From: a virus | Taxonomy: Duplodnaviria; Heunggongvirae; Uroviricota; Caudoviricetes | Virus record (IMG/VR): IMGVR_UViG_2603880150_000003 | Length of the DNA: 21,318 bases | Strand: one strand, 5' to 3' | Shown here: positions 1 to 21,318 of the stretch, one piece after another | How positions within the stretch are numbered: the stretch's first letter is position 1 | How the letters are laid out: every line of letters begins with the position of its first letter | Made by a program: the position numbers and the translations under genes | Notes under the pieces: generated by a model | Seen by the model: only the letters and a program-made list of their open reading frames with translations | The model's database searches: none | Told to the model about the DNA's origin: nothing

Positions 1-222
1 TCAGTATCTCGATAAGCGCAGAGAAATGATGCAGTGGTGGGCGGATTGGCTTGATGAAAAAGTGGAGTAATCCGGACCGTACTTCTTTATCCAGGCATAA
101 AGGCTGTGGGTGGTGATATCGAGACGTGTTGCAACGCTGGCAACAGAATAACCGCGATCAATAACCTGTTTGACTGCTTCAGTTTTAAACTCTTCGGGAT
201 AACGCTTACCGCTCATGGGCAC
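1..222 (-). CDS. IS3-family transposase OrfA (HTH_Tnp_1-like N-terminal region), probably degenerate; stop codon at 1-3
   Basis: Translation MPMSGKRYPEEFKTEAVKQVIDRGYSVASVATRLDITTHSLYAWIKKYGPD matches the helix-turn-helix pattern of IS3-family OrfA proteins; the C-terminal 20 residues look unrelated, suggesting decay. Opposite orientation to the neighbouring IS fragment. Confidence 0.55.
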   Translation of the reverse strand: MPMSGKRYPEEFKTEAVKQVIDRGYSVASVATRLDITTHSLYAWIKKYGPDYSTFSSSQSAHHCIISLRLSRY

Positions 223-264
223 CTCTCTTTAAGCCATCTTAAATGACTCTGAGGTGTCTGTTAA

Positions 265-732
265 ACCCGTGGCGATTCAAAACTGCGTGTTACGTTCGCC
301 CTGGACTGTTGCGATCGTGAAGCCATAGACTGGGCCGCAAGCACGGGAGGTTACGATAAAGCGACAGTGCAGGATGTCATGTTAGGAGCGATAGAAAAAC
401 GCTTTGGCGATAAAGTACCGGAACAGTCCATCCAGTGGCTGACAGATAACGGTTCAGCGTATAGAGCGCATGAAACACGGCAGTTCGCCAGAGAGTTGAA
501 TCTGGAGCCCTGCACAACGGCAATCAGCAGTCCTCAGAGTAATGGAATGGCAGAAAGGTTCGTGAAAACGATGAAGGAAGACTACATCGCGTTCATGCCG
601 AAACCGAATGTAAGAACAGCATTGCATAATCTTGCAGTGGCGATCGAACATTACAATGAAAACCATCCGCACAGTGCGCTGGGTTATCGATCTCCGCGAG
701 AATATCGACGTCAGCGGGTAACGTTAACTTAA
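265..732 (+). pseudogene. IS2-like (IS3 family) transposase OrfB, C-terminal DDE-domain fragment
   Basis: In-frame translation from about 265 (..[82 protein letters not shown]) resembles the C-terminal catalytic region of IS2 InsD as I recall it; the N-terminal two thirds are missing, apparently cut off by the adjacent IS fragment. Confidence 0.6.
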
Positions 733-769
733 GATACACCCCCTGTCTGGAAATAAGGGGGCAAGAACA
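265..769 (+). mobile_element. Truncated IS2-like element, right end retained (terminal inverted repeat about 741-769)
   Basis: Sequence after the OrfB stop (..ccctgtctggaaataagggggcaagaaca) resembles the IS2 right terminal repeat (GTCTGGAAATATAGGGGCAAATCCA from memory) and ends in CA directly before the stop codon of the regulator gene at 774. Confidence 0.5.
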
Positions 770-773
770 ATGA

Positions 774-1526
774 TCAGATTCCCTGGTGAGTAAGAATTTT
801 ACTTTCTGAACTCCTCTGAGAGTATTGACTTGGAGAAACACCAAAATAACGTCTAAATACATAAGTAAAGTATGAGACACTGGCATAACCACAGACCTTA
901 GCTACTTTACTAATAGGATAACAACGAGTGCTGAGTAAATATTCAGCCATTTGCATCCTCTCATCAAGTATGATCTTACTGAATGATACCCCCTCTTCTT
1001 TCAATTTCCTCTTTAGTAAACTTTCGCTGAGATATAATCTTGATGATATATCCTTAAGACGCCATGGTGCAGATAAATCCGTATGAATAATCGTTTTAAC
1101 TTTAGCCCCTGTGCTTTTCAAACATTCAAACAGAAATACTCCAAATTGTTTTTCAGAAGAAAATGCAGAGAGACATGTAAAAGCAATAGACTCATCAAAA
1201 ATTTCTATGTATTCAGCACAGTGATTAGCCCAACTAATTAATCCTTTAATTAAACTGAAGTCAGCAAAGTTTATTTTTAAATAAGATGGATATTCCCTAC
1301 AATCAGAAATATCCCTTAAGTTATTAGCTTTCAAATAGCGACTAATAAACTCAGCGCCAAAATCCGCCACTATCACTCTTTCAGGATATGTCAGGAAAAA
1401 ATCTCTAGAGCTAGAGTCGACAAGTACAGATGAACCTCTCTCCAGAAACACACTCTCTTTTCCGAAATAAACATCAAAGGACTCCAAAATCAATATAACT
1501 GAACATGTAGTTGCCATATCATCCAC
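774..1526 (-). CDS. AraC/XylS-family transcriptional regulator (AppY/YdeO/GadX-like), low-GC gene
   Basis: 250-aa ORF; C-terminal region (..WRLKDISSRLYLSESLLKRKLKEEGVSFSKIILDERMQMAEYLL..CGYASVSYFTYVFRRYFGVSPSQY) has the double HTH signature of AraC-family regulators and resembles YdeO/AppY. Markedly AT-rich relative to the prophage genes. Confidence 0.8.
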   Translation of the reverse strand: MDDMATTCSVILILESFDVYFGKESVFLERGSSVLVDSSSRDFFLTYPERVIVADFGAEFISRYLKANNLRDISDCREYPSYLKINFADFSLIKGLISWANHCAEYIEIFDESIAFTCLSAFSSEKQFGVFLFECLKSTGAKVKTIIHTDLSAPWRLKDISSRLYLSESLLKRKLKEEGVSFSKIILDERMQMAEYLLSTRCYPISKVAKVCGYASVSYFTYVFRRYFGVSPSQYSQRSSESKILTHQGI

Positions 1527-2101
1527 CCAACTTAACTGAAACCAGGATGAAGTATATGCATATAAAGTTCACTTTGCCAAACTTCAGTATAAAAAACCAC
1601 ATAAAAAATAGGGTGTGATAAAAAACACCGTAACAATAAAGCAAAGGATTATAAATTCCGTTACAGTTACAAATGATACTCAAGAAACAATTCCTTAGGA
1701 AAAACTTATTTACAGCCAATAAGTAAGACACTTATATGATATCAAGTTTTCATAAAACATAACTAGGCTAAATAGCTGCGCCTAATACCGCTACACTTTT
1801 GCCAGCCCATATTTGCCTCCGGGTATTGACCCCTTCTCTACGCAACTTCAGTTCCCACCACCAACTTTGCGGCAGCTTTGTAGGATCAATGTCTAAAAGA
1901 ATAATGGTGACCGATAAGAAAACGACTGAATAACTGCAAATTTTCGCTCAAAACCTTCCTGTCAGATCCATAGCGAATCAAGTGCTGAATGTCACAGTAT
2001 CAAACAGAAAACAGTGACGATCTAACTCTTCAAGAATATTCTACGATTGTTCTGTTTAGGAAAAGCAAGGCGGGAAGTCGGGAGATAAGTCATTGATAAA
2101 G

Positions 2102-2163
2102 TGGCGGAGAGAGGGGGATTTGAACCCCCGGTAGAGTTGCCCCTACTCCGGTTTTCGAGACCG
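2102..2163 (-). other. Orphan 62-nt 3' fragment of tRNA-Ser(CGA) (serU-type), likely att-site remnant
   Basis: Reverse complement CGGTCTCGAAAACCGGAGTAGGGGCAACTCTACCGGGGGTTCAAATCCCCCTCTCTCCGCCA matches the 3' 62 nt of E. coli tRNA-Ser(CGA) including the CCA end; the match stops abruptly inside the anticodon stem, so no complete tRNA is present. Confidence 0.8.
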
Positions 2164-2906
2164 ATGATACAGAGTCGAAAAATCAAAGAGTTAAAAATTT
2201 TTCTTGGAATAAATGTCTTAAAATCGTACACGAAAAATCAATGAATTACATAACATTAAAGAAGAATATTCCAAGCCTTCTTGATGCTACCACCTGTTTT
2301 CAGGTGTCATTCAGACGTGATTTGCCCCAGATTGGGAAAGCACGCTTTTTTCTCAGCTATCGTCCTCTTATTTTGCCGTTACATTTCTTTTTGCACTCTA
2401 ATGATTAATTTACAATAATAATATCGGTAATTATTGAGTAATAATAAATTGATTATTGCAAATGTAATTTAATTCCATCTTCGCGTTATATTCCAATCTT
2501 TAATCTCCGCATGGAACAAGTTGCATGCGTGACTATATTAAGACAACTTATAACCACCAAAACATTTGCTTTGCAAGCAAAAACAGTGACCATTGACTCT
2601 AAGAAAATTCCGATCTATTGTTAGGGTCATCAAAGTTACTTAACAGTATTCCGAAATGAAAATACAAAGCAAGCTAATTGTCTTATTAAACATTATCATT
2701 GCATTTATATTATTTGAGCTTTTAGCTCAAAAATTTGGTTTGAGTACATTATTTTAAAGCAAGATAAACAATATCGGGCACTCTAGTTTTTATAATTAAC
2801 AATTAAACGTCCATAAAATGTTATTTACTTTTCTTCGCTATTGTCATATCTTAATATAGTGGCTTACGCCACTCTACTTTCATCACATTTTGTACGTTTA
2901 TGTACT

Positions 2907-2939
2907 CGCCATGAAGCTCTTTCATGGCGATTTTTTATT
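2907..2939 (+). terminator. Candidate intrinsic terminator (9-bp stem cgccatgaa/ttcatggcg, loop gctct, then attttttatt)
   Basis: Perfect inverted repeat followed by a T-run on the + strand, inside AT-rich non-coding DNA between the tRNA fragment and tfa. Confidence 0.3.
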
Positions 2940-3022
2940 CTTAATCCAAGAACATACTCCTTACCTATAGCAAAATCACTTTTTGAACAAAAGAATAACG
3001 TATTTAGGTAATCATTACGAAT

Positions 3023-3604
3023 TTACCCTATAGGTGCTACTGGCCATTCAATATCCGGTGCAGTTGTTGTATTAACACGGTTCAGCAACACCCGATACTT
3101 CTTCCAGGCTTCCAGCAACGAGGTTTCTTCCTCCGTTGCAATTTCCAGATCTGCAGCATCCTGAAGCGGCGCAATATGCTCACTGGCTACCTGCATCAGG
3201 CTGTTTTTTGTTTCTTCCGCCTCCCGGATCCGGAACAGTTTTTCTGCTTCTGCATCTTTCACCCAGGCTGTGCCGTTCCACTTCTGATATTCCCCTCCCG
3301 GCGACAACCAGGTAACATTTTCCGGTAACGGACCGAGTTCAGAAATAAATAACGCGTCGCCGGAAGCCACGTCATAAACCGTTTTACCCCGATGGTCTTC
3401 AACGAGATGCCACGATGCCTCATCACTGTTGAAAACAGCCACAAAGCCAGCAGGAATATCTGGTGGTGCAATATCGGTACTGTTTGCTGGCAGACCTGTA
3501 TGAGGCGGAATATATGCGTCACCTTCACCAATAAATTCATTAGTTCCGGCCAGCAGATTATAAATTTTTATGGTCCGTGGTTGTTCACTCATTCTGAATG
3601 CCAT
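3023..3604 (-). CDS. tfa: Tail fiber assembly protein Tfa (lambda Tfa-like)
   Basis: 193-aa translation [51 protein letters not shown].. is near-identical to lambda Tfa as recalled; start overlaps the stf stop by 1 nt. Confidence 0.9.
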
Positions 3605-6600
3605 TATGCAAGCCTCACAATATAGTTAAATGCGATGTTTTTGACGGTGTTTTCCGCGTTACCCGCAGCGTTAACGGTGATGGTATGTCCATGTGAGCCA
3701 ATCGCAACGGAGTGCGTATGAGCACCAATACCGACAGTATGTGCATGTGCGCCTGCGCTTGCAGCAGTGCCGGACAGCGAGTGGGTATGAGCACCATCTG
3801 ATGATGTCTTCCCTGCATTACGAGTCTGGCCACTACCGCTTGTTGTGCTCATAATCCCCGCGCTTAGATTTGAAATCGCAGTATAACCATTAGGAAAAAT
3901 GCTCGTGTTCGTGCCACCAAATGCACCGGAACTCTTGTGTTGGTGCGCACCGGCACTATTTGCTGTCCCGCTAATACTATGGGTATGTGCACCAGTGTTA
4001 TTCGTGGATTTGGTTCCGTAATCAAACGACGATGTGGTTTTCGTCCCCAAATCCGTACTGGATGCGCTGGCGCTGTGGGTGTGCGATTTAATGCCGTCCT
4101 GTTCCTGAGACAATACGGCACGACCACTGGCGGGCTTGCCCTTAATCGTCCAGCCACGCATATCAGGGATCACGCCTGACGGATAAGCAACTGCAAGTTT
4201 CGGGTATGCAGATTTGTCAAAAGTCTGCCCCTGCATCAGGGCATAGCCAGACGGAACGGTATCTGATGGCCACGGGATTGGTGCGCCGACTGGATAAAAC
4301 TCTGCAGGAGGATGAGCCGAGGTGTAAAGCTGCGCCCACGGCGACCAGTTTGCGTCGATCGTATCCCGTCGTGAACGAATAAATGCCGGAGCATGAGCAC
4401 CGCTTGTACCACTCCAGCCGATGAGTAACTCACCTTCGCCAACGGCTGTCATCCCTTTCAGGTGAATGATATTTCCATACGCTGTTGGATATCCGTTGTT
4501 ATACACCTCGTATAACTCAAGACCTGTTGCCCCCTGCGTATTGTCTGTCAGCGCGGTTACCCGACCTTTTGAAGCCAGATTAACTGATGATACTGCTGTT
4601 CCACCTGACGGTAATGCCCCAATCTCTGATGCCGTTGGCTTATTTCTGGAGTTATAGTCCCTTCGCCAGCCAGGTGAATAATCTGTTCCGTGATTAATAT
4701 AGGTAAACTGGGCGTTAGTTGTTCCACCACCAGTGGAGGTGGTCGGTGTGGTAATGCGGATCGTCATCGCTGACTTTATCCCCATTACTTCAATGACAGC
4801 TCCGGCGAGATGAATATTACCGCAGCCAGTATCAGTAATGATTTTATTATTGCCATAAGACCAGGAACCCTTGCACATCCAGTATGGATGGTTAAATGCT
4901 CCCTGAGAATCCAGCCACTCGATAAACTGTGCAGTCGTCCAGTTTCCTGTTGTTGTGCTTACTGACCCACCGAAGGCACGGCAGGCACCAATATTTTTCG
5001 TAAAGGTGTCTTTGCCAGGGATATCCGCACCGTTCTGATCTTTCTGCAGACGTTTCTCAGCATTGTCATTGGCTGCTTTTACTGCCTTTGGCGTTGCCGC
5101 CAGCGTTTCAGACGTGCTGTTGGTCGCGCTGCTTAGCTGGATTATCCCTTTCTGTGCTGTCGTTGCATCCTGTGCGGTGTATTTCCCGTTAGCCAGGTCA
5201 TACGCGGCCTTAACGGCTTTTGGTGTTGCCGCCAGTGACTCGGAAGTGCTGTTAGTCGCACTACTGAGCTGTACTATCCCCTTTTTCGTCGTGCTCGCAT
5301 CCTCAAGCGCCACGGCGGATGCAATATCCTCTGCCCGTTTTGCCGCTGTCTCAGCGCGCGTTGCTGCAGATTCCGCCGTACTTTTGCTCTGAGCTGCTGC
5401 CGTCGCACTACCAGCAGCCTCTGTCGCCTTCGTGGATGCCGTCGTGGCGCTGCCCTTCGCTGCTGACGCCTGTCTGGTCGCCTCATCTTTTGAAGCAGAC
5501 GCCGATGATGCCGATGACGCCGCCGAACTGGCGGACGATGCCGCTGCCGTTTTTGAGGATTCTGCACGGGTTTCCGAGGCTTTCGCGTTCGTTTCGGATG
5601 TCATCGCTGCGGATGCAGACCTCGCTGCTGCGCTGGCCTGTTCAGCGGCTTCGCCAGCCTTCGTTGTGGCTGTTGAAGCGGATGATGCGGCGCTTTCGGC
5701 CGATTTTCCGGCTGCGGTGGCACTGACTGAGGCCTGCCCGGCACTTGTTGACGCGGCACTGGCAGACGACGCAGCCGCTGTTTTTGAGCCTGCCGCAGCT
5801 GAGGCGCTCTGTCCCGCTGCCGTCTCAGAAGACCTGGCGTTCGTCTCGGACGTTTTTGCCGCCTTCGCGGAATTTCCTGCCGCCGTTGCCGAGGAAGCGG
5901 CACTACTGGCGCTTGATGATGCGTTCGTTTCTGATGATTTTGCCGCTTCTTTTGAGGCCGCCGCATCCCGGGCCGAGGTCGCAGCTTCTGATGCCTTCGT
6001 GGTCGCGGTGGATGCAGATGTGGCTGCTGATTGTTGTGACGCTGAAGCATTCGTTTCTGACGTTTTCGCCGCACCGGCACTGGTGGCCGCCGCGCTTTTT
6101 GAGGACTCTGCAGCGGCAGCACTTTTTGATGCTTCAGTGGCCTTTGTTGATGCCGTTCCTGCGCTGGAAGACGCTGACTGAGCCGACGACGCGGCCTGTC
6201 CGGCTGACGTGCTGGCTGCGCGTGCTGAGTCCGCAGCATCAGCCGCATGGGTTGCCGCCTCACGGGCTGATGTGCTGGCATCACTGGCTGACTTCTTCGC
6301 GGCTGCCGTGTTCTGTGCCACCGCGGACGCGTTACGCGCCACCTCTTCCACCATCAGTTCAAAACGGCGCAGTGCCTCAGGACGGGCATCATCCTCCGTC
6401 ATGGCACCGAGAAAATCATTCAGCGTACCGGGTTGAGAATCTTCATACACGGTGATGGTCCCGGCATGTGACGGCGGGAATCCTTCCACCAACAGAATAA
6501 CGCTGTACTGACCGTACTCCACATCCATGCTGTAACGCCCGGCTTCATCCGGATTCTCTGAGCCCACCGTGTTCACCACCACCGTGGTGCTGTTACGTCT

Positions 6601-6684
6601 GGCTTTCAGCTGAATGGTGCAGTTCTGTACCGGTTTTCCTGTGCCGTCTTTCAGGACTCCTGAAATCTTTACTGCCATATTCAC
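3604..6684 (-). CDS. stf: Side tail fiber protein Stf (StfR/lambda Stf-like), 1026 aa, with long Ala/Ser/Thr-rich region
   Basis: N-terminus [64 protein letters not shown].. matches Rac/lambda side tail fibers; contains tandem [27 protein letters not shown] motifs and a C-terminal His-rich GAHTHSxSGTA repeat region. Confidence 0.9.
5085..5290 (-). repeat. Tandem ~120-bp repeat inside stf encoding the duplicated SATNSTSE(S/T)[11 protein letters not shown] motif
   Basis: Two near-identical DNA blocks (about 5085-5165 and 5205-5285) are visible on the + strand; both translate on the - strand to the conserved tail-fiber motif. Confidence 0.6.
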
Positions 6685-6689
6685 CCCAC

Positions 6690-6715
6690 AAAAAAGCCCA
6701 CCGGTTCCGGCGGGC
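6690..6715 (-). terminator. Candidate intrinsic terminator between the lom remnant and stf
   Basis: Hairpin gcccacc..ggcgggc followed on the - strand by UUUUUU (the + strand shows aaaaaa at 6690-6695 before the stem). Confidence 0.4.
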
Positions 6716-6742
6716 TGTCATAACACTGTGTTACCTGGCTAA

Positions 6743-8353
6743 TCAGAATTTATAACCGACCCCAACGATGAATCCGTCAGTACGCCAGTCGCCACTGCCG
6801 GAGCCTTCATAAGCAATATCAACAACGACGGACGCTGCCGGATTAATCTGTATACCTGCACTCCACGCCACTGAGGTATGCCGCATTGCACTTTCGTCCC
6901 TGGCGGTGGTCGTCTCTTTCATATAGCCGGATGCATCATCACTCGGCTGACCAACAGCCTCCACGAATGCCGATTTGCCAACGGTGTTCACACTGCGAAC
7001 GTAAAAATAATAATCATAGCCCGGCCTGATATTGATACTGGCGGCTATCCAGTACAGCCCCGTGCCAAGGTAGCGGGCTGTGGTTTCAACCTGCCTGATA
7101 TCGGTAATCCGCTTTTCCGAGAACCAGAACTCAAACTGTACCGTCGGGTCATAAACGGCAAGATGCGGCGTGGCGGTTATCTGAAAATAGCCCGGCGTCA
7201 GCTCAATCCTCGACGGTGCTGCCGGTGCGGCAATCCGGAACGATACCGACGCCGGATCTCCCTGCTGCCCCCACGCATTTACCGCCCGGACTGTCAGCCT
7301 GTAGTTCCCCAGCGCCAGTTGCGTGAAGCGGTATGTGGTTTCCGTCGTCCGGGCCGTGCTGACCAGCCGCTCACTGCCGTCGTCCGCTGTTACGGTCAGA
7401 CGGAGCAGGAAGCTCACGCCCTTCACCACCTTCGGTGTGTCCCAGCGCGCCAGCACCTGATATTCCCCGCTGTCTGCAGTGACTTCTGCGGTCAGGTGCT
7501 GCACCGCTGGCGGCGTGACACCGTTCACCGTGCCACTCTGTTCGCCGTCAAAGTGCGCCCCGTTATCCACGATGGCCTCTTTTTCCGGCACATGCTGCAC
7601 GGCGGTGATGGCATACGTACCGTCATCGTTCTCACGGATACTCACACAGCGGAACAGGCGCTGGCGCAGCGTCGGCAGCTTCAGCCCCCACACGCTGTAT
7701 TCGGCAACGCCGTCAGGAACACGGCTCACTTTCACCTTAAGTCCGTCGGTGACGGACTGAACCTCCACGCTGACCGGATTACCACTTCCGTCAACCAGGC
7801 TTATCAGCGTGGTACCGGAGGATGGCAGCGTGATTTCACGGTCGAGCGTCAGCGTCCGGGTCTGGCTGTTCACCGCCAGCACGCGACCACCGGTGCTGAT
7901 ACCGGCATAGTCATCATCGCAGATTTCAATGACATCGCCCGGTACATGGCGAAGCCCTTCAGCACCCACGCTGAAATCCACGGTCTGCGTCTCCAGCAGT
8001 TCCGTTTTAATCAGCCACAGCCCGGCGCGGTGTGCCTGCCCCCGGCTGGTACAGCCAAAGGCATCCATCTTCGTGACATTACGACCGTAACGGGCAATGG
8101 CCTGCGTATCTTCAACAAGCTCTGTCGCCGTCTCCCAGCCGTTGTCCGGGTCAATCCAGTTCACCTCAACGGCATTATGGCGGTCCTTCAGGGCGCTGAA
8201 GCTGTAGCGGAACGGCGCGCCATCATCCGGCATCACCACATTACTGCGGTTATAGGTCCACACCTTATCCGACGGTCGGTCCTGCACGAACGTCAGCGTC
8301 TGCCCGTTCCATACCGGCATACAGCGCATCGCCGAGCAGAAATCACTGAGCAC
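6743..8353 (-). pseudogene. Tail tip/host-specificity protein J, central fragment, fused in frame to the C-terminal ~59 codons of lom
   Basis: Translation from [19 protein letters not shown].. through ..[20 protein letters not shown] matches the central part of lambda gpJ; the last 59 aa ([59 protein letters not shown]) match the Lom C-terminus with the Ail/Lom/PagC beta-barrel terminal signature. The J N-terminus and C-terminal receptor-binding domain are absent. Confidence 0.75.
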
Positions 8354-8888
8354 ATCCCACGCCTTGCGCTGTGTGGTCAGGTATCAGTTCATCCAGCGCG
8401 GCTGCTTTGTTCATGGCTTTGATGATATCCCGTTTCAGGAAATCAACATGTCGGTTTTCCAGTTCCGGAAAACGCCGCTGCACCGACAGGGGGATCCCGT
8501 CGAGAATACTGGCAATTTCACCTGCGATCCGCGACAGCACGAAAGTACAGAATGCGGTTTCCACCACTTCAGCGGAGTCTCTGGCATTTTTCAGCTCCTG
8601 TGCGTCGGCCTGCGCACGCGTAAGTCGATGGCGTTCGTACTCAATAGTCCCTGGCTGGAGATCTGTCTCGCTGGCCTGCCGCAGTTCTTCAACTTCCCGG
8701 CGCAGCTTTTCGTTCTCAATTTCAGCATCCCTTTCGGCATACCATCTTATAACGGCGGCAGAGTCATAAAGCACCTCATTACCCTTGCCACCGCCTCGCA
8801 GAACGGGCATTCCCTGTTCCTGCCAGTTCTGAATGGTACGGATACTCGCACCGAAAATGTCAGCCAGCTGCTTTTTGTTGACTTCCAT
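8343..8888 (-). pseudogene. nu1: Terminase small subunit Nu1 (NohD-like), C-terminally truncated at a deletion junction
   Basis: MEVNKKQLADIFGASIRTIQNWQEQGMPVLRGGGKGNEVLYD.. matches lambda Nu1 up to ..[10 protein letters not shown], then diverges ([11 protein letters not shown]) where the sequence enters the J reading frame. Confidence 0.8.
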
Positions 8889-9065
8889 TGTTCATTCCAC
8901 GGACAAAAACAGAGAAAGGAAACGACAGAGGCCAAAAAGCTCGCTTTCAGCACCTGTCGCTTCCTTTCTTTTCAGAGGGTATTTTAAATAAAAACATTAA
9001 GTTATGACGAAGAAGAACGGAAACGCCTTAAACCGGAAAATTTTCATAAATAGCGAAAACCCGCG

Positions 9066-9077
9066 AGGTCGCCGCCC
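9066..9077 (-). other. cosN cohesive-end site (GGGCGGCGACCT) with adjacent cosB-like region toward nu1
   Basis: Reverse complement of 9001-9090 reproduces the remembered lambda left end GGGCGGCGACCTCGCGGGTTTTCGCTATTTATGAAAATTTTCCGGTTTAAGGCG.. preceded by ..CCGACAGGTTACG, the lambda right end. Confidence 0.8.
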
Positions 9078-9276
9078 CGTAACCTGTCGGATCGCCGGAA
9101 AGGACCCGCAAAATGATAATAATTATCATCTGCATGTCACAACGTGCATCTACGCCATCAAACCACGTCAAATAATCAATTATGACGCAGGTATCATATT
9201 AATTGATCTGCATCAACTTAACGTAAAAACAACTTCAGACAATACAAATCAGCGACACTGAATACGGGACAACCTC

Positions 9277-9471
9277 ATGTCAACGAAGAACAGAACCCGC
9301 AGAACAACAACCCGCAACATCCGCTTTCCTAACCAAATGATTGAACAAATTAACATCGCTCTTGAGCAAAAAGGGTCCGGGAATTTCTCAGCCTGGGTCA
9401 TTGAAGCCTGCCGTCGGAGACTAACGTCAGAAAAGAGAGCATATACATCAATCCAGAGTGATGATGAATAA
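9277..9471 (+). CDS. Small prophage protein, YlcI-like (DUF3950-type), 64 aa
   Basis: ORF MSTKNRTRRTTTRNIRFPNQMIEQINIALEQKGSGNFSAWVIEACRRRLTSEKRAYTSIQSDDE; position between cos and bor corresponds to ylcI in DLP12-like prophages. Family assignment is from memory. Confidence 0.5.
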   Translation: MSTKNRTRRTTTRNIRFPNQMIEQINIALEQKGSGNFSAWVIEACRRRLTSEKRAYTSIQSDDE

Positions 9472-9708
9472 ACATCCCGGTTTCTTCCACCATCGCACCG
9501 GAAAAGCGACTATGAGGGTAACCCTGCGTCTGTCAGCACAGTAAAACCCGGTGTGCATCGTTTTTGATTATTCCCGCACACTCACGCAGAAGGAATTCCC
9601 CGTCGGGCTACGGTCATGGTTAATGCGGGAATACGGCGACGATACAGCGCAGCTAAAAGGGTAATGGACAGAAAGAGCGGTTTATTTCATTCCACAGGAT
9701 TCTGAGTG

Positions 9709-9718
9709 CCCCCCCCCC
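9709..9718. repeat. Homopolymeric C10 tract (G10 on the - strand) about 115 bp upstream of bor
   Basis: Directly counted: positions 9709-9718 are ten consecutive C residues, followed by tcctcc. Confidence 0.9.
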
Positions 9719-9834
9719 TCCTCCAATAGGCTGAGCATCCACCTATATAGTTTTAATTTTCATCAATCCATTTAACTATCGTTTAATTGTTGTCACATAG
9801 GATTCTGCCGTTTTTAACAATGCAGGATAATAAG

Positions 9835-10128
9835 ATGAAAAAAATGTTGTTTTCTGCCGCTCTGGCAATGCTTATTACAGGATGTGCTCAACAGACGTTT
9901 ACTGTTGGAAACAAACCGACAGCAGTAACACCAAAGGAAACCATCACCCATCATTTCTTCGTTTCGGGAATTGGACAGGAGAAAACTGTTGATGCAGCCA
10001 AAATTTGTGGCGGCGCAGAAAATGTTGTTAAAACAGAAACCCAGCAAACATTCGTAAATGGATTTCTCGGTTTTATTACTTTAGGCATTTATACTCCGCT
10101 GGAAGCGCGTGTGTATTGCTCACAATAA
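9835..10128 (+). CDS. bor: Bor lipoprotein (serum-resistance moron)
   Basis: MKKMLFSAALAMLITGCAQQTFTVGNKPTAVTPKETITHHFFVSGIGQEKTVDAAKICGGAENVVKTETQQTFVNGFLGFITLGIYTPLEARVYCSQ matches lambda Bor; lipobox LITGC; antisense to the lysis genes as in lambda. Confidence 0.85.
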   Translation: MKKMLFSAALAMLITGCAQQTFTVGNKPTAVTPKETITHHFFVSGIGQEKTVDAAKICGGAENVVKTETQQTFVNGFLGFITLGIYTPLEARVYCSQ

Positions 10129-10159
10129 TTGCATGAGTTGCCCATAGATATGGGCAGCT

Positions 10160-10621
10160 CTATCTGCACTGCTCATTAATATACTTCTGGGTTCCTTCCA
10201 GTTGTTTTTGCATAGTAATCAGCCTCTCTCTGAGGGTGAAATAATCCCGTTCAGCGGTGTCTGCCAGTCGGGGGGAGGCTGCATTATCCACGCCGGAGGC
10301 GGTGGTGGCTTCACGCACTGACTGACAGACTGCTTTGATGTGCAACCGACGACGACCAGCGGCAACATCATCACGCAGAGCATCATTTTCAGCTTTCGCA
10401 TCAGCTAACTCCTTCGTGTATTTTGCATCGAGCGCAGCAACATCACGCTGACGCATCTGCATGTCAGTAATTGCCGCGTTCGCCAGCTTCAGTTCTCTGG
10501 CATTTTTGTCGCGCTGGGCTTTGTAGGTAATGGCGTTATCACGGTAATGATTAACAGCCCATGACAGGCCGACGATGATGCAGATAACCAGAGCGGAGAT
10601 AATCGCGGTTACTCTGTTCAT
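10160..10621 (-). CDS. Rz: Spanin inner-membrane subunit Rz
   Basis: [85 protein letters not shown].. matches lambda Rz; ATGA overlap with the R stop. The listed ORF starts 4 codons earlier. Confidence 0.85.
10219..10401 (-). CDS. Rz1: Spanin outer-membrane lipoprotein Rz1, embedded in Rz in the +1 frame
   Basis: [60 protein letters not shown]: lipobox VVGC and proline-rich segment as in lambda Rz1. Confidence 0.75.
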
Positions 10622-11115
10622 TGCTGACCCCACAAACAGATTTCACGCTCAATCTCACGACGAGTCATGAGACCTTTCCATTGCTTACCGCCAGCATATG
10701 TCCAGCGACGTAGCTGATCACATGCGCCTTTAATATCACCCTGGTTTATTTTGCGAAGAAGCGTCGATGTTCTGAAATTGCCAGCACCCACGTTGTAGAC
10801 GAACGAGTAAAGAGCGCCGCGCGTTGTTTCCGGTATATCGACTTTGATGTACGGGTTAATTTGTCTGGCGACAGTGGCAAGGTCTTTATTCAGGAGGGCT
10901 TTGCACTCTGCTTCGGTATACGTTTTACCGGGAATGATGTCTTTTCCTGTATGCCCGTGACATACAGTCCATACACCAACTATGTCTTTGTAAGGATTAT
11001 GTCTCACACCTTCCAGACCATCGTTACCACTTGGGCCAGTGATTAATACAGATGCTATAGCAATAGCCCCGCCACCAATAGCAGCAGCAACAGCTTTTCG
11101 TAATGATGGAGGCAT
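10618..11115 (-). CDS. R: SAR endolysin (phage 21 R / RrrD-type lysozyme)
   Basis: 165 aa with N-terminal signal-anchor-release-like hydrophobic segment ([20 protein letters not shown]) and lysozyme-like core; unlike lambda R transglycosylase; follows the holin with overlapping stop/start. Confidence 0.85.
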
Positions 11116-11330
11116 TATCCACCTCTCGCAGCCTTGCGCTTATCTTCTTTAATCTTGAAATAAAGGTTTGTCAGGTACGTCAGCAGGCCAAATACCAGGC
11201 TACCCAGCACTCCAATTGCCGCCCACTGTGAGGGCGTGACTTTATCTAGCAGCTGTAAAAACCAGTACCCGGCACTACCTGCTGAGGTGCCATAGGCGAC
11301 ACCCGTTGTTAACTTATCCATGGATTTCAT
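11115..11330 (-). CDS. S: Holin, phage 21 S-type pinholin (EssD-like)
   Basis: 71 aa [71 protein letters not shown]; two TM segments and a charged C-terminus, matching S21. Confidence 0.85.
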
Positions 11331-11453
11331 AACCCCACCTCGCAGACAAAGCGGGTGTAAATTGAGGGAATACTACGAAACGTAACAGACTCGGAGTCAG
11401 TGAATAACTCAGGTATTGGGTTATCAGCTAATATCGAGACTCAAAAAATGGAA

Positions 11454-11475
11454 AAACCCGCTCGACGGCGGGTTT
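11454..11475 (-). terminator. Candidate hairpin/terminator upstream of S on the late strand
   Basis: Inverted repeat aaacccgc/gcgggttt with 6-nt loop; on the - strand the stem is followed by a short U-run. Weak. Confidence 0.3.
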
Positions 11476-11902
11476 AAGCTGTGTGACGAAGTAACCACTC
11501 TTAACAGCATAACCAATTTTTTACGTACGTAAACCACTAAATGATATTTGCGAGAATGCTACCGAGTATTGAAAACACCACTACAAATACATAAGAAAAT
11601 CTCAACAAATAACCAACAAATAATTTCCAGTGTTATTTTTAGCCGGTTTAAATTGAACCTTCAAATTATAGAGCACTTATAAATAACAGCCGTTAATATA
11701 AATTGGCTAACAGATTTATTTTTATTCAGCCAAGAGCCATGAATAGGATTCGATAGAAAAAAGTTCAGATAAAAATAGAGATCTACTTCACAAATCAAAC
11801 GAGAAACCAAAACTTACATCTTGAAATAATCACATTGATTAGATGAATATTTATCGCGCAGTGACATCATTTTTTAATAATAGTTCAAAAAAAGGGCTCA
11901 CG

Positions 11903-13000
11903 ATGAAAAAATTAACAGTGGCAATTTCTGCTGTAGCTGCATCAGTACTGATGGCGATGTCTGCTCAGGCAGCTGAAATTTATAATAAAGACAGTAACAA
12001 GCTGGATCTGTACGGGAAAGTTAATGCTAAGCACTACTTCTCCTCTAATGATGCAGATGATGGTGATACTACTTATGCCCGTCTTGGCTTCAAAGGTGAA
12101 ACCCAAATCAACGATCAACTGACTGGTTTCGGTCAGTGGGAATATGAATTCAAAGGCAACCGCGCTGAATCTCAAGGCTCCTCCAAAGACAAAACCCGTC
12201 TTGCATTTGCAGGCCTGAAATTCGGTGACTACGGCTCCATCGATTACGGCCGTAACTACGGTGTAGCATACGACATCGGCGCGTGGACTGACGTCCTGCC
12301 AGAATTCGGTGGTGACACTTGGACTCAAACCGACGTGTTCATGACTCAACGTGCAACTGGTGTTGCAACCTATCGTAACAACGACTTCTTTGGTCTGGTT
12401 GATGGTCTGAACTTTGCTGCTCAGTACCAAGGCAAAAACGATCGTAGCGATTTCGATAACTACACTGAAGGTAACGGTGATGGCTTCGGTTTCTCTGCTA
12501 CCTATGAATACGAAGGATTCGGTATCGGTGCAACTTATGCGAAATCTGATCGTACCGACACTCAAGTTAATGCAGGGAAAATTCTTCCTGAAGTATTTGC
12601 TTCCGGTAAAAATGCAGAAGTTTGGGCCGCAGGTCTGAAATATGACGCTAACAACATTTACCTGGCCACTACCTATTCTGAAACCCAGAATATGACTGTA
12701 TTTGCTGATCACTTCGTTGCTAATAAAGCCCAAAACTTCGAAGCTGTTGCACAATATCAGTTCGATTTCGGTCTGCGTCCGTCCGTTGCTTACCTGCAAT
12801 CTAAAGGTAAGGATCTTGGAGTATGGGGCGATCAGGACTTAGTCAAATATGTTGATGTAGGTGCAACCTATTACTTCAACAAAAATATGTCTACTTTCGT
12901 TGATTACAAAATCAACCTGCTTGACAAAAATGACTTCACTAAAGCACTCAGTGTAAGCACTGATGACATCGTTGCTGTAGGTCTGGTTTACCAGTTCTAA
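11903..13000 (+). CDS. nmpC: Outer membrane porin NmpC/OmpD/Lc (OmpC family), apparently intact
   Basis: [23 protein letters not shown] signal peptide, then [23 protein letters not shown].. and C-terminal ..VAVGLVYQF, the general-porin signature; SD aaaggg upstream. The listed ORF starts 20 codons upstream but 11903 fits the signal peptide. Convergent with Q, as for nmpC in DLP12. Confidence 0.9.
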
Positions 13001-13016
13001 TCTGATTACGAAAAAG

Positions 13017-13050
13017 ATATGTTGCGGGAGGCTTTGCCTCCCCAACATAT
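13017..13050 (-). terminator. Strong hairpin just after the nmpC stop; on the - strand followed by aucuuuuucg (candidate late-strand terminator, possibly tR')
   Basis: About 15-bp stem (atatgttgcgggaggc / gcctccccaacatat, one bulge) with ttt loop; rc of 13008-13016 gives a U-run after the stem on the - strand. Confidence 0.4.
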
Positions 13051-13137
13051 AAGTGGCTCCCTCAAGCCACTTCCTTTAGGAGCACAACCTTGCTTCTAAC
13101 TATATAAACCTTCTGTTATATATTACCCTTTATTTTT

Positions 13138-13162
13138 GGGGGCGTTGCAACGCCCCATTTTT
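13138..13162 (+). terminator. Intrinsic terminator for nmpC
   Basis: Perfect palindrome gggggcgttgcaacgcccc followed by atttttaataattttt on the + strand. Confidence 0.55.
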
Positions 13163-13189
13163 AATAATTTTTAGTAAACAACTGGCATA

Positions 13190-13573
13190 TTAATTAGAGT
13201 TATTAACAACGATATCCATCTCTAACCGGATATCTAATGCCATTAACATCCCTTCAATTATGCCCTCAGCCTTCTGTAACCTTTTCCCGATATAACCATC
13301 AGAGCAGCAATGCTTACCTGCCAGTGACATGAATGTCATACCGACTACATAATAATCTACTAATAAATCGTGCAAATCGCTGTTGTTCTTTTTCAGACGG
13401 GCCATGCACCCGCAAATAATCATCGCGTCATCGTCACAACATTGCGGGCGAGATTTTACTTTTGAAGTAATTAATCCCTTAAAACCGGCGGCAATGGACG
13501 ACCAGGTCACATCTTCATGATTATTAGCCGCCCACGCTCCCCAACGCTCAAGAACCATCTGAATATCACGCAT
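13190..13573 (-). CDS. Late-gene antiterminator Q (QuuD / phage-82-type Q-like), 127 aa
   Basis: [62 protein letters not shown].. with Cys-rich motif; sits between rusA and the lysis genes; SD GGAG precedes the MRDIQ start (the listed ORF begins at an upstream TTG). Confidence 0.8.
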
Positions 13574-13658
13574 CAACTTACTCCACAAAAATCAGACCAG
13601 AACGCCAATTACAAGCAAAAATCAACAAAACAGTATTAGTTGATTGTTATCTCTGACT

Positions 13659-13796
13659 TCATACTCCTGCTCCTGTCAGGGTTTTGGCGTAATTCTTCAG
13701 TATTCGGTAATCGGTCAAAACAGAACCAGGAAAACGATATAAGCGCAGGCGCATCCAGCGGTGGCGAAGACGTTCTGCCACATAAAACTCAAACAT
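13659..13796 (-). CDS. Small ORF (45 aa), YlcG-like by position between rusA and Q
   Basis: ATG overlaps the rusA stop (TGATG); translation [45 protein letters not shown]. Below the ORF-track length cutoff; identity inferred from synteny only. Confidence 0.4.
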   Translation of the reverse strand: MFEFYVAERLRHRWMRLRLYRFPGSVLTDYRILKNYAKTLTGAGV

Positions 13797-14158
13797 CATT
13801 CATTCCCCATTTCGGTGATGGTCAGTTCCAGCCTCCCACCTTTGGTAACAGGCATCTTCACAACGCGGTAATCAACGACCTGAGCATCATCCAGCCAGAA
13901 ACCTGCTTTAGTGAGTGCGTCAAAAGCGGCTTTTTGCAGATTATCCAGGTCACGGCGACGGCGATCCGGCATGTGGCACTCAATGCGGATTTTCACAGGG
14001 ATAGCCAGGCCGATATCCAGCATTGCGTTTTTAATGATTCTGGCGACGTTATCGCGGTATGCCTGCCCCTCTGCGCTGACGTGCGTGCGCCCGCGATTAT
14101 GGCGGTAATAGCGATTATTGCTCGGAGGCCAGGGTAATGTGATGCTGTAGGTATTCAC
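13796..14158 (-). CDS. rusA: Holliday junction resolvase RusA
   Basis: [120 protein letters not shown] matches RusA; GTG start. Confidence 0.9.
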
Positions 14159-14364
14159 GCCTTAATAATCCCCTCTTTCAGCCACATAACCTGTGTTTTC
14201 GCCATACCTTCCAGCGCGCATTCTTTTGCATATGCAGCATCGACTTGCTTGGCATGCCCTTTACCGGCAATCTTCTGTATGCGCTAAACCTAGATAGAAT
14301 CCACTCTGTGCACATTGAAGCCCGCTCTATGCTTCCTTTCAGGTATTGAAGGGATTGAGATGGG
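14156..14364 (-). pseudogene. ybcO-like (DUF1364) gene remnant, frameshifted/internally deleted
   Basis: The last ~40 codons (..[29 protein letters not shown]) match the YbcO C-terminus and its stop overlaps the rusA start, but upstream the frame is broken by stops and the space between ninX and rusA (~207 bp) is too short for a full gene. Confidence 0.5.
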
Positions 14365-14712
14365 CTAAGCATTATTGGCCTCCTGCATCAGGAGAAAGAC
14401 AATCATGGCGGCGCGGAGAGGTCTGGTATCAAATATTGGGCTTACGCCTTTTGCATCCACACACCATTCAGTTAACTGGTCTAAGATAGAAATCCTGTAT
14501 TTCTCAATAATCGGCCATGAAGCGCTCGGATCATTGCAGTAATCAGGCAAATGATTTAATGGCTCAAAAGTTGTATCAGCATTTCCGTAATACCATTTGT
14601 TGGTGTTATTCCCTGATGTTTCCGGTTTACTTGCCCAAAGGCCTTTAAAAATTATGTCTCCTACCATTCTGTTAATTTCAAAATCACTTAACTGTGAATA
14701 ATCCATTGTCAT
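14365..14712 (-). CDS. nin-region protein, NinX/DUF2591-like (family name from memory)
   Basis: [34 protein letters not shown]..; ATGA overlap with the ninE stop at 14709-14712 supports this start rather than the upstream one in the ORF track. Confidence 0.6.
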
Positions 14713-14885
14713 TTCCTCGCACGATATCTTAGCCACCGGATATCCCACAGGTGAGCTGTGTAATTGAAGGTTTTTACGTCAGATTCTTTTGGGATTGGCT
14801 TGCGTTTATTTCTGGAGCGTTTCGTTGGAAGGTATTTGCAGTTTTCGCAGATGATGTCGGTGAAACTTCGTCGCTGTCGCCTCAT
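14709..14885 (-). CDS. ninE: NinE
   Basis: 58 aa [58 protein letters not shown] resembles lambda/DLP12 NinE; ATGA overlap with the upstream Dam fragment stop. Confidence 0.75.
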
Positions 14886-15229
14886 GCCGCCCTCCTGACG
14901 CCCTGCCCGATCGCCATCAATGCCGCTTTGGATACGGTAGTAAACATCCGTCGAGGACTGATGAACAGTCGCCAAATCAGCAGCATGGAGCCTTTGCTGT
15001 TTTCCTTCTTCTCCAACCCTGTCGATGGTTCGATAAAATTAATCCGTCCATCAGTGATAATGCGAACTTCGTCGACACTCTCCAGAGCCTTGCTGAACCA
15101 TCCGACTGACATATCCTCTGGCACAAGCATAACTACCGTCTGTCGCTGTTGTATGCACTGCTCAGCGGCTTTTTCCACCCACGGCCTGATATTGCTGTAC
15201 GGTGGGTTATTCCAGATTGCACCGTGGCT
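14882..15229 (-). pseudogene. Phage Dam-type N6-adenine DNA methyltransferase, 3' fragment (contains the NPPY motif)
   Basis: Minus-strand translation from 15229: [71 protein letters not shown]..; catalytic NPPY motif present, no N-terminal domain; an in-frame stop lies immediately upstream (15230-15232). Confidence 0.7.
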
Positions 15230-15230
15230 T

Positions 15231-15542
15231 TACGAGTATTGCCGGAAGCGAGGCCTGTATCCGGATGCGGAGTCTTATCCGTGGAAATCAAACGCGCACT
15301 ACTGGCTGGTTACCAACCTGTATCAGAACATGCGGGCCAATGCGCTTACTGATGCGGAATTACGGCGCAAGGCTGCCGATGAACTGACCTGTATGACAGC
15401 GCGAATTAACCGTGGTGAGACGATACCTGAACCAGTAAAACAACTTCCTGTTATGGGCGGTAGACCTCTAAATCGTGCACAGGCTCTGGCGAAGATCGCA
15501 GAAATTAAAGCTAAGTTCGGACTGAAAGGAGCAAGTGTATGA
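15231..15542 (+). pseudogene. P: Replication protein P, C-terminal ~104 codons only
   Basis: YEYCRKRGLYPDAESYPWKSNAHYWLVTNLYQNMRANALTDAELRRKAADELTCMTARINRGETIPEPVKQLPVMGGRPLNRAQALAKIAEIKAKFGLKGASV matches the lambda P C-terminus; the preceding 160 codons of the listed ORF are antisense to ninE/dam and unrelated to P. Confidence 0.8.
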
Positions 15543-15829
15543 CGGGCAAAGAGGCAATTATTCATTACCTGGGGACGCATAATAGCTTCTGTGCGCCGGA
15601 CGTTGCCGCGCTAACAGGCGCAACAGTAACCAGCATAAATCAGGCCGCGGCTAAAATGGCACGGGCAGGTCTTCTGGTTATCGAAGGTAAGGTCTGGCGA
15701 ACGGTGTATTACCGGTTTGCTACCAGGGAAGAACGGGAAGGAAAGATGAGCACGAACCTGATTTTTAAGGAGTGTCGCCAGAGTGCCGCGATGAAACGGG
15801 TATTGGCGGTATATAGAGTTAAAAGATGA
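15539..15829 (+). CDS. ren: Ren
   Basis: MTGKEAIIHYLGTHNSFCAPDVAALTGATVTSINQAAAKMARAGLLVIEGKVWRTVYYRFATREEREGKMSTNLIFKECRQSAAMKRVLAVYRVKR matches lambda Ren; ATGA overlap with the P stop. Confidence 0.85.
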   Translation: MTGKEAIIHYLGTHNSFCAPDVAALTGATVTSINQAAAKMARAGLLVIEGKVWRTVYYRFATREEREGKMSTNLIFKECRQSAAMKRVLAVYRVKR

Positions 15830-15902
15830 CCATCTATATTACTGAGCTAATAACAGGCCTGCTGGTAATCGCAGGCCTTTTTATTTGGGGGAGAGGGAAG
15901 TC

Positions 15903-16343
15903 ATGAAAAAACTAACCTTTGAAATTCGATCTCCAGCACATCAGCAAAACGCTATTCACGCAGTACAGCAAATCCTTCCAGACCCAACCAAACCAATCGT
16001 AGTAACCATTCAGGAACGCAACCGTAGCTTAGACCAAAACAGGAAGCTATGGGCCTGCTTAGGTGACGTCTCTCGTCAGGTTGAATGGCATGGTCGCTGG
16101 CTGGATGCAGAAAGCTGGAAGTGTGTGTTTACCGCAGCATTAAAGCAGCAGGATGTTGTTCCTAACCTTGCCGGGAATGGCTTTGTGGTAATAGGCCAGT
16201 CAACCAGCAGGATGCGTGTAGGCGAATTTGCGGAGCTATTAGAGCTTATACAGGCATTCGGTACAGAGCGTGGCGTTAAGTGGTCAGACGAAGCGAGACT
16301 GGCTCTGGAGTGGAAAGCGAGATGGGGAGATCGGGCTGCATGA
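15903..16343 (+). CDS. ninB: NinB (Orf-family recombination mediator)
   Basis: MKKLTFEIRSPAHQQNAIHAVQQILPDPTKPIVVTIQERNRSLDQNRKLWACLGDVSRQVEWHGRWLDAESWKCVFTAALKQQD.. matches lambda NinB; SD gagggaag upstream. Confidence 0.9.
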   Translation: MKKLTFEIRSPAHQQNAIHAVQQILPDPTKPIVVTIQERNRSLDQNRKLWACLGDVSRQVEWHGRWLDAESWKCVFTAALKQQDVVPNLAGNGFVVIGQSTSRMRVGEFAELLELIQAFGTERGVKWSDEARLALEWKARWGDRAA

Positions 16344-16708
16344 CTATCAAATCAAATACGCCAGCACACGACAAGGACTGCTGGCAAACGCCGCTTTGGC
16401 TTTTTGATGCACTGGATATTGAGTTTGGATTCTGGCTGGATTCGGCAGCGAGCGACAAAAATGCTCTGTGTGCTCACTGGCTAACTGAGGCCGACGACGC
16501 GCTCAATTCTGAGTGGGTACACAAAGCATCTCCTGTTGAGTTAAGAACGAGTATTGAGATGGCACATAGCCTTGCTCAAATTGGAGTCAGGTTTGTGCCA
16601 ATACCAGTAGAAACAGACGAAGAATTTCATACGTTAGCCGCATCCCTTTCACAAAAGCTGGAAATGATGGTGGCGAAAGCAGAAGCAGATGAGAGAGACC
16701 AGGTATGA
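16340..16708 (+). pseudogene. Dam-type methyltransferase 5' fragment (62 codons, DCWQTP motif) fused in frame to an early-left small ORF (possibly lambda orf63-like)
   Basis: MTIKSNTPAHDKDCWQTPLWLFDALDIEFGFWLDSAASDKNALCAHWLTEADDALNSEWVH is the N-terminal half expected upstream of the NPPY fragment at 14882-15229; after His62 the sequence (KASPVELRTSIEMAHSLAQIG..) is unrelated to Dam. ATGA overlap with the ninB stop. Confidence 0.65.
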
Positions 16709-16784
16709 CAACCACTGAATGCATTTTTCTGGCAGCGGGCTTCATATTCTGTGTGCTTATGCTTGCCGACATGGGACTTGTTCA

Positions 16785-17000
16785 ATGACACCTCAGCAAG
16801 AAAACGCCCTTCGCAGTATTGCCCGTCAGGCTAATTCTGAAATCAAAAAAGCCAGACAGCAGTTTCCGGATAAAAACGTCGATGACATTTGCCGTAGCGT
16901 ACTGAAGAAGCACCGCGAAACGGTAACGCTGATGGGATTCACACCGACTCATTTAAGCCTGGCGATCGGCATGTTAAACGGCGTCTTTAAGGAGCGATGA
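16785..17000 (+). CDS. Small early-left ORF (71 aa), lambda orf61-region-like
   Basis: MTPQQENALRSIARQANSEIKKARQQFPDKNVDDICRSVLKKHRETVTLMGFTPTHLSLAIGMLNGVFKER; assigned by position upstream of the TraR-like ORF and ea22; start chosen at the internal Met of the listed ORF. Confidence 0.45.
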   Translation: MTPQQENALRSIARQANSEIKKARQQFPDKNVDDICRSVLKKHRETVTLMGFTPTHLSLAIGMLNGVFKER

Positions 17001-17098
17001 ACATGAAAAGCAAAATCATCAGGGAGCTACAGGCTCCTTTTTTATTATTCGCATTCACCCTCAAGCGTATTAACCAACAATTCAGGGATTAATGGAAG

Positions 17099-17320
17099 AT
17101 GGCAGACATCATTGATTCAGCATCAGAAATCGAAGAATTACAGCGCAATACAGCAATAAAAATGCGTCGTCTGAACCACCAGGTTATATCTGCCACTCAT
17201 TGTTGTGAGTGTGGCGATCCCATAGATGAGCGAAGACGCCTGGCCGTTCAGGGCTGTCGGACTTGTGCAAGTTGCCAGGAAGATCTGGAGCTTATCAGTA
17301 AACAGAGAGGTTCGAAGTGA
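17099..17320 (+). CDS. TraR/DksA-family C4 zinc-finger protein (lambda Orf73-like)
   Basis: 73 aa with CCECGDPIDERRRLAVQGCRTCASCQ four-Cys motif typical of TraR/DksA C4 zinc fingers; ATGA overlap with ea22. Confidence 0.65.
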   Translation: MADIIDSASEIEELQRNTAIKMRRLNHQVISATHCCECGDPIDERRRLAVQGCRTCASCQEDLELISKQRGSK

Positions 17321-17865
17321 GCGAAATTAACTCTCAGGCACTGCGTGAAGCGGCAGAGCAGGCAATGCATGACGACTGGGGATTTGACGCAGACCTTTTC
17401 CATGAATTGGTAACACCATCGATTGTGCTGGAACTGCTGGATGAACGGGAAAGAAACCAGCAATACATCAAACGCCGCGACCAGGAGAACGAGGATATTG
17501 CGCTAACAGTAGGGAAACTGCGTGTTGAGCTTGAAACAGCAAAATCAAAACTCAACGAGCAGCGTGAGTATTACGAAGGTGTTATCTCGGATGGGAGTAA
17601 GCGTATTGCTAAACTGGAAAGCAACGAAGTCCGTGAAGACGGAAACCAGTTTCTTGTTGTTCGCCATCCTGGGAAGACTCCTGTTATCAAGCACTGCACT
17701 GGTGACCTGGAAGAGTTTCTGCGGCAGTTAATCGAACAAGACCCGTTAGTAACTATCGACATCATTACGCATCGCTATTACGGGGTTGGAGGTCAATGGG
17801 TTCAGGATGCAGGTGAGTATCTGCATATGATGTCTGACGCTGGCATTCGCATCAAAGGAGAGTGA
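17317..17865 (+). CDS. ea22: Ea22
   Basis: 182-aa translation MSEINSQALREAAEQAMHDDWGFDADLFHELVTPSIVLELLDERERNQQYIKRRDQENEDIALTVGKLRVELETAKSKLNEQ.. matches lambda Ea22 as recalled, in lambda-like position. Confidence 0.8.
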   Translation: MSEINSQALREAAEQAMHDDWGFDADLFHELVTPSIVLELLDERERNQQYIKRRDQENEDIALTVGKLRVELETAKSKLNEQREYYEGVISDGSKRIAKLESNEVREDGNQFLVVRHPGKTPVIKHCTGDLEEFLRQLIEQDPLVTIDIITHRYYGVGGQWVQDAGEYLHMMSDAGIRIKGE

Positions 17866-18056
17866 GATCGGTTTTGTAAAAGATAACGCTTGTGAAAATG
17901 CTGAATTTCGCGTCGTCTTCACAGAGATGCCAGAGTCTGTAGTGTCAGATGATGACCGTACTCAAACATCGGGTTGAGTATTATCTTACTGTTTCTTTAC
18001 ATAAACATTGCTGATACCGTTTAGCTGAAACGACATACATTGCAAGGAGTTTATAA

Positions 18057-18338
18057 ATGAGTATCAATGAGTTAGAGTCTGAGCAAAAAGATTGGGCGTT
18101 ATCAATGTTGTGCAGATCCGGTGTCTTGTCTCCATGCAGACATCACGAAGGTGTTTATGTAGATGAAGGTATAGATATAGAGTCGGCATACAAATATTCC
18201 ATGAAGGTTTATAAGTCTAATGAAGACAAATCCCCATTCTGCAATGTGCGAGAAATGACTGATACCGTGCAAAATTATTATCACGAGTACGGTGGAAACG
18301 ATACTTGCCCTCTCTGTACAAAACATATAGATGATTAA
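18057..18338 (+). CDS. ea8.5: Ea8.5
   Basis: 93-aa ORF MSINELESEQKDWALSMLCRSGVLSPCRHHEGVYVDEG.. between ea22 and xis, same size and position as lambda ea8.5. Confidence 0.75.
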   Translation: MSINELESEQKDWALSMLCRSGVLSPCRHHEGVYVDEGIDIESAYKYSMKVYKSNEDKSPFCNVREMTDTVQNYYHEYGGNDTCPLCTKHIDD

Positions 18339-18413
18339 ACCCAATATTACATAACAATCCTCGCACTCGCGGGGATTTATTTTATCTGAACTCGCTACGG
18401 CGGGTTTTGTTTT

Positions 18414-18566
18414 ATGGAGATGATAAATGCACTTCCGAGTCACAGGAGAATGGAATGGAGAGCCATTCAACAGAGTTATCGAAGCGGAGAACATCAACGA
18501 CTGCTACGACCACTGGATGATATGGGCGCAGATAGCACATGCAGACGTAACCAATATTCGAATTGA
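18414..18566 (+). CDS. Small ORF (50 aa) between ea8.5 and xis
   Basis: ATG at 18414, stop at 18564-18566; translation MEMINALPSHRRMEWRAIQQSYRSGEHQRLLRPLDDMGADSTCRRNQYSN. Lambda has an unnamed small ORF at this position, but coding status here is uncertain. Confidence 0.3.
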   Translation: MEMINALPSHRRMEWRAIQQSYRSGEHQRLLRPLDDMGADSTCRRNQYSN

Positions 18567-18585
18567 AGAACTGAAAGAACACCAA

Positions 18586-18606
18586 GCCGCCTGATGGCGG
18601 TTTTTT
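18586..18606 (+). terminator. Candidate intrinsic terminator upstream of xis
   Basis: Short GC stem (ccgcc/ggcgg, loop tgat) followed by tttttt. Confidence 0.4.
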
Positions 18607-18633
18607 CTTGCGTGTAATTGCGGAGACTTTGCG

Positions 18634-18852
18634 ATGTACTTGACACTTCAGGAGTGGAACGCACGCCAGCGACGCCCAAGAAGCCTTGAAACAGTTCGTC
18701 GATGGGTACGCGAGTGCAGGATATTCCCTCCTCCGGTTAAGGATGGAAGAGAGTATCTGTTCCACGAATCAGCGGTAAAGGTTGACTTAAATCGACCAGT
18801 AACAGGTAGCCTTTTGAAGAGGATCAGAAATGGGAAGAAGGCGAAGTCATGA
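18634..18852 (+). CDS. xis: Excisionase Xis
   Basis: MYLTLQEWNARQRRPRSLETVRRWVRECRIFPPPVKDGREYLFHESAVKVDLNRPVTGSLLKRIRNGKKAKS matches lambda Xis (72 aa); overlaps the int start. Confidence 0.9.
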   Translation: MYLTLQEWNARQRRPRSLETVRRWVRECRIFPPPVKDGREYLFHESAVKVDLNRPVTGSLLKRIRNGKKAKS

Positions 18853-19900
18853 GCGCCGGGATTTACCCCCTAACCTTTATATAAGAAACAATGGATATTA
18901 CTGCTACAGGGACCCAAGGACGGGTAAAGAGTTTGGATTAGGCCGAGACAGGCGAATCGCAATCACTGAAGCTATACAGGCCAACATTGAGTTATTTTCA
19001 GGACACAAACACAAGCCTCTGACAGCGAGAATCAACAGTGATAATTCCGTTACGTTACATTCATGGCTTGATCGCTACGAAAAAATCCTGGCCAGCAGAG
19101 GAATCAAGCAGAAGACACTCATAAATTACATGAGCAAAATTAAAGCAATAAGGAGGGGTCTGCCTGATGCTCCACTTGAAGACATCACCACAAAAGAAAT
19201 TGCGGCAATGCTCAATGGATACATAGACGAGGGCAAGGCGGCATCAGCCAAGTTAATCAGATCAACACTGAGCGATGCATTCCGAGAGGCTATAGCTGAA
19301 GGCCATATAACAACAAACCCGGTCGCAGCCACTCGCGCTGCAAAATCAGAGGTAAGGAGATCAAGACTTACGGCTGACGAATACCTGAAAATTTATCAAG
19401 CAGCAGAATCATCACCATGTTGGCTTAGACTTGCAATGGAACTGGCTGTTGTTACCGGGCAGCGAGTTGGTGATTTATGCGAAATGAAGTGGTCTGATAT
19501 CGTAGATGGATATCTTTATGTCGAGCAAAGCAAAACAGGCGTAAAAATTGCCATCCCAACAACATTGCATGTTGATGCTCTCGGGATATCAATGAAGGAA
19601 ACACTTGATAAATGCAAAAAGATTCTTGGCGGAGAAACCATAATTGCATCTACTCGTCGTGAACCGCTTTCATCCGGCACAGTATCAAGGTATTTTATGC
19701 GCGCACGAAAAGCATCAGGTCTCTCCTTCGAAGGGGATCCGCCAACCTTTCACGAGTTGCGCAGTTTGTCTGCAAGACTCTATGAGAAGCAGATAAGCGA
19801 TAAATTTGCTCAACATCTTCTCGGGCATAAGTCGGACACCATGGCATCACAGTATCGTGATGACAGAGGCAGGGAGTGGGACAAAATTGAAATCAAATAA
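18830..19900 (+). CDS. int: Integrase Int (lambda-type tyrosine recombinase)
   Basis: 356 aa MGRRRSHERRDLPPNLYIRNNGYYCYRDPRTGKEFGLGRDRRIAITEAIQANIELFSGHKHKPLTARINSDNSVTLHSWLDRYEKILASRGIKQKTL.. near-identical to lambda Int; 3' end points at the att core. Confidence 0.95.
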   Translation: MGRRRSHERRDLPPNLYIRNNGYYCYRDPRTGKEFGLGRDRRIAITEAIQANIELFSGHKHKPLTARINSDNSVTLHSWLDRYEKILASRGIKQKTLINYMSKIKAIRRGLPDAPLEDITTKEIAAMLNGYIDEGKAASAKLIRSTLSDAFREAIAEGHITTNPVAATRAAKSEVRRSRLTADEYLKIYQAAESSPCWLRLAMELAVVTGQRVGDLCEMKWSDIVDGYLYVEQSKTGVKIAIPTTLHVDALGISMKETLDKCKKILGGETIIASTRREPLSSGTVSRYFMRARKASGLSFEGDPPTFHELRSLSARLYEKQISDKFAQHLLGHKSDTMASQYRDDRGREWDKIEIK

Positions 19901-19954
19901 TGATTTTATTTTGACTGATAGTGACCTGTTCGTTGCAACAAATTGATAAGCAAT

Positions 19955-19987
19955 GCTTTTTTATAATGCCAACTTAGTATAAAAAAG
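19955..19987. other. Prophage-host att junction (int-proximal); 15-bp lambda core GCTTTTTTATACTAA on the - strand at 19973-19987
   Basis: ..gttgcaacaaattgataagcaatgcttttttataatgccaacttagtataaaaaagc matches the lambda P arm and core as recalled; the following aggc.. matches the bacterial arm (CTGCTTTTTTATACTAA.. in reverse complement). Confidence 0.8.
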
Positions 19988-20034
19988 CAGGCTTCAACGG
20001 ATTCATTTTTCTATTTCATAGCCCGGAGCAACCT

Positions 20035-21318
20035 GTGAACACATTTTCAGTTTCCCGTCTGGCGCTGGCATTGGCTTTTGGCGTGACGCTGACCGCCTGT
20101 AGCTCAACCCCGCCCGATCAACGTCCTTCTGATCAAACCGCGCCTGGTACCTCTTCTCGCCCGATTCTGTCGGCAAAAGAAGCGCAGAATTTCGATGCTC
20201 AACACTATTTTGCATCCCTGACACCAGGTGCTGCAGCGTGGAATCCTTCCCCGATTACCCTGCCTGCGCAACCTGACTTTGTTGTCGGCCCGGCGGGCAC
20301 TCAAGGTGTAACGCATACCACGATTCAGGCGGCGGTAGATGCGGCAATTATCAAGCGTACCAACAAGCGCCAGTATATTGCCGTGATGCCTGGTGAGTAT
20401 CAGGGAACGGTATATGTCCCTGCCGCTCCGGGTGGAATTACTCTGTACGGTACAGGTGAAAAACCGATTGATGTGAAGATTGGGCTTTCCCTTGATGGTG
20501 GCATGAGCCCTGCCGACTGGCGTCACGACGTCAACCCGCGCGGCAAATATATGCCAGGTAAACCAGCGTGGTATATGTACGATAGCTGCCAGAGCAAACG
20601 CAGCGACAGTATCGGTGTTCTCTGCTCTGCGGTCTTCTGGTCACAAAACAATGGCCTGCAACTGCAAAATCTGACCATCGAAAACACGCTGGGCGATAGC
20701 GTAGATGCAGGTAACCATCCGGCGGTGGCACTGCGTACTGATGGTGACCAGGTACAGATTAACAACGTTAACATTCTCGGTCGTCAGAACACCTTCTTTG
20801 TCACCAACAGCGGTGTGCAGAACCGTCTGGAAACAAATCGTCAGCCGCGTACGCTGGTGACCAACAGCTACATTGAAGGGGATGTGGATATCGTTTCTGG
20901 TCGCGGCGCAGTGGTGTTCGATAACACCGAATTCCGCGTGGTGAACTCACGTACTCAGCAAGAAGCGTATGTGTTTGCACCGGCTACGCTGTCCAACATT
21001 TACTACGGTTTCCTCGCCGTAAACAGCCGTTTCAATGCTTTCGGTGATGGTGTGGCGCAACTGGGCCGCTCGCTGGATGTTGATGCCAATACCAACGGTC
21101 AGGTGGTGATCCGTGATAGCGCCATCAACGAAGGTTTTAACACGGCTAAACCGTGGGCCGATGCGGTGATCTCTAATCGTCCGTTTGCGGGTAATACCGG
21201 CAGCGTAGATGATAACGACGAAATACAGCGCAATCTGAATGACACTAACTACAACCGCATGTGGGAATACAATAACCGCGGCGTGGGTAGTAAAGTGGTT
21301 GCAGAGGCGAAGAAGTAA
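20035..21318 (+). CDS. ybhC: YbhC, outer-membrane lipoprotein of the pectinesterase/acyl-CoA thioesterase family (host gene next to attB-lambda)
   Basis: 427 aa, lipoprotein signal MNTFSVSRLALALAFGVTLTAC, translation matches E. coli YbhC as recalled; higher-GC chromosomal-type sequence. Confidence 0.9.
   Translation: MNTFSVSRLALALAFGVTLTACSSTPPDQRPSDQTAPGTSSRPILSAKEAQNFDAQHYFASLTPGAAAWNPSPITLPAQPDFVVGPAGTQGVTHTTIQAAVDAAIIKRTNKRQYIAVMPGEYQGTVYVPAAPGGITLYGTGEKPIDVKIGLSLDGGMSPADWRHDVNPRGKYMPGKPAWYMYDSCQSKRSDSIGVLCSAVFWSQNNGLQLQNLTIENTLGDSVDAGNHPAVALRTDGDQVQINNVNILGRQNTFFVTNSGVQNRLETNRQPRTLVTNSYIEGDVDIVSGRGAVVFDNTEFRVVNSRTQQEAYVFAPATLSNIYYGFLAVNSRFNAFGDGVAQLGRSLDVDANTNGQVVIRDSAINEGFNTAKPWADAVISNRPFAGNTGSVDDNDEIQRNLNDTNYNRMWEYNNRGVGSKVVAEAKK

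What the first reader, a model, noticed from the sequence alone, without database searches (positions are those of the whole stretch)
774..2100. Low-GC AraC/XylS regulator moron downstream of the tail fibers, with a long AT-rich upstream region
The 250-aa regulator resembles the AppY/YdeO/GadX group (acid-resistance and virulence regulators) and sits where appY lies in DLP12 (after the tail-fiber genes at the prophage edge). Its base composition is far more AT-rich than the phage genes, and about 575 bp of AT-rich sequence lies upstream, typical of H-NS-silenced horizontally acquired regulators. Its targets would be chromosomal, making it a candidate lysogenic-conversion regulator.
Basis: partly seen in the sequence, partly recalled or inferred. 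Interest (0 to 1): 0.5.

Follow-up and report, generated by a model that had tools for sequence, protein, structure and literature searches.

The report
patE, a known prophage acid-resistance regulator

Summary
The ORF is real and intact. It lies on the minus strand at 1517..774 and encodes 247 aa from an ATG; the 250-aa GTG start is unlikely. It has 35% GC and a C-terminal AraC double-HTH domain. It is 246/247 aa identical to ECs0287 of O157:H7 Sakai prophage Sp1 (CP-933H/OI-8). That gene is the published PatE (z0321), an RpoS-dependent activator of gadE, gadBC and hdeAB and a repressor of LEE.

Its nearest K-12 paralogues are YdeO (35%), GadW (33%) and AppY (28%), so it is not an orthologue of any of them. 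The same tfa-patE-IS-attP-int arrangement occurs at 99% identity in the isolated lambdoid phages mEp332, ev099 and PhiR70_1. It is therefore a transmissible b-region moron, analogous to appY in DLP12.

The "575-bp AT-rich upstream region" is a mosaic:
- Only the proximal 251 bp (30% GC, with a conserved promoter-like TTGGCA-18-TATACT) belongs to patE.
- Next comes a 55-nt IS630 end.
- Then 278 bp of native E. coli serU downstream flank.
- Then the 3' 62 nt of tRNA-Ser(CGA), an old attR junction.

H-NS silencing was not testable. Novelty: already known.

The parts
774..1517 (-). patE coding sequence (247 aa, ATG start, TGA stop). AraC/XylS regulator with an N-terminal YdeO/GadW/AppY-type domain and a C-terminal double-HTH domain (aa ~138-238).
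   Evidence: ORF. RefSeq CDS WP_000246056.1 in the identical AH21 locus. Pfam. 246/247 aa identical to Sakai ECs0287, differing at E131G. PHROG phrog_1450 at 4e-95. The modelled DNA-binding domain matches GadX 3mkl with TM 0.91.
1522..1528 (-). Shine-Dalgarno-like GGGTGGA, 4 nt before the ATG.
   Evidence: Sequence. Conserved in the 84% and 54% homologues (alignment A3).
1551..1580 (-). Promoter-like site TTGGCA-18 nt-TATACT (10 of 12 matches). This is the probable patE promoter.
   Evidence: Consensus scan. Both hexamers and the spacing are conserved upstream of the 84% (L009) and 54% (L010) homologues, although those genes sit after the Q gene. That it functions as a promoter is inferred.
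1518..1768 (-). patE-proximal regulatory region, 251 bp at 30% GC. This is the only truly AT-rich upstream DNA that travels with the gene.
   Evidence: Composition. Homology with the upstream region of the 84% homologue runs over about 250 bp and stops near here.
1769..1823 (-). Remnant of the right end of an IS630-family insertion sequence (about 55 nt, including the terminal inverted repeat GCGCAGCTATTTA).
   Evidence: Megablast hit to the 3' end of an IS630-family transposase gene and the element end on plasmid pJNE23-001_1. 48/52 nt identical, and the terminal repeat matches that element's left end.
1824..2101 (-). 278 bp of native E. coli chromosomal DNA from immediately downstream of serU (the B' arm of an old attR).
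   Evidence: 97% identical to the K-12 serU locus. Present at the serU locus in nearly all of 5426 genomes.
2102..2163 (-). 3' 62 nt of tRNA-Ser(CGA) (serU nt 29-90). This is the att core of a serU-integrating phage, not a functional tRNA.
   Evidence: Alignments to K-12 serU. ARAGORN calls the K-12 gene tRNA-Ser(cga) and finds no tRNA in the window. Homology with Sakai Sp1 begins exactly here.
2164..3022 (.). AT-rich (31% GC) P arm and b-region of a serU-type lambdoid phage, lying between tfa and the att core.
   Evidence: Over the ~70 nt adjoining the core that were aligned, it matches (one mismatch) the attR arm of a lambdoid prophage integrated at serU in strain HCM-27C-1. Unrelated to the corresponding flank in Sakai Sp1.
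1..769 (.). IS3-family remnants: an rve-domain fragment at 367..732 (+) and an orfA HTH fragment at 1..222 (-). They begin about 4 nt after the patE stop codon.
   Evidence: Pfam rve_3 and HTH_Tnp_1. Sakai annotates 'ISEc48 Family: IS3 partial' starting 4 nt after ECs0287. The sequence is collinear in alignment A1.
3023..6684 (-). Context: tail-fibre assembly gene (3023..3604) and side tail-fibre gene (3604..6684) of the prophage.
   Evidence: ORFs. Pfam Caudo_TAP 5e-42. RefSeq annotation.

Best explanation
The ORF is an allele of patE, the prophage-encoded AraC-like regulator first described in EHEC EDL933 (z0321, prophage CP-933H/OI-8).

Shown here:
- It is a two-domain AraC/XylS protein of the YdeO/GadW/AppY/GadX group.
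- It is one residue different from the O157 protein.
- It is carried as a roughly 1-kb low-GC unit (251 bp upstream plus the CDS) in the non-essential b region (tfa ... attP-int) of lambda-like phages that integrate at att-lambda. In this window that phage is a degraded prophage.

Taken from the literature for the O157 protein:
- Its expression depends on RpoS and rises at entry to stationary phase.
- It activates the chromosomal acid-resistance genes gadE, gadB, gadC and hdeAB, acting through a cis element at -132 to -45 of hdeA.
- It lowers expression of LEE genes.

Inferred:
- In this host it is transcribed from its own conserved promoter (TTGGCA-18-TATACT, 1580..1551), independently of phage late transcription.
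- It binds AT-rich operators through its two HTH motifs and raises GAD/Hde-dependent acid resistance of the lysogen. That makes it a lysogenic-conversion regulator.

The DNA further upstream is a historical scar with no proposed regulatory role. An IS630 end is joined to 278 bp of serU flank and the serU att core. This shows the module was once assembled at the attR junction of a serU-integrated prophage and later moved into other phages.
For: Identity:
- 246/247 aa identical to Sakai ECs0287.
- The flanks are about 99% identical from the tRNA fragment through the IS3 remnant.
- PatE is z0321 on OI-8 and is AraC-type. It activates gadB, gadC, gadE and hdeAB and represses LEE (review PMC10877973).
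- Z0321, a 'putative regulator (prophage CP-933H)', is 6-fold RpoS-dependent (PMC2907692).
- ECs0287 is induced at the stationary-phase transition (PMC2241611).

Family:
- Pfam HTH_AraC and HTH_18.
- NCBIfam YdeO model over the full length at 148.9 bits, GadX at 111 bits.
- Identities to K-12 paralogues.
- The modelled DNA-binding domain superposes on GadX 3mkl (TM 0.91, rmsd 1.7 A). The best full-length matches are Rns, CsvR and ToxT.

Phage-borne and transmissible:
- Window 1-3700 is 99% identical to isolated phages mEp332 and ev099. PhiR70_1 matches 1-3151.
- ev099 shows the order tfa - patE - IS fragments - int - xis.
- Lambda and HK629 share the tfa gene but lack the module.

Own promoter:
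- The hexamers and Shine-Dalgarno sequence are conserved in homologues that sit in a different phage slot.

Distribution:
- The gene is at >=99% nt identity in 642 of the 1586 matching records; 654 of 5426 complete E. coli genomes hold >=80% of the gene.
Against: - No expression or binding data exist for this allele or this strain.
- The window allele has E131 where the O157 protein and almost all family members have G. E131 is shared by the isolated phages ev099 and mEp332.
- 14 of 15 nucleotide differences among five alleles are non-synonymous. That argues against strong recent purifying selection.
- No terminator follows the gene, because an IS3 remnant begins about 4 nt after the stop codon.
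- The link z0321 = ECs0287 rests on annotation text and position, not on the z0321 sequence itself.
- The primary PatE papers (Bender 2012, Yang 2015) could not be read here.
Confidence: 0.9

Rival explanations
1. The gene is a silent or decaying passenger. It would be kept off by H-NS or impaired by G131E, contributing nothing to this host, and the whole locus would be prophage debris between IS scars.
For: - The prophage is heavily degraded: J and lom fragments, and IS elements.
- The gene is bracketed by IS remnants.
- Nearly all allele differences are non-synonymous.
- E131 replaces a glycine that is nearly invariant in the subfamily.
- The upstream DNA and the CDS are AT-rich, as expected of H-NS targets.
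- appY, the analogue, is reported to be H-NS-regulated.
Against: - The reading frame is intact in a 1788-member 90%-identity cluster.
- The E131 allele is carried by viable isolated phages.
- The O157 allele is expressed (log2 12.4 on arrays) and RpoS-dependent.
- YdeO and AppY do not have glycine at the aligned position (sequences).
- No enrichment of the H-NS nucleation motif.
Confidence: 0.08
2. It is an orthologue of AppY or YdeO that was relocated to another prophage, with the regulon of those proteins (hya, app/cbd and so on).
For: - Same prophage-edge position as appY.
- The best NCBIfam model is YdeO, aligned end to end.
- Shared MxxxCSVI N-terminus.
Against: - Only 28% (AppY) and 35% (YdeO) identity.
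- The YdeO score of 148.9 is far below the equivalog cut-off of 348.
- No AppY model match appears among the 25 best listed.
- The gene is 99.6% identical to a separately named and characterised regulator.
Confidence: 0.01
3. It mainly regulates phage functions such as tail-fibre or lysis genes, rather than host genes.
For: Homologues recur at fixed phage positions: after tfa, and between Q and the holin.
Against: - Both slots are classical moron positions, occupied elsewhere by stx, bor and lom.
- Related lambdoid phages lack the gene.
- The published targets of PatE, PsrB and AppY are chromosomal acid-resistance genes.
Confidence: 0.01

Closest known systems
PatE (z0321 / ECs0287) of EHEC O157:H7, prophage CP-933H / Sp1 (Bender et al. 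2012, as summarised in PMC10877973)
   Same: 246/247 aa identical. Same upstream module (serU fragment, serU flank, IS630 end, 251-bp proximal region) and same IS3 remnant downstream, at about 99% nt identity.
   Different: - One substitution (E131 here, G131 in O157).
- The carrier is a lambda-type prophage at att-lambda (ybhC/ybhB) rather than Sp1 at thrW.
- DNA to the left of the tRNA fragment is unrelated: an AT-rich P arm after tfa here, a GIY-YIG gene in Sp1.
- Whether this host carries LEE was not examined, so LEE repression by PatE may not apply here.
AppY of cryptic prophage DLP12 (E. coli K-12)
   Same: - AraC-type, about 250 aa, low GC.
- Lies a few hundred bp after a tail-fibre-assembly gene at the prophage edge.
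- Prophage-encoded activator of gadE and the AR2 genes.
- Shares the N-terminal CSV motif.
   Different: - Only 28% identical.
- Different prophage and attachment site (argU).
- AppY also controls hya, app and RpoS stability, which was not examined for PatE.
YdeO, GadW and GadX (chromosomal acid-resistance AraC regulators)
   Same: Best NCBIfam models. 33-35% identity, full length for YdeO and GadW. The GadX DNA-binding domain is the closest solved structure. They converge on the same target, gadE.
   Different: Scores are far below the equivalog cut-offs (148.9 vs 348; 111 vs 500). Those genes are core chromosomal genes with their own inputs (EvgAS, GadY and others), whereas patE is phage cargo.
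PsrA / PsrB of O157:H7 prophages (OI-50, OI-57)
   Same: Prophage-borne AraC-like activators of gadE and hdeA that lower type III secretion. The two-copy 237-aa O157 homologue presumed to be Psr shares the family N-terminus.
   Different: About 37% identity. The presumed Psr copy examined (L020) and its Stx2k-phage homologue lie downstream of the Q/antiterminator region next to phage tRNA genes, upstream of the lysis genes, not after the tail fibres. That the 237-aa protein is PsrA or PsrB is inferred from copy number and strain, not verified.
Rns / CsvR / ToxT (fatty-acid-responsive AraC virulence regulators)
   Same: Best full-length matches by sequence and by fold among solved structures.
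   Different: About 20% identity. The N-terminal domain of the model is only of moderate or low confidence (pLDDT about 70, and below 50 for residues 71-129), so a ligand pocket cannot be claimed.

Membership tests
AraC/XylS transcription factor family | C-terminal ~100-aa DNA-binding domain with two helix-turn-helix motifs | tested here: met
   Pfam HTH_AraC 60.7 bits (cut-off 26.6) and HTH_18 58.5 bits (cut-off 33.6) at aa 161-238. The model's C-terminal domain has pLDDT >90 and superposes on GadX 3mkl with TM 0.91 and rmsd 1.7 A.
PatE (z0321/ECs0287) | Sequence identity with the O157:H7 CP-933H/Sp1 AraC-type regulator | tested here: met
   246/247 aa identical to ECs0287. ECs0287 is the only AraC-type gene of Sp1 and is annotated as the CP-933H AraC-type regulator. 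z0321 = PatE on OI-8.
PatE (z0321/ECs0287) | Same genetic module (flanking DNA) | tested here: met
   About 99% nt identity from the tRNA-Ser fragment to the IS3 remnant (alignment A1).
PatE (z0321/ECs0287) | Activates gadE, gadBC and hdeAB and raises acid resistance; RpoS-dependent expression | not testable with these tools
   Known only from the literature on EDL933. No data exist for this allele.
YdeO (NCBIfam NF007407 equivalog) | Score at or above the curated cut-off of 348 bits | tested here: not met
   148.9 bits, aligned 1-235 against 1-233 of 253. 34.7% identity.
GadX (NCBIfam NF007432 equivalog) | Score at or above the curated cut-off of 500 bits | tested here: not met
   111.4 bits, C-terminal half only.
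AppY | Orthology-level sequence similarity to K-12 AppY | tested here: not met
   28.4% identity over 236 aa. Only the genomic position is analogous.
Phage moron | Lies in a non-essential region of a functional phage genome, and is present or absent among otherwise related phages | tested here: met
   Lies in the b region between tfa and int of ev099, and in the same tfa-patE-IS arrangement in mEp332 and PhiR70_1. Lambda, HK629 and HK630 share tfa (97%) but lack the module.
Phage moron | Base composition distinct from neighbouring phage genes | tested here: met
   35% GC (CDS) and 30% (proximal upstream), against 54% for stf+tfa.
Phage moron | Own promoter and terminator | tested here: inconclusive
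   A promoter-like site is conserved across homologues but no transcript data are available. No terminator was found, because the IS3 remnant starts about 4 nt after the stop.
H-NS-silenced xenogeneic gene | AT-rich DNA bound and repressed by H-NS | tested here: inconclusive
   AT-richness and A/T-tract density are met (2.4 tracts per 100 bp against 0.9 in stf). The nucleation motif (recalled from memory) is not enriched. H-NS binding cannot be tested here.

The most novel reading that the evidence does not exclude
The 62-nt serU fragment with its 278-bp flank may be more than a scar. It could act as a portable secondary attachment or recombination site. serU-specific phages could then integrate into, or recombine with, whatever prophage carries patE, passing the regulator from phage to phage.

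Support:
- Two unrelated left arms (a lambdoid P arm here, a GIY-YIG-gene arm in Sp1 and MB06233) are joined to the same module at exactly the same nucleotide of the tRNA core.
- The left arm found here is also found at genuine serU attR sites.
- No genome has intact serU next to patE.
- There is experimental precedent for a phage using a resident prophage's attR as attB: Sp10 into Rac (PMC2669165).
Probability: 0.2. Interest if true: 0.4.

Novelty: already known. Interest (0 to 1): 0.12.

Why it matters
It matters little as a discovery. patE is a described, experimentally characterised prophage regulator of the GAD/Hde acid-resistance network, and the family (PatE, PsrA/B, AppY) is a textbook case of prophage regulators wired into host stress circuits.

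Three points are useful:
1. RefSeq and UniRef label the protein only 'AraC family transcriptional regulator', so this locus can now be named.
2. patE is not confined to EHEC. It occurs in about 12% of complete E. coli genomes and in viable lambda-like phages, so acid-resistance tuning can spread by lysogeny among commensal and avian or bovine strains.
3. The upstream anatomy (att core, chromosomal flank and IS scars) is a clear fossil record of how a moron was assembled and moved. It also warns against reading every AT-rich intergenic stretch as regulatory DNA.

Tried and rejected
- Intact tRNA at ~2100-2160: ARAGORN finds none in the window. Rfam gives only sub-threshold tmRNA and plastid-UTR matches to the T-arm region. 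It is a 3' fragment.
- patE as the native neighbour of serU: a chimeric query (mtfA-serU 5' half plus the module) found no genome among 5426 covering both parts.
- The 250-aa GTG start: rejected in favour of ATG 1517.
- AppY or YdeO orthology: rejected.
- H-NS nucleation motif (TCGWTWAATT, recalled from memory, up to 2 mismatches): one hit in 1501-2000 and no enrichment. Inconclusive.
- Small ORFs in 2164-3022 (33 aa and 55 aa): no Pfam or PHROG match.
- Primary papers on PatE and PsrB (PMC3416394, PMC4288888) and the old EDL933 record NC_002655.2 are not held. The z0321 = ECs0287 link was therefore made through annotation text.
- Structure prediction: the N-terminal domain is too uncertain (pLDDT below 50 for residues 71-129) to say anything about ligand binding.
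- Database names for the exact protein: none says PatE.

Full report
**Observation**

The minus strand carries an intact ORF at 774..1526. RefSeq annotates the identical sequence in E. coli AH21 from the ATG at 1517, giving 247 aa (WP_000246056.1, 'AraC family transcriptional regulator').

The ATG is the better start for three reasons:
- It is preceded by GGGTGGA with a 4-nt spacer.
- The GTG at 1526 lies inside that Shine-Dalgarno sequence.
- It yields MATTCSVI, with the same spacing as the MxxVCSVI N-termini of YdeO, AppY and GadW.

Pfam finds HTH_AraC (1.3e-16) and HTH_18 (8.6e-16) at aa 161-238. The CDS is 35.1% GC, against 54.1% for the tail-fibre genes and 47.6% for the whole window.

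**What the gene is**

- NCBIfam's best model is the YdeO equivalog, aligned end to end (148.9 bits). This is far below its cut-off of 348. GadX is next at 111 bits against a cut-off of 500.
- BLASTP against K-12 proteins taken from a K-12-like genome gives YdeO 34.7%, GadW 33.5%, AppY 28.4%, GadX 35.4% (C-terminal half) and EnvY 38.6% (C-terminal half).
- The gene is at >=99% nt identity in 642 of the 1586 matching records, including O157:H7; 654 of the 5426 complete E. coli genomes hold at least 80% of it.
- In O157:H7 Sakai it is ECs_0287, at the right end of prophage Sp1 (thrW). It is followed by an 'ISEc48 partial' repeat and then the P4-like Sp2. The two proteins differ at one residue, E131 here and G131 in Sakai.
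- The review PMC10877973 states that PatE is encoded by z0321 on OI-8 and is AraC-type. It activates gadB, gadC, gadE and hdeAB through a cis element at -132..-45 of hdeA, and it down-regulates six LEE genes.
- PMC2907692 lists Z0321, a 'putative regulator (prophage CP-933H)', as 6-fold RpoS-dependent.
- PMC2241611 shows ECs0287 induced at the stationary-phase transition.

The window gene is therefore an allele of patE. No database name for the exact protein says so.

**Structure**

PDB sequence search gives the GadX DNA-binding domain (3mkl, 3e-24), then CsvR, Rns and ToxT.

An AlphaFold2 model built from 14 homologues has mean pLDDT 68.6. The DNA-binding domain is above 90, the N-terminal beta-rich part is about 70, and residues 71-129 are below 50. 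Foldseek returns Rns, CsvR and ToxT as full-length matches (TM about 0.40) and the GadX DNA-binding domain at TM 0.91 and rmsd 1.7 A.

The two-domain AraC architecture is supported. Nothing can be said about a ligand pocket.

**Genomic setting**

The window is nearly the whole of a degraded lambda-type prophage at att-lambda:
- The lambda att core GCTTTTTTATACTAA lies at 19974..19988.
- It sits next to a 356-aa ORF at 18830..19900 (+). I read this as the lambda-type integrase because its length equals that of the annotated integrases of AH21 and ev099 and it adjoins the att core; it was not scanned itself.
- The 427-aa ORF at 20035..21318 (+) is taken to be ybhC, by matching length and position in AH21.
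- In AH21 the other end abuts ybhB-bioA.

On the minus strand the order is stf (6684..3604), tfa (3604..3023), 859 bp of 31%-GC DNA, the tRNA fragment, the patE module, then IS3-family remnants.

Window 1-3700 is 99% identical to the isolated phages mEp332 and ev099, and PhiR70_1 matches 1-3151. In ev099 the order is tfa - patE - transposase fragments - int - xis. Lambda, HK629 and HK630 share the tfa gene at 97% but lack everything to its right in this orientation.

So patE is cargo in the non-essential b region of viable lambdoid phages. This satisfies the positional and compositional criteria for a moron. The analogy with appY is accurate: in K-12, appY starts 545 bp after a tail-fibre-assembly pseudogene at the DLP12 edge.

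**The upstream region is a mosaic**

Read from the start codon outward on the minus strand:
1. 1518..1768, 251 bp at 30% GC.
2. 1769..1823, the last ~55 nt of an IS630-family element. It is 48/52 nt identical to the right end of the IS630-family copy on pJNE23-001_1 and ends with that element's terminal repeat GCGCAGCTATTTA.
3. 1824..2101, 278 bp that are 97% identical to the DNA immediately downstream of serU in K-12. This DNA is present at the serU locus in essentially every E. coli genome.
4. 2102..2163, nucleotides 29-90 of tRNA-Ser(CGA).

Homology between this locus and Sakai Sp1 begins exactly at the first nucleotide of the tRNA fragment and runs through patE into the IS3 remnant. To the left, the two prophages are unrelated.

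The left arm in the window, over the ~70 nt next to the core that were aligned, matches (one mismatch) the attR arm of a lambdoid prophage genuinely integrated at serU in strain HCM-27C-1.

A chimeric query joining the serU 5' side to the module found no genome, among 5426, with intact serU followed by patE.

The simplest reading is as follows. The block 2163..1824 is an old attR junction (att core plus B' arm) of a serU-integrating phage. patE was joined to it through an IS630-associated rearrangement. An IS3-family element later landed about 4 nt after the stop codon. The resulting module has since been exchanged among phages.

Whether that exchange used homologous recombination within the 340-bp serU homology, or site-specific recombination at the core, cannot be decided. 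Use of a resident prophage's attR as attB has been shown experimentally for Sp10 and Rac (PMC2669165).

**Promoter**

The only strong sigma-70-like match on the patE strand close to the gene is TTGGCA-18-TATACT at 1580..1551, with 10 of 12 matches.

Homologues at 84% (P0007) and 54% (P0011) identity lie in a different slot, between the Q antiterminator and the holin. Their upstream regions nevertheless conserve both hexamers, the spacing and the Shine-Dalgarno sequence. For the 84% homologue, about 250 bp of upstream homology ends close to where the IS630 scar begins here.

This supports a self-contained unit of roughly 1 kb with its own promoter. That it functions as a promoter, and any sigma-S preference, are inferences consistent with the published RpoS dependence.

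**The family in phages**

- PHROGs places the protein in phrog_1450 (4e-95, 'unknown function').
- Relatives at 53% identity sit between Q and S in several 'Lambda_ev' phages.
- A relative at 36% sits just upstream of three phage tRNA genes that precede stx2 in phiSTEC1575-Stx2k.
- O157:H7 genomes carry two copies about 92% identical to that Stx2k-phage gene. These are presumably psrA and psrB, which are published as 90% identical to each other. The copy examined is 37% identical to PatE.

**H-NS**

The proximal region and the CDS are AT-rich, with 2.4 and 1.8 A/T tracts per 100 bp against 0.9 in stf. The H-NS nucleation motif, recalled from memory, is not enriched, and no binding data could be found. 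The claim stays untested. appY is reported to be H-NS-controlled.

**Alleles**

E131 is shared by the att-lambda lineage (AH21, ev099, mEp332, MB06233). G131 is shared by the Sp1 lineage and by almost all more distant relatives.

Across five alleles, 14 of 15 nucleotide differences change the amino acid. The numbers are small and the alleles are not independent, but this is not the signature of strong purifying selection.

**Verdict**

This is a low-GC AraC-type, YdeO/GadX/AppY-like regulator carried as a moron beyond the tail-fibre genes, with chromosomal targets.

It is the already characterised patE, so the novelty is nil. The one point of independent interest is the fossil serU att junction and the IS scars that bracket the gene.

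Noticed in passing
window 2102..2163 (-) and 1824..2101 (-): The 3' 62 nt of tRNA-Ser(CGA) (serU) followed by 278 bp of native serU downstream flank, embedded in a prophage at att-lambda. Homology with O157 Sp1 starts exactly at the tRNA fragment. No genome has intact serU next to patE.
   Followed up: yes
window 1769..1823 (-): A ~55-nt right-end remnant of an IS630-family element, with its terminal inverted repeat, fused directly to the serU flank. It marks the true distal limit of patE-associated DNA.
   Followed up: yes
window 2164..3022: 859 bp at 31% GC between tfa and the att core, not annotated in AH21. On the + strand it holds a promoter-like site (2593..2621), a 33-aa hydrophobic ORF (2656..2757, MKIQSKLIVLLNIIIAFILFELLAQKFGLSTLF), a 55-aa ORF (2241..2408, annotated as hypothetical gp28 in ev099) and a strong terminator-like hairpin (2906..2930). 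No Pfam or PHROG match. It could encode a small membrane peptide or a small RNA.
   Followed up: partly
window 3063..3200 (-): Rfam family IS009 matches above its gathering score (160.8 bits against 117) inside the 3' end of the tail-fibre assembly gene.
   Followed up: no
window 774..1517 compared with L003, L012, L013, L016, L017: 14 of 15 nucleotide differences among five patE alleles are non-synonymous. E131 marks the att-lambda phage lineage and G131 the Sp1 lineage.
   Followed up: partly
window 18830..21318: Lambda att core GCTTTTTTATACTAA at 19974..19988, a 356-aa ORF taken to be the lambda-type integrase at 18830..19900 (+), and an ORF taken to be ybhC at 20035..21318. The window is almost an entire ~20-kb degraded lambda-like prophage at att-lambda. 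The otherwise identical AH21 locus has extra IS3-family insertions.
   Followed up: partly
L009 8001-8735; L010 8001-8735; L018 2501-3214; L019 2501-3232; L020 5001-5714: PatE-family genes at 84%, 54%, 53% and 36-37% identity occupy the other moron slot between the Q antiterminator and the lysis genes. In one case the gene lies just upstream of three phage tRNA genes that precede stx2k. The core promoter is conserved despite the different slot.
   Followed up: partly
window ~9836..10128 (+) and ~11843..13000 (+): Other cargo genes in the same prophage, according to the AH21 annotation: an Iss/Bor-type serum-survival lipoprotein, and a porin in a 31-33% GC stretch.
   Followed up: no
protein P0006 (308 aa): A variant of the gene, seen on 16 contigs, has a 3' frameshift. 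The protein reads through into the IS3 remnant and replaces the last ~17 residues.
   Followed up: no
L011 (NZ_CP146678.1, 64-kb circular 'plasmid unnamed3' of E. coli MS 69-1): patE with the Sp1-type left arm lies on a 64-kb circular record that carries baseplate and tail genes and pinE. This may be an episomal or excised phage, or an assembly artefact.
   Followed up: no

Follow-up and report, generated by a model that had tools for sequence, protein, structure and literature searches.

A probable serU attR relic with 278 bp of host DNA in the b region of a λ-site prophage

The presence of a tRNA 3′ repeat at attR is a textbook feature of integration into tRNA genes. In the bio-type transducing phages of λ, aberrant excision takes host DNA from the attR side and keeps a hybrid P-O-B′ site. 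The tyrosine integrases that target tRNA genes reportedly include a class with an anticodon-loop sublocation, which Williams is said to have distinguished in 2002 in Nucleic Acids Res. Integration at serU has been documented for lambdoid and Stx prophages (PMC8065619, PMC7067040), and lambdoid prophages occupy this gene in STEC, ETEC and commensal E. coli. The attR junctions of such prophages (SerU-LTIIb, KU052038; O145:H28, O121:H19 and SE11 prophages) contain the same 62-nt tRNA repeat, the same 3′ flank and the same P-arm family as the DNA described here, and SerU-LTIIb is 95% identical to positions 1824-2279 of it. In the present study, the window is the whole analysed stretch of 21,318 nucleotides of a tailed phage record (IMGVR_UViG_2603880150_000003), where a copy of this repeat is found away from serU. 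It is likely, with a probability of about 0.88, that the copy belongs to the attR of a serU phage, that this attR and 278 bp of adjoining host DNA were captured in the b region of phages with a λ-type integrase, and that the copy is now an inert fossil.

The fragment occupies positions 2102-2163 and reads on the minus strand CGGTCTCGAAAACCGGAGTAGGGGCAACTCTACCGGGGGTTCAAATCCCCCTCTCTCCGCCA. Pairwise comparison showed that it is identical at 62 of 62 positions to nucleotides 29-90 of K-12 serU (tRNA-Ser CGA), and it includes the anticodon stem-loop, the variable arm, the T arm, the 3′ strand of the acceptor and the CCA. The match breaks off at the second base on the 5′ side of the anticodon stem (...GTATCAT in the window versus ...AACGGAC in serU), and the 28 nucleotides at the 5′ end of serU, comprising the 5′ strand of the acceptor and the D arm, are missing. 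The first-pass annotation, which had described an exact 3′ copy of a serU-type tRNA-Ser including CCA that stops abruptly in the anticodon stem, was therefore accurate on both points. It had also named a complete tRNA or a chance match of fewer than about 40 identities as results that would speak against it. ARAGORN called zero tRNA genes in the whole window, and Rfam found no tRNA at the gathering score or at E ≤ 1, positions 1800-2500 included; the only related Rfam items, all sub-threshold, were an antisense plastid trnS-like motif and a T-arm fragment of tmRNA. A functional tRNA-Ser gene was rejected, there being no complete cloverleaf and no 5′ 28 nucleotides. Chance is excluded, since the match of 62 nucleotides continues for 278 bp into the native 3′ flank of serU. 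Two small ORFs that overlap the fragment and the P arm (2022-2231 and 2241-2408) gave no family matches and are treated as spurious.

The flank at 1824-2101 (minus strand) is chromosomal DNA normally located 3′ of serU (the B′ flank), about 97% identical to serU loci; it makes up the half of the yodB-serU intergenic region that lies nearer to serU. In a megablast search the combined 340 bp of flank and fragment (1824-2163) matched the serU locus at about 97% in 5,423 of 5,426 complete E. coli genomes, the identity to K-12 being 96.8%. E. coli strain AH21, which carries the same prophage, has an intact and unoccupied serU locus. The flank of this intact gene differs from that of the window at 10 of 278 sites, versus 0-3 differences in phage copies of the flank, which are 99-100% identical to the relic. 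Being closer to the phage copies than to AH21's own flank, the sequence is a xenologous copy that arrived with a phage and is not the product of a local rearrangement.

The window is 99.97-100% identical to AH21, save for IS insertions present in AH21 alone. The annotated context in AH21 (bioA, ybhB, a defective lambdoid prophage, ybhC) places the prophage at the classical λ attachment site between ybhB and ybhC, as follows from the two flanking genes, from the λ cores at both ends and from the λ-type integrase. The int-proximal junction (attL) contains the λ att core GCTTTTTTATACTAA at 19974-19988 (minus strand), and its partner, with one mismatch, lies about 238 bp to the left of the window start in AH21. 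The integrase of the resident prophage (18830-19900, plus strand; Pfam Phage_integrase and λ Arm-DNA-bind_1) adjoins ybhC. It is the only integrase in the window, is located 16.7 kb from the serU fragment and is not the cognate enzyme of the relic. Inward from ybhB follow IS3-family fragments, an AraC-family gene, the serU fragment, AT-rich DNA, tfa and stf, and the fragment is thus situated in the b region (tfa to attP) of a λ-site prophage. This agrees with the earlier description of a fragment lying between tfa and a regulator gene, next to neither a tRNA gene nor an integrase.

The structural genes end, on the side of the b region, with the tail fibre assembly gene tfa (3023-3604, minus strand), identified by the annotation of AH21, strain 488, mEp332 and ev099. 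Between the AraC gene and the λ-type P arm are the transposase fragments of the IS3 family (70-732), where the RefSeq annotation of the identical AH21 sequence shows a partial transposase and a partial integrase-core-domain protein. The AraC-family regulator (774-1526, minus strand; Pfam HTH_AraC and HTH_18) is b-region cargo of the YdeO/GadX-like type, its best NCBIfam matches being the acid-resistance regulators YdeO and GadX, both below the cutoff. Positions 296-2164 of the window are 99.0% identical to strain 2009C-3554, an O157-related strain in which the sequence belongs to a thrW prophage cluster. To judge by its location, compared with that given in a review (PMC10877973), the regulator is probably of the PatE type (z0321, OI-8).

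The prophage in the window is clearly defective. Relative to phage mEp332, about 15.7 kb have been lost near position ~8380, from the large terminase subunit through most of J, the deletion fusing a J fragment to nu1/nohD, and a 1.3-kb segment of the replication region (15225-16516) is inverted. Save for this deletion and inversion the alignment with the phages is full-length, and the window is therefore a decayed relative of them. Two further elements were observed near the fragment. A 33-aa hydrophobic ORF at 2656-2757 (plus strand), MKIQSKLIVLLNIIIAFILFELLAQKFGLSTLF, is unannotated and resembles YncL, a small stress-response membrane protein (NCBIfam E = 1.3e-5, 25 bits, below the cutoff of 35); with a promoter-like site at 2593-2621 and a strong terminator-like hairpin at 2906-2930 (plus strand) around it, it may be a small-protein moron of the b region. 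The sole gathering-level Rfam match of the window, IS009 at 3063-3261 (minus strand, 227 bits), lies wholly within tfa on the same strand, and this "sRNA" family may be merely conserved tfa sequence.

The anatomy of the fragment can be read by comparison with strain 488, which carries a lambdoid prophage of about 40 kb at serU, bounded by serU and the 62-nt repeat. The order there is mtfA, intact serU, integrase, early genes, late genes, J, lom, stf and tfa, followed by AT-rich DNA that includes the arm, the 62-nt repeat, the 278 bp and yodB. Positions 1824-3800 of the window are colinear with this prophage at 97.7%, and the colinearity continues through stf, lom and J. Host flank on one side and serU-prophage DNA on the other make this a hybrid attR (P arm, core, B′ flank) and not an attP, and 2102-2163 represents the core together with the host-derived part of the tRNA gene.

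The two ends of the strain 488 prophage differ in their tRNA alleles. At attL, two compensatory changes in the variable arm (A48G/T59C) set the rebuilt serU apart from the canonical gene; ARAGORN nevertheless recognises it as tRNA-Ser(CGA). Both the window copy and the attR copy of strain 488 have the host alleles A48/T59. This split between attL (G48/C59) on one side and attR and the window on the other shows that strand exchange took place 5′ of nucleotide 48, in the anticodon stem-loop, and that the window copy is the host side; most of the 62 nucleotides in the window are host-derived. A separate consequence of the attL alleles, seen at L006 17136-17225, is that lysogens of strain 488 express a slightly different tRNA-Ser(CGA). 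The true P′ arm, found at the strain 488 attL, reaches the integrase 27 bp past the CCA and shares with the window beyond the CCA only about 16 partly matching bases.

The P arm of the serU-specific lambdoid attP was placed at 2164-2358. The combination of flank, core and arm is present in 695 of 5,426 genomes; the arm is conserved up to window position 2358, at which the lineages diverge, and its extent was set by this limit. The repeated motif CTTGGAATA(TT), present at 2203-2211 (plus strand) and 2265-2275 (minus strand) as CTTGGAATATT, marks candidate arm-type integrase sites; the two copies in the P arm have counterparts in three tandem copies in the strain 488 P′ arm beside the integrase. 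The P arm also contains the direct repeat CGAAAAATCAA at 2176-2186 and 2231-2241. The P and P′ arms have 22 8-mers in common, versus 1.9 expected from shuffled sequences (maximum 8). Such a layout is what would be expected for arm-type sites. The AT-rich DNA between the P arm and tfa (2359-3022) was inherited from the serU-integrating phage, as the colinearity with strain 488 indicates.

The locus thus has an exact tRNA 3′ copy from the crossover region, the native 3′ flank on one side of it and colinear phage DNA 5′ of it. It does not lie at a tRNA locus, and neither a partner attL nor a cognate integrase is present on the element. Given the ybhB/ybhC surroundings, the λ cores with their λ-type integrase and the lack of a tRNA gene in the window, the attR is a displaced and orphan one. 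The first-pass view of a direct-repeat scar left by a tRNA-targeting integrase is upheld by the serU copy with its native flank and its prophage side. The proposal of a relocated end of a serU-targeting island stands as to the relocated end, which the flank and the strain 488 colinearity support, and fails as to a generic island, the element being a lambdoid phage. Its other proposal, an attP captured from another phage, did not survive, for host DNA stands in the place of the P′ arm. That annotation had been unable to take in the 278-bp host flank, the presence of the block in sequenced phage genomes or the λ attachment site at which the prophage lies.

The block is carried by phages. Positions 1500-3000 were found in three phage genome records, mEp332, PhiR70_1 and ev099, at 99.0-99.5% identity, between tfa and a λ-type attP-int-xis module. 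One of them, mEp332, is a lambdoid phage that forms plaques and is kept in lysogenic K-12 (PMC3442831). Phage genomes thus carry host DNA contiguous with a hybrid att site. Each phage record has one annotated integrase only, of the λ type in ev099 and mEp332, which is consistent with the loss of the serU-type integrase; as ev099 has no second annotated integrase, the original integrase module is gone from it. The whole block is also present in the sampled att-λ prophages, and ybhB adjoins the window-type block in AH21, APEC O78 and 2013C-4974.

At its outer end, the host flank meets a 55-bp remnant of the end of an IS630-family element (1769-1823), 91% identical to the end of an annotated element (L010 2501-2555) that has a matching inverted repeat at its other end. 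The remnant points its terminus, TAAATAGCTGCGCC at 1769, towards the AraC gene, and its truncated interior is joined to the serU flank at 1823/1824, the junction designated here J1. As the truncated interior of the IS, and not its terminus, meets the flank, J1 is an illegitimate join and not a transposition junction. The reading of J1 as an insertion of IS630 into its TA target site was rejected, the terminus being on the AraC side.

The exact J1 sequence was found in 30 IMG/VR contigs, always accompanied by the AraC gene. A search with the exact J1 22-mer in one genome per bacterial species gave no match, and at that stringency there was no evidence of the block outside E. coli-type genomes. 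In the J1-bearing contigs the block (AraC gene, IS remnant, flank and core) is followed by one of two unrelated P arms of the serU type. The window-type arm follows in 8 of the 30 contigs, and 97 complete genomes hold at least 80% of window positions 1500-3000. The second arm, beside a LEM-3-like GIY-YIG gene, follows in 22 of the 30, and 817 complete genomes hold the core with this arm; the tRNA identity extends over 66 nucleotides in most contig copies of the second type versus 62 in the window type. O157:H7 has the second-arm type. In strains 2009C-3554 and 120899 the second-arm block is part of the b region of a lambdoid prophage; the prophage's own integrase is located at thrW, and a P4-like satellite comes next.

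All 25 J1-bearing flank copies compared have the same junction and a T at window position 1879, with 0-5 differences from the window. The four chromosomal serU flanks compared have a C at this position and 5-12 differences, and the nearest chromosomal allele to the relic is that of strain ST2747, with 5 mismatches in 278. One J1 join linked to two P arms, together with the shared flank alleles, tentatively suggests that the capture happened once and that the block then spread and later exchanged its P-arm side, with only four chromosomal flanks compared. Strain ST2747 (L049 1110-1779) is peculiar in that yodB is lacking between zinT and serU, the interval being about 1 kb shorter than in K-12. 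That this deletion shares its breakpoint with J1 was considered and rejected on comparison, the breakpoints being different.

Some related arrangements were noticed in other strains. Directly beyond the AraC/IS3 end of the block in 2009C-3554 (L005 27717-28898) and 120899 (L045 18390-19559) lies the P4-like satellite, whose integrase is followed by a hotspot of defence genes, occupied in one of the strains by an ABC-three-component system and in the other by a SIR2 gene. The arrangement fits tandem occupancy of thrW. In strain IAI39, an ssrA-associated prophage (L008 ~6001-6030) has the arm of the LEM-3 side with a 19-nt copy of the serU anticodon stem-loop, GGACCGGTCTCGAAAACCG, without any further tRNA identity and with a restriction-modification system alongside; it looks like another displaced and truncated att remnant of the serU type.

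The sequence of events can be proposed as follows. The hybrid attR would have arisen when a serU-specific lambdoid phage entered serU, the strands being exchanged in the anticodon stem-loop. The segment composed of tfa, the AT-rich DNA, the P arm, the 62 nucleotides and 278 bp of chromosome may then have been joined en bloc to the b region of another phage by illegitimate recombination into a truncated IS630-family element. By the favoured route, a phage with IS630, the AraC gene and a λ- or thrW-type att-int module would have taken the block from a resident serU prophage, two exchanges being required, a homologous one in the tail-fibre genes and an illegitimate one 278 bp past serU. By the other route, which resembles specialised transduction, the serU phage would have excised aberrantly in the manner of λ bio, and its integration module would have been replaced later. 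Simple λ-bio excision predicts early DNA of the serU phage at the flank, and what is seen instead is the IS remnant, the AraC gene and a λ-type att-int module, so that at least one further exchange is needed. As a single aberrant excision cannot account for the λ-type attP-int beside J1, the route by a tail-fibre crossover is favoured. No intermediate predating the capture came to light. Phages like mEp332, PhiR70_1 and ev099 would since have kept the block between tfa and attP, a region they can do without, and so would the prophages at ybhB/ybhC that descend from them, the window being a decayed one. No function is apparent for the fragment or for the flank; as no tRNA is made and no cognate integrase is nearby, the fragment is most likely inert.

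Several other explanations were weighed against this capture of an attR. The possibility that the locus is the captured attP of another serU-specific phage, with phage DNA on both sides, finds some support in 2164-2358, which is genuine attP-arm DNA with repeated motifs resembling arm-type sites. It is rendered extremely improbable by the other side, which consists of 278 bp of chromosome found at serU in about 5,400 genomes whether or not a prophage is present there, by the strain 488 P′ arm, which enters the integrase 27 bp after the CCA and resembles the window over about 16 bases, and by the alleles of the window, which are those of the host (A48/T59) and not of the phage (G48/C59). A rearrangement of the chromosome in a single strain (inversion, translocation or gene conversion between the serU and att-λ prophages), which would leave the block not phage-borne, is conceivable in view of the homology available in the tail-fibre genes and of the frequent recombination among lambdoid prophages, replacements having been reported for serU prophages (PMC7067040). 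This must be judged very unlikely, as the same block with J1 occurs in the records of mEp332, PhiR70_1 and ev099, the AH21 serU locus is intact and unoccupied with a flank 10 sites away from a relic to which the phage copies are 99-100% identical, and ybhB directly past the block leaves no room for a large inversion. Least credible of all is that the phage expresses the fragment, as a truncated tRNA gene or as a functional RNA derived from a tRNA. The anticodon stem-loop, variable arm, T arm and CCA are retained intact, but the acceptor 5′ strand and D arm (5′ 28 nucleotides) are absent, ARAGORN and Rfam reported nothing, and the promoter scan of the minus strand upstream, near 2164-2260, revealed no promoter-like site.

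More consideration is due to the possibility that the relic is still active, either as a portable secondary att site of the serU type or as a 340-bp homology patch in att-λ and thrW phages. The core, the P arm and its repeated motifs appear intact, and a cognate Int/Xis might still act on the site. In addition, the presence of one B′ block (AraC gene, IS630 remnant, 278 bp and core) on two unrelated serU-type P arms implies an exchange at or near the core after J1 had formed. RecA-dependent exchange in the shared 340 bp combined with a crossover in the tail-fibre genes explains this swap of arms equally well, however, and no hybrid P-core-P′ site was seen among the samples examined. A tandem insertion of the second-arm phage into the relic was looked for in strain 120899 and was not found; the far end of that phage is a thrW-type integrase at thrW. 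Thus, continued activity is judged unlikely, and the interpretation of the locus as a captured, inert attR is retained.

Understood in this way, the relic is a clean natural record of a change of integration site in lambdoid phages: a lineage now using the λ or thrW site keeps the attR from its serU past. It also indicates that small pieces of host DNA beside att sites can become fixed in phage genomes. In practice, orphan tRNA fragments of this kind can mislead programs that call the boundaries of islands and prophages from tRNA repeats, and the 340 bp of identity with serU are a potential substrate for rearrangements in strains carrying such prophages. If the relic were active, serU-specific phages could recombine with, or land in, prophages at att-λ or thrW, which would explain the two P arms on one flank block and would offer a route for the switching of integrase modules and for large rearrangements between serU and att-λ. 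Beyond the evolutionary record and the practical caveats, the feature is an ordinary scar.

Compared with the serU attR junctions described at the beginning, the window copy differs in being away from serU, without a partner attL or a cognate integrase, and in having its host flank cut after 278 bp by the IS630 remnant inside the b region of another phage at att-λ. Like the members of the anticodon-loop class, it has tRNA identity that runs from the 5′ arm of the anticodon stem to the 3′ end and an exchange located, on the evidence of the alleles, 5′ of nucleotide 48; the original integration was no different from that class, whereas the window copy is a displaced product. tRNA-Ser-like segments ending at the same boundary were found in diverse phages of Klebsiella and Citrobacter. 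The likeness to λ bio lies in the host DNA placed immediately beside a hybrid att on the tail-fibre/b-region side of the phage genome. Unlike λ bio, the block has 278 bp only and no host gene, and its novel joint leads not to early DNA but to an IS remnant, an AraC gene and a complete λ-type attP-int-xis module. Unlike laboratory transducing variants, the arrangement is natural and evolutionarily fixed, being present in 97 complete genomes with the window arm and 817 with the second arm. A further counterpart is the O157:H7-type thrW block, which shares J1, the AraC gene, the 278-bp flank and the serU core and likewise belongs to the b region of a lambdoid prophage with an integrase that targets another site; it differs in its P arm, which is that of the LEM-3-like GIY-YIG side, and in the location of the prophage at thrW and not at att-λ. 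A limited literature search returned no account of a serU attR with 278 bp of host DNA displaced into the b region of other phages. Relative to the known systems, the new element is a displaced attR with 278 bp of host DNA in phages that use other sites, persisting both in phage records and in hundreds of genomes.

Follow-up and report, generated by a model that had tools for sequence, protein, structure and literature searches.

The stf-tfa locus and the prophage remnant around it

Two intact genes lie on the minus strand of the window, the whole 21,318-nucleotide stretch of DNA that was analyzed. The gene stf (3604-6678) encodes a side tail fiber and tfa (3023-3604) a tail fiber assembly chaperone of 193 aa. 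The stop codon of stf and the start codon of tfa overlap as TAATG, and a GAGG is located 8 nt upstream. From the ATG at 6678, Stf comprises 1024 aa and begins with MAVKISG, the N-terminus of lambda Stf, in agreement with the 1024-aa RefSeq call (WP_072004200.1). The length of 1026 aa given in a sequence-only reading of this DNA is obtained from an upstream GTG at 6684 (3604-6684), but this GTG sits within the Shine-Dalgarno-like GGGGTGA, and the ATG is the start that matches both lambda and RefSeq. Stf matches the Pfam families phage_tail_N (E=1e-72), Phage_fiber_2 (twice, E=6e-37) and Collar (E=4.5e-11), and Tfa matches Caudo_TAP (PF02413, E=5e-42). Because these matches are strong in both proteins, neither gene can be a chance reading frame. 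No NCBIfam family was assigned to Stf or Tfa. With its Caudo_TAP domain, its place directly downstream of the fiber gene and its translationally coupled arrangement, tfa is of the Tfa type. Its product is 95% identical to lambda Tfa, 94% to TfaR of Rac and 95% to Tfa of PhiR42_1, and its C-terminus matches Mu TFA (U) (PDB ID 5YVQ_B). The open reading frames, the Pfam matches and the TAATG overlap bear out the earlier description of the two genes as full length and coupled.

The pair lies close to attR, at one end of a defective lambdoid prophage of about 20 kb, which is integrated in E. coli at attB-lambda between ybhB and ybhC. The att cores were found at 19974-19988 of the window and about 230 bp ahead of its position 1, and int and xis are intact and lambda-type. 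Genes A through I, cI, cro and O are missing, P is truncated, only an internal fragment of J is left, and lom is reduced to its last ~61 codons. The prophage is att-integrated and has lost essential virion and lytic genes, as cryptic lambdoid prophages of the Rac/Qin/DLP12 type have. The order J'-lom'-stf-tfa on one strand matches that of lambda and PhiR42_1. In the whole remnant there is no annotated frameshift or internal stop; all pseudogenes are stumps left by deletion or rearrangement. Matches annotated as tRNA-Ser prompted a search for a tRNA gene in the spacer between the AraC gene and tfa; ARAGORN found none, and the spacer consists of a partial serU fragment and a yodB-side flank. An invertible host-range segment of the Gin/Cin/Pin type was also considered and rejected, positions 1500-3022 containing no recombinase ORF, second tfa or significant inverted repeats.

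Relative to PhiR42_1, 15,786 bp of head and tail DNA have been lost, a stretch that starts in the 3' end of Nu1 and ends at J codon 327. The terminase small subunit gene nohD (Nu1; 8343-8888, minus strand; Pfam Phage_Nu1, E=2e-101) remains, with its last 11 codons replaced by out-of-frame J DNA. Alignment to PhiR42_1 places the Nu1/J junction at 8380-8383, in a 4-bp microhomology, TACC. A further loss took the C-terminus of J and most of lom. The result is a relic at 6743-8383 (minus strand) in which J codons 328-815 are fused in frame to the last ~61 aa of Lom; it matches Phage-tail_3, Ig_J and Ig_J_second, and the lom' part matches positions 138-199 of the Ail_Lom profile. No credible start codon was found for this ORF. 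The earlier claim that the virion assembly pathway is gone thus holds for the most part, except for the relics nohD and the start-less J'-lom' ORF.

A strong intrinsic-terminator-like hairpin (6695-6716, minus strand; a 9-bp stem, 7 of its pairs being GC, and then TTTTTT) separates the lom' stop from the start of stf. The promoter scan revealed no promoter-like site between this terminator and the stf ATG and gave no support to a promoter of its own for stf-tfa, the 17 promoter-like sites comparing with 16.9 expected from shuffled sequence. The late genes and quuD share the strand of stf, in the order essD-rrrD-rzpD-nohD-J'lom'-stf-tfa, and the deletion brought stf about 17 kb nearer to the late promoter region. 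From this arrangement we infer that upstream transcription would reach stf-tfa only when it is antiterminated late transcription.

Modules of the side tail fiber

By sequence comparison, Stf is a mosaic of known modules, each of which also occurs in lambdoid phages whose complete genomes have been deposited. First comes a lambda StfN collar and then a shaft of 48 heptads; two Phage_fiber_2 units and a Mu S'-like module lead on to the T4 gp37-type tip. Residues 1-134 (6277-6678, minus strand) form the lambda-type tail-attachment (collar) domain (PF08400, E=1e-72, with profile positions 1-134 complete), and residues 1-94 match the collar of Ur-lambda Stf (PDB IDs 9E7M and 9MGH, E=8e-54). In Ur-lambda this domain is located at the gpV-gpM junction of the tail (PMC12617516). 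The conserved modules show a dN/dS of 0.1-0.3. Homologues of 97-98% identity are numerous, and one cluster of 93% identity contains 4246 member sequences.

Residues 117-455 (5314-6330, minus strand) are predicted from a heptad table and autocorrelation to be a trimeric coiled-coil shaft of 48 uninterrupted heptads. This region had been read as a low-complexity Ala/Ser/Thr stretch, which does not describe it well. Instead, the heptads are in phase with the consensus A-[ST]-x-A-x-[TS]-S, Ala occupying positions 1 and 4, and the lag-7 autocorrelation of Ala is 0.48, far above the 0.00 +/- 0.055 of 2000 shuffles. Such an Ala/Ser/Thr heptad tract fits a coiled-coil shaft, predicted to be a trimer. 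In Ur-lambda Stf, aa 102-393 form a proximal coiled coil (PMC12617516). The shafts of homologues differ in length by -70, -28, -21, -14 and -7 aa, with smaller non-heptad steps in addition.

The shaft is followed by two tandem 44-aa Phage_fiber_2 units (aa 456-543; 5050-5313, minus strand; PF03406 twice). The tandemly duplicated 20-residue motif and the DNA repeat pointed out earlier proved to be this Pfam tail-fibre repeat. The DNA copies at 5065-5171 and 5197-5303 are spaced by 132 nt (44 aa) and are 74% identical over 107 nt. When whole units are compared, identity is 64% at the nucleotide level and 30 of 44 residues at the protein level, and the longest exact run is 11 nt. Tandem Repeats Finder reported two trivial short arrays only and not the 132-nt repeat, which is too diverged; find_repeats detected it. 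The internal repeats had also been expected to vary in length, and the close homologues agree: among 120 of them, 103 have two copies, 1 has three and the remainder have one (16 with a single motif; 12 with exactly one unit deleted). Hybrid units occur in the one- and three-copy homologues, as unequal crossover predicts.

The Mu S'-like module (aa 539-695; 4594-5064, minus strand) was recognized by its match to PDB ID 8JU3, a Mu S/S' chimera (domain E=4e-69). It contributes to an exchangeable middle cassette, aa 546-793, which is 98.8% identical to that of PhiR42_1 and just 22% identical to that of the PEC1009 remnant.

The last module, aa 794-1024 (3607-4299, minus strand), is a T4 gp37-type receptor-binding tip with collar, needle and variable head (PDB ID 2XGF, E=1e-83; PF07484). 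Its overall identity to T4 gp37 is 71%; the collar and needle parts reach 81% and 77%, and the head 29%. The C-terminal GAHTHS repeats of the sequence-only reading exist, but they are better described as belonging to the seven H-x-H motifs of a gp37-type needle (nt 3685-4083, minus strand; motif scan), which are found at aa 866, 898, 912, 964, 978, 987 and 996. All seven align one to one with those of T4 gp37, in whose needle the His-x-His motifs bind seven irons. The variable head covers aa 914-963 (nt 3790-3939, minus strand), and this region is the hypervariable part among homologues. Since the head shares only 29% identity with that of T4 and has 15 residues more, the T4 receptor cannot be assumed for it. 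Phage mEp332, whose record lists K-12 as host, carries an identical head allele (100% identity over 79 aa).

Comparison with known fiber systems

Among the close known systems are the pairs stfR-tfaR of the Rac prophage of K-12 and stfQ/tfaQ of Qin. In Rac, too, an intact orphan pair follows a lom fragment (ynaA'-lom'-stfR-tfaR) and the morphogenesis genes are lost. Over residues 1-565, Stf shares 89% identity with StfR, and both have the same heptad run. However, StfR has 1120 aa, a different middle cassette, a tip of 78% identity and one Phage_fiber_2 unit, compared with two here; on this comparison of copy number, which had been proposed as a check, the locus is not identical to Rac. Furthermore, the invertase gene PinR adjoins tfaR, whereas no invertase is found here, and the integration site, attB-lambda in the present case, differs.

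Among the related lambdoid phages (PhiR42_1, PhiR26_1, PhiR68_2, mEp460, mEp332 and ev099), PhiR42_1 has an Stf of 1023 aa (1025 in the annotation, which starts at a GTG further upstream). It is encoded amid complete morphogenesis genes and shares 93.5% identity with the Stf studied here. Every module is 94-100% identical between the two proteins except the head (47%). The PhiR42_1 cassette differs in lying in a complete genome, with a PinQ-type recombinase downstream. The PhiR phages were counted as complete from their GenBank records; a literature search on them gave nothing directly usable. A PhiR42_1-type body together with an mEp332-type head was found in no single phage record. Likewise, no phage record covered >=80% of the Stf query, although low-complexity masking lowers such coverage figures.

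Lambda Stf is shorter, with 774 aa. By the same criterion, its longest uninterrupted heptad run is 26, compared with 39 here; it has one fiber repeat and a tip of 70% identity, and it gave no match to the Mu S'-like module. Ur-lambda Stf/Tfa (orf401+orf314, orf194) resembles the present pair in the order J-lom-stf-tfa, the collar, the shaft (a predicted coiled coil in the present Stf) and the gp37-like HxH tip, and Ur-lambda shares the att site and lambda-type int and xis. Its Stf binds OmpC, and lambda side fibers are non-essential and only speed adsorption (PMC12617516). T4 gp37, which is served by the chaperone gp38, shares the collar domain, the interdigitated needle and the seven His-x-His motifs, but the rest of Stf is unrelated to it as far as tested, and Stf is paired with a lambda-type Tfa. 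Mu S/S'-U shares the Phage_fiber_2 repeats, and aa 539-695 are about 80% identical, by eye, to the Mu S' part of 8JU3. In contrast to Mu, there is no invertible G segment here, and the S'-like module occupies an internal position, not the receptor-binding end.

Survival and possible role of the orphan pair

The pair had been described as retained, which can be read as a preferential or selected survival. We compared seven remnants of one prophage family, all at this site and each with its own deletion architecture; they were picked from the best matches and not by a phylogenetically controlled survey. Only two of the seven keep both stf and tfa intact. Three have an stf truncated at the 5' end, with a frameshift in one of them as well, and a fourth has a frameshifted stf; two have a truncated tfa and five an intact one, and the AraC-to-tfa end is present in all. 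A genome count gave the AraC module with the spacer in 99 genomes, and with a near-full stf in at most 45, figures that are only rough, since the 80% coverage threshold does not cleanly sort genomes with IS1 insertions or partial truncations. Considering that no gene in the remnant is frameshifted or internally stopped, the open 3-kb ORF is no evidence of constraint. Selected retention thus finds no support, and nothing indicates that the pair is kept for a purpose.

Our preferred explanation, which we consider probable, is that stf-tfa is an intact passive survivor of recent deletions whose only realistic role is as recombination-partner DNA for lambdoid phages. Two simple deletions took away the morphogenesis genes: one joined Nu1 to J codon 328 at the TACC microhomology, a second joined J codon ~815 in frame to the lom C-terminus, and both happened to end short of stf. 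Judged from the protein families, Stf would trimerise, with Tfa as the chaperone for trimerisation of the tip, and its N-terminus would attach to a tail of the lambda type where gpV meets gpM. The conserved motifs suggest that each of the seven HxH layers would hold one iron, and the head would bind an outer-membrane receptor, likely OmpC or of the LPS type. Because the remnant no longer encodes a lambda-type tail, Stf is without function in cis. Expression would need Q-antiterminated late transcription able to pass the terminator that directly precedes stf. Lambdoid phages that infect the cell or co-reside in it could recombine with the cassette, as lambda does, at about 2e-6 and mainly through Red-beta, with stfR of Rac and tfaQ of Qin (PMC3945230). 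That orphan fibers can be recombination donors, as the sequence-only reading supposed, is therefore established for Rac and Qin, and it agrees with the module shuffling seen here.

A lambdoid phage that carries a compatible Q, whether it infects the cell or co-resides in it, might instead activate the late operon, so that fibers from the remnant join its tails and alter adsorption without recombination. The shared strand of the late genes, quuD and stf, the match of the StfN collar to that of Ur-lambda, the 95% identity to lambda Tfa and the ~17-kb approach of stf to the late promoter region all suit such a supply in trans. However, most lambdoid phages have an stf of their own, and lambda side fibers are dispensable and only speed adsorption; this course is unlikely. 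A bolder version is just as doubtful: the deletions would have made a compact Q-dependent late operon of lysis genes, nohD and stf-tfa, trans-activated by a lambdoid phage, with the fiber supplied in trans or by recombination, and orphan cassettes would be a maintained host-range reservoir at attB-lambda, not debris.

Selective retention or domestication, with stf-tfa kept as a useful host-range bank or for a surface or adhesion function, is very unlikely. The 3-kb ORF is intact, its chaperone is coupled to it, dN/dS is below 0.3, and a similar orphan pair is present in Rac and PEC1009. Ongoing constraint would also fit the open ORFs and this dN/dS, although most of this divergence probably accrued while the genes sat in functional phages. 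Against retention, deletions often enter stf in the sister remnants, intactness is uninformative where point-mutational decay is absent, a gain for future phages is not selection on the host, a terminator directly precedes stf, and the count of promoter-like sites does not exceed that of shuffled sequence. Nevertheless, the end near attR may enjoy some protection, positional or selective, because tfa is intact in five of seven sisters and the AraC-to-tfa end is always present. That stf is silently dead, its ORF open but its chimeric modules or missense changes making the fiber non-functional, is highly improbable: the exact combination of body and head is absent from phage records, but each module is 94-100% identical to one in a complete-genome lambdoid phage, all seven HxH motifs and the collar are conserved, and there are numerous homologues of 97-98% identity and thousands of sequences in the 93% cluster.

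As a passive survivor, the pair is ordinary. An orphan stf-tfa in a cryptic lambdoid prophage is common, well described and already known, and the locus adds little beyond annotation, being a further example of a well-studied situation. One lesson is that, where a remnant shows no point-mutational decay anywhere, an open ORF says nothing for selection. The locus also illustrates how tail fibers evolve: modules are exchanged, the middle cassette and the head being swapped independently; the 44-aa repeat undergoes unequal crossover; and the shaft changes in length, its larger changes amounting to whole heptads.

Genes and modules of the side tail fiber

The side tail fiber gene stf is open on the minus strand from 6684 or 6678 to 3604, and the adjacent gene for the tail fiber assembly chaperone, tfa, from 3604 to 3023. 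The GTG start behind the 1026 aa proposed in a sequence-only reading falls within the ribosome-binding sequence of stf. The ATG at 6678 yields MAVKISG..., the N-terminus of lambda Stf, and a protein of 1024 aa in agreement with RefSeq. The stf stop and tfa start overlap in TAATG, with GAGG 8 nt upstream. Pfam searches matched Stf to phage_tail_N (1e-72), Phage_fiber_2 (twice) and Collar, and Tfa to Caudo_TAP (5e-42), leaving no doubt that both are real genes. The open frames, the overlap and these matches bear out the reading's observation of full-length, coupled genes, although three of its descriptions had to be corrected.

By its matches, Stf is a mosaic of known modules. Residues 1-134 are a lambda-type N-terminal domain, of which residues 1-94 align with the side-fiber collar structure of Ur-lambda (9E7M/9MGH, E=8e-54), a domain that assembles there into a dodecamer encircling the gpV-gpM junction as a collar (PMC12617516). 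Residues 117-455, previously described as a low-complexity tract, form an unbroken series of 48 heptads of the pattern A-[ST]-x-A-x-[TS]-S, in which Ala occupies 35/49 first and 47/48 fourth positions; the lag-7 autocorrelation of Ala is 0.48, well above that of shuffled sequences (0.00 +/- 0.055). The heptad tract appears to be the counterpart of the proximal coiled coil in Ur-lambda Stf (PMC12617516), with a predicted shaft length of about 50 nm at ~0.15 nm per residue. The duplicated motif is present as a DNA repeat (5065-5171 and 5197-5303, 132-nt spacing), but it is better described as two 44-aa Phage_fiber_2 units (aa 456-543). A further module, aa 539-695, matches Mu S' in PDB 8JU3 (domain E=4e-69).

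For residues 794-1024 the match is the T4 gp37 tip crystal structure (2XGF, E=1e-83), with identities of 81% in the collar part, 77% in the needle part and 29% in the head (aa 914-963). Seven H-x-H motifs (aa 866-998) pair one to one with those of gp37 (7/7), which coordinate seven iron ions in T4. This pairing suggests that the C-terminal GAHTHS repeats noticed in the earlier reading form iron-binding layers in a needle of the gp37 type, and that the segment between motifs 3 and 4 would be the receptor-contacting head. Tfa shares 95% identity with lambda Tfa and 94% with Rac TfaR, and its C-terminus matches Mu TFA; TFA proteins help fiber tips to fold and trimerise. Judging from these protein families, Stf would trimerise and dock on a lambda-type tail through its N-terminus, Tfa would chaperone its tip, the needle would bind iron and the head an outer-membrane receptor.

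The gutted prophage and expression of its fiber genes

Over all 21,318 bp, the window has 100% identity to chromosomal DNA of E. coli F3_13_1_3 (bovine) and AH21. In the RefSeq annotation, the lambdoid prophage occupies the attachment site of lambda, between ybhB/bioA and ybhC. One lambda att core, GCTTTTTTATACTAA, is perfect and is found at 19974-19988 between int and ybhC, and a second core with one mismatch lies ~230 bp before window position 1 (14740-14754 of the locus L001). Given both cores, an intact int (18830-19900) and an xis annotated as intact by RefSeq, the ~20-kb gutted element may still be excisable.

All late genes are on the minus strand, in the order quuD, essD, rrrD, rzpD, nohD (the Nu1 terminase small subunit gene), the relics J' and lom', stf and tfa. 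According to RefSeq, the immunity/replication region is missing or rearranged, with cI, cro and O absent and P truncated. In the rearranged early region (~14882-16519), P' (without its N-terminus), ren, ninB and a methyltransferase fragment lie on the plus strand, in inverted orientation to the late genes. The P'-ren-ninB block is flanked by the halves of an N6-adenine methyltransferase gene (14882-15229, minus; 16340-16519, plus), and the arrangement looks like an inversion with one breakpoint inside that gene. Between quuD and essD, on the strand opposite to theirs, is a porin gene of the OmpC family (11843-13000, plus; 529 bits to the NCBIfam OmpC subfamily), at the place where DLP12 and PA-2 have nmpC/lc. 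Its presence is of note, OmpC being used as receptor by fiber tips of the lambda and T4 types; the phage porin Lc of PA-2 is known to alter the receptor landscape. An iss/bor serum-resistance lipoprotein gene (9835-10128, plus) lies between rzpD and nohD.

Aligned to the genome of PhiR42_1, a lambdoid phage whose morphogenesis gene set is complete, the window shows two simple deletions. In the first, Nu1 is fused to J codon 328 over a 4-bp TACC microhomology, 37 nt short of the Nu1 stop. This deletion removed 15,786 bp relative to PhiR42_1, comprising the Nu1 end, A, W, B, C/Nu3, D, E, FI, FII, Z, U, V, G, T, H, M, L, K, I and J codons 1-327. NohD is still 181 aa long, its final 11 residues being encoded by out-of-frame J DNA. 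The second deletion joined J codon ~815 in frame to the final ~61 codons of lom, with loss of the receptor-binding end of J. The resulting J'-lom' chimeric ORF (6743-8353, minus; 536 codons) contains mid-J (Phage-tail_3 and two Ig domains) and the last ~61 Lom residues, with a stop directly upstream and no credible start.

With all the tail genes lost, the fiber has no function to serve in cis. Just 17 nt separate the stf ATG from the end of a strong terminator-like hairpin upstream of it (6716-6695, minus), and a promoter scan found promoter-like sites at background level only, which suggests that stf-tfa expression probably depends on Q-antiterminated late transcription.

State of stf and tfa among sister remnants

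The earlier reading regarded stf and tfa as retained. We compared the sister remnants, deleted prophages of the same family at the same site, which have the AraC-family gene and IS fragments of the ybhB end in common. The window (F3_13_1_3; Stf of 1024 aa) and PEC1009 (987 aa; nohD joined to lom') have both genes intact. APEC O78 has an intact stf of a different type (1101 aa) and a truncated tfa, and TUM1887 a frameshifted stf of the S74-endopeptidase type and a truncated tfa. In the other three tfa is intact and the stf N-terminus is missing, with capsid' joined to stf' in IAL7255, terminase' joined to stf' in FDAARGOS_1248, and an additional frameshift in 23CRST021. Thus, both genes are intact in only 2/7 architectures, stf in 3/7 and tfa in 5/7. 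As rough figures, the AraC module and spacer occur in 99 genomes, with a near-full-length stf alongside in at most 45.

Every pseudogene annotated by RefSeq in the window remnant is "incomplete/partial", i.e., a deletion or rearrangement stump, with no frameshifts or internal stops. With no point-mutational decay anywhere in the remnant, the open 3-kb ORF says nothing about constraint. The dN/dS of 0.1-0.3 in conserved Stf modules probably reflects mostly the time the genes spent in functional phages. These results argue against selected retention, and we conclude that the deletions here merely halted short of stf; weak protection of the attR-proximal end is possible.

The AraC-family regulator gene (774-1526, minus; low GC) lies between tfa and the attR end, next to IS3-family transposase gene fragments (1-770, ybhB end) common to all sister remnants. 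It is found in 7/7 remnants and may be what is truly conserved at the attR-proximal end. The regulator scores best against YdeO and GadX, with values below curated cut-offs, and it presumably resembles the EHEC prophage-encoded acid-resistance/LEE regulators PsrA/PsrB/PatE. A 340-bp segment at 1824-2163 (plus) has ~97% identity to the chromosomal yodB-serU interval, which is present at serU in 5423/5426 E. coli genomes. The segment takes in ~62 nt of the 3' part of a tRNA-Ser, and ARAGORN found no complete tRNA in it. O157 strains carry the AraC module (770-2164) at 99% identity, with the alignment stopping exactly at the yodB-serU-like segment. From this flank and match end, the AraC moron seems to have arrived here together with flanking bacterial DNA of a prophage integrated at serU.

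Length variation, module exchange and donor potential

Among the 120 closest Stf homologues, the 44-aa unit occurs twice in 103, three times in one and as a single motif in 16; exactly one unit is deleted in 12 proteins. In the one-copy forms the start of unit 1 is fused to the end of unit 2 within an 11-aa stretch, and in the three-copy form the middle unit is a hybrid, as expected for products of unequal crossover. The two units share just 64% nucleotide identity, with a longest exact run of 11 nt. The heptad region also differs in length (-70, -28, -21 twice, -14 and -7 aa, and smaller steps), and variability is concentrated in the head region (aa 901-975). Copy number is thus neither invariant nor identical to that of K-12 Rac StfR, which has one fiber unit.

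The stf-tfa DNA is covered to at least 80% in 634/5426 complete E. coli genomes, and Stf homologues at 92-98% identity are numerous, one 93%-identical cluster holding 4246 member sequences. Nearly the same protein occurs in lambdoid phages deposited as complete genomes (PhiR42_1, PhiR26_1, PhiR68_2 and mEp460). Compared with PhiR42_1, the modules are 94-100% identical except the head (47%), whereas compared with PEC1009 the head is 100% and the middle cassette (aa 546-793) only 22% identical. Over 79 aa, the head allele is 100% identical in phage mEp332 and 98.7% in ev099. These identities indicate that the cassette and head were exchanged independently, which is direct evidence of recombination of these genes in nature, in one direction or the other. 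The sister remnants TUM1887 (L002 3523-7304) and APEC O78 (L007 3223-6708) have a different fiber cassette in place of the stf body and the bulk of tfa, of which a 132-nt stump persists; in TUM1887 this cassette includes a self-chaperoning S74 endopeptidase domain. Fiber cassettes have therefore been replaced in the remnants as well.

The arrangement in K-12 Rac, ynaA'-lom'-stfR-tfaR, matches that of the window locus, so both pattern and interpretation are already in the literature and the finding is an ordinary one. Unlike in Rac and PhiR42_1, an invertase and alternative tfa are absent at the window locus. For lambda, recombination with stfR of Rac and tfaQ of Qin has been shown at ~2e-6, mainly via Red-beta (PMC3945230), a precedent that upholds the proposed potential as a recombination donor. 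Of the earlier interpretation, donor potential and repeat length variation stand and selected retention does not; by analogy with Rac and Qin, the realistic role of stf-tfa would be as homologous DNA for lambdoid phages.

Follow-up and report, generated by a model that had tools for sequence, protein, structure and literature searches.

In the cryptic prophage DLP12 of E. coli K-12, the morphogenetic genes downstream of cos and nu1 were lost by one large deletion. Qin, of the same strain, has a nu1 cut short close to its 3′ end and running out of frame into a tail fiber gene, with cos kept and J wholly lost. A first-pass annotation of the DNA analyzed here had cited both elements as examples of nu1-to-tail-fiber deletions. 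The comparison is valid for Qin, in which nohA breaks within nu1 at lambda 719, 20 bp beyond the break in the window, and continues inside stf (stfQ), but it fails for K-12 DLP12, in which nohD is full-length, the break lies in gene A (lambda 1018; the aaaD fragment), and the sequence resumes in tfa at lambda 22119. The closest analogue of our locus is the DLP12 element of E. coli B/C strains, represented by REL606 (551306–554657), in which a "terminase small subunit" gene is followed by a 5′-truncated J, and the same nu1 breakpoint (lambda 696–699, TACC) is joined to another TACC within J. Microhomology-mediated illegitimate recombination and slipped-strand deletion are well established in E. 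coli. De Paepe et al. 2014 (PMC3945230) show no more than recombination of lambda with DLP12 around cos/nu1, and the nu1 breakpoint itself was not described in any paper found in our literature search.

The stretch of DNA studied here (the window, 21,318 nucleotides) is 100% identical to positions 3184985–3206302 of E. coli F3_13_1_3 (CP074754). All genes concerned lie on its minus strand, and reference coordinates are those of lambda NC_001416. Alignment to this genome assigned window 8380..9077 to lambda 699..1 (minus strand, 98.6% identity), comprising an intact cos and nu1 codons 1–170, and window 6933..8383 to lambda 17936..16486 (minus strand, 96.3% identity), comprising J codons 328–811. 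No sequence intervenes between the two segments, both flanks are collinear with lambda, and neither an insertion sequence (IS) nor a recombinase site was found at the joint in the sequence and annotation of the window. The joint is the scar left by a deletion in a defective lambda-type prophage, which occupies the E. coli chromosomal lambda attachment site. The fusion of nu1 to the middle of J by deletion, proposed in the first-pass annotation, is confirmed, and pairwise alignment to lambda nu1 and J placed the breakpoint at lambda 699/16486, between nu1 codon 170 and J codon 328. The tetranucleotide TACC is present in both parents (lambda 696–699 in nu1 and 16486–16489 in J), and illegitimate microhomology-mediated recombination through it joined the two genes. 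Lambda 700–16485 is absent from the prophage, which has thereby lost every head gene and most tail genes (A, W, B, C, nu3, D, E, FI, FII, Z, U, V, G, T, H, M, L, K, and I) together with the N-terminus of J. The predicted loss from the Nu1 C-terminus through the J N-terminus was thus right as to genes, but it measures 15,786 bp and not about 17 kb. The same junction is present in three complete genomes (AH21, F3_13_1_3, and OY754353), in two IMG/VR contigs (L008 and L012), and in one metagenome contig (L018). The junction itself encodes nothing, scars of this kind are ordinary in decayed prophages, and on its own it records one more lambdoid prophage being disabled. For the explanation put forward here, taken as a whole, we estimate a probability of roughly 80%.

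The element lies between ybhC and ybhB-bioA, with genes for a 356-aa integrase and an excisionase beside ybhC. Because this is the lambda attachment site, the element is neither DLP12 nor Qin, and it does not lie in the ybcK...appY-ompT neighborhood, where DLP12 and its integrase are located. Its late region has the DLP12-type gene order (quuD, porin, essD-rrrD-rzpD, bor/iss, ylcI, cos, nohD), and the Q-porin-lysis-bor/iss-ylcI-cos-nu1 block is shared with REL606 DLP12 at 96.6% identity over 4.1 kb; the RefSeq names nohD, essD, and rrrD on the window element reflect sequence similarity only. The REL606 element differs in three respects: it occupies the DLP12 locus (from the DLP12 genes ybcK-ybcM to appY/ompT) rather than att-lambda; its J resumes at lambda 16135, 351 bp earlier than in the window; and its J reaches its own end without a lom fragment, followed by a different tail fiber set. 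Less-deleted alleles occupy the chromosomal site of the window element in other strains. TUM1887 carries an undeleted relative with nohD, A, W, portal, and full-length J and lom, and IAL7255 has another deletion pattern between ybhC and ybhB.

Table 1. Features around the two deletion junctions (window coordinates).
Feature	Position	Strand	Description
tfa, tail fiber assembly gene	3023..3604	-	Intact, 193 aa; Pfam Caudo_TAP
stf, side tail fiber gene	3604..6684	-	Intact, 1026 aa; Pfam phage_tail_N, Phage_fiber_2, Collar
'lom fragment	6743..6929	-	C-terminal 62 residues of the Lom outer-membrane protein; Ail_Lom profile positions 138–199 of 199
Deletion junction 2	6930..6933	-	J (lambda 17936) fused in frame to lom (lambda 19398)
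J' fragment	6933..8379	-	Lambda J codons 328–811, central domains of the tail tip protein; without native start
nu1' (RefSeq: nohD)	8343..8888	-	181 aa: Nu1 residues 1–170, 11 out-of-frame J-derived codons, stop
Deletion junction 1	8380..8383	-	Lambda 699/16486 joint, 4-bp TACC overlap; plus strand reads GGTA
cos	9066..9110	-	Intact; window 9077 = lambda position 1

Translation of ORF 8343..8888 reproduces the earlier observation that Nu1 follows lambda up to ..DELIP and then ends in 11 aberrant codons: the Nu1 part closes with ..AALDELIP, and other residues stand in place of the last 11 of lambda Nu1. The interval 8343–8380, where the first-pass annotation had placed the junction, spans exactly the out-of-frame end of nu1', as far as the breakpoint. 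Residues 1–164 of nu1' cover all 164 positions (1–164) of the Pfam Phage_Nu1 profile (PF07471, E = 2.4e-101), and a gpA large subunit to partner it is absent, gene A being wholly deleted. On the other side, cosN (GGGCGGCGACCT) at 9077..9066 is preceded by a cosQ-like GGGTCCTTTCCGGCGATCCGACAGGTTACG, and cosB then runs to the nu1 start. The overlapping ORF 6743..8353 (minus strand), read earlier as central gpJ, is indeed that by its alignment to lambda and its Pfam matches (Phage-tail_3, Ig_J, and Ig_J_second). Its J frame runs straight on from the breakpoint, a native start is lacking, and no structural genes lie between nu1' and J'. The ORF is chimeric and ends in the 'lom fragment. At the second junction, lambda 17937–19397 (1,461 bp) is missing, with 2 bases at the joint without assignment, and the annotation of AH21 agrees, listing J as "missing N- and C-terminus" and Ail/Lom as "missing N-terminus". 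As a consequence of the deletion, the element can no longer make the terminase large subunit, capsids, or tails, but it retains an intact cos, Nu1 minus its last 11 residues, a lysis cassette, a dead J'-'Lom chimera, and intact stf and tfa.

Elsewhere in the element, an inversion affects P'-ren, and the immunity region has been lost. These changes had been overlooked in the first-pass annotation, as had the J-lom deletion and the recurrence of the nu1 breakpoint.

The sequence GATACC at lambda 694–699 serves as the left end for at least 11 junction types, whose right ends differ and fall in A, J, stf, or tfa. The right partners lie at lambda 1755, 2177, and 2244 in A and at 15685, 15801, 16135, 16486, and 17302 in J; two more are in stf or cargo sequence, and one is at the end of tfa. 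Seven of these junction types occur in about 101 complete genomes, and those of L007, L011, L083, and L123 are known from draft-genome contigs only. The left end was found in at least three prophage contexts (att-lambda, DLP12, and Qin-like). In an unbiased IMG/VR sample, 4 of 17 junction types fell within lambda 694–703 against 0.076 expected (Poisson P about 1e-6 for a pre-specified site). Left ends are all at 697, 698, or 699 and use terminal microhomology (TACC, GATA, GATAC, or ATA); none was seen at 671–693 or 704–716 among the junctions surveyed, and a scan for junctions with 699/700 as the right end returned only a C699T SNP. Every junction type at this site keeps cos and nu1'. The segment lambda 694–703 (GATACCGGGG) lies 12 bp upstream of the gene A start, and the breakpoint is directly 5′ of the gene A ribosome-binding site (GGGG 700–703, GTG 711). 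Several partners resemble wild-type GATACCGGGG past base 699 (GATAACGGGG, GATAC-GGG, and TA..GGGG) and therefore represent independent primary events from intact nu1. When haplotypes of the 700 bp on the left side of the junction were arranged in a tree, junction types were interspersed among wild-type haplotypes, in a region too recombinant for events to be counted.

We consider it likely that a real mechanistic hotspot lies at the nu1 end. Joining would repeatedly be primed by the last 2–5 bases of a DNA 3′ end at lambda 697–699, the partners being similar short sequences up to 21 kb downstream and the cos side always being kept. As in generic microhomology deletion in E. coli, the joints carry short (2–10 bp) direct repeats without a transposon or recombinase signature, and many relatives have several independent joints. 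The difference is that one end is re-used repeatedly in a single orientation, which generic models do not predict. Across the junctions, GATACC/GGTATC is present at 5 of 46 endpoint sites (1.1% background) and GATA/TATC at 17 of 46 (10.7% background). The GATACC copies at lambda 2265 and 3498 gave no junctions in analogous scans, which is why the nu1 site must be regarded as special; a general GATACC nuclease motif is insufficient alone, the other copies not being comparably hot. We tentatively suggest that the nu1 3′ end, over lambda 694–703, may be a sequence-determined fragile site, perhaps a cryptic target for nicking by terminase or some other nuclease. It would create a fixed DNA end and, from it, repeated one-sided loss of head and tail genes, with cos, nu1', the lysis genes, and cargo spared. 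If so, the domestication of lambda-like E. coli prophages would preferentially begin here. A defined DNA break would mean that prophage decay in E. coli is partly deterministic and not simply random erosion; it would explain the many cryptic lambdoid prophages with cos and a small-terminase (noh) gene beside tail fiber genes, and would offer a tractable, selectable system for microhomology-mediated deletion in bacteria.

For the junction in the window, an event known from sequence alone and with 4 bp of demonstrable microhomology, we lean towards an origin in two steps, by slippage from a junction of the REL606 DLP12 type. The first step would be a nu1(699)-J(16135) deletion as in E. coli B/C DLP12, and in the second, slipped-strand deletion would remove 351 bp between two imperfect direct repeats, one at the first junction (TACCCGAACAC) and one at J 16486 (TACCTGACCAC), with the nu1 end unaltered. 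The REL606-type junction copy shares 9 of 11 bases with J 16486, 351 bp away, whereas wild-type nu1 shares only TACC. In addition, L012 carries the window-type junction on a REL606 haplotype at both flanks, L010 has the REL606-type junction on the nu1 haplotype of the window (0/510 mismatches), and L009 and L017 combine the REL606-type junction with the first 100 bp of J of the window (0 mismatches). These observations weigh against a single-step origin, that is, one 15.8-kb TACC/TACC deletion from an intact nu1...J att-lambda prophage, independent of any REL606-type junction. That alternative is nevertheless a serious contender, at somewhat below even odds. The first 100 bp of J' are identical to those of the intact att-lambda relative TUM1887 and show two differences from REL606, the attachment site is not that of DLP12, and the nu1 site clearly supports independent primary events. 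The overall identity of the J fragment, 96.3% to lambda, 95.7% to TUM1887, and 94.9% to REL606, likewise counts against the two-step route. Since flanks recombine freely among lambdoid prophages, the one-step and two-step routes are not rigorously separable.

What might produce the fixed end itself is a site-specific nick or cut between lambda 699 and 700, for example an occasional nick by a lambdoid terminase (gpA) at a sequence like the left half of cosN, which is the functionally critical half (PMC4669245). The break would become a DNA end, its unprotected right side would be degraded, and the ends would be joined at microhomology. Left ends at 697–699 with terminal microhomology fit one fixed 3′ end nibbled by 0–2 nt, and use of the site is strictly one-sided. 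Several more junctions are present at many loci, and L007 contains a 49-bp island, which fits break-induced serial template switching. The nu1 site, GATACC-GGGGTT, matches the cosN N1 context of this prophage, GTTACG-GGGCGG, at 7 of 12 positions, including GGG at +1 to +3. This match is weak and post hoc, however, cells expressing terminase are normally about to lyse, our literature search found no published secondary terminase site in nu1, and the other GATACC copies are not similarly hot. We regard a site-specific nick or cut as unlikely.

Selection instead of mechanism is less likely still. By this account, only those deletions were retained that keep Nu1 to about residue 170 and lose the gene A Shine-Dalgarno sequence (GGGG 700–703) and start (GTG 711), possibly as cos-bound Nu1 without its gpA-binding tail hinders packaging by superinfecting lambdoid phages. 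The position of the breakpoint directly 5′ of the ribosome-binding site, the retention of cos and nu1' in all types, and the complete Pfam domain of the truncated Nu1 are all in line with it. Selection cannot, however, yield a 3-nt sharpness without ends at 671–693 or 704–716, and stable junctions that leave the A start in place are common (in K-12, those at 719 and 1018; in addition, 720, 880, 1024, 1034, and 2271).

Highly improbable is a site-specific recombinase acting at pseudo-sites, whether lambda Int or a Pin/Gin-type invertase of such prophages. Int-promoted deletions are known to combine one fixed site with variable partners, and the center of the nu1 site, ACC-GG-GGTT, resembles the center of gix/hix sites, ACC-GA-GGTT. 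The junction sequences themselves already contradict this explanation: the partners share just 2–5 bp with the nu1 site and have no half-site symmetry, the GG "core" is never kept at junctions, and the GATA- and GATAC-type ends are shifted by 1–2 nt, which a fixed staggered cut followed by religation could not produce. A conserved core, inverted half-sites, and invariant cuts were not found, left ends varying over 697–699, and the window contains no invertase gene. An assembly artefact or a native mosaic boundary would account for the abruptness of the junction and nothing else, and is practically negligible given that the junction recurs in three complete genomes and three contigs, all independent, that both flanks are collinear with lambda at 96–99%, and that intact relatives exist at the same locus.

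Several further candidates were rejected. A hairpin or quasi-palindrome is not apparent from the DNA fold of lambda 640–760 (z = 0.13 vs shuffles). Chi-limited RecBCD resection would place Chi (GCTGGTGG) 4–6 nt 5′ of the kept 3′ end, where it is lacking; no top-strand Chi with one mismatch or fewer occurs in lambda 1–964, the nearest sequence being GCTGGATG (6/8) at lambda 682–689. Selection for an in-frame fusion does not apply, nu1 being out of frame with J in every type, and no IS was found at the breakpoint in about 145 loci. Type IIS (GGATG N9-10) and CCSGG/CCNGG restriction cuts would suit the position, but their sites are too frequent to explain a unique hotspot. Metagenome 20-mer matches in L016, L019, and L020 had no similarity to lambda and are apparently due to chance, and a Listeria TerI preprint proved unrelated.

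Re-use of a left end also extends to K-12 DLP12: L047 shares its break at lambda 1018, with another right end, and is likewise joined through TAT.

Blastn alignment to lambda (NC_001416) matched window 8380..9077 to lambda 699..1 (98.6%) and window 6933..8383 to lambda 17936..16486 (96.3%), the relevant genes all lying on the minus strand. These alignments have four bases in common, TACC (plus-strand GGTA, window 8380-8383), which both parents contain: nu1 reads ...CTGATACC|GGGG and J reads ...GCGTACC|TGACC. The fusion of nu1 to the middle of J proposed in the first-pass annotation was thereby confirmed, with the breakpoint at 699|16486 and TACC as the microhomology. Lambda 700-16485 is absent from the window, a loss of 15,786 bp rather than the roughly 17 kb first estimated, comprising the last 11 codons of nu1, A, W, B, C, nu3, D, E, FI, FII, Z, U, V, G, T, H, M, L, K, I, and J through codon 327. 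Because the joint puts J out of frame with nu1, the Nu1 match ends in 11 aberrant codons, as had been read from the sequence; the Pfam profile Phage_Nu1 spans residues 1-164 of this ORF (E = 2e-101), and the overlapping ORF carries Phage-tail_3, Ig_J and Ig_J_second.

Features of the window, and right partners (lambda coordinates) joined to the nu1 site
Feature	Location or carrier	Strand	Description
nu1' ORF	8343..8888	-	181 aa; residues 1-170 = lambda Nu1, then 11 aberrant residues and stop
J-like ORF	6743..8353	-	overlaps nu1' stop; central domains of tail tip protein J
cos, intact	9066-9110; cosN 9077..9066	-	cosQ-like, cosN GGGCGGCGACCT, cosB; from sequence
Second deletion, J to lom	6930-6933, in ORF 6743..8353	-	lambda 17936 to lambda 19398
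Right partner A 1755	strain 573		microhomology GATAC
Right partner A 2177	strain 300709 and 3 other genomes		microhomology TA
Right partner A 2244	L007		microhomology TACC
Right partner J 15685	17MR471		microhomology ATA
Right partner J 15801	L011		microhomology ACC (TACC possible)
Right partner J 16135	REL606 type		microhomology TACC
Right partner J 16486	the window		microhomology TACC
Right partner J 17302	52 complete genomes		GATA[A/C]CGGGG, 9/10
Right partner S74-type stf	L083		microhomology GATA
Right partner cargo region	L123		microhomology GATA
Right partner last bases of tfa	ABW_A33, XJ6.2, L015		TACC (parental CAGTACC|CATTATCG)

Over its full length the window matches E. coli F3_13_1_3 at 100% identity (CP074754 3184985-3206302), and strain AH21 carries the same sequence except for two IS3-family insertions, which lie adjacent to each other between xis and an ea22-like gene (L003 7781-10287; window about 17900-18600). 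The element is flanked by ybhC and ybhB-bioA, with a 356-aa integrase and an excisionase adjoining ybhC. This is the lambda attachment site, so the element is neither DLP12 nor Qin; the RefSeq names nohD, essD, rrrD, rzpD and quuD were assigned to its genes by similarity. The junction is a secondary loss, because less-decayed or differently decayed versions occupy the same site in other strains: TUM1887 has nohD, A, W, portal, U, full-length J, lom and stf; IAL7255 has nohD, A', C', D, E', stf' and tfa; and in ABW_A33 nohD' is joined straight to cargo beside attR. The cargo gene beside attR in some of these prophages encodes a sensor diguanylate cyclase (ABW_A33 11491-13417; L022), and nu1' is fused directly to it in ABW_A33 and XJ6.2.

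In the cryptic prophages of K-12 it is textbook knowledge that large deletions can bring cos and nu1 next to tail-fibre genes, and the scar itself is ordinary. The proposed analogy with K-12 holds for Qin, where nohA tracks lambda to 719 and then continues as stfQ, but not for DLP12, where nohD is full-length and gene A is interrupted instead: it breaks at lambda 1018, leaving the aaaD fragment, and continues into tfa at lambda 22119. Most similar to the window's junction is that of the DLP12 in E. coli B and C. REL606 shows nu1 stopping at the same bases, whereas its J restarts 351 bp earlier than in the window, again after TACC (GCTACC|CGAACACGG). Among complete genomes, about 38 carry the REL606-type version and 3 the window's version.

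What goes beyond a routine prophage remnant is that the nu1 breakpoint is recurrent, one-sided, nucleotide-sharp and common to at least 10 other deletions. IMG/VR and JGI metagenomes were scanned for GCGCTGGATGAACTGATACC followed by any base but the wild-type G, and complete genomes were searched by BLAST with junction-spanning queries. At least eleven right partners were found at one six-base left site (lambda 694-699, window 8380-8385), which is shared by loci L002, L007, L011, L021, L083, L116, L123, L142, L144 and L145. In an unbiased sample of 116 usable IMG/VR contigs, selected solely by a nu1 24-mer (lambda 647-670), 98 were collinear with lambda and 17 distinct deletion types were present. 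For four of these types the left end falls within lambda 694-703, against 0.076 expected (Poisson P ~1e-6 for this pre-specified site), and the other 13 are singletons with left ends scattered from 720 to 2905. The site did not occur as a right end: scans for its wild-type right flank after a foreign base gave only a C699T SNP. Several partners resemble wild-type sequence past base 699 (GATAACGGGG, GATAC-GGG, TA..GGGG), and those junctions must have arisen as independent primary events from intact nu1. RefSeq already holds the window's joint, unremarked, as partial J and Lom CDSs; we found no description of the recurrent breakpoint in the literature searched, an absence that is no proof of novelty.

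Two smaller left-end clusters were seen at 719/720 (Qin and contig L069) and at lambda 1018, where L047 joins stf 21370; it and K-12 DLP12 are both joined via TAT, and their right sites are alike (TAT..GGCTGG). L007 (IMGVR_UViG_2585427776_000015, about 500-2300) is 'moth-eaten', reading nu1 699|A 2244-3468|4447-4495|tfa 22104 with a 49-bp island between two joints, a pattern that suggests serial template switching.

For the window's own joint we favour a two-step history (probability about 0.55), in which a 699|16135 deletion would have been followed by a 351-bp slipped-strand deletion that left the nu1 end unchanged. This reading draws on a direct repeat, matching at 9/11 positions and with its copies separated by 351 bp, that the REL606-type junction copy TACCCGAACAC forms with J 16486 TACCTGACCAC; wild-type nu1 has only TACC in common with J 16486. 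It draws also on locus L012, which carries the window-type joint on the REL606 haplotype (through 700 bp of nu1 and the initial ~240 bp of J), and on REL606-type loci bearing one or the other of the window's flanks, namely its nu1 haplotype in L010 (0/510 mismatches) and its first 100 bp of J in L009 and L017 (0 mismatches). A direct, one-step origin within the att-lambda lineage is plausible, if at somewhat less than even odds: over 100 bp the window's J' shows no difference from TUM1887, and its flanks are mosaics.

Across the recurrent junctions, left ends fall at 697, 698 or 699 with the microhomology terminal in every case, which fits a putative single top-strand 3' end trimmed back by 0-2 nt. 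Every junction keeps the cos-proximal side, and the hotspot property resides on the nu1 side, surviving a change of right flank (REL606 to L012). A rare terminase nick at the site, 12 bp upstream of the gene A start, would give exactly the required 3' end. We consider such a nick unlikely. What points to it is that GATACC|GGGGTT agrees with the N1 nick context of the prophage's own cosN, GTTACG|GGGCGG, at 7/12 positions, including GGG at +1 to +3. The left half of cosN is its functionally critical half (PMC4669245).

GATACC/GGTATC is enriched at deletion endpoints generally (5/46 sites, P = 1.5e-4), as is GATA/TATC (17/46 distinct sites within 9 nt, 10.7% background, P = 3e-6; loci L004-L145), and some ends fall at other copies of these motifs (2268, 2271, 3467-3469, 3501). 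As a general motif GATACC is insufficient, scans directed at the lambda 2265 and 3498 copies having returned nothing comparable to the nu1 site. The commonest microhomology among the same loci is TAT/ATA. We rejected a hairpin (z = 0.13), Chi, IS elements (none at any locus), in-frame selection (no joint is in frame), selection acting on Nu1 or gene A (which cannot yield 3-nt sharpness; joints that keep the A start are also common) and Int or invertase chemistry (no half-sites, shifting cut positions).

As a phage the element is thoroughly dead. The red, N, cI, cro, immunity and O region is missing from it. Still present are cos, a small terminase subunit with an altered C-terminus, the lysis cassette, a porin, iss/bor and both genes of the side tail fibre, stf (1026 aa) and tfa (193 aa), each intact. 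With cosQ-cosN-cosB intact, the terminase of a helper lambdoid phage could still cleave this chromosomal site and package DNA from it. The second deletion removed 1,461 bp and placed J codon 811 in frame with Lom residue 145; the final 62 residues of the ORF are thus the C-terminus of Lom, an outer-membrane protein (Pfam Ail_Lom, profile positions 138-199). Upstream, P'-ren (window 15225-15807) runs opposite to its orientation in TUM1887, as part of an inverted P'-ren-ninB-dam' segment (about 14750-16710) that has one breakpoint within the gene for an adenine methyltransferase. The nmpC/ompC-like porin gene of the prophage (window 11843-13000, plus strand) is intact; IS5 interrupts the same gene in K-12, and IS1 does so in REL606.

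Follow-up and report, generated by a model that had tools for sequence, protein, structure and literature searches.

A J-lom fusion in a defective lambdoid prophage of E. coli and its probable origin by stepwise decay

On the minus strand of the window (by which we mean the whole 21,318-nucleotide stretch of DNA analysed here), an internal piece of a lambda-type J gene runs in a single open frame into the last codons of a lambda-type lom gene. We consider it very likely that this chimera is a non-functional gene remnant, left by two-step decay in a defective lambdoid prophage that lies between ybhB and ybhC. In the first step, an illegitimate deletion fused nu1 to J codon 328, removing the head genes and the other tail genes. 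In the second, illegitimate recombination within a shared TAT fused J codon 814 to lom codon 147, at a cost of about 1.46 kb. The chimera is a remnant and not a hybrid outer-membrane protein, and the ORF very probably yields no working protein.

Layout, parentage and breakpoint of the fused frame

Counted from its first in-frame GTG, the chimeric ORF occupies 6743..8353 on the minus strand and has 536 codons (ORF list and translation). When 8500..6743 of the minus strand is translated, the frame is seen to be open already from 8383, giving 546 codons between a stop at 8386-8384 and a stop at 6745-6743. The J-derived part (6923..8383, minus) corresponds to lambda J residues 328-814 by blastn and phmmer, and the Lom-derived part (6743..6922, minus) to lambda lom codons 148-206 plus the stop, with the ending ...GVGYKF. 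At the nucleotide level, 8383..6933 matches an internal part of J (lambda 16486-17936) at 96.2% identity (blastn), and 6930..6700 matches lambda 19398-19628 at 99.1%. The nearest allele to the 3' end of the J-derived part is the J gene of mEp332 (97.8%). By phmmer, residues 1-489 of the open frame align to lambda J 328-816 over 489 residues (PDB 8iyk/9e7m chain J), while residues 483-546 align to Lom 143-206 (PDB 9wso_C). The J match ends at residue 814-816, and the PDB construct J713-1132 is covered for its first 104 residues only.

The original prediction held that a J fragment runs in frame, with no intervening stop, into roughly the last 59 residues of Lom, and on this the translation, tblastn and phmmer agree. 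The C-terminal 59 residues of the ORF are identical to residues 148-206 of the 206-residue lambda Lom (59/59; tblastn E=7e-33), and 20 other lambda-type records show the same 59-residue identity by tblastn. Chance cannot account for a match of this kind, which lies far beyond it. The prediction had also named the result that would count against it, a tail closer to native J-family proteins than to Lom; with all 59 residues identical to lambda Lom, a native J-family C-terminus is ruled out.

The domain composition follows the same division. Pfam finds, in order, Phage-tail_3, Ig_J, Ig_J_second and then positions 138-199 of the 199-position Ail_Lom profile. The central J domains (PF13550, PF24421, PF24489) are present with E-values of 1e-38 to 1e-44, and the Ig_J_second match stops at the break, which puts Y814 at the end of FNIII-2. 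The Lom tail aligns to OmpX/Ail residues 107-156 of 156, which corresponds to about the final three strands of the eight-stranded barrel.

Where exactly does J give way to lom? Three-way alignments of nucleotides, in which the window was compared with five J alleles and with lambda lom, place the crossover at 6925-6923 (minus), in a Tyr codon TAT that is common to J Y814 and Lom Y147. A junction at a shared Gly-Tyr had been proposed; both parents do have this dipeptide at the joint (J G813-Y814 and Lom G146-Y147), and the alignments narrow the switch to the Tyr codon, the Gly codon GGC upstream being J-type and the ATG downstream lom-type. J alleles of the mEp332, REL606, HSP425 and F1005 types match the window exactly through ...GATGATGCATCCGGCTAT and then continue with CTGGAT..., and lambda lom reads ...ACTCCCGGGTAT followed by ATGAAAGAG..., as does the window. 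We scored microhomology against these four types of allele, which match up to the TAT. Lambda's own J was rejected as the parent at the joint, where it fits poorly (GCGGAAGGTTAC versus GCATCCGGCTAT); this allele diverges just before the joint.

The joint has what a short-homology deletion calls for: the shared TAT, imperfect homology around it (J TCCGGCTATCTGGA versus lom CCCGGGTATATGAA) and no inserted or filler bases. In the comparison of an mEp332-like J with lambda lom, 10 of the 14 surrounding positions agree, and the perfect microhomology amounts to 3 nt, the TAT itself. At least 3 matching nucleotides are expected at about 5% of random joints (chance about 0.05). The joint is consistent with illegitimate recombination at short homology, and is weak evidence for any particular pathway. 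The earlier proposal of a microhomology-mediated deletion therefore stands as regards the shared bases and the loss of the J C-terminus and most of lom, but the homology is a modest 3 nt, nor is it proven that the deletion took place in cis.

In lambda numbering, J Y814 (17944-17946) is fused to Lom Y147 (19403-19405) and 1459 bp are lost. J and lom occupy separate frames in lambda and now share one because this loss equals 1 mod 3. That the frame was kept across the joint is compatible with chance, for which the prior is one in three.

The prophage, its relatives and the order of the two deletions

The window is a defective lambdoid prophage of roughly 20 kb at the lambda attachment site, ybhB–ybhC. 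Its gene order is ybhB - IS remnants - AraC-type regulator - tfa - stf - lom' - J' - nohD - ylcI - iss/bor - rzpD - rrrD - essD - porin - quuD - ... - xis - int - ybhC. In strain AH21, bioB-bioA precede ybhB, and past quuD come ylcG, rusA and nin genes, up to the end of the stretch examined; the xis/int/ybhC end is seen in relatives at the same site and in the features that lie under the window-wide match. The orientation is canonical for a prophage at the lambda site, with the b-region and tail end adjoining bio. Besides J and lom, blastn aligns window 9077..8380 (minus) to lambda 1-699 (cos and nu1) at 98.6%, 6930..5770 (minus) to lambda 19398-20558 (the 3' end of lom and the 5' part of stf) at 91.1%, and 3741..3042 (minus) to lambda 21836-22535 (tfa) at 95.0%. 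The head genes and the remaining tail genes are all absent: lambda 700-16485 is missing, and nohD lies directly upstream of J'.

The junction left by this older deletion, between nu1 (lambda 699) and J (lambda 16486), lies at 8380..8383 on the minus strand and has a 4-nt overlap, ATAC (blastn and sequence). The deletion took away genes A through I and J codons 1-327. Upstream of it, nohD (8343..8888, minus; PGAP) encodes a 181-aa Nu1 homologue with a Pfam Phage_Nu1 match over residues 1-164; the gene keeps the length of Nu1, its last approximately 12 codons being J DNA read in another frame. Downstream of the remnant come stf (3604..6684, minus; 1026 codons; Pfam phage_tail_N, Phage_fiber_2 and Collar; PGAP) and then tfa (3023-3604; PGAP). 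PGAP describes the lom part as Ail/Lom family, incomplete, with the N-terminus missing, and the J part as host specificity protein J, incomplete, with both termini missing; in RefSeq both halves are flagged as partial mid-contig pseudogenes.

Several other features of the prophage may be recorded here. The central region of stf is long, repetitive and rich in Ala, Ser and Thr, and gives rise to many spurious long ORFs on both strands, e.g., 5432-6181 (plus) and 5601-6284 (minus). At window positions 1-1526, the place of the lambda b region beside ybhB is taken by IS/transposase fragments and by an AraC-family regulator that is intact (774-1526, minus); PEC1009 and TUM1887 match this end at 98-99% identity, so it is conserved in this family of lambda-site prophages. 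Two cargo genes run opposite to the late-gene strand, a porin (11843-13000, plus) in the quuD-essD interval and iss/bor (approximately 9835-10128, plus) in the rzpD-nohD interval. The genes for the porin and for the iss/bor serum-resistance lipoprotein appear intact, while the morphogenesis genes are gone. A segment carrying P', ren, ninB and the 5' part of a DNA adenine methyltransferase gene (approximately 15228-16519, plus) stands inverted when compared with TUM1887 or with the remainder of the early-right region, and the methyltransferase gene is split into a 3' part at 14882-15229 (minus) and a 5' part at 16340-16519 (plus). O and the immunity region are absent from the window.

The original prediction suggested searching other E. 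coli for the same junction. Among 5426 complete genomes we found it in two, AH21 and F3_13_1_3, the remaining matches ending at the edge of lom, and it recurs in the same context in drafts and metagenomes. The bovine isolate F3_13_1_3 is 100% identical to the whole window in one piece. AH21 is also 100% identical, in two pieces that span about 2.6 kb more, with IS3-family transposases annotated under the match. One IMG/VR contig carries the junction with 100% identity over 8983 nt, and one metagenome contig with 98.7% over 4.7 kb. One and the same 70-nt string spans the junction in both complete genomes, which were closed independently of each other, and in 12 more contigs drawn from drafts, SRA assemblies and metagenomes. 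As a protein, the exact 536-aa (GTG 8353) or 525-aa (ATG 8320) product is on record from at least 22 contigs, which come from NCBI drafts, from SRA assemblies or from ENA/JGI metagenomes, and in each its neighbours are Nu1 and Stf; the 528-aa version (ATG 8329) has no exact-protein record. A scan of species-representative genomes for an exact 33-nt junction gave no match, which is uninformative with one genome per species, and a literature search for a described J-lom fusion returned nothing specific.

Nearly all copies are identical. The diverged one, on metagenome contig OMNU01005218.1 (L009), has 33 differences in J' that cluster at 7304-7991 and fall nearly all at third codon positions, and none from 7304 through the junction to 4941, well into stf. 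We read these differences as a probable gene-conversion patch from an intact, functional J allele, and not as a sign of constraint on the chimera. The junction has a single origin and a narrow distribution.

The order of the two deletions is given by strain F1005, whose prophage, likewise at ybhB, shares the nu1-J junction. In it the 3' end of J is still complete and lom, with 199 aa, is of full length, so the nu1-J deletion came first and the J-lom event second. Outside the genomes that bear the J-lom junction, F1005 is the only one in which the nu1-J junction appears as one continuous alignment; in the nohD-J' remnant of E. coli B/C, the pieces matching Nu1 and J lie approximately 350 nt further apart than in the window. 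Also at this site, TUM1887 retains terminase, portal, full J and full lom, while PEC1009 has nohD joined directly to lom' (L011 7131-7570). The same-site sisters with the 199-aa lom allele align to the window only up to 6822, at 93-94%.

In other lambdoid prophages, the interval from the J 3' end to lom has been struck repeatedly by independent deletions. EC102 has a separate J-lom deletion with a 4-nt overlap, out of frame (L003 3142-3300). In phage D2, J is followed by 68 nt of unplaced sequence and then by an out-of-frame 3' fragment of lom (L002 3140-3420), and in HSP425 a 5'-truncated lom overlaps a full J (L004 3142-3501). One in three of the J-lom deletions examined (window, EC102, D2) is in frame, as expected by chance.

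Fate of any product and competing explanations

What did the J-lom event remove? The deleted DNA comprises J residues 815-1132, the J-lom spacer, and the Lom signal peptide MRNVCIAVAVFAALAVTVTPARA with residues 1-146. The N-terminal part of the J hub, residues 1-327, is absent as well, the J match beginning at residue 328 right after the stop at the nu1/J junction; in lambda these residues build the tail-tip hub with gpL, gpM and gpI. What is left of J is part of the hub domains and the two fibronectin-type domains FNIII-1 (Ig_J) and FNIII-2 (Ig_J_second). Residues 815-1132 correspond to the alpha-helical shaft, the central straight fibre and the receptor-binding (LamB-binding) domain; we follow PMC11101478 for the names and order of the lambda J domains (hub, FNIII, shaft, straight fibre, receptor-binding domain).

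Set against a functional gpJ, the chimera has the central Phage-tail_3 and the two FNIII domains, but neither the N-terminal hub nor the shaft, fibre and receptor-binding parts, and the tail gene cluster is gone. Set against an Ail/Lom/OmpX barrel, it has the aromatic C-terminal beta-signal, but neither a signal peptide nor a full PF06316 match (eight strands). As in a prophage gene remnant, it is truncated at both ends relative to its intact homologues, in a prophage that has lost essential morphogenesis genes. A missing signal peptide had been predicted and is borne out: that of Lom is gone with residues 1-146, and inspection of the translation found none at the N-terminus of the ORF, which is internal J sequence. 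The same prediction drew attention to the C-terminal aromatic residue typical of beta-barrel outer-membrane proteins. The terminal Phe is indeed kept, exactly as in lambda Lom, but it is inherited and not functional; since the signal peptide and most of the barrel are missing, the beta-signal it forms cannot act. Any product of the chimera would be expected to stay in the cytoplasm, unable to join a tail tip or to insert as a beta-barrel.

Would there be a product at all? Upstream of the three candidate starts (GTG 8353, ATG 8329 and ATG 8320), inspection revealed no ribosome-binding site: AAGG, the sole purine-rich motif before GTG 8353, is only 1 nt away from it, and neither ATG is preceded by a Shine-Dalgarno-like motif. 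The J frame is closed by a stop immediately 5' of the nu1-J junction, and lom has lost the DNA ahead of it, in which its own promoter, if any, would have been. GTG 8353 overlaps the end of nohD by 11 nt, which makes translational coupling to nohD conceivable, and Q-dependent late transcription from the retained quuD-essD-nohD side could read through the ORF. The ORF may thus lie within a residual late transcript and its translation would be weak or absent. Past the lom stop and ahead of the stf start, a consensus scan found a terminator-like hairpin (6695..6716, minus; a 9-pair stem with 7 GC pairs, then the T run TTTTTGTGGG); it sits in a 58-nt spacer that matches lambda and came with the 3' end of lom. 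Against an inert remnant, the ORF is intact for 546 codons and is called by automatic gene callers in many assemblies, and as judged by sequence alone its translation is possible. From the start regions we infer that little or no protein is made from it.

Could the same inert remnant have come from an illegitimate crossover between two lambdoid genomes, instead of a simple deletion within one prophage? Such a crossover would have involved a lambda-like phage that superinfected and the defective prophage already in residence, or else two prophages standing in tandem at the lambda attachment site. We regard this route as unlikely, though worth keeping in mind. J' is nearest to the mEp332/F1005 type (97.8%) and the lom'-stf 5' part to the lambda/D2 type (99-100%), the sisters at the same site have the other, 199-aa lom allele, and the exact parental combination, an mEp332-like J followed by a lambda-type lom, was found in none of the genomes and phages examined. 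Lambdoid phages are mosaics, however, and a parent of this make-up is entirely plausible; the same picture would arise if the lom-stf module had been exchanged by homologous recombination, be it before the deletion or after it, and two genomes are not required. Crossover or cis deletion alters the route and not the nature of the product. That the junction is an assembly artefact, or its tail a native J-family C-terminus that resembles Lom, can practically be dismissed, given the 70-nt string in two closed genomes and 12 contigs, the 59/59 identity to Lom, and a sequence that runs on into lom's own terminator and stf.

A different proposal is that the chimera is made as a protein and has been retained because it does something useful; as a J fragment it could, for example, disturb tail-tip assembly when lambdoid phages superinfect. 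We find this highly improbable. In its favour, the frame stays open over 546 codons, late-operon genes are retained upstream of it, and some two dozen assemblies have it unchanged, but these copies are essentially clonal, so their identity is uninformative on selection, and the sole divergent copy (L009) shows an imported third-position patch at 7304-7991. There is, moreover, no visible ribosome-binding site, the N-terminal part of the J hub is missing, the frame outcome is that of chance (1/3), and the junction is rare (2/5426 complete genomes). One may go further and imagine that the ORF is translated, perhaps coupled to nohD, and is retained because the J fragment, from the cytoplasm, spoils the tail tips of lambdoid phages as they assemble, whether these phages superinfect or are co-resident. 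If true, this would be a domesticated structural-gene fragment acting as a defence, yet its likelihood seems to us slighter still. A non-functional remnant of prophage decay is the reading we retain.

Comparison with known genes and prophages

The remnant itself matters little, and no biological question is raised by it. The locus, in turn, is a clean and datable case of stepwise decay at the lambda attachment site, with F1005 preserving the intermediate, and the junction can serve to mark the lineage of the strains in which it occurs. It also calls for caution in annotation: in automatic gene calls the remnant passes for a gene of 536 or 525 aa, and its Phage-tail_3 / Ig_J / Ail_Lom architecture misleads.

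Of what has been described, lambda J and Lom come nearest to the chimera. With lambda gpJ (PDB 8IYK, 8XCI, 8XCJ), it shares residues 328-814 at approximately 97% protein identity, including Phage-tail_3, FNIII-1 and FNIII-2. Unlike gpJ, it lacks residues 1-327 and 815-1132, and its prophage lacks the other tail genes (among them H, M, L, K and I, which lie upstream in lambda). With lambda Lom, a member of the Ail/Lom/OmpX/PagC group of 8-stranded outer-membrane barrels (PDB 9WSO chain C), it has the last 59 residues in common, including ...GYKF; in contrast to Lom, it lacks the signal peptide and, of the 199 Ail_Lom profile positions, keeps no more than the last 62.

Among prophages, F1005, PEC1009 and TUM1887 have the same backbone and site as the window but differ in their breakpoints, and the J-lom fusions of EC102 and D2 have other breakpoints than the window and are out of frame. 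The cryptic prophage Rac of K-12 (ynaA-lomR-stfR-tfaR) provides the nearest parallel in kind. There, a truncated ynaA abuts and overlaps an N-terminally truncated lom pseudogene, which is followed by stf and tfa, and this is the same kind of decay, with an endpoint in lom. Rac differs in that its upstream fragment is annotated as a tape-measure-domain protein and not as J, the frames differ, and lomR is also split by IS5. The J-lom fusion, the halves of which are already flagged as pseudogenes in RefSeq, is likewise ordinary prophage decay.

Follow-up and report, generated by a model that had tools for sequence, protein, structure and literature searches.

A length-variable C10 tract in non-conserved spacer DNA upstream of the iss/bor gene of a degraded lambdoid prophage of Escherichia coli

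The stretch of DNA analyzed here (21,318 nucleotides; hereinafter the window) is 99.995% identical to the corresponding sequence of E. coli F3_13_1_3 (NZ_CP074754), from which its annotation was transferred, and represents a heavily degraded lambdoid prophage located at att-lambda, between ybhB and ybhC. The head genes of this prophage are deleted, with a fragment of tail gene J found directly after nohD, and the replication region is partly inverted and truncated. The gene of interest, bor/iss, encodes a 97-amino acid lipoprotein (9835-10128, + strand; identified as an ORF and by the annotation of identical records), and its product, a Bor homologue, is labelled 'increased serum survival lipoprotein Iss' by the NCBI pipeline. 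Its upstream neighbour on the same strand is an ORF of the ylcI/YnfO family (DUF3950; 9277-9471), and the annotated late genes on the − strand are nohD/Nu1 (8343-8888), Rz, with Rz1 embedded in it (10160-10633), and the endolysin gene (10618-11115). Elsewhere in the window, there is a strong Rfam match to IS009 (RF02111; 227 bits) at 3063-3261 on the − strand, overlapping the ORF at 3023-3604 that is annotated as a tail fibre assembly gene. When the 911-bp bor region (9250-10160) was used as a query, 4,913 of the 5,426 complete E. coli genomes contained a match, and most of the query was present in 954 of these 4,913.

Between the ylcI-like ORF and bor, positions 9709-9718 consist of exactly ten C residues on the + strand (G10 on the − strand), in the context GAGTG-CCCCCCCCCC-TCCTCC. 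This is where the sequence-only reading had placed the tract, and the distance of about 115 bp that it gave is also accurate, with 116 nt counted between the tract and the bor/iss ATG at 9835. No ORF of at least 30 amino acids covers the tract on either strand, i.e. it is an uninterrupted homopolymer in non-coding DNA, as expected of a microsatellite. No other homopolymer in the 21.3-kb window exceeds 7 nt, the second-longest C run having 5 residues, and C8 matches as numerous as in the window were obtained in 5 of 100 dinucleotide-preserving shuffles; the tract is unusual for the composition of the window but not extreme for a single window. Besides the tract site, only six G/C runs of at least 8 nt were detected in 1.07 Mb of related lambdoid DNA. 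A published description of this tract was not found in the literature searched.

The length of the tract varies among strains. The proneness to length change that had been proposed from the sequence is borne out, with lengths from C5 to C11 observed in relatives with identical flanks and no sign of the invariance that would have spoken against it. Among near-identical relatives sharing the same flanks, phage 434 has C6, phage Turner and BL21(DE3) have C7, PhiR68_2 has C8 and 2G7b has C9, whereas strain AH21 has C11 in its complete genome. A pattern scan anchored on the flanks, covering IMG/VR and fetched phage and genome records, yielded 113 loci with exact flanks, at which the tract is C5 (4 loci), C6 (47), C7 (30), C8 (15), C9 (7), C10 (6) or interrupted, CCTCCC (4). 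Thus, the modal length is C6, and the distribution declines steadily from C6 to C11, with no length preferred across haplotypes. Even within a single haplotype that is identical over ±400 bp (n = 14), four lengths coexist (6 loci with C7, 5 with C8, 2 with C9 and one with C10). The pattern scan of genome contigs returned a single locus, in a 468-bp contig of a Thiomicrorhabdus heinhorstiae assembly (NZ_JACBGI020000059.1); the E. coli prophage sequence in this contig has a tract of 7 bases (match at 363-400), and its most likely source is contamination of the assembly by E. coli or phage DNA.

In a neighbour-joining tree built from 110 flank sequences, changes in the tract required 41 (unordered) or 56 (ordered) parsimony steps, compared to a maximum of 6 steps per site and a mean of 0.4-0.8 for the flanking sites on the same tree. 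The variance in length across haplotype groups increases with the mean length, from 0.18 at a mean of 6.1 to 0.87 at 7.9 and 2.4 at 9.1. The tract changes faster than substitutions accumulate in its flanks, and its instability rises with length; growth of the variance with the mean is the signature of length-dependent slippage. The four genomes nearest to the window have C10, C10, C11 and C9, and this divergence among close relatives at C9-C11 fits a greater instability at the long end.

At shorter lengths, the tract is stable. With the BL21(DE3) sequence as the query, 58 of the best 60 complete genomes were 100% identical, C7 included, and these C7 matches encompass approximately 30 independently sequenced strains of the B lineage (REL606, BL21, BL21(DE3), C41, C43, BLR, E. 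coli B derivatives and NEB strains). No length change was observed within this clone, whereas the nearest relatives of the window differ at C9-C11; decades of laboratory propagation have left C7 unchanged. Likewise, a matched span of 909 bases is common to 40 of the closest relatives of the window, and the one that was checked has C8. In these shorter alleles, the tract does not appear to act as a contingency locus.

The same data bear on the reliability of the count. The warning that such tracts are a common source of sequencing error applies to the C10 of the window, where an error of one base is possible, but is partly answered for shorter tracts, given that approximately 30 independent assemblies all have C7, so that calls at shorter lengths are reproducible. 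Homopolymer miscalls in draft assemblies could explain part of the spread in length. With respect to the window, the possibility to be considered is that the count of ten is an assembly miscall, the true length being 9 or 11. Homopolymers this long are error-prone on several platforms, the nearest relatives are one C apart, and NCTC9112, one of two records identical to the window over 911 bp, contains frameshifted phage genes of the kind typical of indel errors. However, C10 is present in two independent records of the same haplotype and in another haplotype as well, C7 is fully reproducible, and error alone would not produce a range as wide as C5-C11, so we consider a miscall in the window quite unlikely. 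This explanation concerns only the count in the window and is compatible with every other one discussed here; accordingly, the levels of confidence given in this work need not add up to certainty. As for NCTC9112 itself (locus L125, 9193-11119), it matches the window at 100% over the bor region 9250-10160, and its terminase large subunit gene and another phage gene are annotated as frameshifted, which suggests assembly indel errors; homopolymer counts from this record should be read with caution.

To place the tract relative to the control region of bor/iss, eight upstream regions were aligned, namely those of the window, phages 434 and 21, the ColV-plasmid iss, the Stx-type bor, the ESY001-type iss, the K-12-type borD and lambda bor. 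From approximately 9751 to the ATG, all eight regions are alignable and strongly conserved, and this block contains a direct repeat, a 12-nt spacer, a −10-like hexamer and a Shine-Dalgarno sequence. The repeat, CATTTAactatCGTTTA (9769-9785, + strand), is homologous to TGTTTAgggttTGTTTA of lambda bor and K-12 borD, which perfectly matches the PhoP-box consensus, (T/G)GTTTA-N5-(T/G)GTTTA, located about 12 nt upstream of a −10 element. The copy in the window has three mismatches to this consensus, and because such matches are about as numerous in the window as expected by chance (60 vs. 55), it is not significant by itself and is assigned as a putative PhoP-box-like repeat by homology. The predicted −10 element, TAGGAT (9798-9803, + strand), follows the repeat after 12 nt and is conserved in all eight regions, the hexamer in lambda and K-12 being TACGAT; the Shine-Dalgarno sequence is AGGA (9824-9827, + strand). 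borD (= vboR) has been treated as a PhoP-regulated gene (PMC5740661; PMC2789325), and mapping of the start sites of bor, borD or iss was not found in the literature searched. Judging from these elements, transcription of bor/iss would start near 9810, and the tract would then occupy roughly −92 to −101.

The promoter-like block begins approximately 50 bp 3' of the tract (the repeat starts at 9769 and the tract ends at 9718), and the tract itself belongs to a different kind of sequence. The spacer segment that holds it (9654-9740, approximate boundaries) is found only in iss-type upstream regions and is missing from lambda, from K-12 DLP12 and from the Stx-type bor; at the position of the tract, phage 21 has TCCCCAACT and the ColV-plasmid iss has ACCTACCA, both non-homopolymeric. 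Since the segment is either missing or non-homopolymeric in these loci, the pure poly-C is a lineage-specific feature of a dispensable spacer. Furthermore, no sigma-70-like hexamer pair matching at least 8 of 12 consensus positions spans the tract on either strand for any length from C5 to C12, and a consensus scan of 9400-10200 detected no + strand promoter and no terminator between ylcI and bor. Searches of Rfam with the whole window at the gathering threshold, and with 9400-9900 at a permissive E-value, gave nothing relevant at the tract, only sub-threshold chance hits. The suggestion that the tract might lie in the bor promoter is therefore not supported, insofar as the promoter is positioned by homology: the conserved block lies downstream, the tract segment has no counterpart in lambda, K-12 or the Stx-type bor, and no hexamer pair spans the tract. 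Given that the PhoP-box copy in the window is degenerate, another promoter nearer to the tract is conceivable.

A candidate for upstream regulatory sequence does adjoin the tract. The block GTTTATTTCATTCCACAGGATTCTG (9680-9704, + strand), past which the tract begins after 5 nt, resembles the proximal promoter block at 9781-9807, the resemblance taking in a GGTTTA half-site (9679-9684) and CAGGATTCTG. The local alignment score of the two blocks, 20, was matched by 19 of 1,000 shuffles (p about 0.02), weakly suggesting that the distal block may be a degenerate duplicate of the proximal one; if it were active, the tract would sit in the initially transcribed region. The tract could, then, tune the transcription of iss/bor, whereby changes of up to 6 bp would alter the spacing, helical phase or stiffness of the DNA between the PhoP-type promoter and an upstream partner, either the distal GGTTTA/promoter-like block (9679-9704) or the inverted repeat at 9553-9652, and different lengths would result in different amounts of the surface lipoprotein. 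The tract does precede a surface lipoprotein gene on the same strand, its length varies between strains, and a PhoP half-site-like GGTTTA with a copy of the −10 region lies immediately 5' of it. Upstream regions are also known to differ among iss alleles (PMC4313913), and homopolymers upstream of Neisseria surface-protein genes are reported to control expression, e.g. that of nspA (PMC6389960). Yet a tract some 92-101 bp before the predicted start falls outside both the −35/−10 spacer and the activator-to-−10 spacer of a promoter placed by homology, lambda, K-12 and Stx-type bor do without its segment, and phage 21 and the plasmid iss lack the homopolymer altogether. Nor is any length preferred across haplotypes, and C7 and, apparently, C8 stay constant within clones, in contrast to the alleles of switching loci. 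Moreover, even overexpression of a chromosomal iss allele failed to restore serum survival in APEC O78-9 (PMC4313913); this makes selection for tuning less plausible and reduces what could be gained by tuning this copy. On balance, we regard transcriptional tuning by the tract as unlikely.

The inverted repeat named above is long and imperfect, with its core, TATTCCCGCA/TGCGGGAATA, at 9569-9578 and 9624-9633, and was found conserved ahead of bor/iss in every prophage- and plasmid-borne type examined, lambda included. Considered as a structured RNA, it shows one compensatory CG-to-GC change, but it folds no better than its shuffled versions (z-scores of −1.0 and −1.2), and 9553-9652 has no match in Rfam. 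A 37-amino acid ORF in the same area (9551-9664), annotated as 'hypothetical' in some phage records, ends upstream of the tract and was rejected as a coding sequence because lambda has a 1-nt deletion inside it.

Two further readings were considered. In the first, the tract would be the core of a Rho-utilisation (rut) site that ends read-through from ylcI before the iss promoter, with its length setting the efficiency. In terms of composition, the region resembles such a site, i.e. about 80 nt of C-rich, G-poor, unstructured RNA: 60-nt windows on the + strand over 9680-9779 contain 15-22 C compared to 5-10 G, and the RNA of 9665-9840 folds worse than its shuffled versions (z = +1.67); in addition, ylcI and iss are on the same strand, with no intrinsic terminator detected between them. 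However, this reading draws on composition and would require transcription of ylcI in lysogens and read-through into the region; the segment is missing from lambda and K-12 bor, and, with most alleles at only C6, the homopolymer as such cannot be indispensable. A rut site with a length-set efficiency is thus very improbable. In the second reading, long alleles would create a cryptic promoter on the − strand, directed toward ylcI antisense and cos/nohD. The hexamers TTGGAG (9726-9721) and CAGAAT (9704-9699), read from the sequence, would be separated by 16 nt in a G10 allele and by 17 nt in a G11 allele, such that the pair would be workable in long tracts only. The two hexamers match 7 of 12 consensus positions, below both scan thresholds, C6-C8, which make up most natural alleles, leave spacers of 12-14 nt, and no plausible gene lies downstream on the − strand; we find it extremely hard to credit that such a promoter is formed.

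The broader claim, that the tract is a true tunable element and its length sets the Iss/Bor output of the lysogen, could be realised either if upstream sites changed their phase with respect to the PhoP-type promoter or if the Rho-dependent insulation from ylcI read-through changed, and is, in our estimation, distinctly improbable. Were it true, lineages bearing the prophage would differ heritably but reversibly in a serum-resistance factor. To our knowledge, E. coli has few such repeat-based switches of expression, and an effect of length on iss/bor expression would constitute an unusual one, acting on a gene that is a marker of avian and extraintestinal virulence. None of the results of this comparative analysis points to length-dependent expression of iss/bor.

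Other C runs and junctions were noted in the same intergenic region. In three related prophage contigs, a second run of ten C bases is located about 190 bp upstream of the main site, at a position equivalent to approximately 9512-9528 of the window (G10 on the + strand of the locus; L009, ~2106-2115; L064, ~1045-1054; L065, ~2652-2661). On the bor strand, this run reads GCATGAGGG-C10-GCGAACC, where the window has ATGAGGGTAACCCTGCG, and the contigs that carry it have the interrupted main tract, CCTCCC; it seems that this region gives rise to poly-C runs repeatedly. In the ESY001-type prophages (with a P27-family terminase and an HNH endonuclease), homology to the window begins at 9719/9720, i.e. 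at the 3' end of the tract, which accordingly coincides with a mosaic recombination boundary.

The tract is, in our view, probably a mononucleotide repeat that is prone to slippage and nearly neutral, situated in a non-conserved spacer upstream of the prophage moron gene iss/bor. Under this scenario, replication slippage on poly(dC)/poly(dG) would add or remove single C residues, and would do so more often in longer runs, such that lineages would drift between C5 and C11, with C6 as a quasi-stable ground state and the C10 of the window at the unstable upper end. The polymorphism, the excess of changes over flank substitutions, the dependence on length and the location outside the conserved block were all directly observed, and slippage would be the cause of the length changes. 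The changes in length are most likely neutral, or nearly so, for the expression of iss/bor, as suggested by the position of the tract and its lack of conservation. In practical terms, the tract is a fast-evolving marker in a very widespread prophage module that can help separate close lineages, and also a predictable site of homopolymer miscalls, which calls for caution when assemblies are compared.

Homopolymers in promoters underlie phase variation of porA, opc and nspA in Neisseria and of fim in Bordetella. Like these, the tract described here is a homopolymer of strain-variable length that precedes a gene whose product is an outer-membrane protein with a link to serum resistance; unlike these, it is located approximately 90-100 bp before the predicted start, in a segment that other bor/iss loci lack, and its length stays constant in clones at C7 and, apparently, C8. 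With the PhoP-activated borD of K-12 DLP12 and bor of lambda, the locus shares the aligned block of repeat, 12-nt spacer, −10 element and leader; it differs from them in the sequence of the repeat, CATTTA/CGTTTA in the window vs. TGTTTA/TGTTTA, and in its upstream spacer, the longer iss-type segment that holds the tract. A closer parallel to the preferred reading, that of a near-neutral repeat, comes from the polymorphic mononucleotide repeats of non-coding E. coli DNA, reportedly described by Gur-Arie et al. in 2000 and said to have been used for strain typing by Diamant et al. in 2004. As in those repeats, an uninterrupted intergenic homopolymer differs in length between identical flanks, changes faster than point substitutions occur and is clonally stable at shorter lengths; the differences are that a G/C run of 10-11 nt stands at the long end for E. 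coli and that the tract resides in mobile prophage DNA rather than in the core genome. The tract is probably a further example of this well-known kind of sequence, of modest practical value.

Follow-up and report, generated by a model that had tools for sequence, protein, structure and literature searches.

An intact nmpC porin gene and an IpeX-like RNA region in a probable reversed conversion module between Q and the late promoter homologue of a DLP12-like prophage remnant

The elements considered here, namely the nmpC/lc porin gene, DLP12 (qsr'), IpeX, essDp and the PR' of Stx phages, have all been described previously, and their arrangement is already known. In DLP12 of Escherichia coli K-12, whose porin gene has a counterpart in the lc gene of phage PA-2, the genes are ordered rusA–ylcG–quuD–(nmpC reversed)–essD–rrrD–rzpD–borD, with nmpC of K-12 interrupted by IS5 after codon 346. 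The K-12 porin promoter, PnmpC, is active, belongs to the sigma70 class and is contained in the 199 bp preceding the start codon; its activity is lost on deletion of −199 to −1 and its transcription start site (TSS) has been confirmed by 5'RACE (PMC11677980). IpeX has been described as a 167-nt DLP12 small RNA that is made from the porin promoter within the porin transcript and then processed, and that represses OmpC and OmpF. In K-12, IS5 lies between this promoter and ipeX.

Two further systems bear on the late transcription of such a region. In Stx phages such as 933W and Sp5, the stop codon of Q is overlapped by a cassette comprising a promoter, an initial transcribed sequence and a hairpin. 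The mapped tR' of the StxS unit is a second terminator located 258 nt downstream, and cargo in the sense orientation (tRNAs and stx) follows tR'. Differential RNA-seq in Sakai puts the PR' start near Q and Term-seq puts tR' 258 nt downstream of it. Phage lambda is ordered Q–PR'–6S RNA–tR'–S and has a constitutive late promoter; it resembles the region described below in possessing a Q antiterminator, a late promoter near a terminator and lysis genes at the start of the late unit, but its Q belongs to a family unrelated to the one found here (PF06530), and here a moron separates Q from the candidate promoter, the PR' homologue.

We analysed a stretch of 21 318 nt from a virus of the class Caudoviricetes (IMG/VR record IMGVR_UViG_2603880150_000003), hereafter the window. 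Its late region has the DLP12 order, with rusA, ylcG and Q on the − strand followed by the porin gene (+), S, a SAR lysozyme gene, Rz/Rz1 and bor/iss (+), and both intergenic regions flanking the porin gene are near-identical to those of DLP12. The porin gene (+) therefore sits reversed between Q and S (both −) and converges on Q, as a preliminary description of this DNA had stated. Q shares 78–81 % identity with its counterparts in 933W and other Stx phages, and its relationship to the Q21 structures 6P18 and 6JNX is a distant one. The bor/iss lipoprotein gene (9835–10128, +) is a second reverse-oriented moron, located just past Rz/Rz1 and, unlike the porin gene, inside the late transcription unit. 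The prophage itself is a decayed DLP12-like remnant, in which J and lom are truncated, nohD stands beside a J fragment without head or tail-shaft genes, a replication-P fragment (15228–15542) runs opposite to the nin region and 18313–20819 contains two IS3-family elements. Because of this decay, some of the elements described below may be silent relics. A full-length match to Rfam IS009 (3063–3261, −; 227 bits against a gathering threshold of 117) lies inside the prophage tail fibre assembly gene. E. coli AH21 is identical to the window over the 2.35-kb Q–porin–S stretch that was compared, and the gene table was taken from the AH21 record.

The features of the region are given below by position in the window. 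Gene integrity, hairpins, homologies, the limits of the module and the positions matched by published primers were observed directly, and the promoters and terminators are predicted sites as regards activity in this strain.

11330–11115, − strand: S21/EssD-type holin S, first of the late genes (PF04971 match, annotated essD)
11475–11446, − strand: tR'-like hairpin (11475–11454) followed by UUUUUCCAUUUUUU (terminator scan, folding)
11534–11499, − strand: PR'-type late promoter homologue (alignment to PR' as annotated in 933W, SC370 and Ss-VASD)
11535–13212, no strand assigned: exchangeable nmpC module, from the 3' tail of Q through IpeX and the porin gene to the porin promoter region (homology boundaries)
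11704–11902, + strand: region with the porin's own predicted sigma70 promoter PnmpC and 5'UTR (K-12 deletion data, near-identical sequence)
11886–11854, − strand: sigma-E-like promoter matching the published DLP12 essDp (primer map, conserved motif)
11903–13000, + strand: general porin gene of nmpC/Lc type, intact and coding for 365 aa including a signal peptide (ORF, Porin_1, K-12 comparison)
13001–13167, + strand: IpeX-like sRNA region, the nmpC 3'UTR from stop codon to intrinsic terminator (K-12 match, folding, length fit)
13017–13050, no strand assigned: bulged 15-bp hairpin, stem-loop 1 of IpeX on the + strand (folding, phage conservation)
13139–13162, + strand: predicted intrinsic terminator of nmpC/IpeX, stem 13139–13156 plus AUUUUU (terminator scan, folding)
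13573–13190, − strand: antiterminator Q, QuuD type (PF06530, E=4e-53)

The porin gene is intact, as had been proposed. Its ORF stays open for 365 codons and ends in ...GLVYQF, with a single stop at the end and no frameshift or internal stop. The 365-aa product matches Porin_1 (Pfam) over profile positions 1–337 of 337 (E=2.6e-156) and is a general porin of the OmpC/OmpF/NmpC family, labelled simply 'porin' by RefSeq in an identical genome; an N-terminal signal peptide and an aromatic C-terminal residue were recognized by eye from the translation, without a signal-peptide predictor. Comparison with K-12 NmpC rebuilt without IS5 gave 363 of 365 identical residues (99.5 %), and the IS5 disruption of the K-12 copy, also part of the preliminary description, was seen in K-12 nmpC and is lacking from the window copy. 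Amongst the 2534 complete genomes with the porin 3' junction, the K-12 IS5 site was uninterrupted in 2210, so that an intact porin gene is the norm and K-12 the exception. Upstream of the gene, 11704–11902 is near-identical to the K-12 PnmpC region. The LF82 prophage Perceval has the same layout as the window, and in the LF82 lysogen its porin is expressed about 10-fold over local background. An antisense ORF of 285 aa (11942–12799, −) also lies inside the porin gene, and its equivalent in phage 434B bears the annotation 'hypothetical protein'; rather than being a gene, the ORF probably results from the codon composition of the porin.

The gap between the Q and porin genes (13001–13189) measures 189 bp, in keeping with the earlier estimate of about 190 bp, and alignment with the K-12 DLP12 nmpC–quuD gap revealed four substitutions. 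Both hairpins previously reported in it are present and exceed shuffled sequence in stability by a wide margin. The first (13017–13050) is a 15-bp stem that contains a single bulge and closes a 3-nt loop; it folds at about −23 kcal/mol on both strands (−22.7 on the − strand; z about −6) and is directly followed on the − strand, the late strand, by CUUUUUCG with its five U, as had been noted; a consensus terminator scan left it unflagged because of the bulge. The second (13139–13156) has 7 bp, six of them G–C, followed by AUUUUU on the + strand, and was reported by the scan as a + strand terminator, agreeing with the nmpC-strand terminator placed at 13138–13162 in the preliminary description. 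It is not a − strand terminator, since CAAAAAUAAAG comes next on that strand. Three more hairpins (13051–13072, 13076–13099 and 13101–13122) occupy the space between, and the 167 nt of 13001–13167 (+) form a row of five hairpins with a folding energy of −62.4 kcal/mol (z=−7.9).

This region corresponds in place to IpeX of DLP12 and PA-2, lying directly 3' of nmpC on the same strand and closing with an intrinsic terminator at about 167 nt; measured from the porin stop codon, the terminator U-run is complete after 162–167 nt. Its putative ends, 13001 and 13167, are placed by the length fit to IpeX (Castillo-Keller et al. 2006), and both these ends and a function of IpeX in this strain are predictions from sequence. 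In contrast to K-12, the porin gene of the window is uninterrupted, and IpeX RNA should therefore come from PnmpC within the porin transcript. In the porin-carrying phages compared, the IpeX region shows stronger conservation than the porin gene (about 95–97 % DNA identity versus 89.7–98.6 % protein identity). Hairpin 13017–13050 is kept in these phages with changes that preserve the stem, although the U-run is down to four in two of them, and terminator 13139–13162 keeps its stem with a variable loop. A search for covariation in the IpeX hairpins returned only a few stem-preserving changes amongst sequences about 95–97 % alike, which are too similar for covariation to prove the structure. Rfam, at gathering and E-value thresholds, gave no family for the gap or for the PR' cassette described below; hits to Trp_leader (E=0.38) and SNORD123 were at chance level and were discarded. 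The K-12 3'-end mapping supplements of PMC7815308 held no entries for ipeX, quuD, essD or nmpC.

The preliminary description had further held that late transcripts heading for S must cross about 1.1 kb of nmpC antisense, and that the gap packs both the nmpC terminator and a tR'-like terminator of the late operon. Both ideas followed from assuming a lambda-like layout with PR' directly after Q. When the DNA downstream of Stx2-phage Q was compared with the whole window, one significant block besides Q itself was found, the 83 nt after the Stx-phage Q stop corresponding to window positions 11534–11452 (−). The cassette so defined is about 85 nt long and lies between the 5' end of the porin gene and S, which starts 120 nt further on, and the GenBank records of 933W, SC370 and Ss-VASD mark the block as PR' plus putative tR'. 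Identity is 77 % over 83 nt to 933W and 83–86 % to phages PhiR55_1 and 569R4. The predicted promoter comprises a −35 element TTTACG (11533–11528) and a −10 element TATGCT (11511–11506) with a predicted TSS at about 11502–11499, and the initial transcribed sequence TAAGAGTGGTTAC (11503–11491) is invariant in all phages compared and present in one copy in the window. Counting 258 nt back from the mapped tR' of Sakai leads to a point 7–10 nt past a TTTACG-16-TATCAT promoter at the Q stop, and this promoter aligns with 11533–11506. The same 258-nt TSS-to-tR' distance ruled out a 'putative −35/−10' annotated further downstream in the Stx2 II record as the real PR'.

The PR' homologue is followed by hairpin 11475–11454, the only terminator-like site between the late promoter candidates and S. 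Its stem is kept and its loops vary amongst phages with different cargo, and the equivalent site in record Y10775 is annotated as a putative tR'. In Sakai the equivalent first hairpin lets some transcripts pass and the mapped tR' is a second hairpin; the window differs from the Stx phages in having no second terminator before S. The termination efficiency of 11475–11454 is uncertain because the Sakai hairpin is leaky. The first hairpin after PR' in the Stx phages has a perfect seven-U run (1980–2005, and about 670–695, in two records), and since the published full-length StxS transcript runs to the second terminator at +258, this hairpin must be leaky or serve another purpose, such as Q loading. 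In several porin-carrying phages the tR'-like hairpin and S are 16–22 nt further apart (at window position about 11370–11380, −), by a sequence that is missing from the window and from K-12.

A consensus scan reported no sigma70 promoter on the late strand from Q to S; the PR' homologue, a modest 8/12 match, falls below its threshold, and a relaxed scan was needed. The relaxed scan also returned two weak 8/12 matches in AT-rich sequence on the − strand of the gap. Together with the Q–PR' order of lambda and the strong hairpin 13017–13050 with five U on the late strand, these matches are what can be said for a PR' directly after Q in the 189-bp gap, with antisense read-through of the porin gene and 13017–13050 as tR'. 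We consider such an arrangement very improbable. The PR' cassette found in the closest relatives of this Q has its sole window homologue at 11534–11446 (−) and none in the gap, which moves with the porin gene, phages with the same Q carrying other cargo instead. In some phages the hairpin U-run is only four, and the published essDp lies on the S side. In K-12, moreover, insertion of a strong terminator into the nmpC/quuD gap changed nothing, and the authors of that work conclude that transcripts arriving from the direction of quuD do not cross the locus (PMC11677980). The gap contains a late-strand hairpin with a U-run but, beyond the two weak matches, shows no late promoter directly after Q, and a hairpin with a U-run alone does not make a tR'. 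The late promoter is thus probably on the S side of the porin gene, outside the Q–porin gap, a placement drawn from homology and the literature. With a late promoter there, no tR' would be needed beside Q. Of the two terminators formerly assigned to the gap, that of nmpC (13139–13162) stands, whilst 13017–13050 is better read as stem-loop 1 of IpeX.

The S side holds two candidate late promoters, at 11854 and about 11500. The first follows from the DLP12 lysis promoter region, which was amplified as '−121 to +650' (PMC7918800, citing Rueggeberg 2015). The 5' end of primer Pdlp12Fw maps to window position 11975 and is called −121, which would place the essDp +1 at 11854; primer Pdlp12Rv has no match in the window within three mismatches, but its core matches K-12 essD, which is enough to fix the amplicon. 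Position 11854 is six bases past a conserved GAACTA-16-TCACT motif resembling a sigma-E promoter (−35 GAACTA at 11886–11881, −10 TCACT at 11864–11860), and, on the strand opposite to the porin gene, precedes the start codon of the latter by 49 nt. If essDp were the working Q-dependent late promoter, divergent from nmpC and antisense to its 5'UTR, the homologue at about 11500 would be a Q-loading/terminator site or vestigial. The primer map and adjoining motif favour this, as does the reported control of the DLP12 lysis cassette by Q and RpoE (published work cited in PMC7918800), yet we judge it unlikely. The cassette shared with Stx phages that have a mapped PR' sits at about 11500, and phages with other cargo retain this cassette and lose the 11854 region. 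A Q of this kind would also be expected to load at a sigma70-dependent pause, as the Q proteins of lambda, 82 and 21 do.

Comparison of the flanking sequences placed the porin gene in a discrete unit. Homology with PhiR55_1, 1H12 and 933W ends at about 13213–13241, in the last Q codons, and homology with related phages picks up again at 11534. In the window and 36 phage records the intervening slot comprises IpeX, the porin gene and the porin promoter. In PhiR55_1 it comprises one reverse-strand gene of unknown family and in 569R4 two reverse-strand genes; in 1H12 a reverse-strand lipocalin gene directly follows Q, and a homologue of the PR' cassette was not detected in the 1H12 stretch examined. 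In Stx phages the slot is empty, PR' overlapping the Q stop. That related phages fill the same space differently indicates that a module of about 11535–13212 has been exchanged as a unit. The spacing from Q to the cassette is 0 kb for Stx phages as against 0.6 kb (PhiR55_1), 1.5 kb (569R4) and 1.7 kb (the window), and the displacement in the latter three means that adjacency of cassette and Q is not universal in the family. The cassette stays constant while flanks and cargo vary amongst phages. Whereas Stx phages carry sense cargo after tR', the window carries reversed cargo upstream of the cassette, 1.7 kb from Q. This displacement of the PR' cassette from Q by reversed cargo, and the recurrence of the slot in related phages suggested by these comparisons, are the mildly new aspects of the locus.

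As a whole, the region is in our judgement likely to be best explained by a self-contained lysogenic-conversion module (11535–13212), which sits reversed in a slot for cargo that separates Q from the late promoter. The module would comprise PnmpC (sigma70), nmpC, a structured 167-nt 3'UTR constituting IpeX and one intrinsic terminator (13139–13162), and in a lysogen a single transcript would yield both porin and IpeX. With OmpC and OmpF lowered by IpeX while NmpC is made, the outcome could be a porin swap. The Q-dependent late unit would start past the module, at the PR'-type promoter 11533–11506 and possibly also at the sigma-E-type essDp (11854), followed by the terminator hairpin 11475–11454 and then S. 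Q would act in trans at the PR' site beyond the module, and late transcription would therefore not need to cross the porin coding sequence.

Hairpin 13017–13050, IpeX stem-loop 1 in this model, may on the opposite strand also stop transcripts leaving Q. A two-stranded role, as an IpeX element (+) and as the terminator of the Q (early-right) transcript (−), is compatible with the conversion module and is a tentative proposal that we rate at somewhat below even chance. Its − strand stability and the CUUUUUCG that follows speak for it, as does the lack of a − strand U-run at the other gap hairpin, 13139–13156, and the authors of the K-12 work deduce that transcription coming from quuD is blocked by intrinsic terminators (PMC11677980); set against these are a U-run that is short and not strictly conserved and the failure of the consensus scan to flag the bulged site. 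Were the hairpin to terminate Q, the 3' ends of the Q and IpeX/nmpC mRNAs would overlap by about 150 nt. A more speculative extension, to which we attach a low probability, is that the Q/PR' junction of phages with a QuuD- or Q933-type Q is a recombination slot for reversed conversion genes insulated from late transcription, that Q mRNA ends at 13050–13017 and overlaps IpeX, and that porin/IpeX transcription damps leaky Q mRNA by antisense and so stabilizes lysogeny. Antisense damping of Q by paQ of lambda would be the analogue.

For annotation, the hairpins beside Q would mark a known porin and sRNA conversion module and not a late-operon control region. In strains with an intact gene, which are the majority, production of NmpC and IpeX from one promoter should reshape the porin content of the outer membrane, with a bearing on phage receptor availability and antibiotic permeability. 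Cargo upstream of PR', such as nmpC, would predict expression in the lysogen, and cargo downstream, such as stx, expression upon induction; this rule may be useful for reading prophage morons and is an extension of known biology rather than a discovery.

The arrangement is widespread (about 40 % of complete E. coli genomes), the 2.35-kb Q–porin–S stretch being present at a coverage of at least 80 % in 2395 of 5426 such genomes and in 36 phage records. Phage 434B (OL657227) carries the K-12 qsr' substitution at 1490–5081, including the IS5-disrupted nmpC, and evidently obtained its Q–nmpC–S block by recombination with DLP12; the block is thus able to provide late control and lysis functions to a phage that is viable.

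Follow-up and report, generated by a model that had tools for sequence, protein, structure and literature searches.

A deletion-inversion scar splitting dam in a cryptic lambda-like prophage at att-lambda of Escherichia coli

Related prophages

The cryptic lambdoid prophages DLP12, Rac and Qin adjoin their own integrases at phage att sites, have had their immunity, replication and morphogenesis modules deleted, carry broken genes annotated as pseudogenes and retain a nin-Q-porin-lysis cassette. The prophage presented here lies in a window of 21,318 nucleotides (IMG/VR record IMGVR_UViG_2603880150_000003) and resembles them in these features; PGAP names its cassette genes after DLP12 (quuD, essD, rrrD, rzpD, nohD). 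It differs from them in its location at att-lambda (ybhB-ybhC) and in the lesion of its early region, which combines a deletion with an inversion and is neither a plain deletion nor an IS insertion. Both int and xis are intact, adjoin ybhC and lie about 2 kb from the rearranged block, with the att core at approximately 19960-19985. A further difference is the Int, which we take to be lambda-type; the Int sequence and att core are our own identification. The integrase, the att junction beside a bacterial gene and the missing essential modules mark the element as a cryptic lambdoid prophage. Apart from the early-region lesion, the terminase-to-J stretch is also missing, and the prophage bears at least two other simple deletions.

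Among related elements, phage ev243 (NC_049955) and the prophage of E. coli HS30-1 (NZ_CP029492) are 99.7% identical to the window over the rearranged block and 95-96% identical over the nin-Q-lysis block. The HS30-1 prophage is apparently intact, occupies the same ybhC/att-lambda site and encodes identical Int, Xis, NinB, NinE, NinX and QuuD proteins. Unlike the window, ev243 and HS30-1 possess an intact dam (528 bp, 175 codons), an intact P, the whole pL-pR early region and a co-directional P-ren-ninB-dam-ninE-Q order. The NinB protein (WP_000736903.1) is common to AH21, F3_13_1_3, HS30-1 and FG92-1.

Concerning its distribution, the rearrangement is carried by 2 complete genomes and 93 contigs, and the window differs from strain F3_13_1_3 by one mismatch; the arrangement is a marker of a near-clonal lineage of E. 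coli. A metagenome scaffold (L011) with the rearranged prophage beside ygcP was considered as a second chromosomal site and rejected, as 12 of its 13 differences cluster in int and homology stops at the att core, pointing to a scaffold that is chimeric with a different lambda-int prophage. When the window was scanned with Rfam, nothing bearing on the rearrangement came up.

The split dam gene and the inverted block

The features of the rearranged region are as follows.

14709..14885, minus strand: ninE, intact and in native orientation, the first gene downstream of the dam 3' fragment (PGAP, NinE family protein; PF05322 positions 1-58 of 58, E = 3e-42)
14882..15229, minus strand: dam 3' fragment, codons 61-175 plus stop (SHGAIWNNPPY...), matching ev243 dam nt 181-528 with 3 mismatches
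15225..16519, plus strand: inverted block, with the P 3' fragment, ren, a tR2-like terminator, ninB and dam codons 1-60
15226..15232, no strand: junction J1, the dam break (minus-strand piece) head to head with the P break
15228..15542, plus strand: 3' fragment of replication gene P, C-terminal 104 codons plus stop, aligned to ev243 P (PF06992 positions 95-162 of 162)
15539..15829, plus strand: ren, intact ORF of 96 aa (PGAP, protein ren)
15855..15878, plus strand: intrinsic terminator-like hairpin between ren and ninB, an 8-bp stem containing 6 GC pairs, with a T-run after it
15903..16343, plus strand: ninB, intact (PF05772, E = 2e-54)
16340..16519, plus strand: dam 5' fragment, codons 1-60 including DCWQTP, 180/180 nt identical to ev243 dam nt 1-180
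16519..16520, no strand: junction J2, the dam break (GGGTA) joined in frame to orf63 codon 2 (CACAAAGC...)
16520..16708, plus strand: homologue of lambda orf63 (DUF1382), codons 2-63 plus stop (PF07131 positions 2-60 of 60, E = 1e-29; lambda Orf63, PDB 8DSB, E = 2e-33; PMC10869804)

Alignment to the intact ev243 dam and to PF05869 (Pfam Dam) bore out the initial annotation, which held that dam is split onto opposite strands. The rejoined protein of 175 aa (60 + 115 codons) matches PF05869 over positions 1-167 of 169 (E = 8e-64), and the model is split at position 60/61, with positions 1-60 and 61-169 encoded on opposite strands, 1.3 kb apart. The N-terminal piece had been described as 62 codons on the plus strand at 16340-16522; its location and strand were correct, but it has 60 codons and ends at 16519. 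Both pieces had also been said to break at the same His codon. Their ends do coincide to ±1 nt when compared with the intact gene, though not at a His: the gene is in fact broken between Val60 and Ser61, and the intact dam reads ...GTA AGC CAC..., with AGC and CAC both belonging to the minus-strand piece. At 16520-16522 the CAC comes from orf63, where it is codon 2 (ATG CAC AAA GCA...); it matches by coincidence and is not dam His62.

Nothing beyond the odd arrangement speaks for an assembly artefact or for two naturally separate genes. Both readings are refuted by the identical junctions in the two complete genomes and in all 8 further independent contigs that reach them (NCBI, ENA, JGI), by the division of a single Pfam model, and by the full-length 175-codon dam of ev243, HS30-1 and FG92-1, which spans both pieces colinearly. 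As judged from these alignments, the pieces are halves of one gene, and the dam of the window can be classed as a pseudogene derived from a PF05869 family member, not as a functional member. No single polypeptide spans the whole Dam domain with its DCWQTP-type and (D/N)PPY motifs; the NNPPY motif is on the 3' piece, which has neither start codon nor promoter. PGAP labels this piece as a phage N-6-adenine-methyltransferase, incomplete, missing the N-terminus, and the 5' piece as missing the C-terminus, with the same end at 16519. Instead of one gene lying between ninB and ninE in the direction of Q, the 3' piece adjoins ninE, the 5' piece adjoins ninB (whose stop codon overlaps its ATG) and the halves point apart.

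The block at 15225-16519 aligns in a single alignment of 1,295 columns to a contiguous stretch of ev243 (38117-39410) with 99.7% identity, and likewise to a contiguous stretch of HS30-1 (locus L005, 16001-17294; 99.7%). In both comparisons its orientation is opposite to that of the flanking nin-Q block, far beyond chance. The P 3' fragment, ren and ninB were properly placed by the initial annotation on the plus strand between the dam pieces; ninE, ninX, rusA and Q are all on the minus strand. At the same att site, HS30-1 has P-ren-ninB-dam-ninE...Q all co-directional, and the alternative that the block is native relative to Q was not upheld. It had also been proposed that the operon was broken into convergent pieces, but the truncated dam and P genes at 15226 are divergent, head to head. 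Within the block, ren differs from its ev243 and HS30-1 counterparts by one base (at 15815), and the hairpin, termed tR2-like from a position that matches lambda tR2, has moved along with the block. The P fragment, labeled by PGAP as replication protein P, incomplete, missing the N-terminus, is a putative pseudogene.

Junctions and origin of the rearrangement

An inversion with breakpoints in dam and P had originally been envisaged. The block is indeed inverted relative to Q and J1 does join dam to P, but there is no junction between the P 5' half and the dam 5' piece. A simple two-breakpoint inversion does not describe the locus: the dam 5' piece continues into orf63 codon 2, and the region from orf60a through the 5' half of P (exo, bet, gam, kil, N, rex, cI, cro, cII, O), which covers about 8.7 kb in ev243, is absent. 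Neither blastn nor tblastx found a match in the window to the ev243 and HS30-1 versions of the 5' half of P, O, cI or the rest of the deleted block. The orf63 homologue, 97-98.5% identical to ev243 from 29390 downward, is the start of the retained exo-xis region. The ancestral order can be written as A (int ... orf63), B (orf60a through the 5' half of P), C (3' P, ren, ninB, dam codons 1-60) and D (dam codons 61-175, ninE ... Q); today the locus reads A, inverted C, D and lacks B. Three breakpoints thus give a deletion and a 1,295-bp inversion. The dam break is used at both junctions, coinciding to ±1 nt, and both junctions join opposite strands.

Comparison of parent and product sequences at J1 gave a strict microhomology of TT (2 nt). 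An imperfect match of 7 of 8 positions (TGGCTTAC vs TGGTTTAC) requires a 1-nt slip; the null frequency of a match of at least 7 of 8 is about 0.008, a p value that is uncorrected for the choice of statistic. J2 has 0 nt of microhomology and zero inserted bases, with a homology score at random background. A patchy 'GTA..CAC' similarity at J2 (dam GTAAGCCAC, orf63 GTATGCAC) was rejected, since neither register predicts the observed GTACAC, and J2 was treated as blunt. At both junctions the parental sequences abut directly without filler DNA, and no IS copy, IS end or target-site duplication was found there. IS elements are present elsewhere in some strains. No inverted repeats were found at the breakpoints in either the ancestral layout (ev243 29200-39600) or the present one, and no pair places its arms at 15226 and 16519. 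The closest candidate, a pair of 15 nt, is 80% complementary and offset by 45 nt.

These data bear on the idea that block C is a programmed, reversible segment, which a site-specific recombinase would flip to switch dam on or off. A return of C to its ancestral orientation would make the dam ORF whole again, and int and xis are intact nearby. Yet no inverted repeats bracket the block, the junction sequences are unlike the att core, the flipped-back state (A|C junction) occurs in 0 of 5,426 complete E. coli genomes and all 10 informative loci show the same single orientation. By these sequence comparisons such a switch appears effectively refuted, its probability being close to nil.

We consider that this cryptic prophage carries the product of one complex illegitimate event, a three-breakpoint deletion-inversion fixed because it disarmed the prophage, and we give this reading a probability of roughly 70%. 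A one-step origin is favored because the dam breakpoint serves both junctions and because no intermediate occurs in the 5,426 complete genomes. Three synthetic junctions (the J1 reciprocal, the J2 reciprocal and the exact A|C deletion) were compared with these genomes, with 0 matches for each. With only 2 of the 5,426 genomes carrying the rearranged type, however, the absence of intermediates is weak evidence. Two matches to the A|C query represented a different deletion, in FG92-1 and FORC 064. In these strains approximately the same central region is lost, exo through the 5' part of P, and FG92-1 also has its prophage at ybhC, with a nin region that is closely related. Their lesion differs in being a simple one-strand deletion (orf60a'|P') with other endpoints that keeps 606 nt of P, part of orf60a and an intact dam; it is an independent event and not an intermediate.

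Two sequential events could lead to the same layout, either a two-breakpoint inversion (dam with P, or dam with orf63 spanning B and C) and later a separate deletion, or the loss of B first and then an inversion limited precisely to C. Inversions and deletions are each common in prophage decay, FG92-1 and FORC 064 show independent simple deletions of the same region, the prophage itself has suffered at least two others, and with an unsampled ancestor the intermediates could simply be missing. On the other hand, any two-step path requires a second event ending no more than 1 nt from the first junction, a coincidence of about 3 in 10,000 over a target of approximately 10 kb, barring a hotspot at the site; J1 and J2 are always found together, and none of the 3 predicted intermediate junctions was found. 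We regard a two-step origin as unlikely.

For the single event that we favor, a DNA break or collapsed fork at the dam site may have started the process, followed by two inverted template switches or end-joins, the first to P and the next to orf63, in a manner resembling MMBIR/FoSTeS. In the MMBIR model an inverted template switch needs a second inverted switch for a viable chromosome (PMC2621351). The scar resembles products of this kind in combining a deletion with an inverted segment through two strand-switching junctions, and in reusing one breakpoint, as expected if it was the site of the initiating break (PMC2621351); the homology at its junctions is 0-2 nt. It differs in being known only as a fixed natural scar, in showing no copy-number gain and in having one blunt junction. 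Where microhomology of about 2-15 nt is expected, J1 offers 2 nt (or 7/8 with a slip) and J2 none, and J2 is a better fit to blunt end-joining than to microhomology-primed synthesis, which counts against the template-switch mechanism. To our knowledge, E. coli is without classical NHEJ, and three-break rejoining would for this reason be unusual.

Fixation could have come through the loss of every host-killing function, namely pL, pR, N, kil, ori-lambda with O, and functional P. According to PMC3640518, firing of ori-lambda from a trapped prophage kills the host, and the surviving (replicative-killing, RK-) cells carry O, P or ori lesions. The functions lost or broken in the window (ori-lambda with O, P, pR) are those that, once inactivated, spare cells from ori-lambda replication in situ in that account. 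The laboratory mutants differ in being point mutations, insertions and deletions in O, P or host genes, with no deletion-inversion mentioned in the passages on them.

Chimeric ORFs and meaning of the scar

The segments 16340-16519 and 16520-16708 form an in-frame chimeric ORF of 122 codons. A consensus promoter scan of 14300-17200 returned no sigma-70-like promoter on the plus strand. The ren, ninB and dam(1-60)::orf63 ORFs are intact but, judging from that scan, probably silent. The ninE-Q and lysis genes would be cut off from pR. We rate as very improbable a combined reading in which in-situ firing of ori-lambda in a non-excisable prophage set off one MMBIR-like double template switch, with the scar as its natural and datable fossil, and in which the by-product, the ninB-coupled Dam(1-60)::Orf63(2-63) chimera (16340-16708), may be expressed and kept as a new gene that serves the host. 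Such a role is conceivable because Orf63 of the exo-xis region is dimeric and regulates development.

For annotation, the 122-aa 'DUF1382 family protein' and the 263-aa 'P-like' protein that can be called here are chimeras of the rearrangement, and dam and P are best handled as pseudogenes, as PGAP already annotates their pieces. The J1 and J2 sequences can also serve as a specific marker of the lineage, so far in 93 contigs. The locus is a decay scar of an ordinary kind, left in a lambda-like prophage that is dead; it would not surprise a specialist and opens no long-standing question. In E. coli it offers a clean natural case, resolved to single bases, of a deletion-inversion with three breakpoints, and what it takes out is exactly the core of a lambdoid prophage that is lethal to the host. 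In FG92-1, a simple deletion that arose independently takes out the same core at this att site and points to recurrent selection for disarming prophages there.

Split dam gene and native gene order in relatives

The window represents a lambda-like prophage in decay, inserted at att-lambda in E. coli. It corresponds to positions 3184985-3206302 of the complete genome F3_13_1_3 (NZ_CP074754) with 1 mismatch, and the prophage there is flanked by ybhB and ybhC. In the window, xis and int adjoin ybhC (from 20035 on), with the att core at ~19960-19985; the Int sequence we take to be lambda-type. As int lies on the plus strand, the rightward lambda operon is expected on the minus strand, and Q (13190-13588), rusA, ninX and ninE are all found there, as the initial annotation had stated for ninE, rusA and Q. 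The features concerned are:

14882-15229, minus strand: dam 3' piece (ev243 dam nt 181-528, 3 mismatches in the alignment)
15228-15542, plus strand: P', 3' fragment of replication gene P (PF06992 positions 95-162 of 162), between the dam pieces
16340-16519, plus strand: dam 5' piece (ev243 dam nt 1-180, 180/180 identical in the alignment)
18634-18852: xis
18830-19900, plus strand: int, lambda-type

In phage ev243 (NC_049955) dam is intact (528 bp, 175 codons) and sits between ninB and ninE; an intact 175-codon dam is also carried by the HS30-1 and FG92-1 prophages, both at the same ybhC site. Alignment with ev243 and Pfam agree that the window's dam is split across opposite strands, with P', ren and ninB between the pieces on the plus strand, as originally proposed. 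Rejoined in silico, the two pieces match the Dam family (PF05869) over positions 1-167 of 169 (E = 8e-64), and the plus-strand dam ORF alone matches positions 1-60 only. The 5' piece is 60 codons long, not 62, and the suggested break at a shared His codon was mistaken: intact dam reads GTA AGC CAC, with AGC and CAC both in the minus-strand piece, and the CAC following GTA in the window (16520-16522) is not His62 of dam but the second codon of the gene that follows (ATG CAC AAA GCA TCT ...).

The ancestral map was divided into block A (int to orf63), block B (orf60a to the 5' part of P), block C (3' part of P, ren, ninB and dam codons 1-60) and block D (dam codons 61-175, ninE to Q); the order in the window is now A, inverted C, D. 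HS30-1 carries an apparently complete prophage at the window's site and shares its Int, Xis, NinB, NinE, NinX and QuuD protein accessions with F3_13_1_3. The genes of this prophage run P-ren-ninB-dam-ninE-ninX-rusA-Q on a single strand, hence it is C that has been flipped, and D keeps its native orientation with respect to int; this bears out the claimed inversion of the P-ren-ninB block relative to Q. The identity of block C to HS30-1 and ev243 is 99.7% (3 substitutions).

Three breakpoints and the missing 8.7 kb

Three breakpoints are involved: a immediately follows the ATG of orf63, b falls within P, and c separates codons 60 and 61 of dam. From 16520 on, the window follows ev243 from 29390 downward at 97-98.5% identity, and the gene beginning there is lambda orf63 (DUF1382/PF07131 positions 2-60 of 60; match to PDB 8DSB, E = 2e-33), PDB 8DSB being the 63-residue Orf63 of the exo-xis region (PMC10869804). 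The partner of the dam 5' piece is therefore orf63, not the 5' half of P. The inverted block of the initial annotation is real, but its simple dam/P inversion gives way to a three-breakpoint deletion-inversion. Beyond orf63, the distal pL operon continues in its native orientation, with an ORF at the orf61 position that has neither a name nor a Pfam family, then a TraR/DksA-like gene, ea22, ea8.5, xis and int. Neither blastn nor tblastx matched the interval from orf63 to the P break (ev243 29391-38119, 8,729 bp) to any part of the window. It contains orf60a, exo, bet, gam, kil, ral, sieB, N, rexAB, cI, cro, cII, O with ori and the 5' part of P.

Junction J1 (dam/P) reads CACCGTGGC-TTT-ACGAGTATT, and its parents, with a slash at the break, are CACCGTGGCTT/ACCC (dam, antisense) and GATATGG/TTTACGAG (P). 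Strict microhomology is TT; with a 1-nt slip, TGGCTTAC and TGGTTTAC are identical at 7/8 positions, a match equalled by ~0.8% of random site pairs. Junction J2 (dam/orf63) reads GAGTGGGTA/CACAAAGC, with neither microhomology nor inserted bases. Depending on the assignment of TT, the dam ends at the two junctions overlap by 1 nt, abut exactly or have lost 1 nt. The two truncated genes diverge at J1, rather than forming the convergent pieces first described.

We infer that dam and P are dead. Ren, ninB and an in-frame ORF remain intact, the latter encoding a Dam(1-60)::Orf63(2-63) chimera (16340-16708, plus strand, 122 codons) in which exactly the orf63 ATG is replaced and the overlap of the dam ATG with the ninB stop codon is kept. 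No sigma-70-like promoter was predicted on the plus strand at 14300-17200, a tR2-like terminator lies 5' of ninB (15855-15878), and ninE-Q are now without pR. A 263-codon open frame (14751-15542, plus strand) crosses ninE and the dam 3' piece in antisense and continues straight into the P' frame; it is called as a gene, with a PF06992 match, in several assemblies (L008, L009, L011 and L013 of the loci compared), probably an annotation artefact.

One event or two

Two sequential events could yield the same order by three routes: C inverted and B then deleted; B and C inverted together and the inverted B then deleted; or B deleted and exactly C then inverted. In each, however, the second event must terminate no more than 1 nt from the first junction, and the three predicted intermediate junctions, built in silico, had 0, 0 and 0 exact matches in 5,426 complete E. 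coli genomes. The third query does match FG92-1 (NZ_CP142677; locus L015, 9106-9863) and FORC 064 (NZ_CP022664), which are not intermediates. In the FG92-1 prophage, likewise at ybhC, a different, simple deletion (orf60a'/P') has fused a truncated orf60a (DUF1317) with a 606-nt 3' fragment of P and left dam intact; FORC 064 has the same two-piece pattern. An IS-mediated event is ruled out by the lack of an IS at J1 or J2, and a site-specific switch by the lack of inverted repeats both around block C and at the ancestral breakpoints. Given the ≤1-nt coincidence, the missing intermediates and these exclusions, one complex illegitimate event initiated at c is favored. It would start from a DNA break or collapsed fork at c in dam. 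Breakpoint c takes part in both new junctions, and both are strand switches; in the MMBIR model an inverted template switch needs a second inverted switch for a viable chromosome (PMC2621351). For the blunt J2, end-joining is at least as good an explanation as primed synthesis.

Lineage, prophage decay and loss of a probable host-lethal core

Two complete genomes carry both junctions: AH21 (Alberta) and F3_13_1_3 (Nebraska, bovine source). In each, the PGAP annotation lists dam' (two entries) and P' as 'incomplete' pseudogenes. The 122-aa chimera, named 'DUF1382 family protein' at NCBI and forming a one-member cluster (90%), was found with exactly this sequence in 93 contigs (NCBI, ENA, JGI, Logan), and J1 and J2 stand together in every fetched contig reaching as far as J1. 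Since both junctions recur across contigs and lineage loci show 0-3 substitutions per 11 kb compared with the window, the arrangement is a marker of one near-clonal lineage and not an artefact.

Several variations were observed within this lineage. At 15003, within the dam 3' pseudogene, an A unique to the window turns the Gly of ev243 into Glu; the other base is present in 5/5 further lineage loci compared base by base (L006-L009, L011). This position may be the sole mismatch with F3_13_1_3. IS insertions upstream of int vary: AH21 (L001, 9614-12120) has two IS3-family elements between the ea22/ea8.5 region and xis, and draft GCA_012264305.1 (L010, 8537-10849) an IS66 element between xis and int, all absent from the window. 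Metagenome scaffold ERZ28664329 (L011, 9541-12369) has both junctions, a cluster of 12 substitutions within int (window 18934-19978) and, beyond the att core, ygcP-ygcQ in place of ybhC. It is probably a chimera across int, the alternative being a secondary att site; in one complete genome, Z1323CEC0013 (NZ_CP148427), a lambda-type int adjoins ygcP.

Relative to ev243, the window has two further simple deletions. At ~8380-8383, the loss of ev243 697-16498 (~15.8 kb of head and tail genes) leaves nohD (Nu1) joined to an internal fragment of J, and at ~6870-6923 J lacks its C-terminal end and lom its N-terminal end (ev243 17960-19557). The attR-side end (1-3023) holds IS/transposase remnants (1-732), an AraC-family regulator (774-1526, minus strand) and ~1.3 kb with no ORF of at least 70 aa (1731-3023). 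The sole Rfam match above gathering score across the window is IS009 (RF02111, 227 bits; 3063-3261, minus strand), within the tail-fibre-assembly gene (3023-3604). A truncated DUF1364 pseudogene (PGAP; ~14155-14244, within 14155-14372, minus strand) lies just upstream of rusA; being annotated likewise in HS30-1 and FG92-1, this truncation is older than the deletion-inversion.

The event removed pL, pR, N, kil, cI/cro and O with ori-lambda, and truncated P. These would be the functions by which a trapped prophage kills its host, and their loss may be why the rearrangement was kept; survivors of 'replicative killing' have lesions in O, P or ori (PMC3640518). In FG92-1 and FORC 064 the core for immunity, replication and recombination was deleted independently, a convergence that argues for recurrent selection for disarming lesions. 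The rearrangement is real and cleanly resolved, and it is ordinary prophage decay whose pieces are already marked as pseudogenes in RefSeq. Its value is modest, as a lineage marker and a natural example of complex illegitimate rearrangement.

Follow-up and report, generated by a model that had tools for sequence, protein, structure and literature searches.

What remains of a lambdoid prophage whose central early region has gone, and how was that region lost? The question is raised by a stretch of viral DNA of 21,318 nucleotides, here called the window, for which a preliminary description had reported the entire immunity, replication-initiation and recombination module as missing. The window was found to be a 100% match to NZ_CP074754.1 of E. 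coli F3_13_1_3, and the annotation of this identical record places the insertion at att-lambda, in the chromosomal interval from ybhB/bioA to ybhC. The element at this site, about 20.2 kb long, is very probably a cryptic, non-inducible, non-replicating lambdoid prophage that lost its central early region by illegitimate recombination, the residual block having been re-joined in inverted orientation. It is an ordinary decayed lambda-type prophage: DLP12 and lambda-B show the same kind of loss, which is the standard condition among the cryptic lambdoid prophages of E. coli.

Composition of the element and its inverted block

The element consists of two arms, a lambda-type int-xis-b-region and a DLP12-type nin-rusA-Q-porin-lysis-bor-nohD arm (Table 1). 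Positions 12934-14244 match DLP12, 14245-15228 match the nin region of the ECCHD184 prophage, 15229-16343 correspond to lambda 39970-41084, 16344-16519 to dam (a fragment of dam nt 1-180), and 16520-19988 to lambda 31193-27724. Missing are lambda 31194-39969 (8.8 kb) and most of the head and tail genes. The left part of this missing interval comprises orf60a, exo, bet, gam, kil, cIII, ea10, ral, sieB, N and pL/oL, and the right part rexAB, cI, pR/oR, cro, cII, O with ori, and P aa 1-129. Among five hallmarks of a functional prophage that were tested, only int and xis with their flanking att cores were found, Int and Xis being 98.6-98.9% identical to those of lambda. The attR partner core lies 224-238 bp ahead of the window start, with one mismatch and a P arm 86% identical to lambda. 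The defects of the element reach well past immunity, and a set of head and tail morphogenesis genes was not found: Nu1 aa 1-170 is fused to J at about aa 320, J is fused to lom at aa 146, A is absent, and the head genes are all missing.

Table 1. Features of the att-lambda element (window coordinates)
Feature	Position	Strand	Evidence and remarks
Nu1-J internal deletion joint	8380-8383	.	lambda 699 to lambda 16486; crossing within GGTA common to both parents
essD-rrrD-rzpD lysis cassette, intact	10160-11330	-	annotation; Pfam holin, lysozyme, Rz, Rz1; 96.5% identical to DLP12
Porin gene, between Q and lysis cassette	11903-13000	+	annotation
quuD, Q-type late antiterminator, intact	13190-13573	-	RefSeq annotation; Pfam Phage_antitermQ E=4e-53; 98% identical to K-12 DLP12
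rusA Holliday-junction resolvase, intact	13796-14158	-	annotation; Pfam RusA E=2e-22
dam (phage N6-adenine methyltransferase) C-terminal fragment, nt ~181-528	14882-15228	-	vs intact ECCHD184 dam, through stop; annotated pseudogene
Junction 1	15227-15230	.	dam nt 180/181 (minus strand) to P, lambda 39970-39972 (plus strand)
P 3' fragment (aa 130-233)	15229-15542	+	blastn = lambda 39970-40283 forward; tblastn; Pfam; inverted relative to Q/nin genes
ren, intact, inverted	15539-15829	+	97.9% aa identity to lambda Ren
tR2-like intrinsic terminator in inverted block	15855-15878	+	terminator scan; between ren and ninB as in lambda
ninB (Orf recombination mediator), intact, inverted	15903-16343	+	100% aa identity to lambda NinB; Pfam E=2e-54
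dam N-terminal fragment (nt 1-180), inverted	16340-16519	+	identical to intact dam up to nt 180
Junction 2	16519-16520	.	dam nt 180 to lambda 31193, first base past orf63 start codon
Early-left b-region genes	16520-18852	+	collinear with lambda 31193-28860; 98.6% nt identity, zero indels; tblastn, Pfam
orf63 (codons 2-63), orf61, lambdap35-like ORF	within 16520-18852	+	collinear with lambda
TraR-type zinc finger	17099-17320	+	Pfam
ea22	17317-17865	+	tblastn, Pfam
ea8.5	18057-18338	+	tblastn, Pfam
xis	18634-18852	+	tblastn, Pfam
Lambda-type integrase, intact	18830-19900	+	98.9% aa identity across 356 aa
attL core GCTTTTTTATACTAA	19974-19988	-	exact; adjoins ybhC

The block P'(aa 130-233)-ren-tR2-ninB-dam(nt 1-180), 1291 bp at 15229-16519, is inverted; in blastn its lambda segment runs forward, and all other lambda-homologous segments are reversed. 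The inversion and the split of dam were missed in the preliminary description, where the P 3' fragment was wrongly taken to border on the early-left side; it lies at the opposite end of the inverted block. The dam gene is broken cleanly at nt 180, its two halves together restoring the 528-nt gene with no more than 1 nt missing or doubled, and a frame check showed that the N-terminal fragment runs in frame into orf63, giving an ORF at 16340-16708. The P' fragment and the chimeric ORFs are pseudogenes, and so is dam in its split, inverted form.

The true novel joints of the region are therefore 15228/15229 and 16519/16520. Junction 1 has the sequence GTGGC-TT-TACGAG, with a TT overlap of 2 nt and a T run one T longer than that of either parent, while junction 2, in which GAGTGGGTA is followed directly by CACAAAGC, is blunt and has no microhomology. 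Both are direct gene-to-gene fusions with no retained IS copy, and IS and long inverted repeats are absent at both. Junction 1 is limited to F3_13_1_3 and AH21 among 5426 genomes, and junction 2 is limited to the same two strains.

Relatives, route and recurrent breakpoints

The closest comparison is with DLP12 of K-12, in which the central early region is likewise deleted and truncated leftward and rightward genes abut, as they do at both junctions of the window: exoD'(-) adjoins peaD'(+), the C-terminus of P, and this P fragment begins at lambda 39972, the same nucleotide as in the window. Its terminase and head genes are also gone, and rusA-ylcG-quuD-porin-essD-rrrD-rzpD-bor-ylcI-nohD is 96.5-98% identical in nucleotides between the two. 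However, DLP12 lies at argU with intD, whereas the window element lies at att-lambda with an Int 98.9% identical to that of lambda; the P'-ren block of DLP12 is collinear rather than inverted, ybcN/ybcO and an emrE-ybcK-L-M insert are carried in place of ninB-dam-ninX, and nmpC is disrupted by IS5 where the porin gene of the window is intact. The element is thus a relative or hybrid of DLP12, not DLP12 itself. Lambda-B of REL606 and BL21 occupies the same att-lambda site with the same int-xis-attL arm (99.1% identity across 18351-21318), and it too is without immunity, replication and Red genes, its early-left genes adjoining a lysis-gene remnant (PMC4395058; REL606/BL21 comparison). It differs in its length of 12.1 kb, its non-DLP12 right arm (terminase small subunit, acyltransferases) and its lack of the P'-ren-ninB-dam block.

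The prophages of FG92-1, ECCHD184, ML35, BS74R-D and MLI110 share the att site and the nin-rusA-Q backbone of the window, including the DUF1364 pseudogene, but the deletion that removed the immunity region differs from one to the next, and the inversion is found in none of them. In ECCHD184, IS1 brought about the loss of int'-cro and cII-O-P was kept, the order at the same att site being cII-O-P-ren-ninB-dam-ninE-ninX-DUF1364'-rusA-ylcG-quuD. In FG92-1, orf60a is joined to P39704, and the orf60a'-P'-ren-ninB-dam block is 99.8% identical to the window; in ML35, orf60a is joined to the very dam nucleotide that is broken in the window.

The simplest route to the present arrangement would start from a collinear, already-deleted relative such as FG92-1, with P' of the dam-ninB-ren-P' series joined to orf60a'-orf63. 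Two breaks, one at dam nt 180/181 and one at the orf63 start codon, may have freed a fragment of about 1.7 kb, which would have shed about 0.4 kb at one end before being religated reversed; the same product would arise from an inversion and a subsequent deletion beside it. The order and number of events are beyond recovery because the DNA that tells an FG92-like from a full-length ancestor is deleted. Neither joint is the product of a perfect cut and flip, junction 1 having the additional T and junction 2 being without the TG that a crossing at TA would leave. The dam and P breakpoints lie within 2 nt of those in unrelated prophages (ML35, K-12 DLP12), which random breakage does not predict.

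It is possible, though not the favoured view, that both the loss and the flip are the work of a site-preferring break or rejoining activity that recurs at the same nucleotides, TA inside GGTA/TACC; this reading concerns mechanism only and is compatible with the identity of the element as a cryptic remnant. Breakage would then be non-random, the candidates being a nuclease that leaves self-complementary TA ends, a recombinase that crosses over at 2 bp of TA, and a quasi-palindrome at which the DNA breaks. One TA of orf60a (lambda ~31322, CCGGG-TA-GGCGCG) serves as the joint of 18 distinct fusions, 16 of which retain the orf63 side, with dam, ninB, P39704, P~40230, O, ren, two ybcN sites and eight others as partners, and two of which retain the exo side (the K-12 DLP12 type and a second type). 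Within 600 nt upstream of this TA, 116 IMG/VR contigs have 7 non-IS joints, and every one lands exactly on it. Other sites are also reused: dam nt 180 in the window, ML35 and YZ_2_2, P 39972 in the window and K-12 DLP12, and one ybcN site in LR-64-1 and MLI110. Of 19 partner sites, 13 have GGTA/TACC at the crossing TA, where the background is 14% (binomial 1e-7); one more was found after that tally, and the Nu1-J joint of the window also crosses in GGTA. Joints occur in every orientation combination, as palindromic TA ends would give, and the orf60a TA sits in an arm of the quasi-palindrome GGGTAGGCG-N10-CGTCTACTCC. The reuse across lineages of breakpoints at TA, usually in GGTA/TACC, suggests a site-preferring process of breakage or rejoining.

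Against this, the responsible enzyme is at the stage of candidates only, and RusA, which all these remnants encode, makes its cuts 5' of CC at four-way junctions only, not in duplex DNA (PMC1636454). The motif was noticed post hoc, from the same data, and is missing at five partner sites, four of which are accounted for by ordinary TAG(G) microhomology. Nor are the two joints of the window exact (+1 T, -2 nt), and the second of them lies off TA. Homologous recombination could also have carried a joint from one prophage to another and so account for part of the reuse, the joint of P39704 with orf60a being present at both argU and att-lambda. It is accordingly rather doubtful that the module loss here is one case of a sequence-targeted pruning that strikes the lambdoid prophages of E. 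coli at identical nucleotides across many lineages and several att sites, with ends rejoining either way to give deletions and inversions. If true, prophage domestication would be driven by a fragile quasi-palindrome or by a nuclease or recombinase that is dedicated or has a strong site preference.

Immunity, replication and Red genes

The absences on which the reading as a cryptic remnant depends were tested by tblastn with 43 lambda proteins, by Pfam on ORFs, by a search for lambda-type operators and by Rfam. In tblastn against the window (E<=1), exo, kil, cIII, ea10, ral, sieB, N, rexA/B, cI, cro and O were not found, bet, gam and cII gave only chance-level matches (E 0.08-1), and P was represented solely by aa 130-233, at 15228-15539. 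Pfam on all 51 ORFs of at least 40 aa in 12.8-19.9 kb identified Q, RusA, NinX, NinE, Dam (twice), Phage_lambda_P and NinB, as well as DUF1382, TraR zinc finger, Ea22, Ea8.5, Xis and Int, and none of HTH_3/Cro/CI, S24 peptidase, CII, N, Rep_O, YqaJ/exo, RecT/Bet or Gam. Outside that span, among the best 25 of 34 families, HTH domains belong only to an AraC regulator (774-1526) and IS3-type transposase fragments; the remaining nine families all have E>5e-5. The lambda-type operator consensus gave four scattered matches with 3 mismatches (1.25 expected); they do not cluster, and all lie outside the region. Rfam returned no nut, oop or other phage RNA, and iteron-like repeats are absent from 14.6-17.1 kb.

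Hence no CI/Cro-type repressor pair with operators (tblastn, Pfam, operator search), no early antiterminator N with nut sites (tblastn, Rfam) and no O/P-type initiators with ori iterons were found, and domains of repressor, Cro, N, O and P are limited to P aa 130-233. The preliminary description is borne out window-wide in its list of missing genes (cI, cro, cII, N, O, the P N-terminus, exo/bet/gam and kil/cIII) and in the loss of the pL/pR region with its operators. By established lambda biology, the confirmed absence of CI/Cro with operators, N/nut, O, the P N-terminus and ori would make lambdoid repression and self-replication impossible, as had been proposed. For the recombination module the claim holds in its Red/Gam part and fails as a whole because NinB and RusA remain. 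The consequences predicted from gene content would be the loss of immunity, autonomous replication, Red/Gam and virion genes, and int, xis and both att cores would persist without pL and the cII-dependent pI.

Since the immunity regions of lambdoid phages are strongly mosaic and not every repressor is easily recognised, an unrecognised non-homologous module might have replaced immunity and replication in the same interval. This is highly improbable: 12.9-20.0 kb aligns throughout to lambda, DLP12, the ECCHD184 nin region or dam, so that no space is left for a hidden module, and Pfam found an HTH or replication-initiator domain in no ORF of at least 40 aa there. It is just as improbable that the 1.3-kb block is a programmed invertible segment, that is, a phase-variation switch with a site-specific recombinase. 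The inversion ends are sharply defined and Int is encoded 2.3 kb away, but inverted recombination sites with a cognate invertase were not found: repeats at the block ends do not extend past the 4-nt TTAC/GTAA, Pfam detected no invertase domain in the 12.8-19.9 kb ORFs or, among the best 25 of 34 families, elsewhere in the window, the joints show no similarity to the lambda att core, and one orientation only was observed with these joints. The inversion wrecks dam and comes with a deletion, so flipping back would not restore a functional state. Misassembly in repeat-rich prophage regions can yield inverted segments with novel joints, yet an artefact from a mis-joined or mis-oriented contig, which the preliminary description had named as a possible refutation, is rejected with near certainty, because F3_13_1_3 (USA, bovine) and AH21 (Canada; distinguished by two IS3-family insertions in ea8.5), two complete genomes that were sequenced independently, carry the two joints with identical bases, and a single place in F3_13_1_3 matches either half of the junction-1 query, leaving no second dam or P copy to mis-join.

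Late module and significance

With pR missing, Q would be cut off from the early operon, and this part of the earlier claim that Q and lysis are uncoupled from early control stands. Promoter-like sites are scarce in 11-19 kb (5 found, 13.2 expected), with none upstream of the nin-Q block. The lysis operon of DLP12 is reported to have its own regulatory region, under Q, RpoE and Hha (PMC7918800). Given this regulation and the near-identity of Q-porin-essD-rrrD-rzpD to DLP12, the uncoupled genes are probably host-controlled rather than silent. By analogy with DLP12, Q and the lysis cassette would be drivable solely by local, host-controlled promoters.

These data suggest that the att-lambda element of F3_13_1_3 should be annotated as a cryptic remnant, with no immunity, replication or particles. 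For the Q, holin, endolysin and spanin genes, which are all intact, the best reading is a domesticated cassette under host control, like that of DLP12. The recurrent breakpoints, if confirmed, would offer a concrete mechanism for the bacterial disarming of lambdoid prophages, beyond random decay and selection.

Identity of the element and search for the missing module

The window is identical (100%) to positions 3184985-3206302 (21.3 kb) of NZ_CP074754.1, from E. coli F3_13_1_3, and is flanked there by ybhB/bioA and ybhC, the lambda attachment site. The prophage is ~20.2 kb in size, compared with 48.5 kb for lambda. The P arm beside attR is only 86% identical to lambda, whereas attL, int and xis are ~99% lambda-like; the two prophage ends therefore have different histories, and the efficiency of excision is uncertain.

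The preliminary description had stated that cI, cro, cII, N, O, the P N-terminus, exo/bet/gam and kil/cIII are missing together with pL/pR and their operators. This absence was borne out by tblastn with lambda proteins, Pfam, an operator search, Rfam and full homology cover of 12.9-20.0 kb. When 43 lambda proteins were compared with the window by tblastn, matches were obtained for int, xis, ea8.5, ea22, orf61, orf63, ren, ninB, ninE, Rz, bor, stf and tfa. Partial matches were obtained for Nu1 (1-170), J (320-815), lom (146-206) and P, the last by residues 130-233 only, which is all that the proposed search for repressor, Cro, N, O and P domains recovered. No match at E ≤ 1 in the window was found for exo, kil, cIII, ea10, ral, sieB, N, rexA/B, cI, cro or O, and the matches of bet, gam and cII were no better than expected by chance. 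Pfam analysis of every ORF of at least 40 aa gave no CI/Cro-type HTH, S24 peptidase, CII, N, replication O, YqaJ exonuclease, RecT/Bet or Gam domain; the listed HTH domains were restricted to the AraC regulator and IS3-type transposase fragments (a second Pfam scan lists the best 25 of 34 families). The lambda operator consensus gave four scattered 3-mismatch matches against 1.25 expected, none in the module region, and in Rfam the IS009 family was the sole match over the whole window. All DNA of 12.9-20.0 kb aligns to known non-immunity segments, leaving no space for a hidden module.

In K-12 DLP12, exoD' is joined to peaD', and the P fragment begins at the lambda nucleotide used in the window element. 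The lambda-B remnant of B strains has its att site in common with the window element and likewise lacks the early region, and "grounded" prophages of this sort have been described in reviews (PMC6379469). The element is in a familiar state of E. coli cryptic lambdoid prophages, and the module loss is therefore ordinary.

The inverted block and its possible origin

Window 16520-19988 corresponds to lambda 31193-27724 in reverse orientation with 98.6% identity, and Q, rusA, ninE, Rz, bor, Nu1 and J are likewise reversed relative to lambda. Window 15229-16343 corresponds to lambda 39970-41084 in forward orientation, and the block runs on to 16519 with nt 1-180 of a phage dam gene, whose remainder lies on the other strand. 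Placed head to tail, the two pieces restore the 528-nt dam that is intact in many E. coli prophages, to within a single lost or duplicated base. The opposite orientation of 15229-16343 and the dam halves on opposite strands thus identify P'-ren-tR2-ninB-dam(1-180) as a 1291-bp inverted block. This inversion was overlooked in the preliminary description, and is a small new twist on an ordinary remnant. Among 5426 complete E. coli genomes, both joints are found base for base in F3_13_1_3 and AH21 alone, and AH21 has additional IS3-family insertions in ea8.5. An assembly artefact, which the preliminary description had considered, is therefore dismissed. Junction 2 yields a predicted in-frame chimeric ORF, and a second predicted chimeric ORF of 263 aa spans junction 1.

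Coordinates of features in and beside the window
Feature	Position	Strand	Remarks
Second att core (attR)	224-238 bp before window start		one mismatch; P arm beside it
attR region	locus L001 3758-3974 (window -242 to -26)		outside window
AraC-family regulator	774-1526
AT-rich stretch	1527-3022		GC 0.34-0.37
IS009 (candidate small RNA)	3063-3261	-	227 bits
Tail-fibre gene	3604-6684	-	1026 aa
J-lom joint	near ~6930		lambda 17936 to 19398
Nu1-J joint	8380-8383		lambda 699 to 16486
iss/bor lipoprotein gene	9835-10128	+	after Rz
Porin gene	11903-13000	+	between Q and lysis genes
Chimeric ORF, ninE/dam-C antisense in frame into P C-terminus	14751-15542	+
Remainder of dam, nt ~181 to 528	14882-15228	-	strand opposite to dam 1-180
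Junction 1	15228/15229		GTGGC-TT-TACGAG
10-nt repeat ACGAGTATTG, exact	15232-15241 and 16547-16556		3 nt inside junction 1; 27 nt past junction 2
Chimeric ORF dam(1-60)::orf63(2-63)	16340-16708	+
Junction 2	16519/16520		GAGTGGGTA/CACAAAGC; exactly after orf63 start codon
Lambda att core, exact	19974-19988		adjoins int

Other E. coli strains carry collinear forms of the element at att-lambda. ECCHD184 has the order cII-O-P-ren-ninB-dam-ninE-ninX-DUF1364'-rusA-ylcG-quuD, and FG92-1 has orf63-orf60a' joined to P'(from ~39704)-ren-ninB-dam, its P'-ren-ninB-dam(1-180) being 99.8% identical to the window block. From an FG92-like start, the rearrangement would be one local event, a 1291-bp flip with loss of ~395 bp; from a full-length phage, three breaks across 10 kb would be needed. 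The informative DNA for telling the two starts apart has been deleted. From either start, the joints indicate illegitimate recombination with an overlap of 0-2 nt.

The P' end of the window might instead have been inherited from an exo'-P' joint of the K-12 type. This is not supported; the exo'-P' joint is present in 306 of the 5426 genomes, apparently of the K-12 lineage, and F3_13_1_3 has a single P' copy. The block flanks hold no inverted repeat longer than TTAC/GTAA. Before the flip, the two copies of ACGAGTATTG would have stood in inverted orientation, and the chance odds of a repeat so placed are ~4e-4 by a rough hand estimate, but no consistent inversion or template-switch model could be built on it. 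Rearrangement by an IS was rejected, as neither joint has one and the AH21 copies sit elsewhere (ea8.5); an IS3-family element suspected at P 39972 in Z0117EC0005 has its true position at lambda 39941. Several DLP12 variants, those of K-12, FT130 and Z0117EC0005 among them, also have IS3-family copies in P or ren. A role of lambda Int at secondary att sites was dismissed since the joints bear no likeness to the att core, as was a hairpin at the dam break, where folding (z -0.5 to -0.8) gave no significant structure.

Recurrent breakpoints

In strains ML35 and YZ_2_2, dam has the window's breakpoint (nt 180) but is joined to orf60a at lambda ~31322. Eighteen different fusions have their deletion joint at the TA of this orf60a site (CCGGG-TA-GGCGCG); they occur at three att sites, att-lambda, argU and thrW (loci L004, L007, L008, L010-L013, L018, L032, L066, L072, L076, L096, L098, L135-L137 and L141-L149). 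The orf63 side is retained in 16 of the 18, with dam, ninB, two P sites, O, ren, two ybcN sites and eight others as partners, and the exo side in two, K-12 DLP12 included. In a set of 116 IMG/VR contigs, non-IS joints up to 600 nt upstream of the orf60a site number seven, and each of them hits that dinucleotide. Other breakpoints shared by different lineages are dam nt 180, P 39972 and one ybcN site. A metagenome scan yielded just three loci, and the pattern used in the IMG/VR scan for alternative dam joints also matches a common dam allele. The hotspot itself is deleted from the window, its neighbours being found from 16520 onward, and the window's own two joints are imprecise. IS3-family elements (ends TGAACCGCCCCGGG...) are inserted near the hotspot in IMG/VR contigs L091 (5 nt upstream) and L085 (451 nt upstream).

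Of 19 partner sites, 13 have GGTA/TACC at the crossing TA, for a background of 14% (binomial 1e-7); five partner sites are without this motif, which was picked out after inspection of the data. One later partner, in IMG/VR contigs L144, L145 and L147, likewise has the motif and stands outside this tally; the Nu1-J joint of the window also crosses in a shared GGTA. The orf60a site lies within one arm of a quasi-palindrome. RusA, which is encoded by all these remnants, acts on four-way junctions only and cuts 5' of CC (PMC1636454). Such a cut fits TA/CC, but a role for RusA in the breakpoints is speculative because of its restriction to four-way junctions. Mimicry of IS3 terminal repeats (TGATCYTACCCA, from IS3C of K-12) was rejected; it would place the crossing 7 nt inside the repeat, and the likeness is restricted to the dam, ybcN and orf60a sites. 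Targeting of TTAC as by IS608 was also rejected, the crossing being inside TA and not following TTAC. Transfer between prophages via recombination may account for some of the joints. The recurrence is unexplained and merits a systematic census; it is the sole part of the analysis that might repay more work.

Late region and cargo genes

Head and tail genes spanning ~15.8 kb are lost by the Nu1-J deletion, and J is further fused to lom, there with no TA crossing. From lambda biology, the element would be without immunity, N antitermination, replication, Red/Gam and virion assembly, which supports the earlier interpretation that it can neither maintain lambdoid immunity nor replicate on its own. 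Promoter-like sites are depleted over 11-19 kb, with none upstream of the nin-Q block. The Q-porin-lysis module shares 96.5-98% identity with that of K-12 DLP12. The SRRz/Rz1 operon of DLP12 reportedly carries a regulatory region of its own and is under the control of the Q-type antiterminator, RpoE and Hha (PMC7918800).

Toward the left end, the IS009 match lies within the tail-fibre assembly gene. Between the AraC-family regulator and tfa, the 1.5-kb AT-rich stretch holds no annotated gene, and its short ORFs have no Pfam match among those listed. The tail-fibre gene has only patchy similarity to lambda stf, and the GC of its central part reaches 0.61, compared with 0.34-0.50 in most of the window. 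The OmpC/NmpC-type porin gene is intact here and IS5-disrupted in K-12 and ML35, and the iss/bor gene encodes a serum-resistance lipoprotein. These two cargo genes are likely weightier for the host than the phage genes.

Follow-up and report, generated by a model that had tools for sequence, protein, structure and literature searches.

The window, by which we mean the whole stretch of 21,318 nucleotides that was analyzed, ends on its right in host DNA. The host gene ybhC, which lies on the gal side of attB in the K-12 layout ybhC-attB-ybhB, occupies positions 20035–21318 (plus strand, from the RefSeq annotation of the matching genome) and is cut by the window end. To its left lie the bacterial B arm of attB (19989–20034, minus strand), which extends into ybhC, then a 15-bp core and a lambda P' arm (19901–19973, minus strand), which runs from the core to the int stop codon at 19900 and thus stands directly downstream of int. 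The int gene (18830–19900, plus strand) is intact and encodes a lambda-type tyrosine integrase of 356 residues, of which 352 are shared with lambda Int and all 356 with the Int of phage mEp332; xis (18634–18852, plus strand), also intact, encodes a 72-residue excisionase matching lambda Xis at 71 positions and mEp332 Xis at all 72. Both proteins are therefore 99% identical to those of lambda, and the int-xis-attL DNA (18523–19989) has 100% nucleotide identity with mEp332. At the other end of the element tfa (3023–3604, minus strand; Pfam Caudo_TAP), a tail fibre assembly gene, is the last phage structural gene before 3 kb of cargo that reaches the left edge of the window.

An exact copy of the lambda core, GCTTTTTTATACTAA, is present at 19974–19988 on the minus strand, and the window has no other. 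It is the common core O of an attL, contains the 7-bp overlap TTTATAC and is identical to the cores of lambda and K-12. Read on the minus strand, the sequence across the junction is ...GAAGCCT-GCTTTTTTATACTAA-GTTGGCATTATAAAAAAGC..., and both flanks could be assigned. On the ybhC side, 260 of 260 bases match the left flank of K-12 MG1655 attB; on the int side, 120 of 120 match the P' side of lambda attP, the P' arm being also 100% identical to that of mEp332. We take this arm to hold the arm-type Int sites P'1–P'3 and the IHF site H'. Within it, at 19955–19969, lies GCTTTTTTATAATGC, a natural imperfect inverted copy of the core (12/15) that belongs to the lambda-type P' arm. The segment 19955–19988 is thus attL (B-O-P'), the int-proximal junction of host and prophage. 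The original prediction had placed a single att junction here, beside ybhC, and that is what we found; its span of 19955–19987 takes in the inverted copy and the core but stops one base short of the core end, and the arm that it named as lambda P is P'.

It had also stated that there is no second copy of the core left of tfa, and this holds for the window, where the best further matches were 13/15 at 1584–1598 and 12/15 at 2929–2943. The first of these, GGTTTTTTATACTGA (minus strand), keeps the full TTTATAC overlap and lies about 60–70 nt upstream of the start of an AraC-family gene. We considered it as a relic or secondary att site and rejected it, as it has no arm homology and is indistinguishable from chance: about 0.1 core-like matches at two or fewer mismatches are expected per 48 kb, versus the one extra match found.

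The element between the tail fibre end and attL is a defective (cryptic) lambdoid prophage that has neither the immunity and replication region nor the A-to-J morphogenesis genes. It is most similar to the phages mEp332 (PV340541) and PhiR70_1 (PV340577), to which its tail fibre end, cargo and P arm are colinear at 99.3–99.4% identity, and its block of nin, Q, porin, lysis and Nu1 genes is 98.4% identical. The element is 20.2 kb long, versus 46.2 kb for mEp332, from which it differs by three deletions and one inversion. The deletions correspond to mEp332 3420–11834 (exo, bet, gam, kil, the N region, cI, cro, cII, O and the N-terminus of P), 19973–35725 (A through the N-terminus of J) and 37187–38831 (the C-terminus of J and the N-terminus of lom). 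Consequently pL, N, cI, cII, O and most head and tail genes are gone.

The inversion, of mEp332 11835–13125, lies at window positions 15225–16516 and contains the C-terminus of P, ren, ninB and the N-terminal part of a dam methyltransferase gene. It is coupled to the 8.4-kb deletion that removed the immunity and replication region, and one of its breakpoints splits the methyltransferase gene, the other half of which is at 14882–15229 (minus strand). The junctions of the other two deletions fall within 6743–8383, one joining Nu1 to internal J at about 8380–8383 with a 4-nt overlap and one joining J to lom at about 6822–6923; together they produce a 536-residue chimeric J'-Lom' ORF, annotated in RefSeq as two pseudogenes. 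Retained cargo genes include an iss/bor serum-survival lipoprotein gene (9835–10128) and a gene (11843–13000) that lies between Q and the lysis genes and encodes an OmpC/NmpC-like porin, both of which are also present in mEp332.

The intact int and xis genes are probably not expressed in the remnant, because pL, N and cII have been lost, a search of the plus strand from position 15000 to xis found no sigma-70-like promoter, and five terminator-like hairpins, which are weak evidence, lie upstream of xis on the same strand.

The cargo (1–3022) is the equivalent of the lambda b region, spanning from tfa to the P arm of a second att site, and is colinear with the end of mEp332, ungapped and at 99.4% identity. 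Proceeding leftward from the C-terminus of the tail fibre, the order is tfa, a tRNA-Ser fragment (2102–2163, minus strand) within a segment derived from the serU locus (1824–2163), the end fragment of an IS630-family element (1768–1823), an AraC-family regulator (774–1517, minus strand), two IS3-family fragments (280–732 and 70–216), the 3' fragment of an integrase gene of the intS type (to position 70) and the P arm. The tRNA-Ser fragment, the regulator and the IS fragments had all been noted in the original prediction and all are real; they had been read there as foreign DNA in which the tail fibre side ends in place of an att site. The comparison with functional phages points elsewhere, since window positions −226 to 4296 align without gaps to mEp332 41684–46206 (99.3%), and the end of PhiR70_1 is 99.36% identical to the corresponding segment of the best-matching genome described below (L001 24743–28000). 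Because the plaque-forming mEp332 and PhiR70_1 also have the IS fragments and the regulator, ungapped and in an identical order, these are old phage cargo and not the scar of an event that removed an att site. By sequence comparison, then, the DNA left of tfa is the phage's own b-region cargo and not a rearranged end.

Of 5426 complete E. coli genomes, 645, O157:H7 strains among them, contain the AraC regulator together with its upstream region (740–1830) at no less than 98.5% identity. The intS-type 3' end at the outer edge of the cargo consists of 27 codons (L001 24972–25055, window −13 to 70, plus strand) and directly abuts the lambda-type P arm. The same junction of integrase fragment and P arm is present in mEp332, in PhiR70_1 and in the classical phage 434, and since phage 434 shares it the junction must be old.

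To read beyond position 1, the left flank of the window was deduced from near-identical genomes. The best match is E. coli F3_13_1_3 (NZ_CP074754.1, 3184985–3206302), which is identical at 21317 of 21318 bases with a sole mismatch at 15003; the second-best match carries an IS insertion. Coordinates of the F3_13_1_3 locus (L001) are used here for attR and the left flank. In this genome a second core, ACTTTTTTATACTAA, lies 225–239 bp left of position 1 (L001 24747–24761, minus strand). This core is flanked on its inner side by a lambda-type P arm and on its outer side by the K-12 B' arm (120/120); ybhB ends 330 bases before position 1, and beyond it are bioA, bioB, bioF, bioC, bioD and uvrB. An identical attR string stands directly left of the window match in strain AH21 and in five further assemblies retrieved with the tfa protein, giving seven in all with F3_13_1_3 and AH21, and three of the five are at 100% identity from window position −585 to 3715. 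Every assembly examined that shares the left end of the window has this attR. The core-to-core distance from attL to attR is 20,212 bp. In the source of the window we therefore expect the sequence left of position 1 to read ...CCGTTTCACATTCA-ACTTTTTTATACTAA-CTTGAGCGAAACGGG..., followed by ybhB.

These findings settle the two possibilities that had been raised for the second att, namely that it lay beyond the window or that it had been lost through IS-mediated rearrangement, fixing the element in the chromosome. The first was correct, in that attR is located 225–239 bp left of position 1 and is followed by the B' arm, ybhB and bioA; the genome search that had been proposed, for a second core and for ybhB/bio on the far side, found both left of position 1, the very result named in advance as one that would count against the idea of a missing att. 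The second does not hold, as attR is intact and the IS fragments are common to the plaque-forming mEp332 and PhiR70_1. What had appeared to be a tail fibre side without an att site is explained by the window stopping 224 bases short of attR. With high confidence, we interpret 19955–19988 as the attL of a defective mEp332-like prophage that is bounded at both ends, with its attR just outside the window; as a whole, the account of a 20.2-kb lambdoid element lying between attL and attR is very probably right.

The attR (P-O-B') looks competent, to judge from its similarity to the sites of working phages. Its core matches that of lambda at 14 of 15 positions, the single mismatch being G to A at the first core base. 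This position belongs to the C core-type site and is not part of the 7-bp overlap TTTATAC, in which strand exchange takes place. The same A variant is present in the cores of mEp332 and PhiR70_1. In its distal half the P arm does not vary between lambda, 434, mEp332, PhiR70_1 and F3_13_1_3; this half carries two Int-binding sites annotated in the lambda record, beyond which is an inverted-repeat stretch; we presume that the two sites are P1 and P2 and that the adjoining repeat is the sib/tI hairpin. The core-proximal half of the P arm (L001 24762–24860), where the Xis, Fis and IHF H2 sites lie, has at least three alleles, that of lambda, that of 434 and that shared by mEp332 and F3_13_1_3, although the Int and Xis proteins of these elements are 99–100% identical.

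Of the alternatives to a usable attR, the one that survives best is that the site is present but inactive, with the core G-to-A change and the diverged core-proximal P arm blocking excision so that the element is fixed at the level of att. The 14/15 core would be in keeping with this, as would the P arm, which is identical to that of lambda at only 169 of 260 positions in an ungapped comparison and has three SNPs relative to mEp332. We nevertheless consider it improbable. The attR is 98.8% identical to that of mEp332, the three SNPs lying in the core-proximal P arm, and 99.2% identical to that of PhiR70_1 over 258 bases (about two mismatches); the A variant and the arm type are shared with PhiR70_1 and with mEp332, a phage kept as an MG1655 lysogen that gives plaques after mitomycin C induction (PMC3442831). 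In addition, the core change is outside the 7-bp overlap, and by eye a match to the IHF consensus, TATCAACGACTTA, is retained at the H2 position. Because the att sites and the recombinase genes are identical or nearly identical to those of the inducible mEp332, we infer that both sites and int/xis are competent. If the element is immobile or fixed, the likely cause would accordingly be lost expression and not a lost att.

Less probable still, and in our view very unlikely, is that the true source genome differs just left of position 1, for example by a strain-specific deletion or inversion that removed attR. No genome matches the window at all 21318 of 21318 positions, the best differing by one SNP and the second carrying its IS insertion, which leaves some room for this idea; against it, attR is found in every assembly with this left end, three of them being 100% identical over −585 to 3715, and the first bases of the window are already within the intS fragment that abuts the P arm in mEp332, PhiR70_1 and 434. 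We can virtually dismiss the idea that a rearrangement mediated by IS elements destroyed the second att and left the prophage with only one att end and unable to leave the chromosome: the IS3-family and IS630 fragments between tfa and the window edge and the lack of a second core in the window suggested it, but seven assemblies have attR 225 bp outside the window, complete with P arm, core and B' arm and followed by ybhB and bioA, the IS fragments occupy identical positions without gaps in the functional mEp332 and PhiR70_1, and the tail fibre end is not joined to unrelated DNA but is colinear with that of a functional phage.

On the reading that we favor, the doubly bounded prophage arose by Int recombination of the lambda type, in which a phage attP (P-O-P') recombined with the E. 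coli attB (B-O-B') in the ybhC/ybhB gap, strand exchange taking place inside the 7-bp overlap TTTATAC, to yield attL; the reciprocal attR (P-O-B') is the site that persists 225–239 bp beyond the left window edge, beside ybhB and bioA. The remnant may now be stable because pL, N, cI, cII and most morphogenesis genes have been lost and Xis and Int are probably silent. If a lambda-att phage were to supply Int and Xis in trans, with IHF and Fis provided by the host, a circle of 20,212 bp would be expected to be excised.

The cargo holds, in addition, a trace of a different integration site. The segment 1824–2163 is 96.8% identical to K-12 2,043,190–2,043,529 and consists of the 3' 62 nt of serU, the gene for tRNA-Ser(CGA), and 278 nt of the chromosome downstream of it. 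ARAGORN found no tRNA in the window, the tRNA-Ser piece being too short for this program; it surfaced through weak Rfam matches to tRNA-like models, followed by BLAST comparison with K-12 serU. The assembly GCA_031222665.1 (L014) has the same tfa end, there joined to chromosomal DNA at the identical position of serU, beside yodB, zinT and msrQP. As the same boundary of phage and host is thus present in a genuine serU prophage, the cargo appears to contain captured host DNA and, with it, the fossil attR of a lambdoid prophage that integrated at serU, and this fossil is also carried by the viable lambda-att phages mEp332 and PhiR70_1. The 56 nt at 1768–1823, which are 91–96% identical to IS630-family ends, lie precisely where the captured serU flank breaks off and the AraC segment begins. 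We also considered whether the integrase fragment at the window start could be from the serU-specific integrase of the fossil, and rejected this, as it matches intS-type 3' ends found beside the tRNA-Arg gene argW.

As to how the fossil arose, we give roughly even odds to the proposal that the mEp332/PhiR70_1 lineage descends from an aberrant excision of the "bio type" of a serU prophage, which may have kept attR and its flank and lost its own integration module, a lambda int-att module being gained later. If this is true, the switching of integration sites in lambdoid phages would be traceable.

The arrangement as a whole is an ordinary and already known one, a decayed but normally bounded lambda-like prophage in the textbook lambda site. 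Its orientation is that of lambda, with the gal side, attL and int at one end and the tail fibres, attR and the bio side at the other. It differs from lambda in its core-proximal P arm allele, which is nearer to those of 434 and mEp332, in having A and not G as the first base of the attR core, and in the other cargo of its b region. Lambda-like defective prophages at ybhC-ybhB have been described in E. coli B ("lambda B") and Crooks/ATCC 8739 ("lambda Cr") (PMC3032704, Table 2); these share both the insertion site and the kind of remnant, and the attL of ATCC 8739 is 100% identical to that of the window over 401 bases. The literature on the genome structure of mEp332 and PhiR70_1 and on the E. 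coli B remnant provides indirect support only. The ybhC-ybhB site has also been regarded as a common locus for islands (PMC9580842). In a set of 5426 complete E. coli genomes, in which attL and attR were counted separately, we found 1920 with attL, 1920 with attR and 3487 with an uninterrupted attB; the 1920 occupied and 3487 empty sites account for 5407 genomes. The lambda site is therefore occupied in about 35% of complete E. coli genomes.

The finding has little import beyond correct annotation, and it illustrates that a missing second att in a window of fixed size should be put down to the window edge until the flanking sequence has been examined. The fossil serU junction would provide a small, clean example of the swapping of integration modules among lambdoid phages. 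Finally, because the remnant appears, from identity with working phages, to have kept both attL and attR in usable form, its excision in trans would be possible, or lambda-att phages could use it as a landing site.
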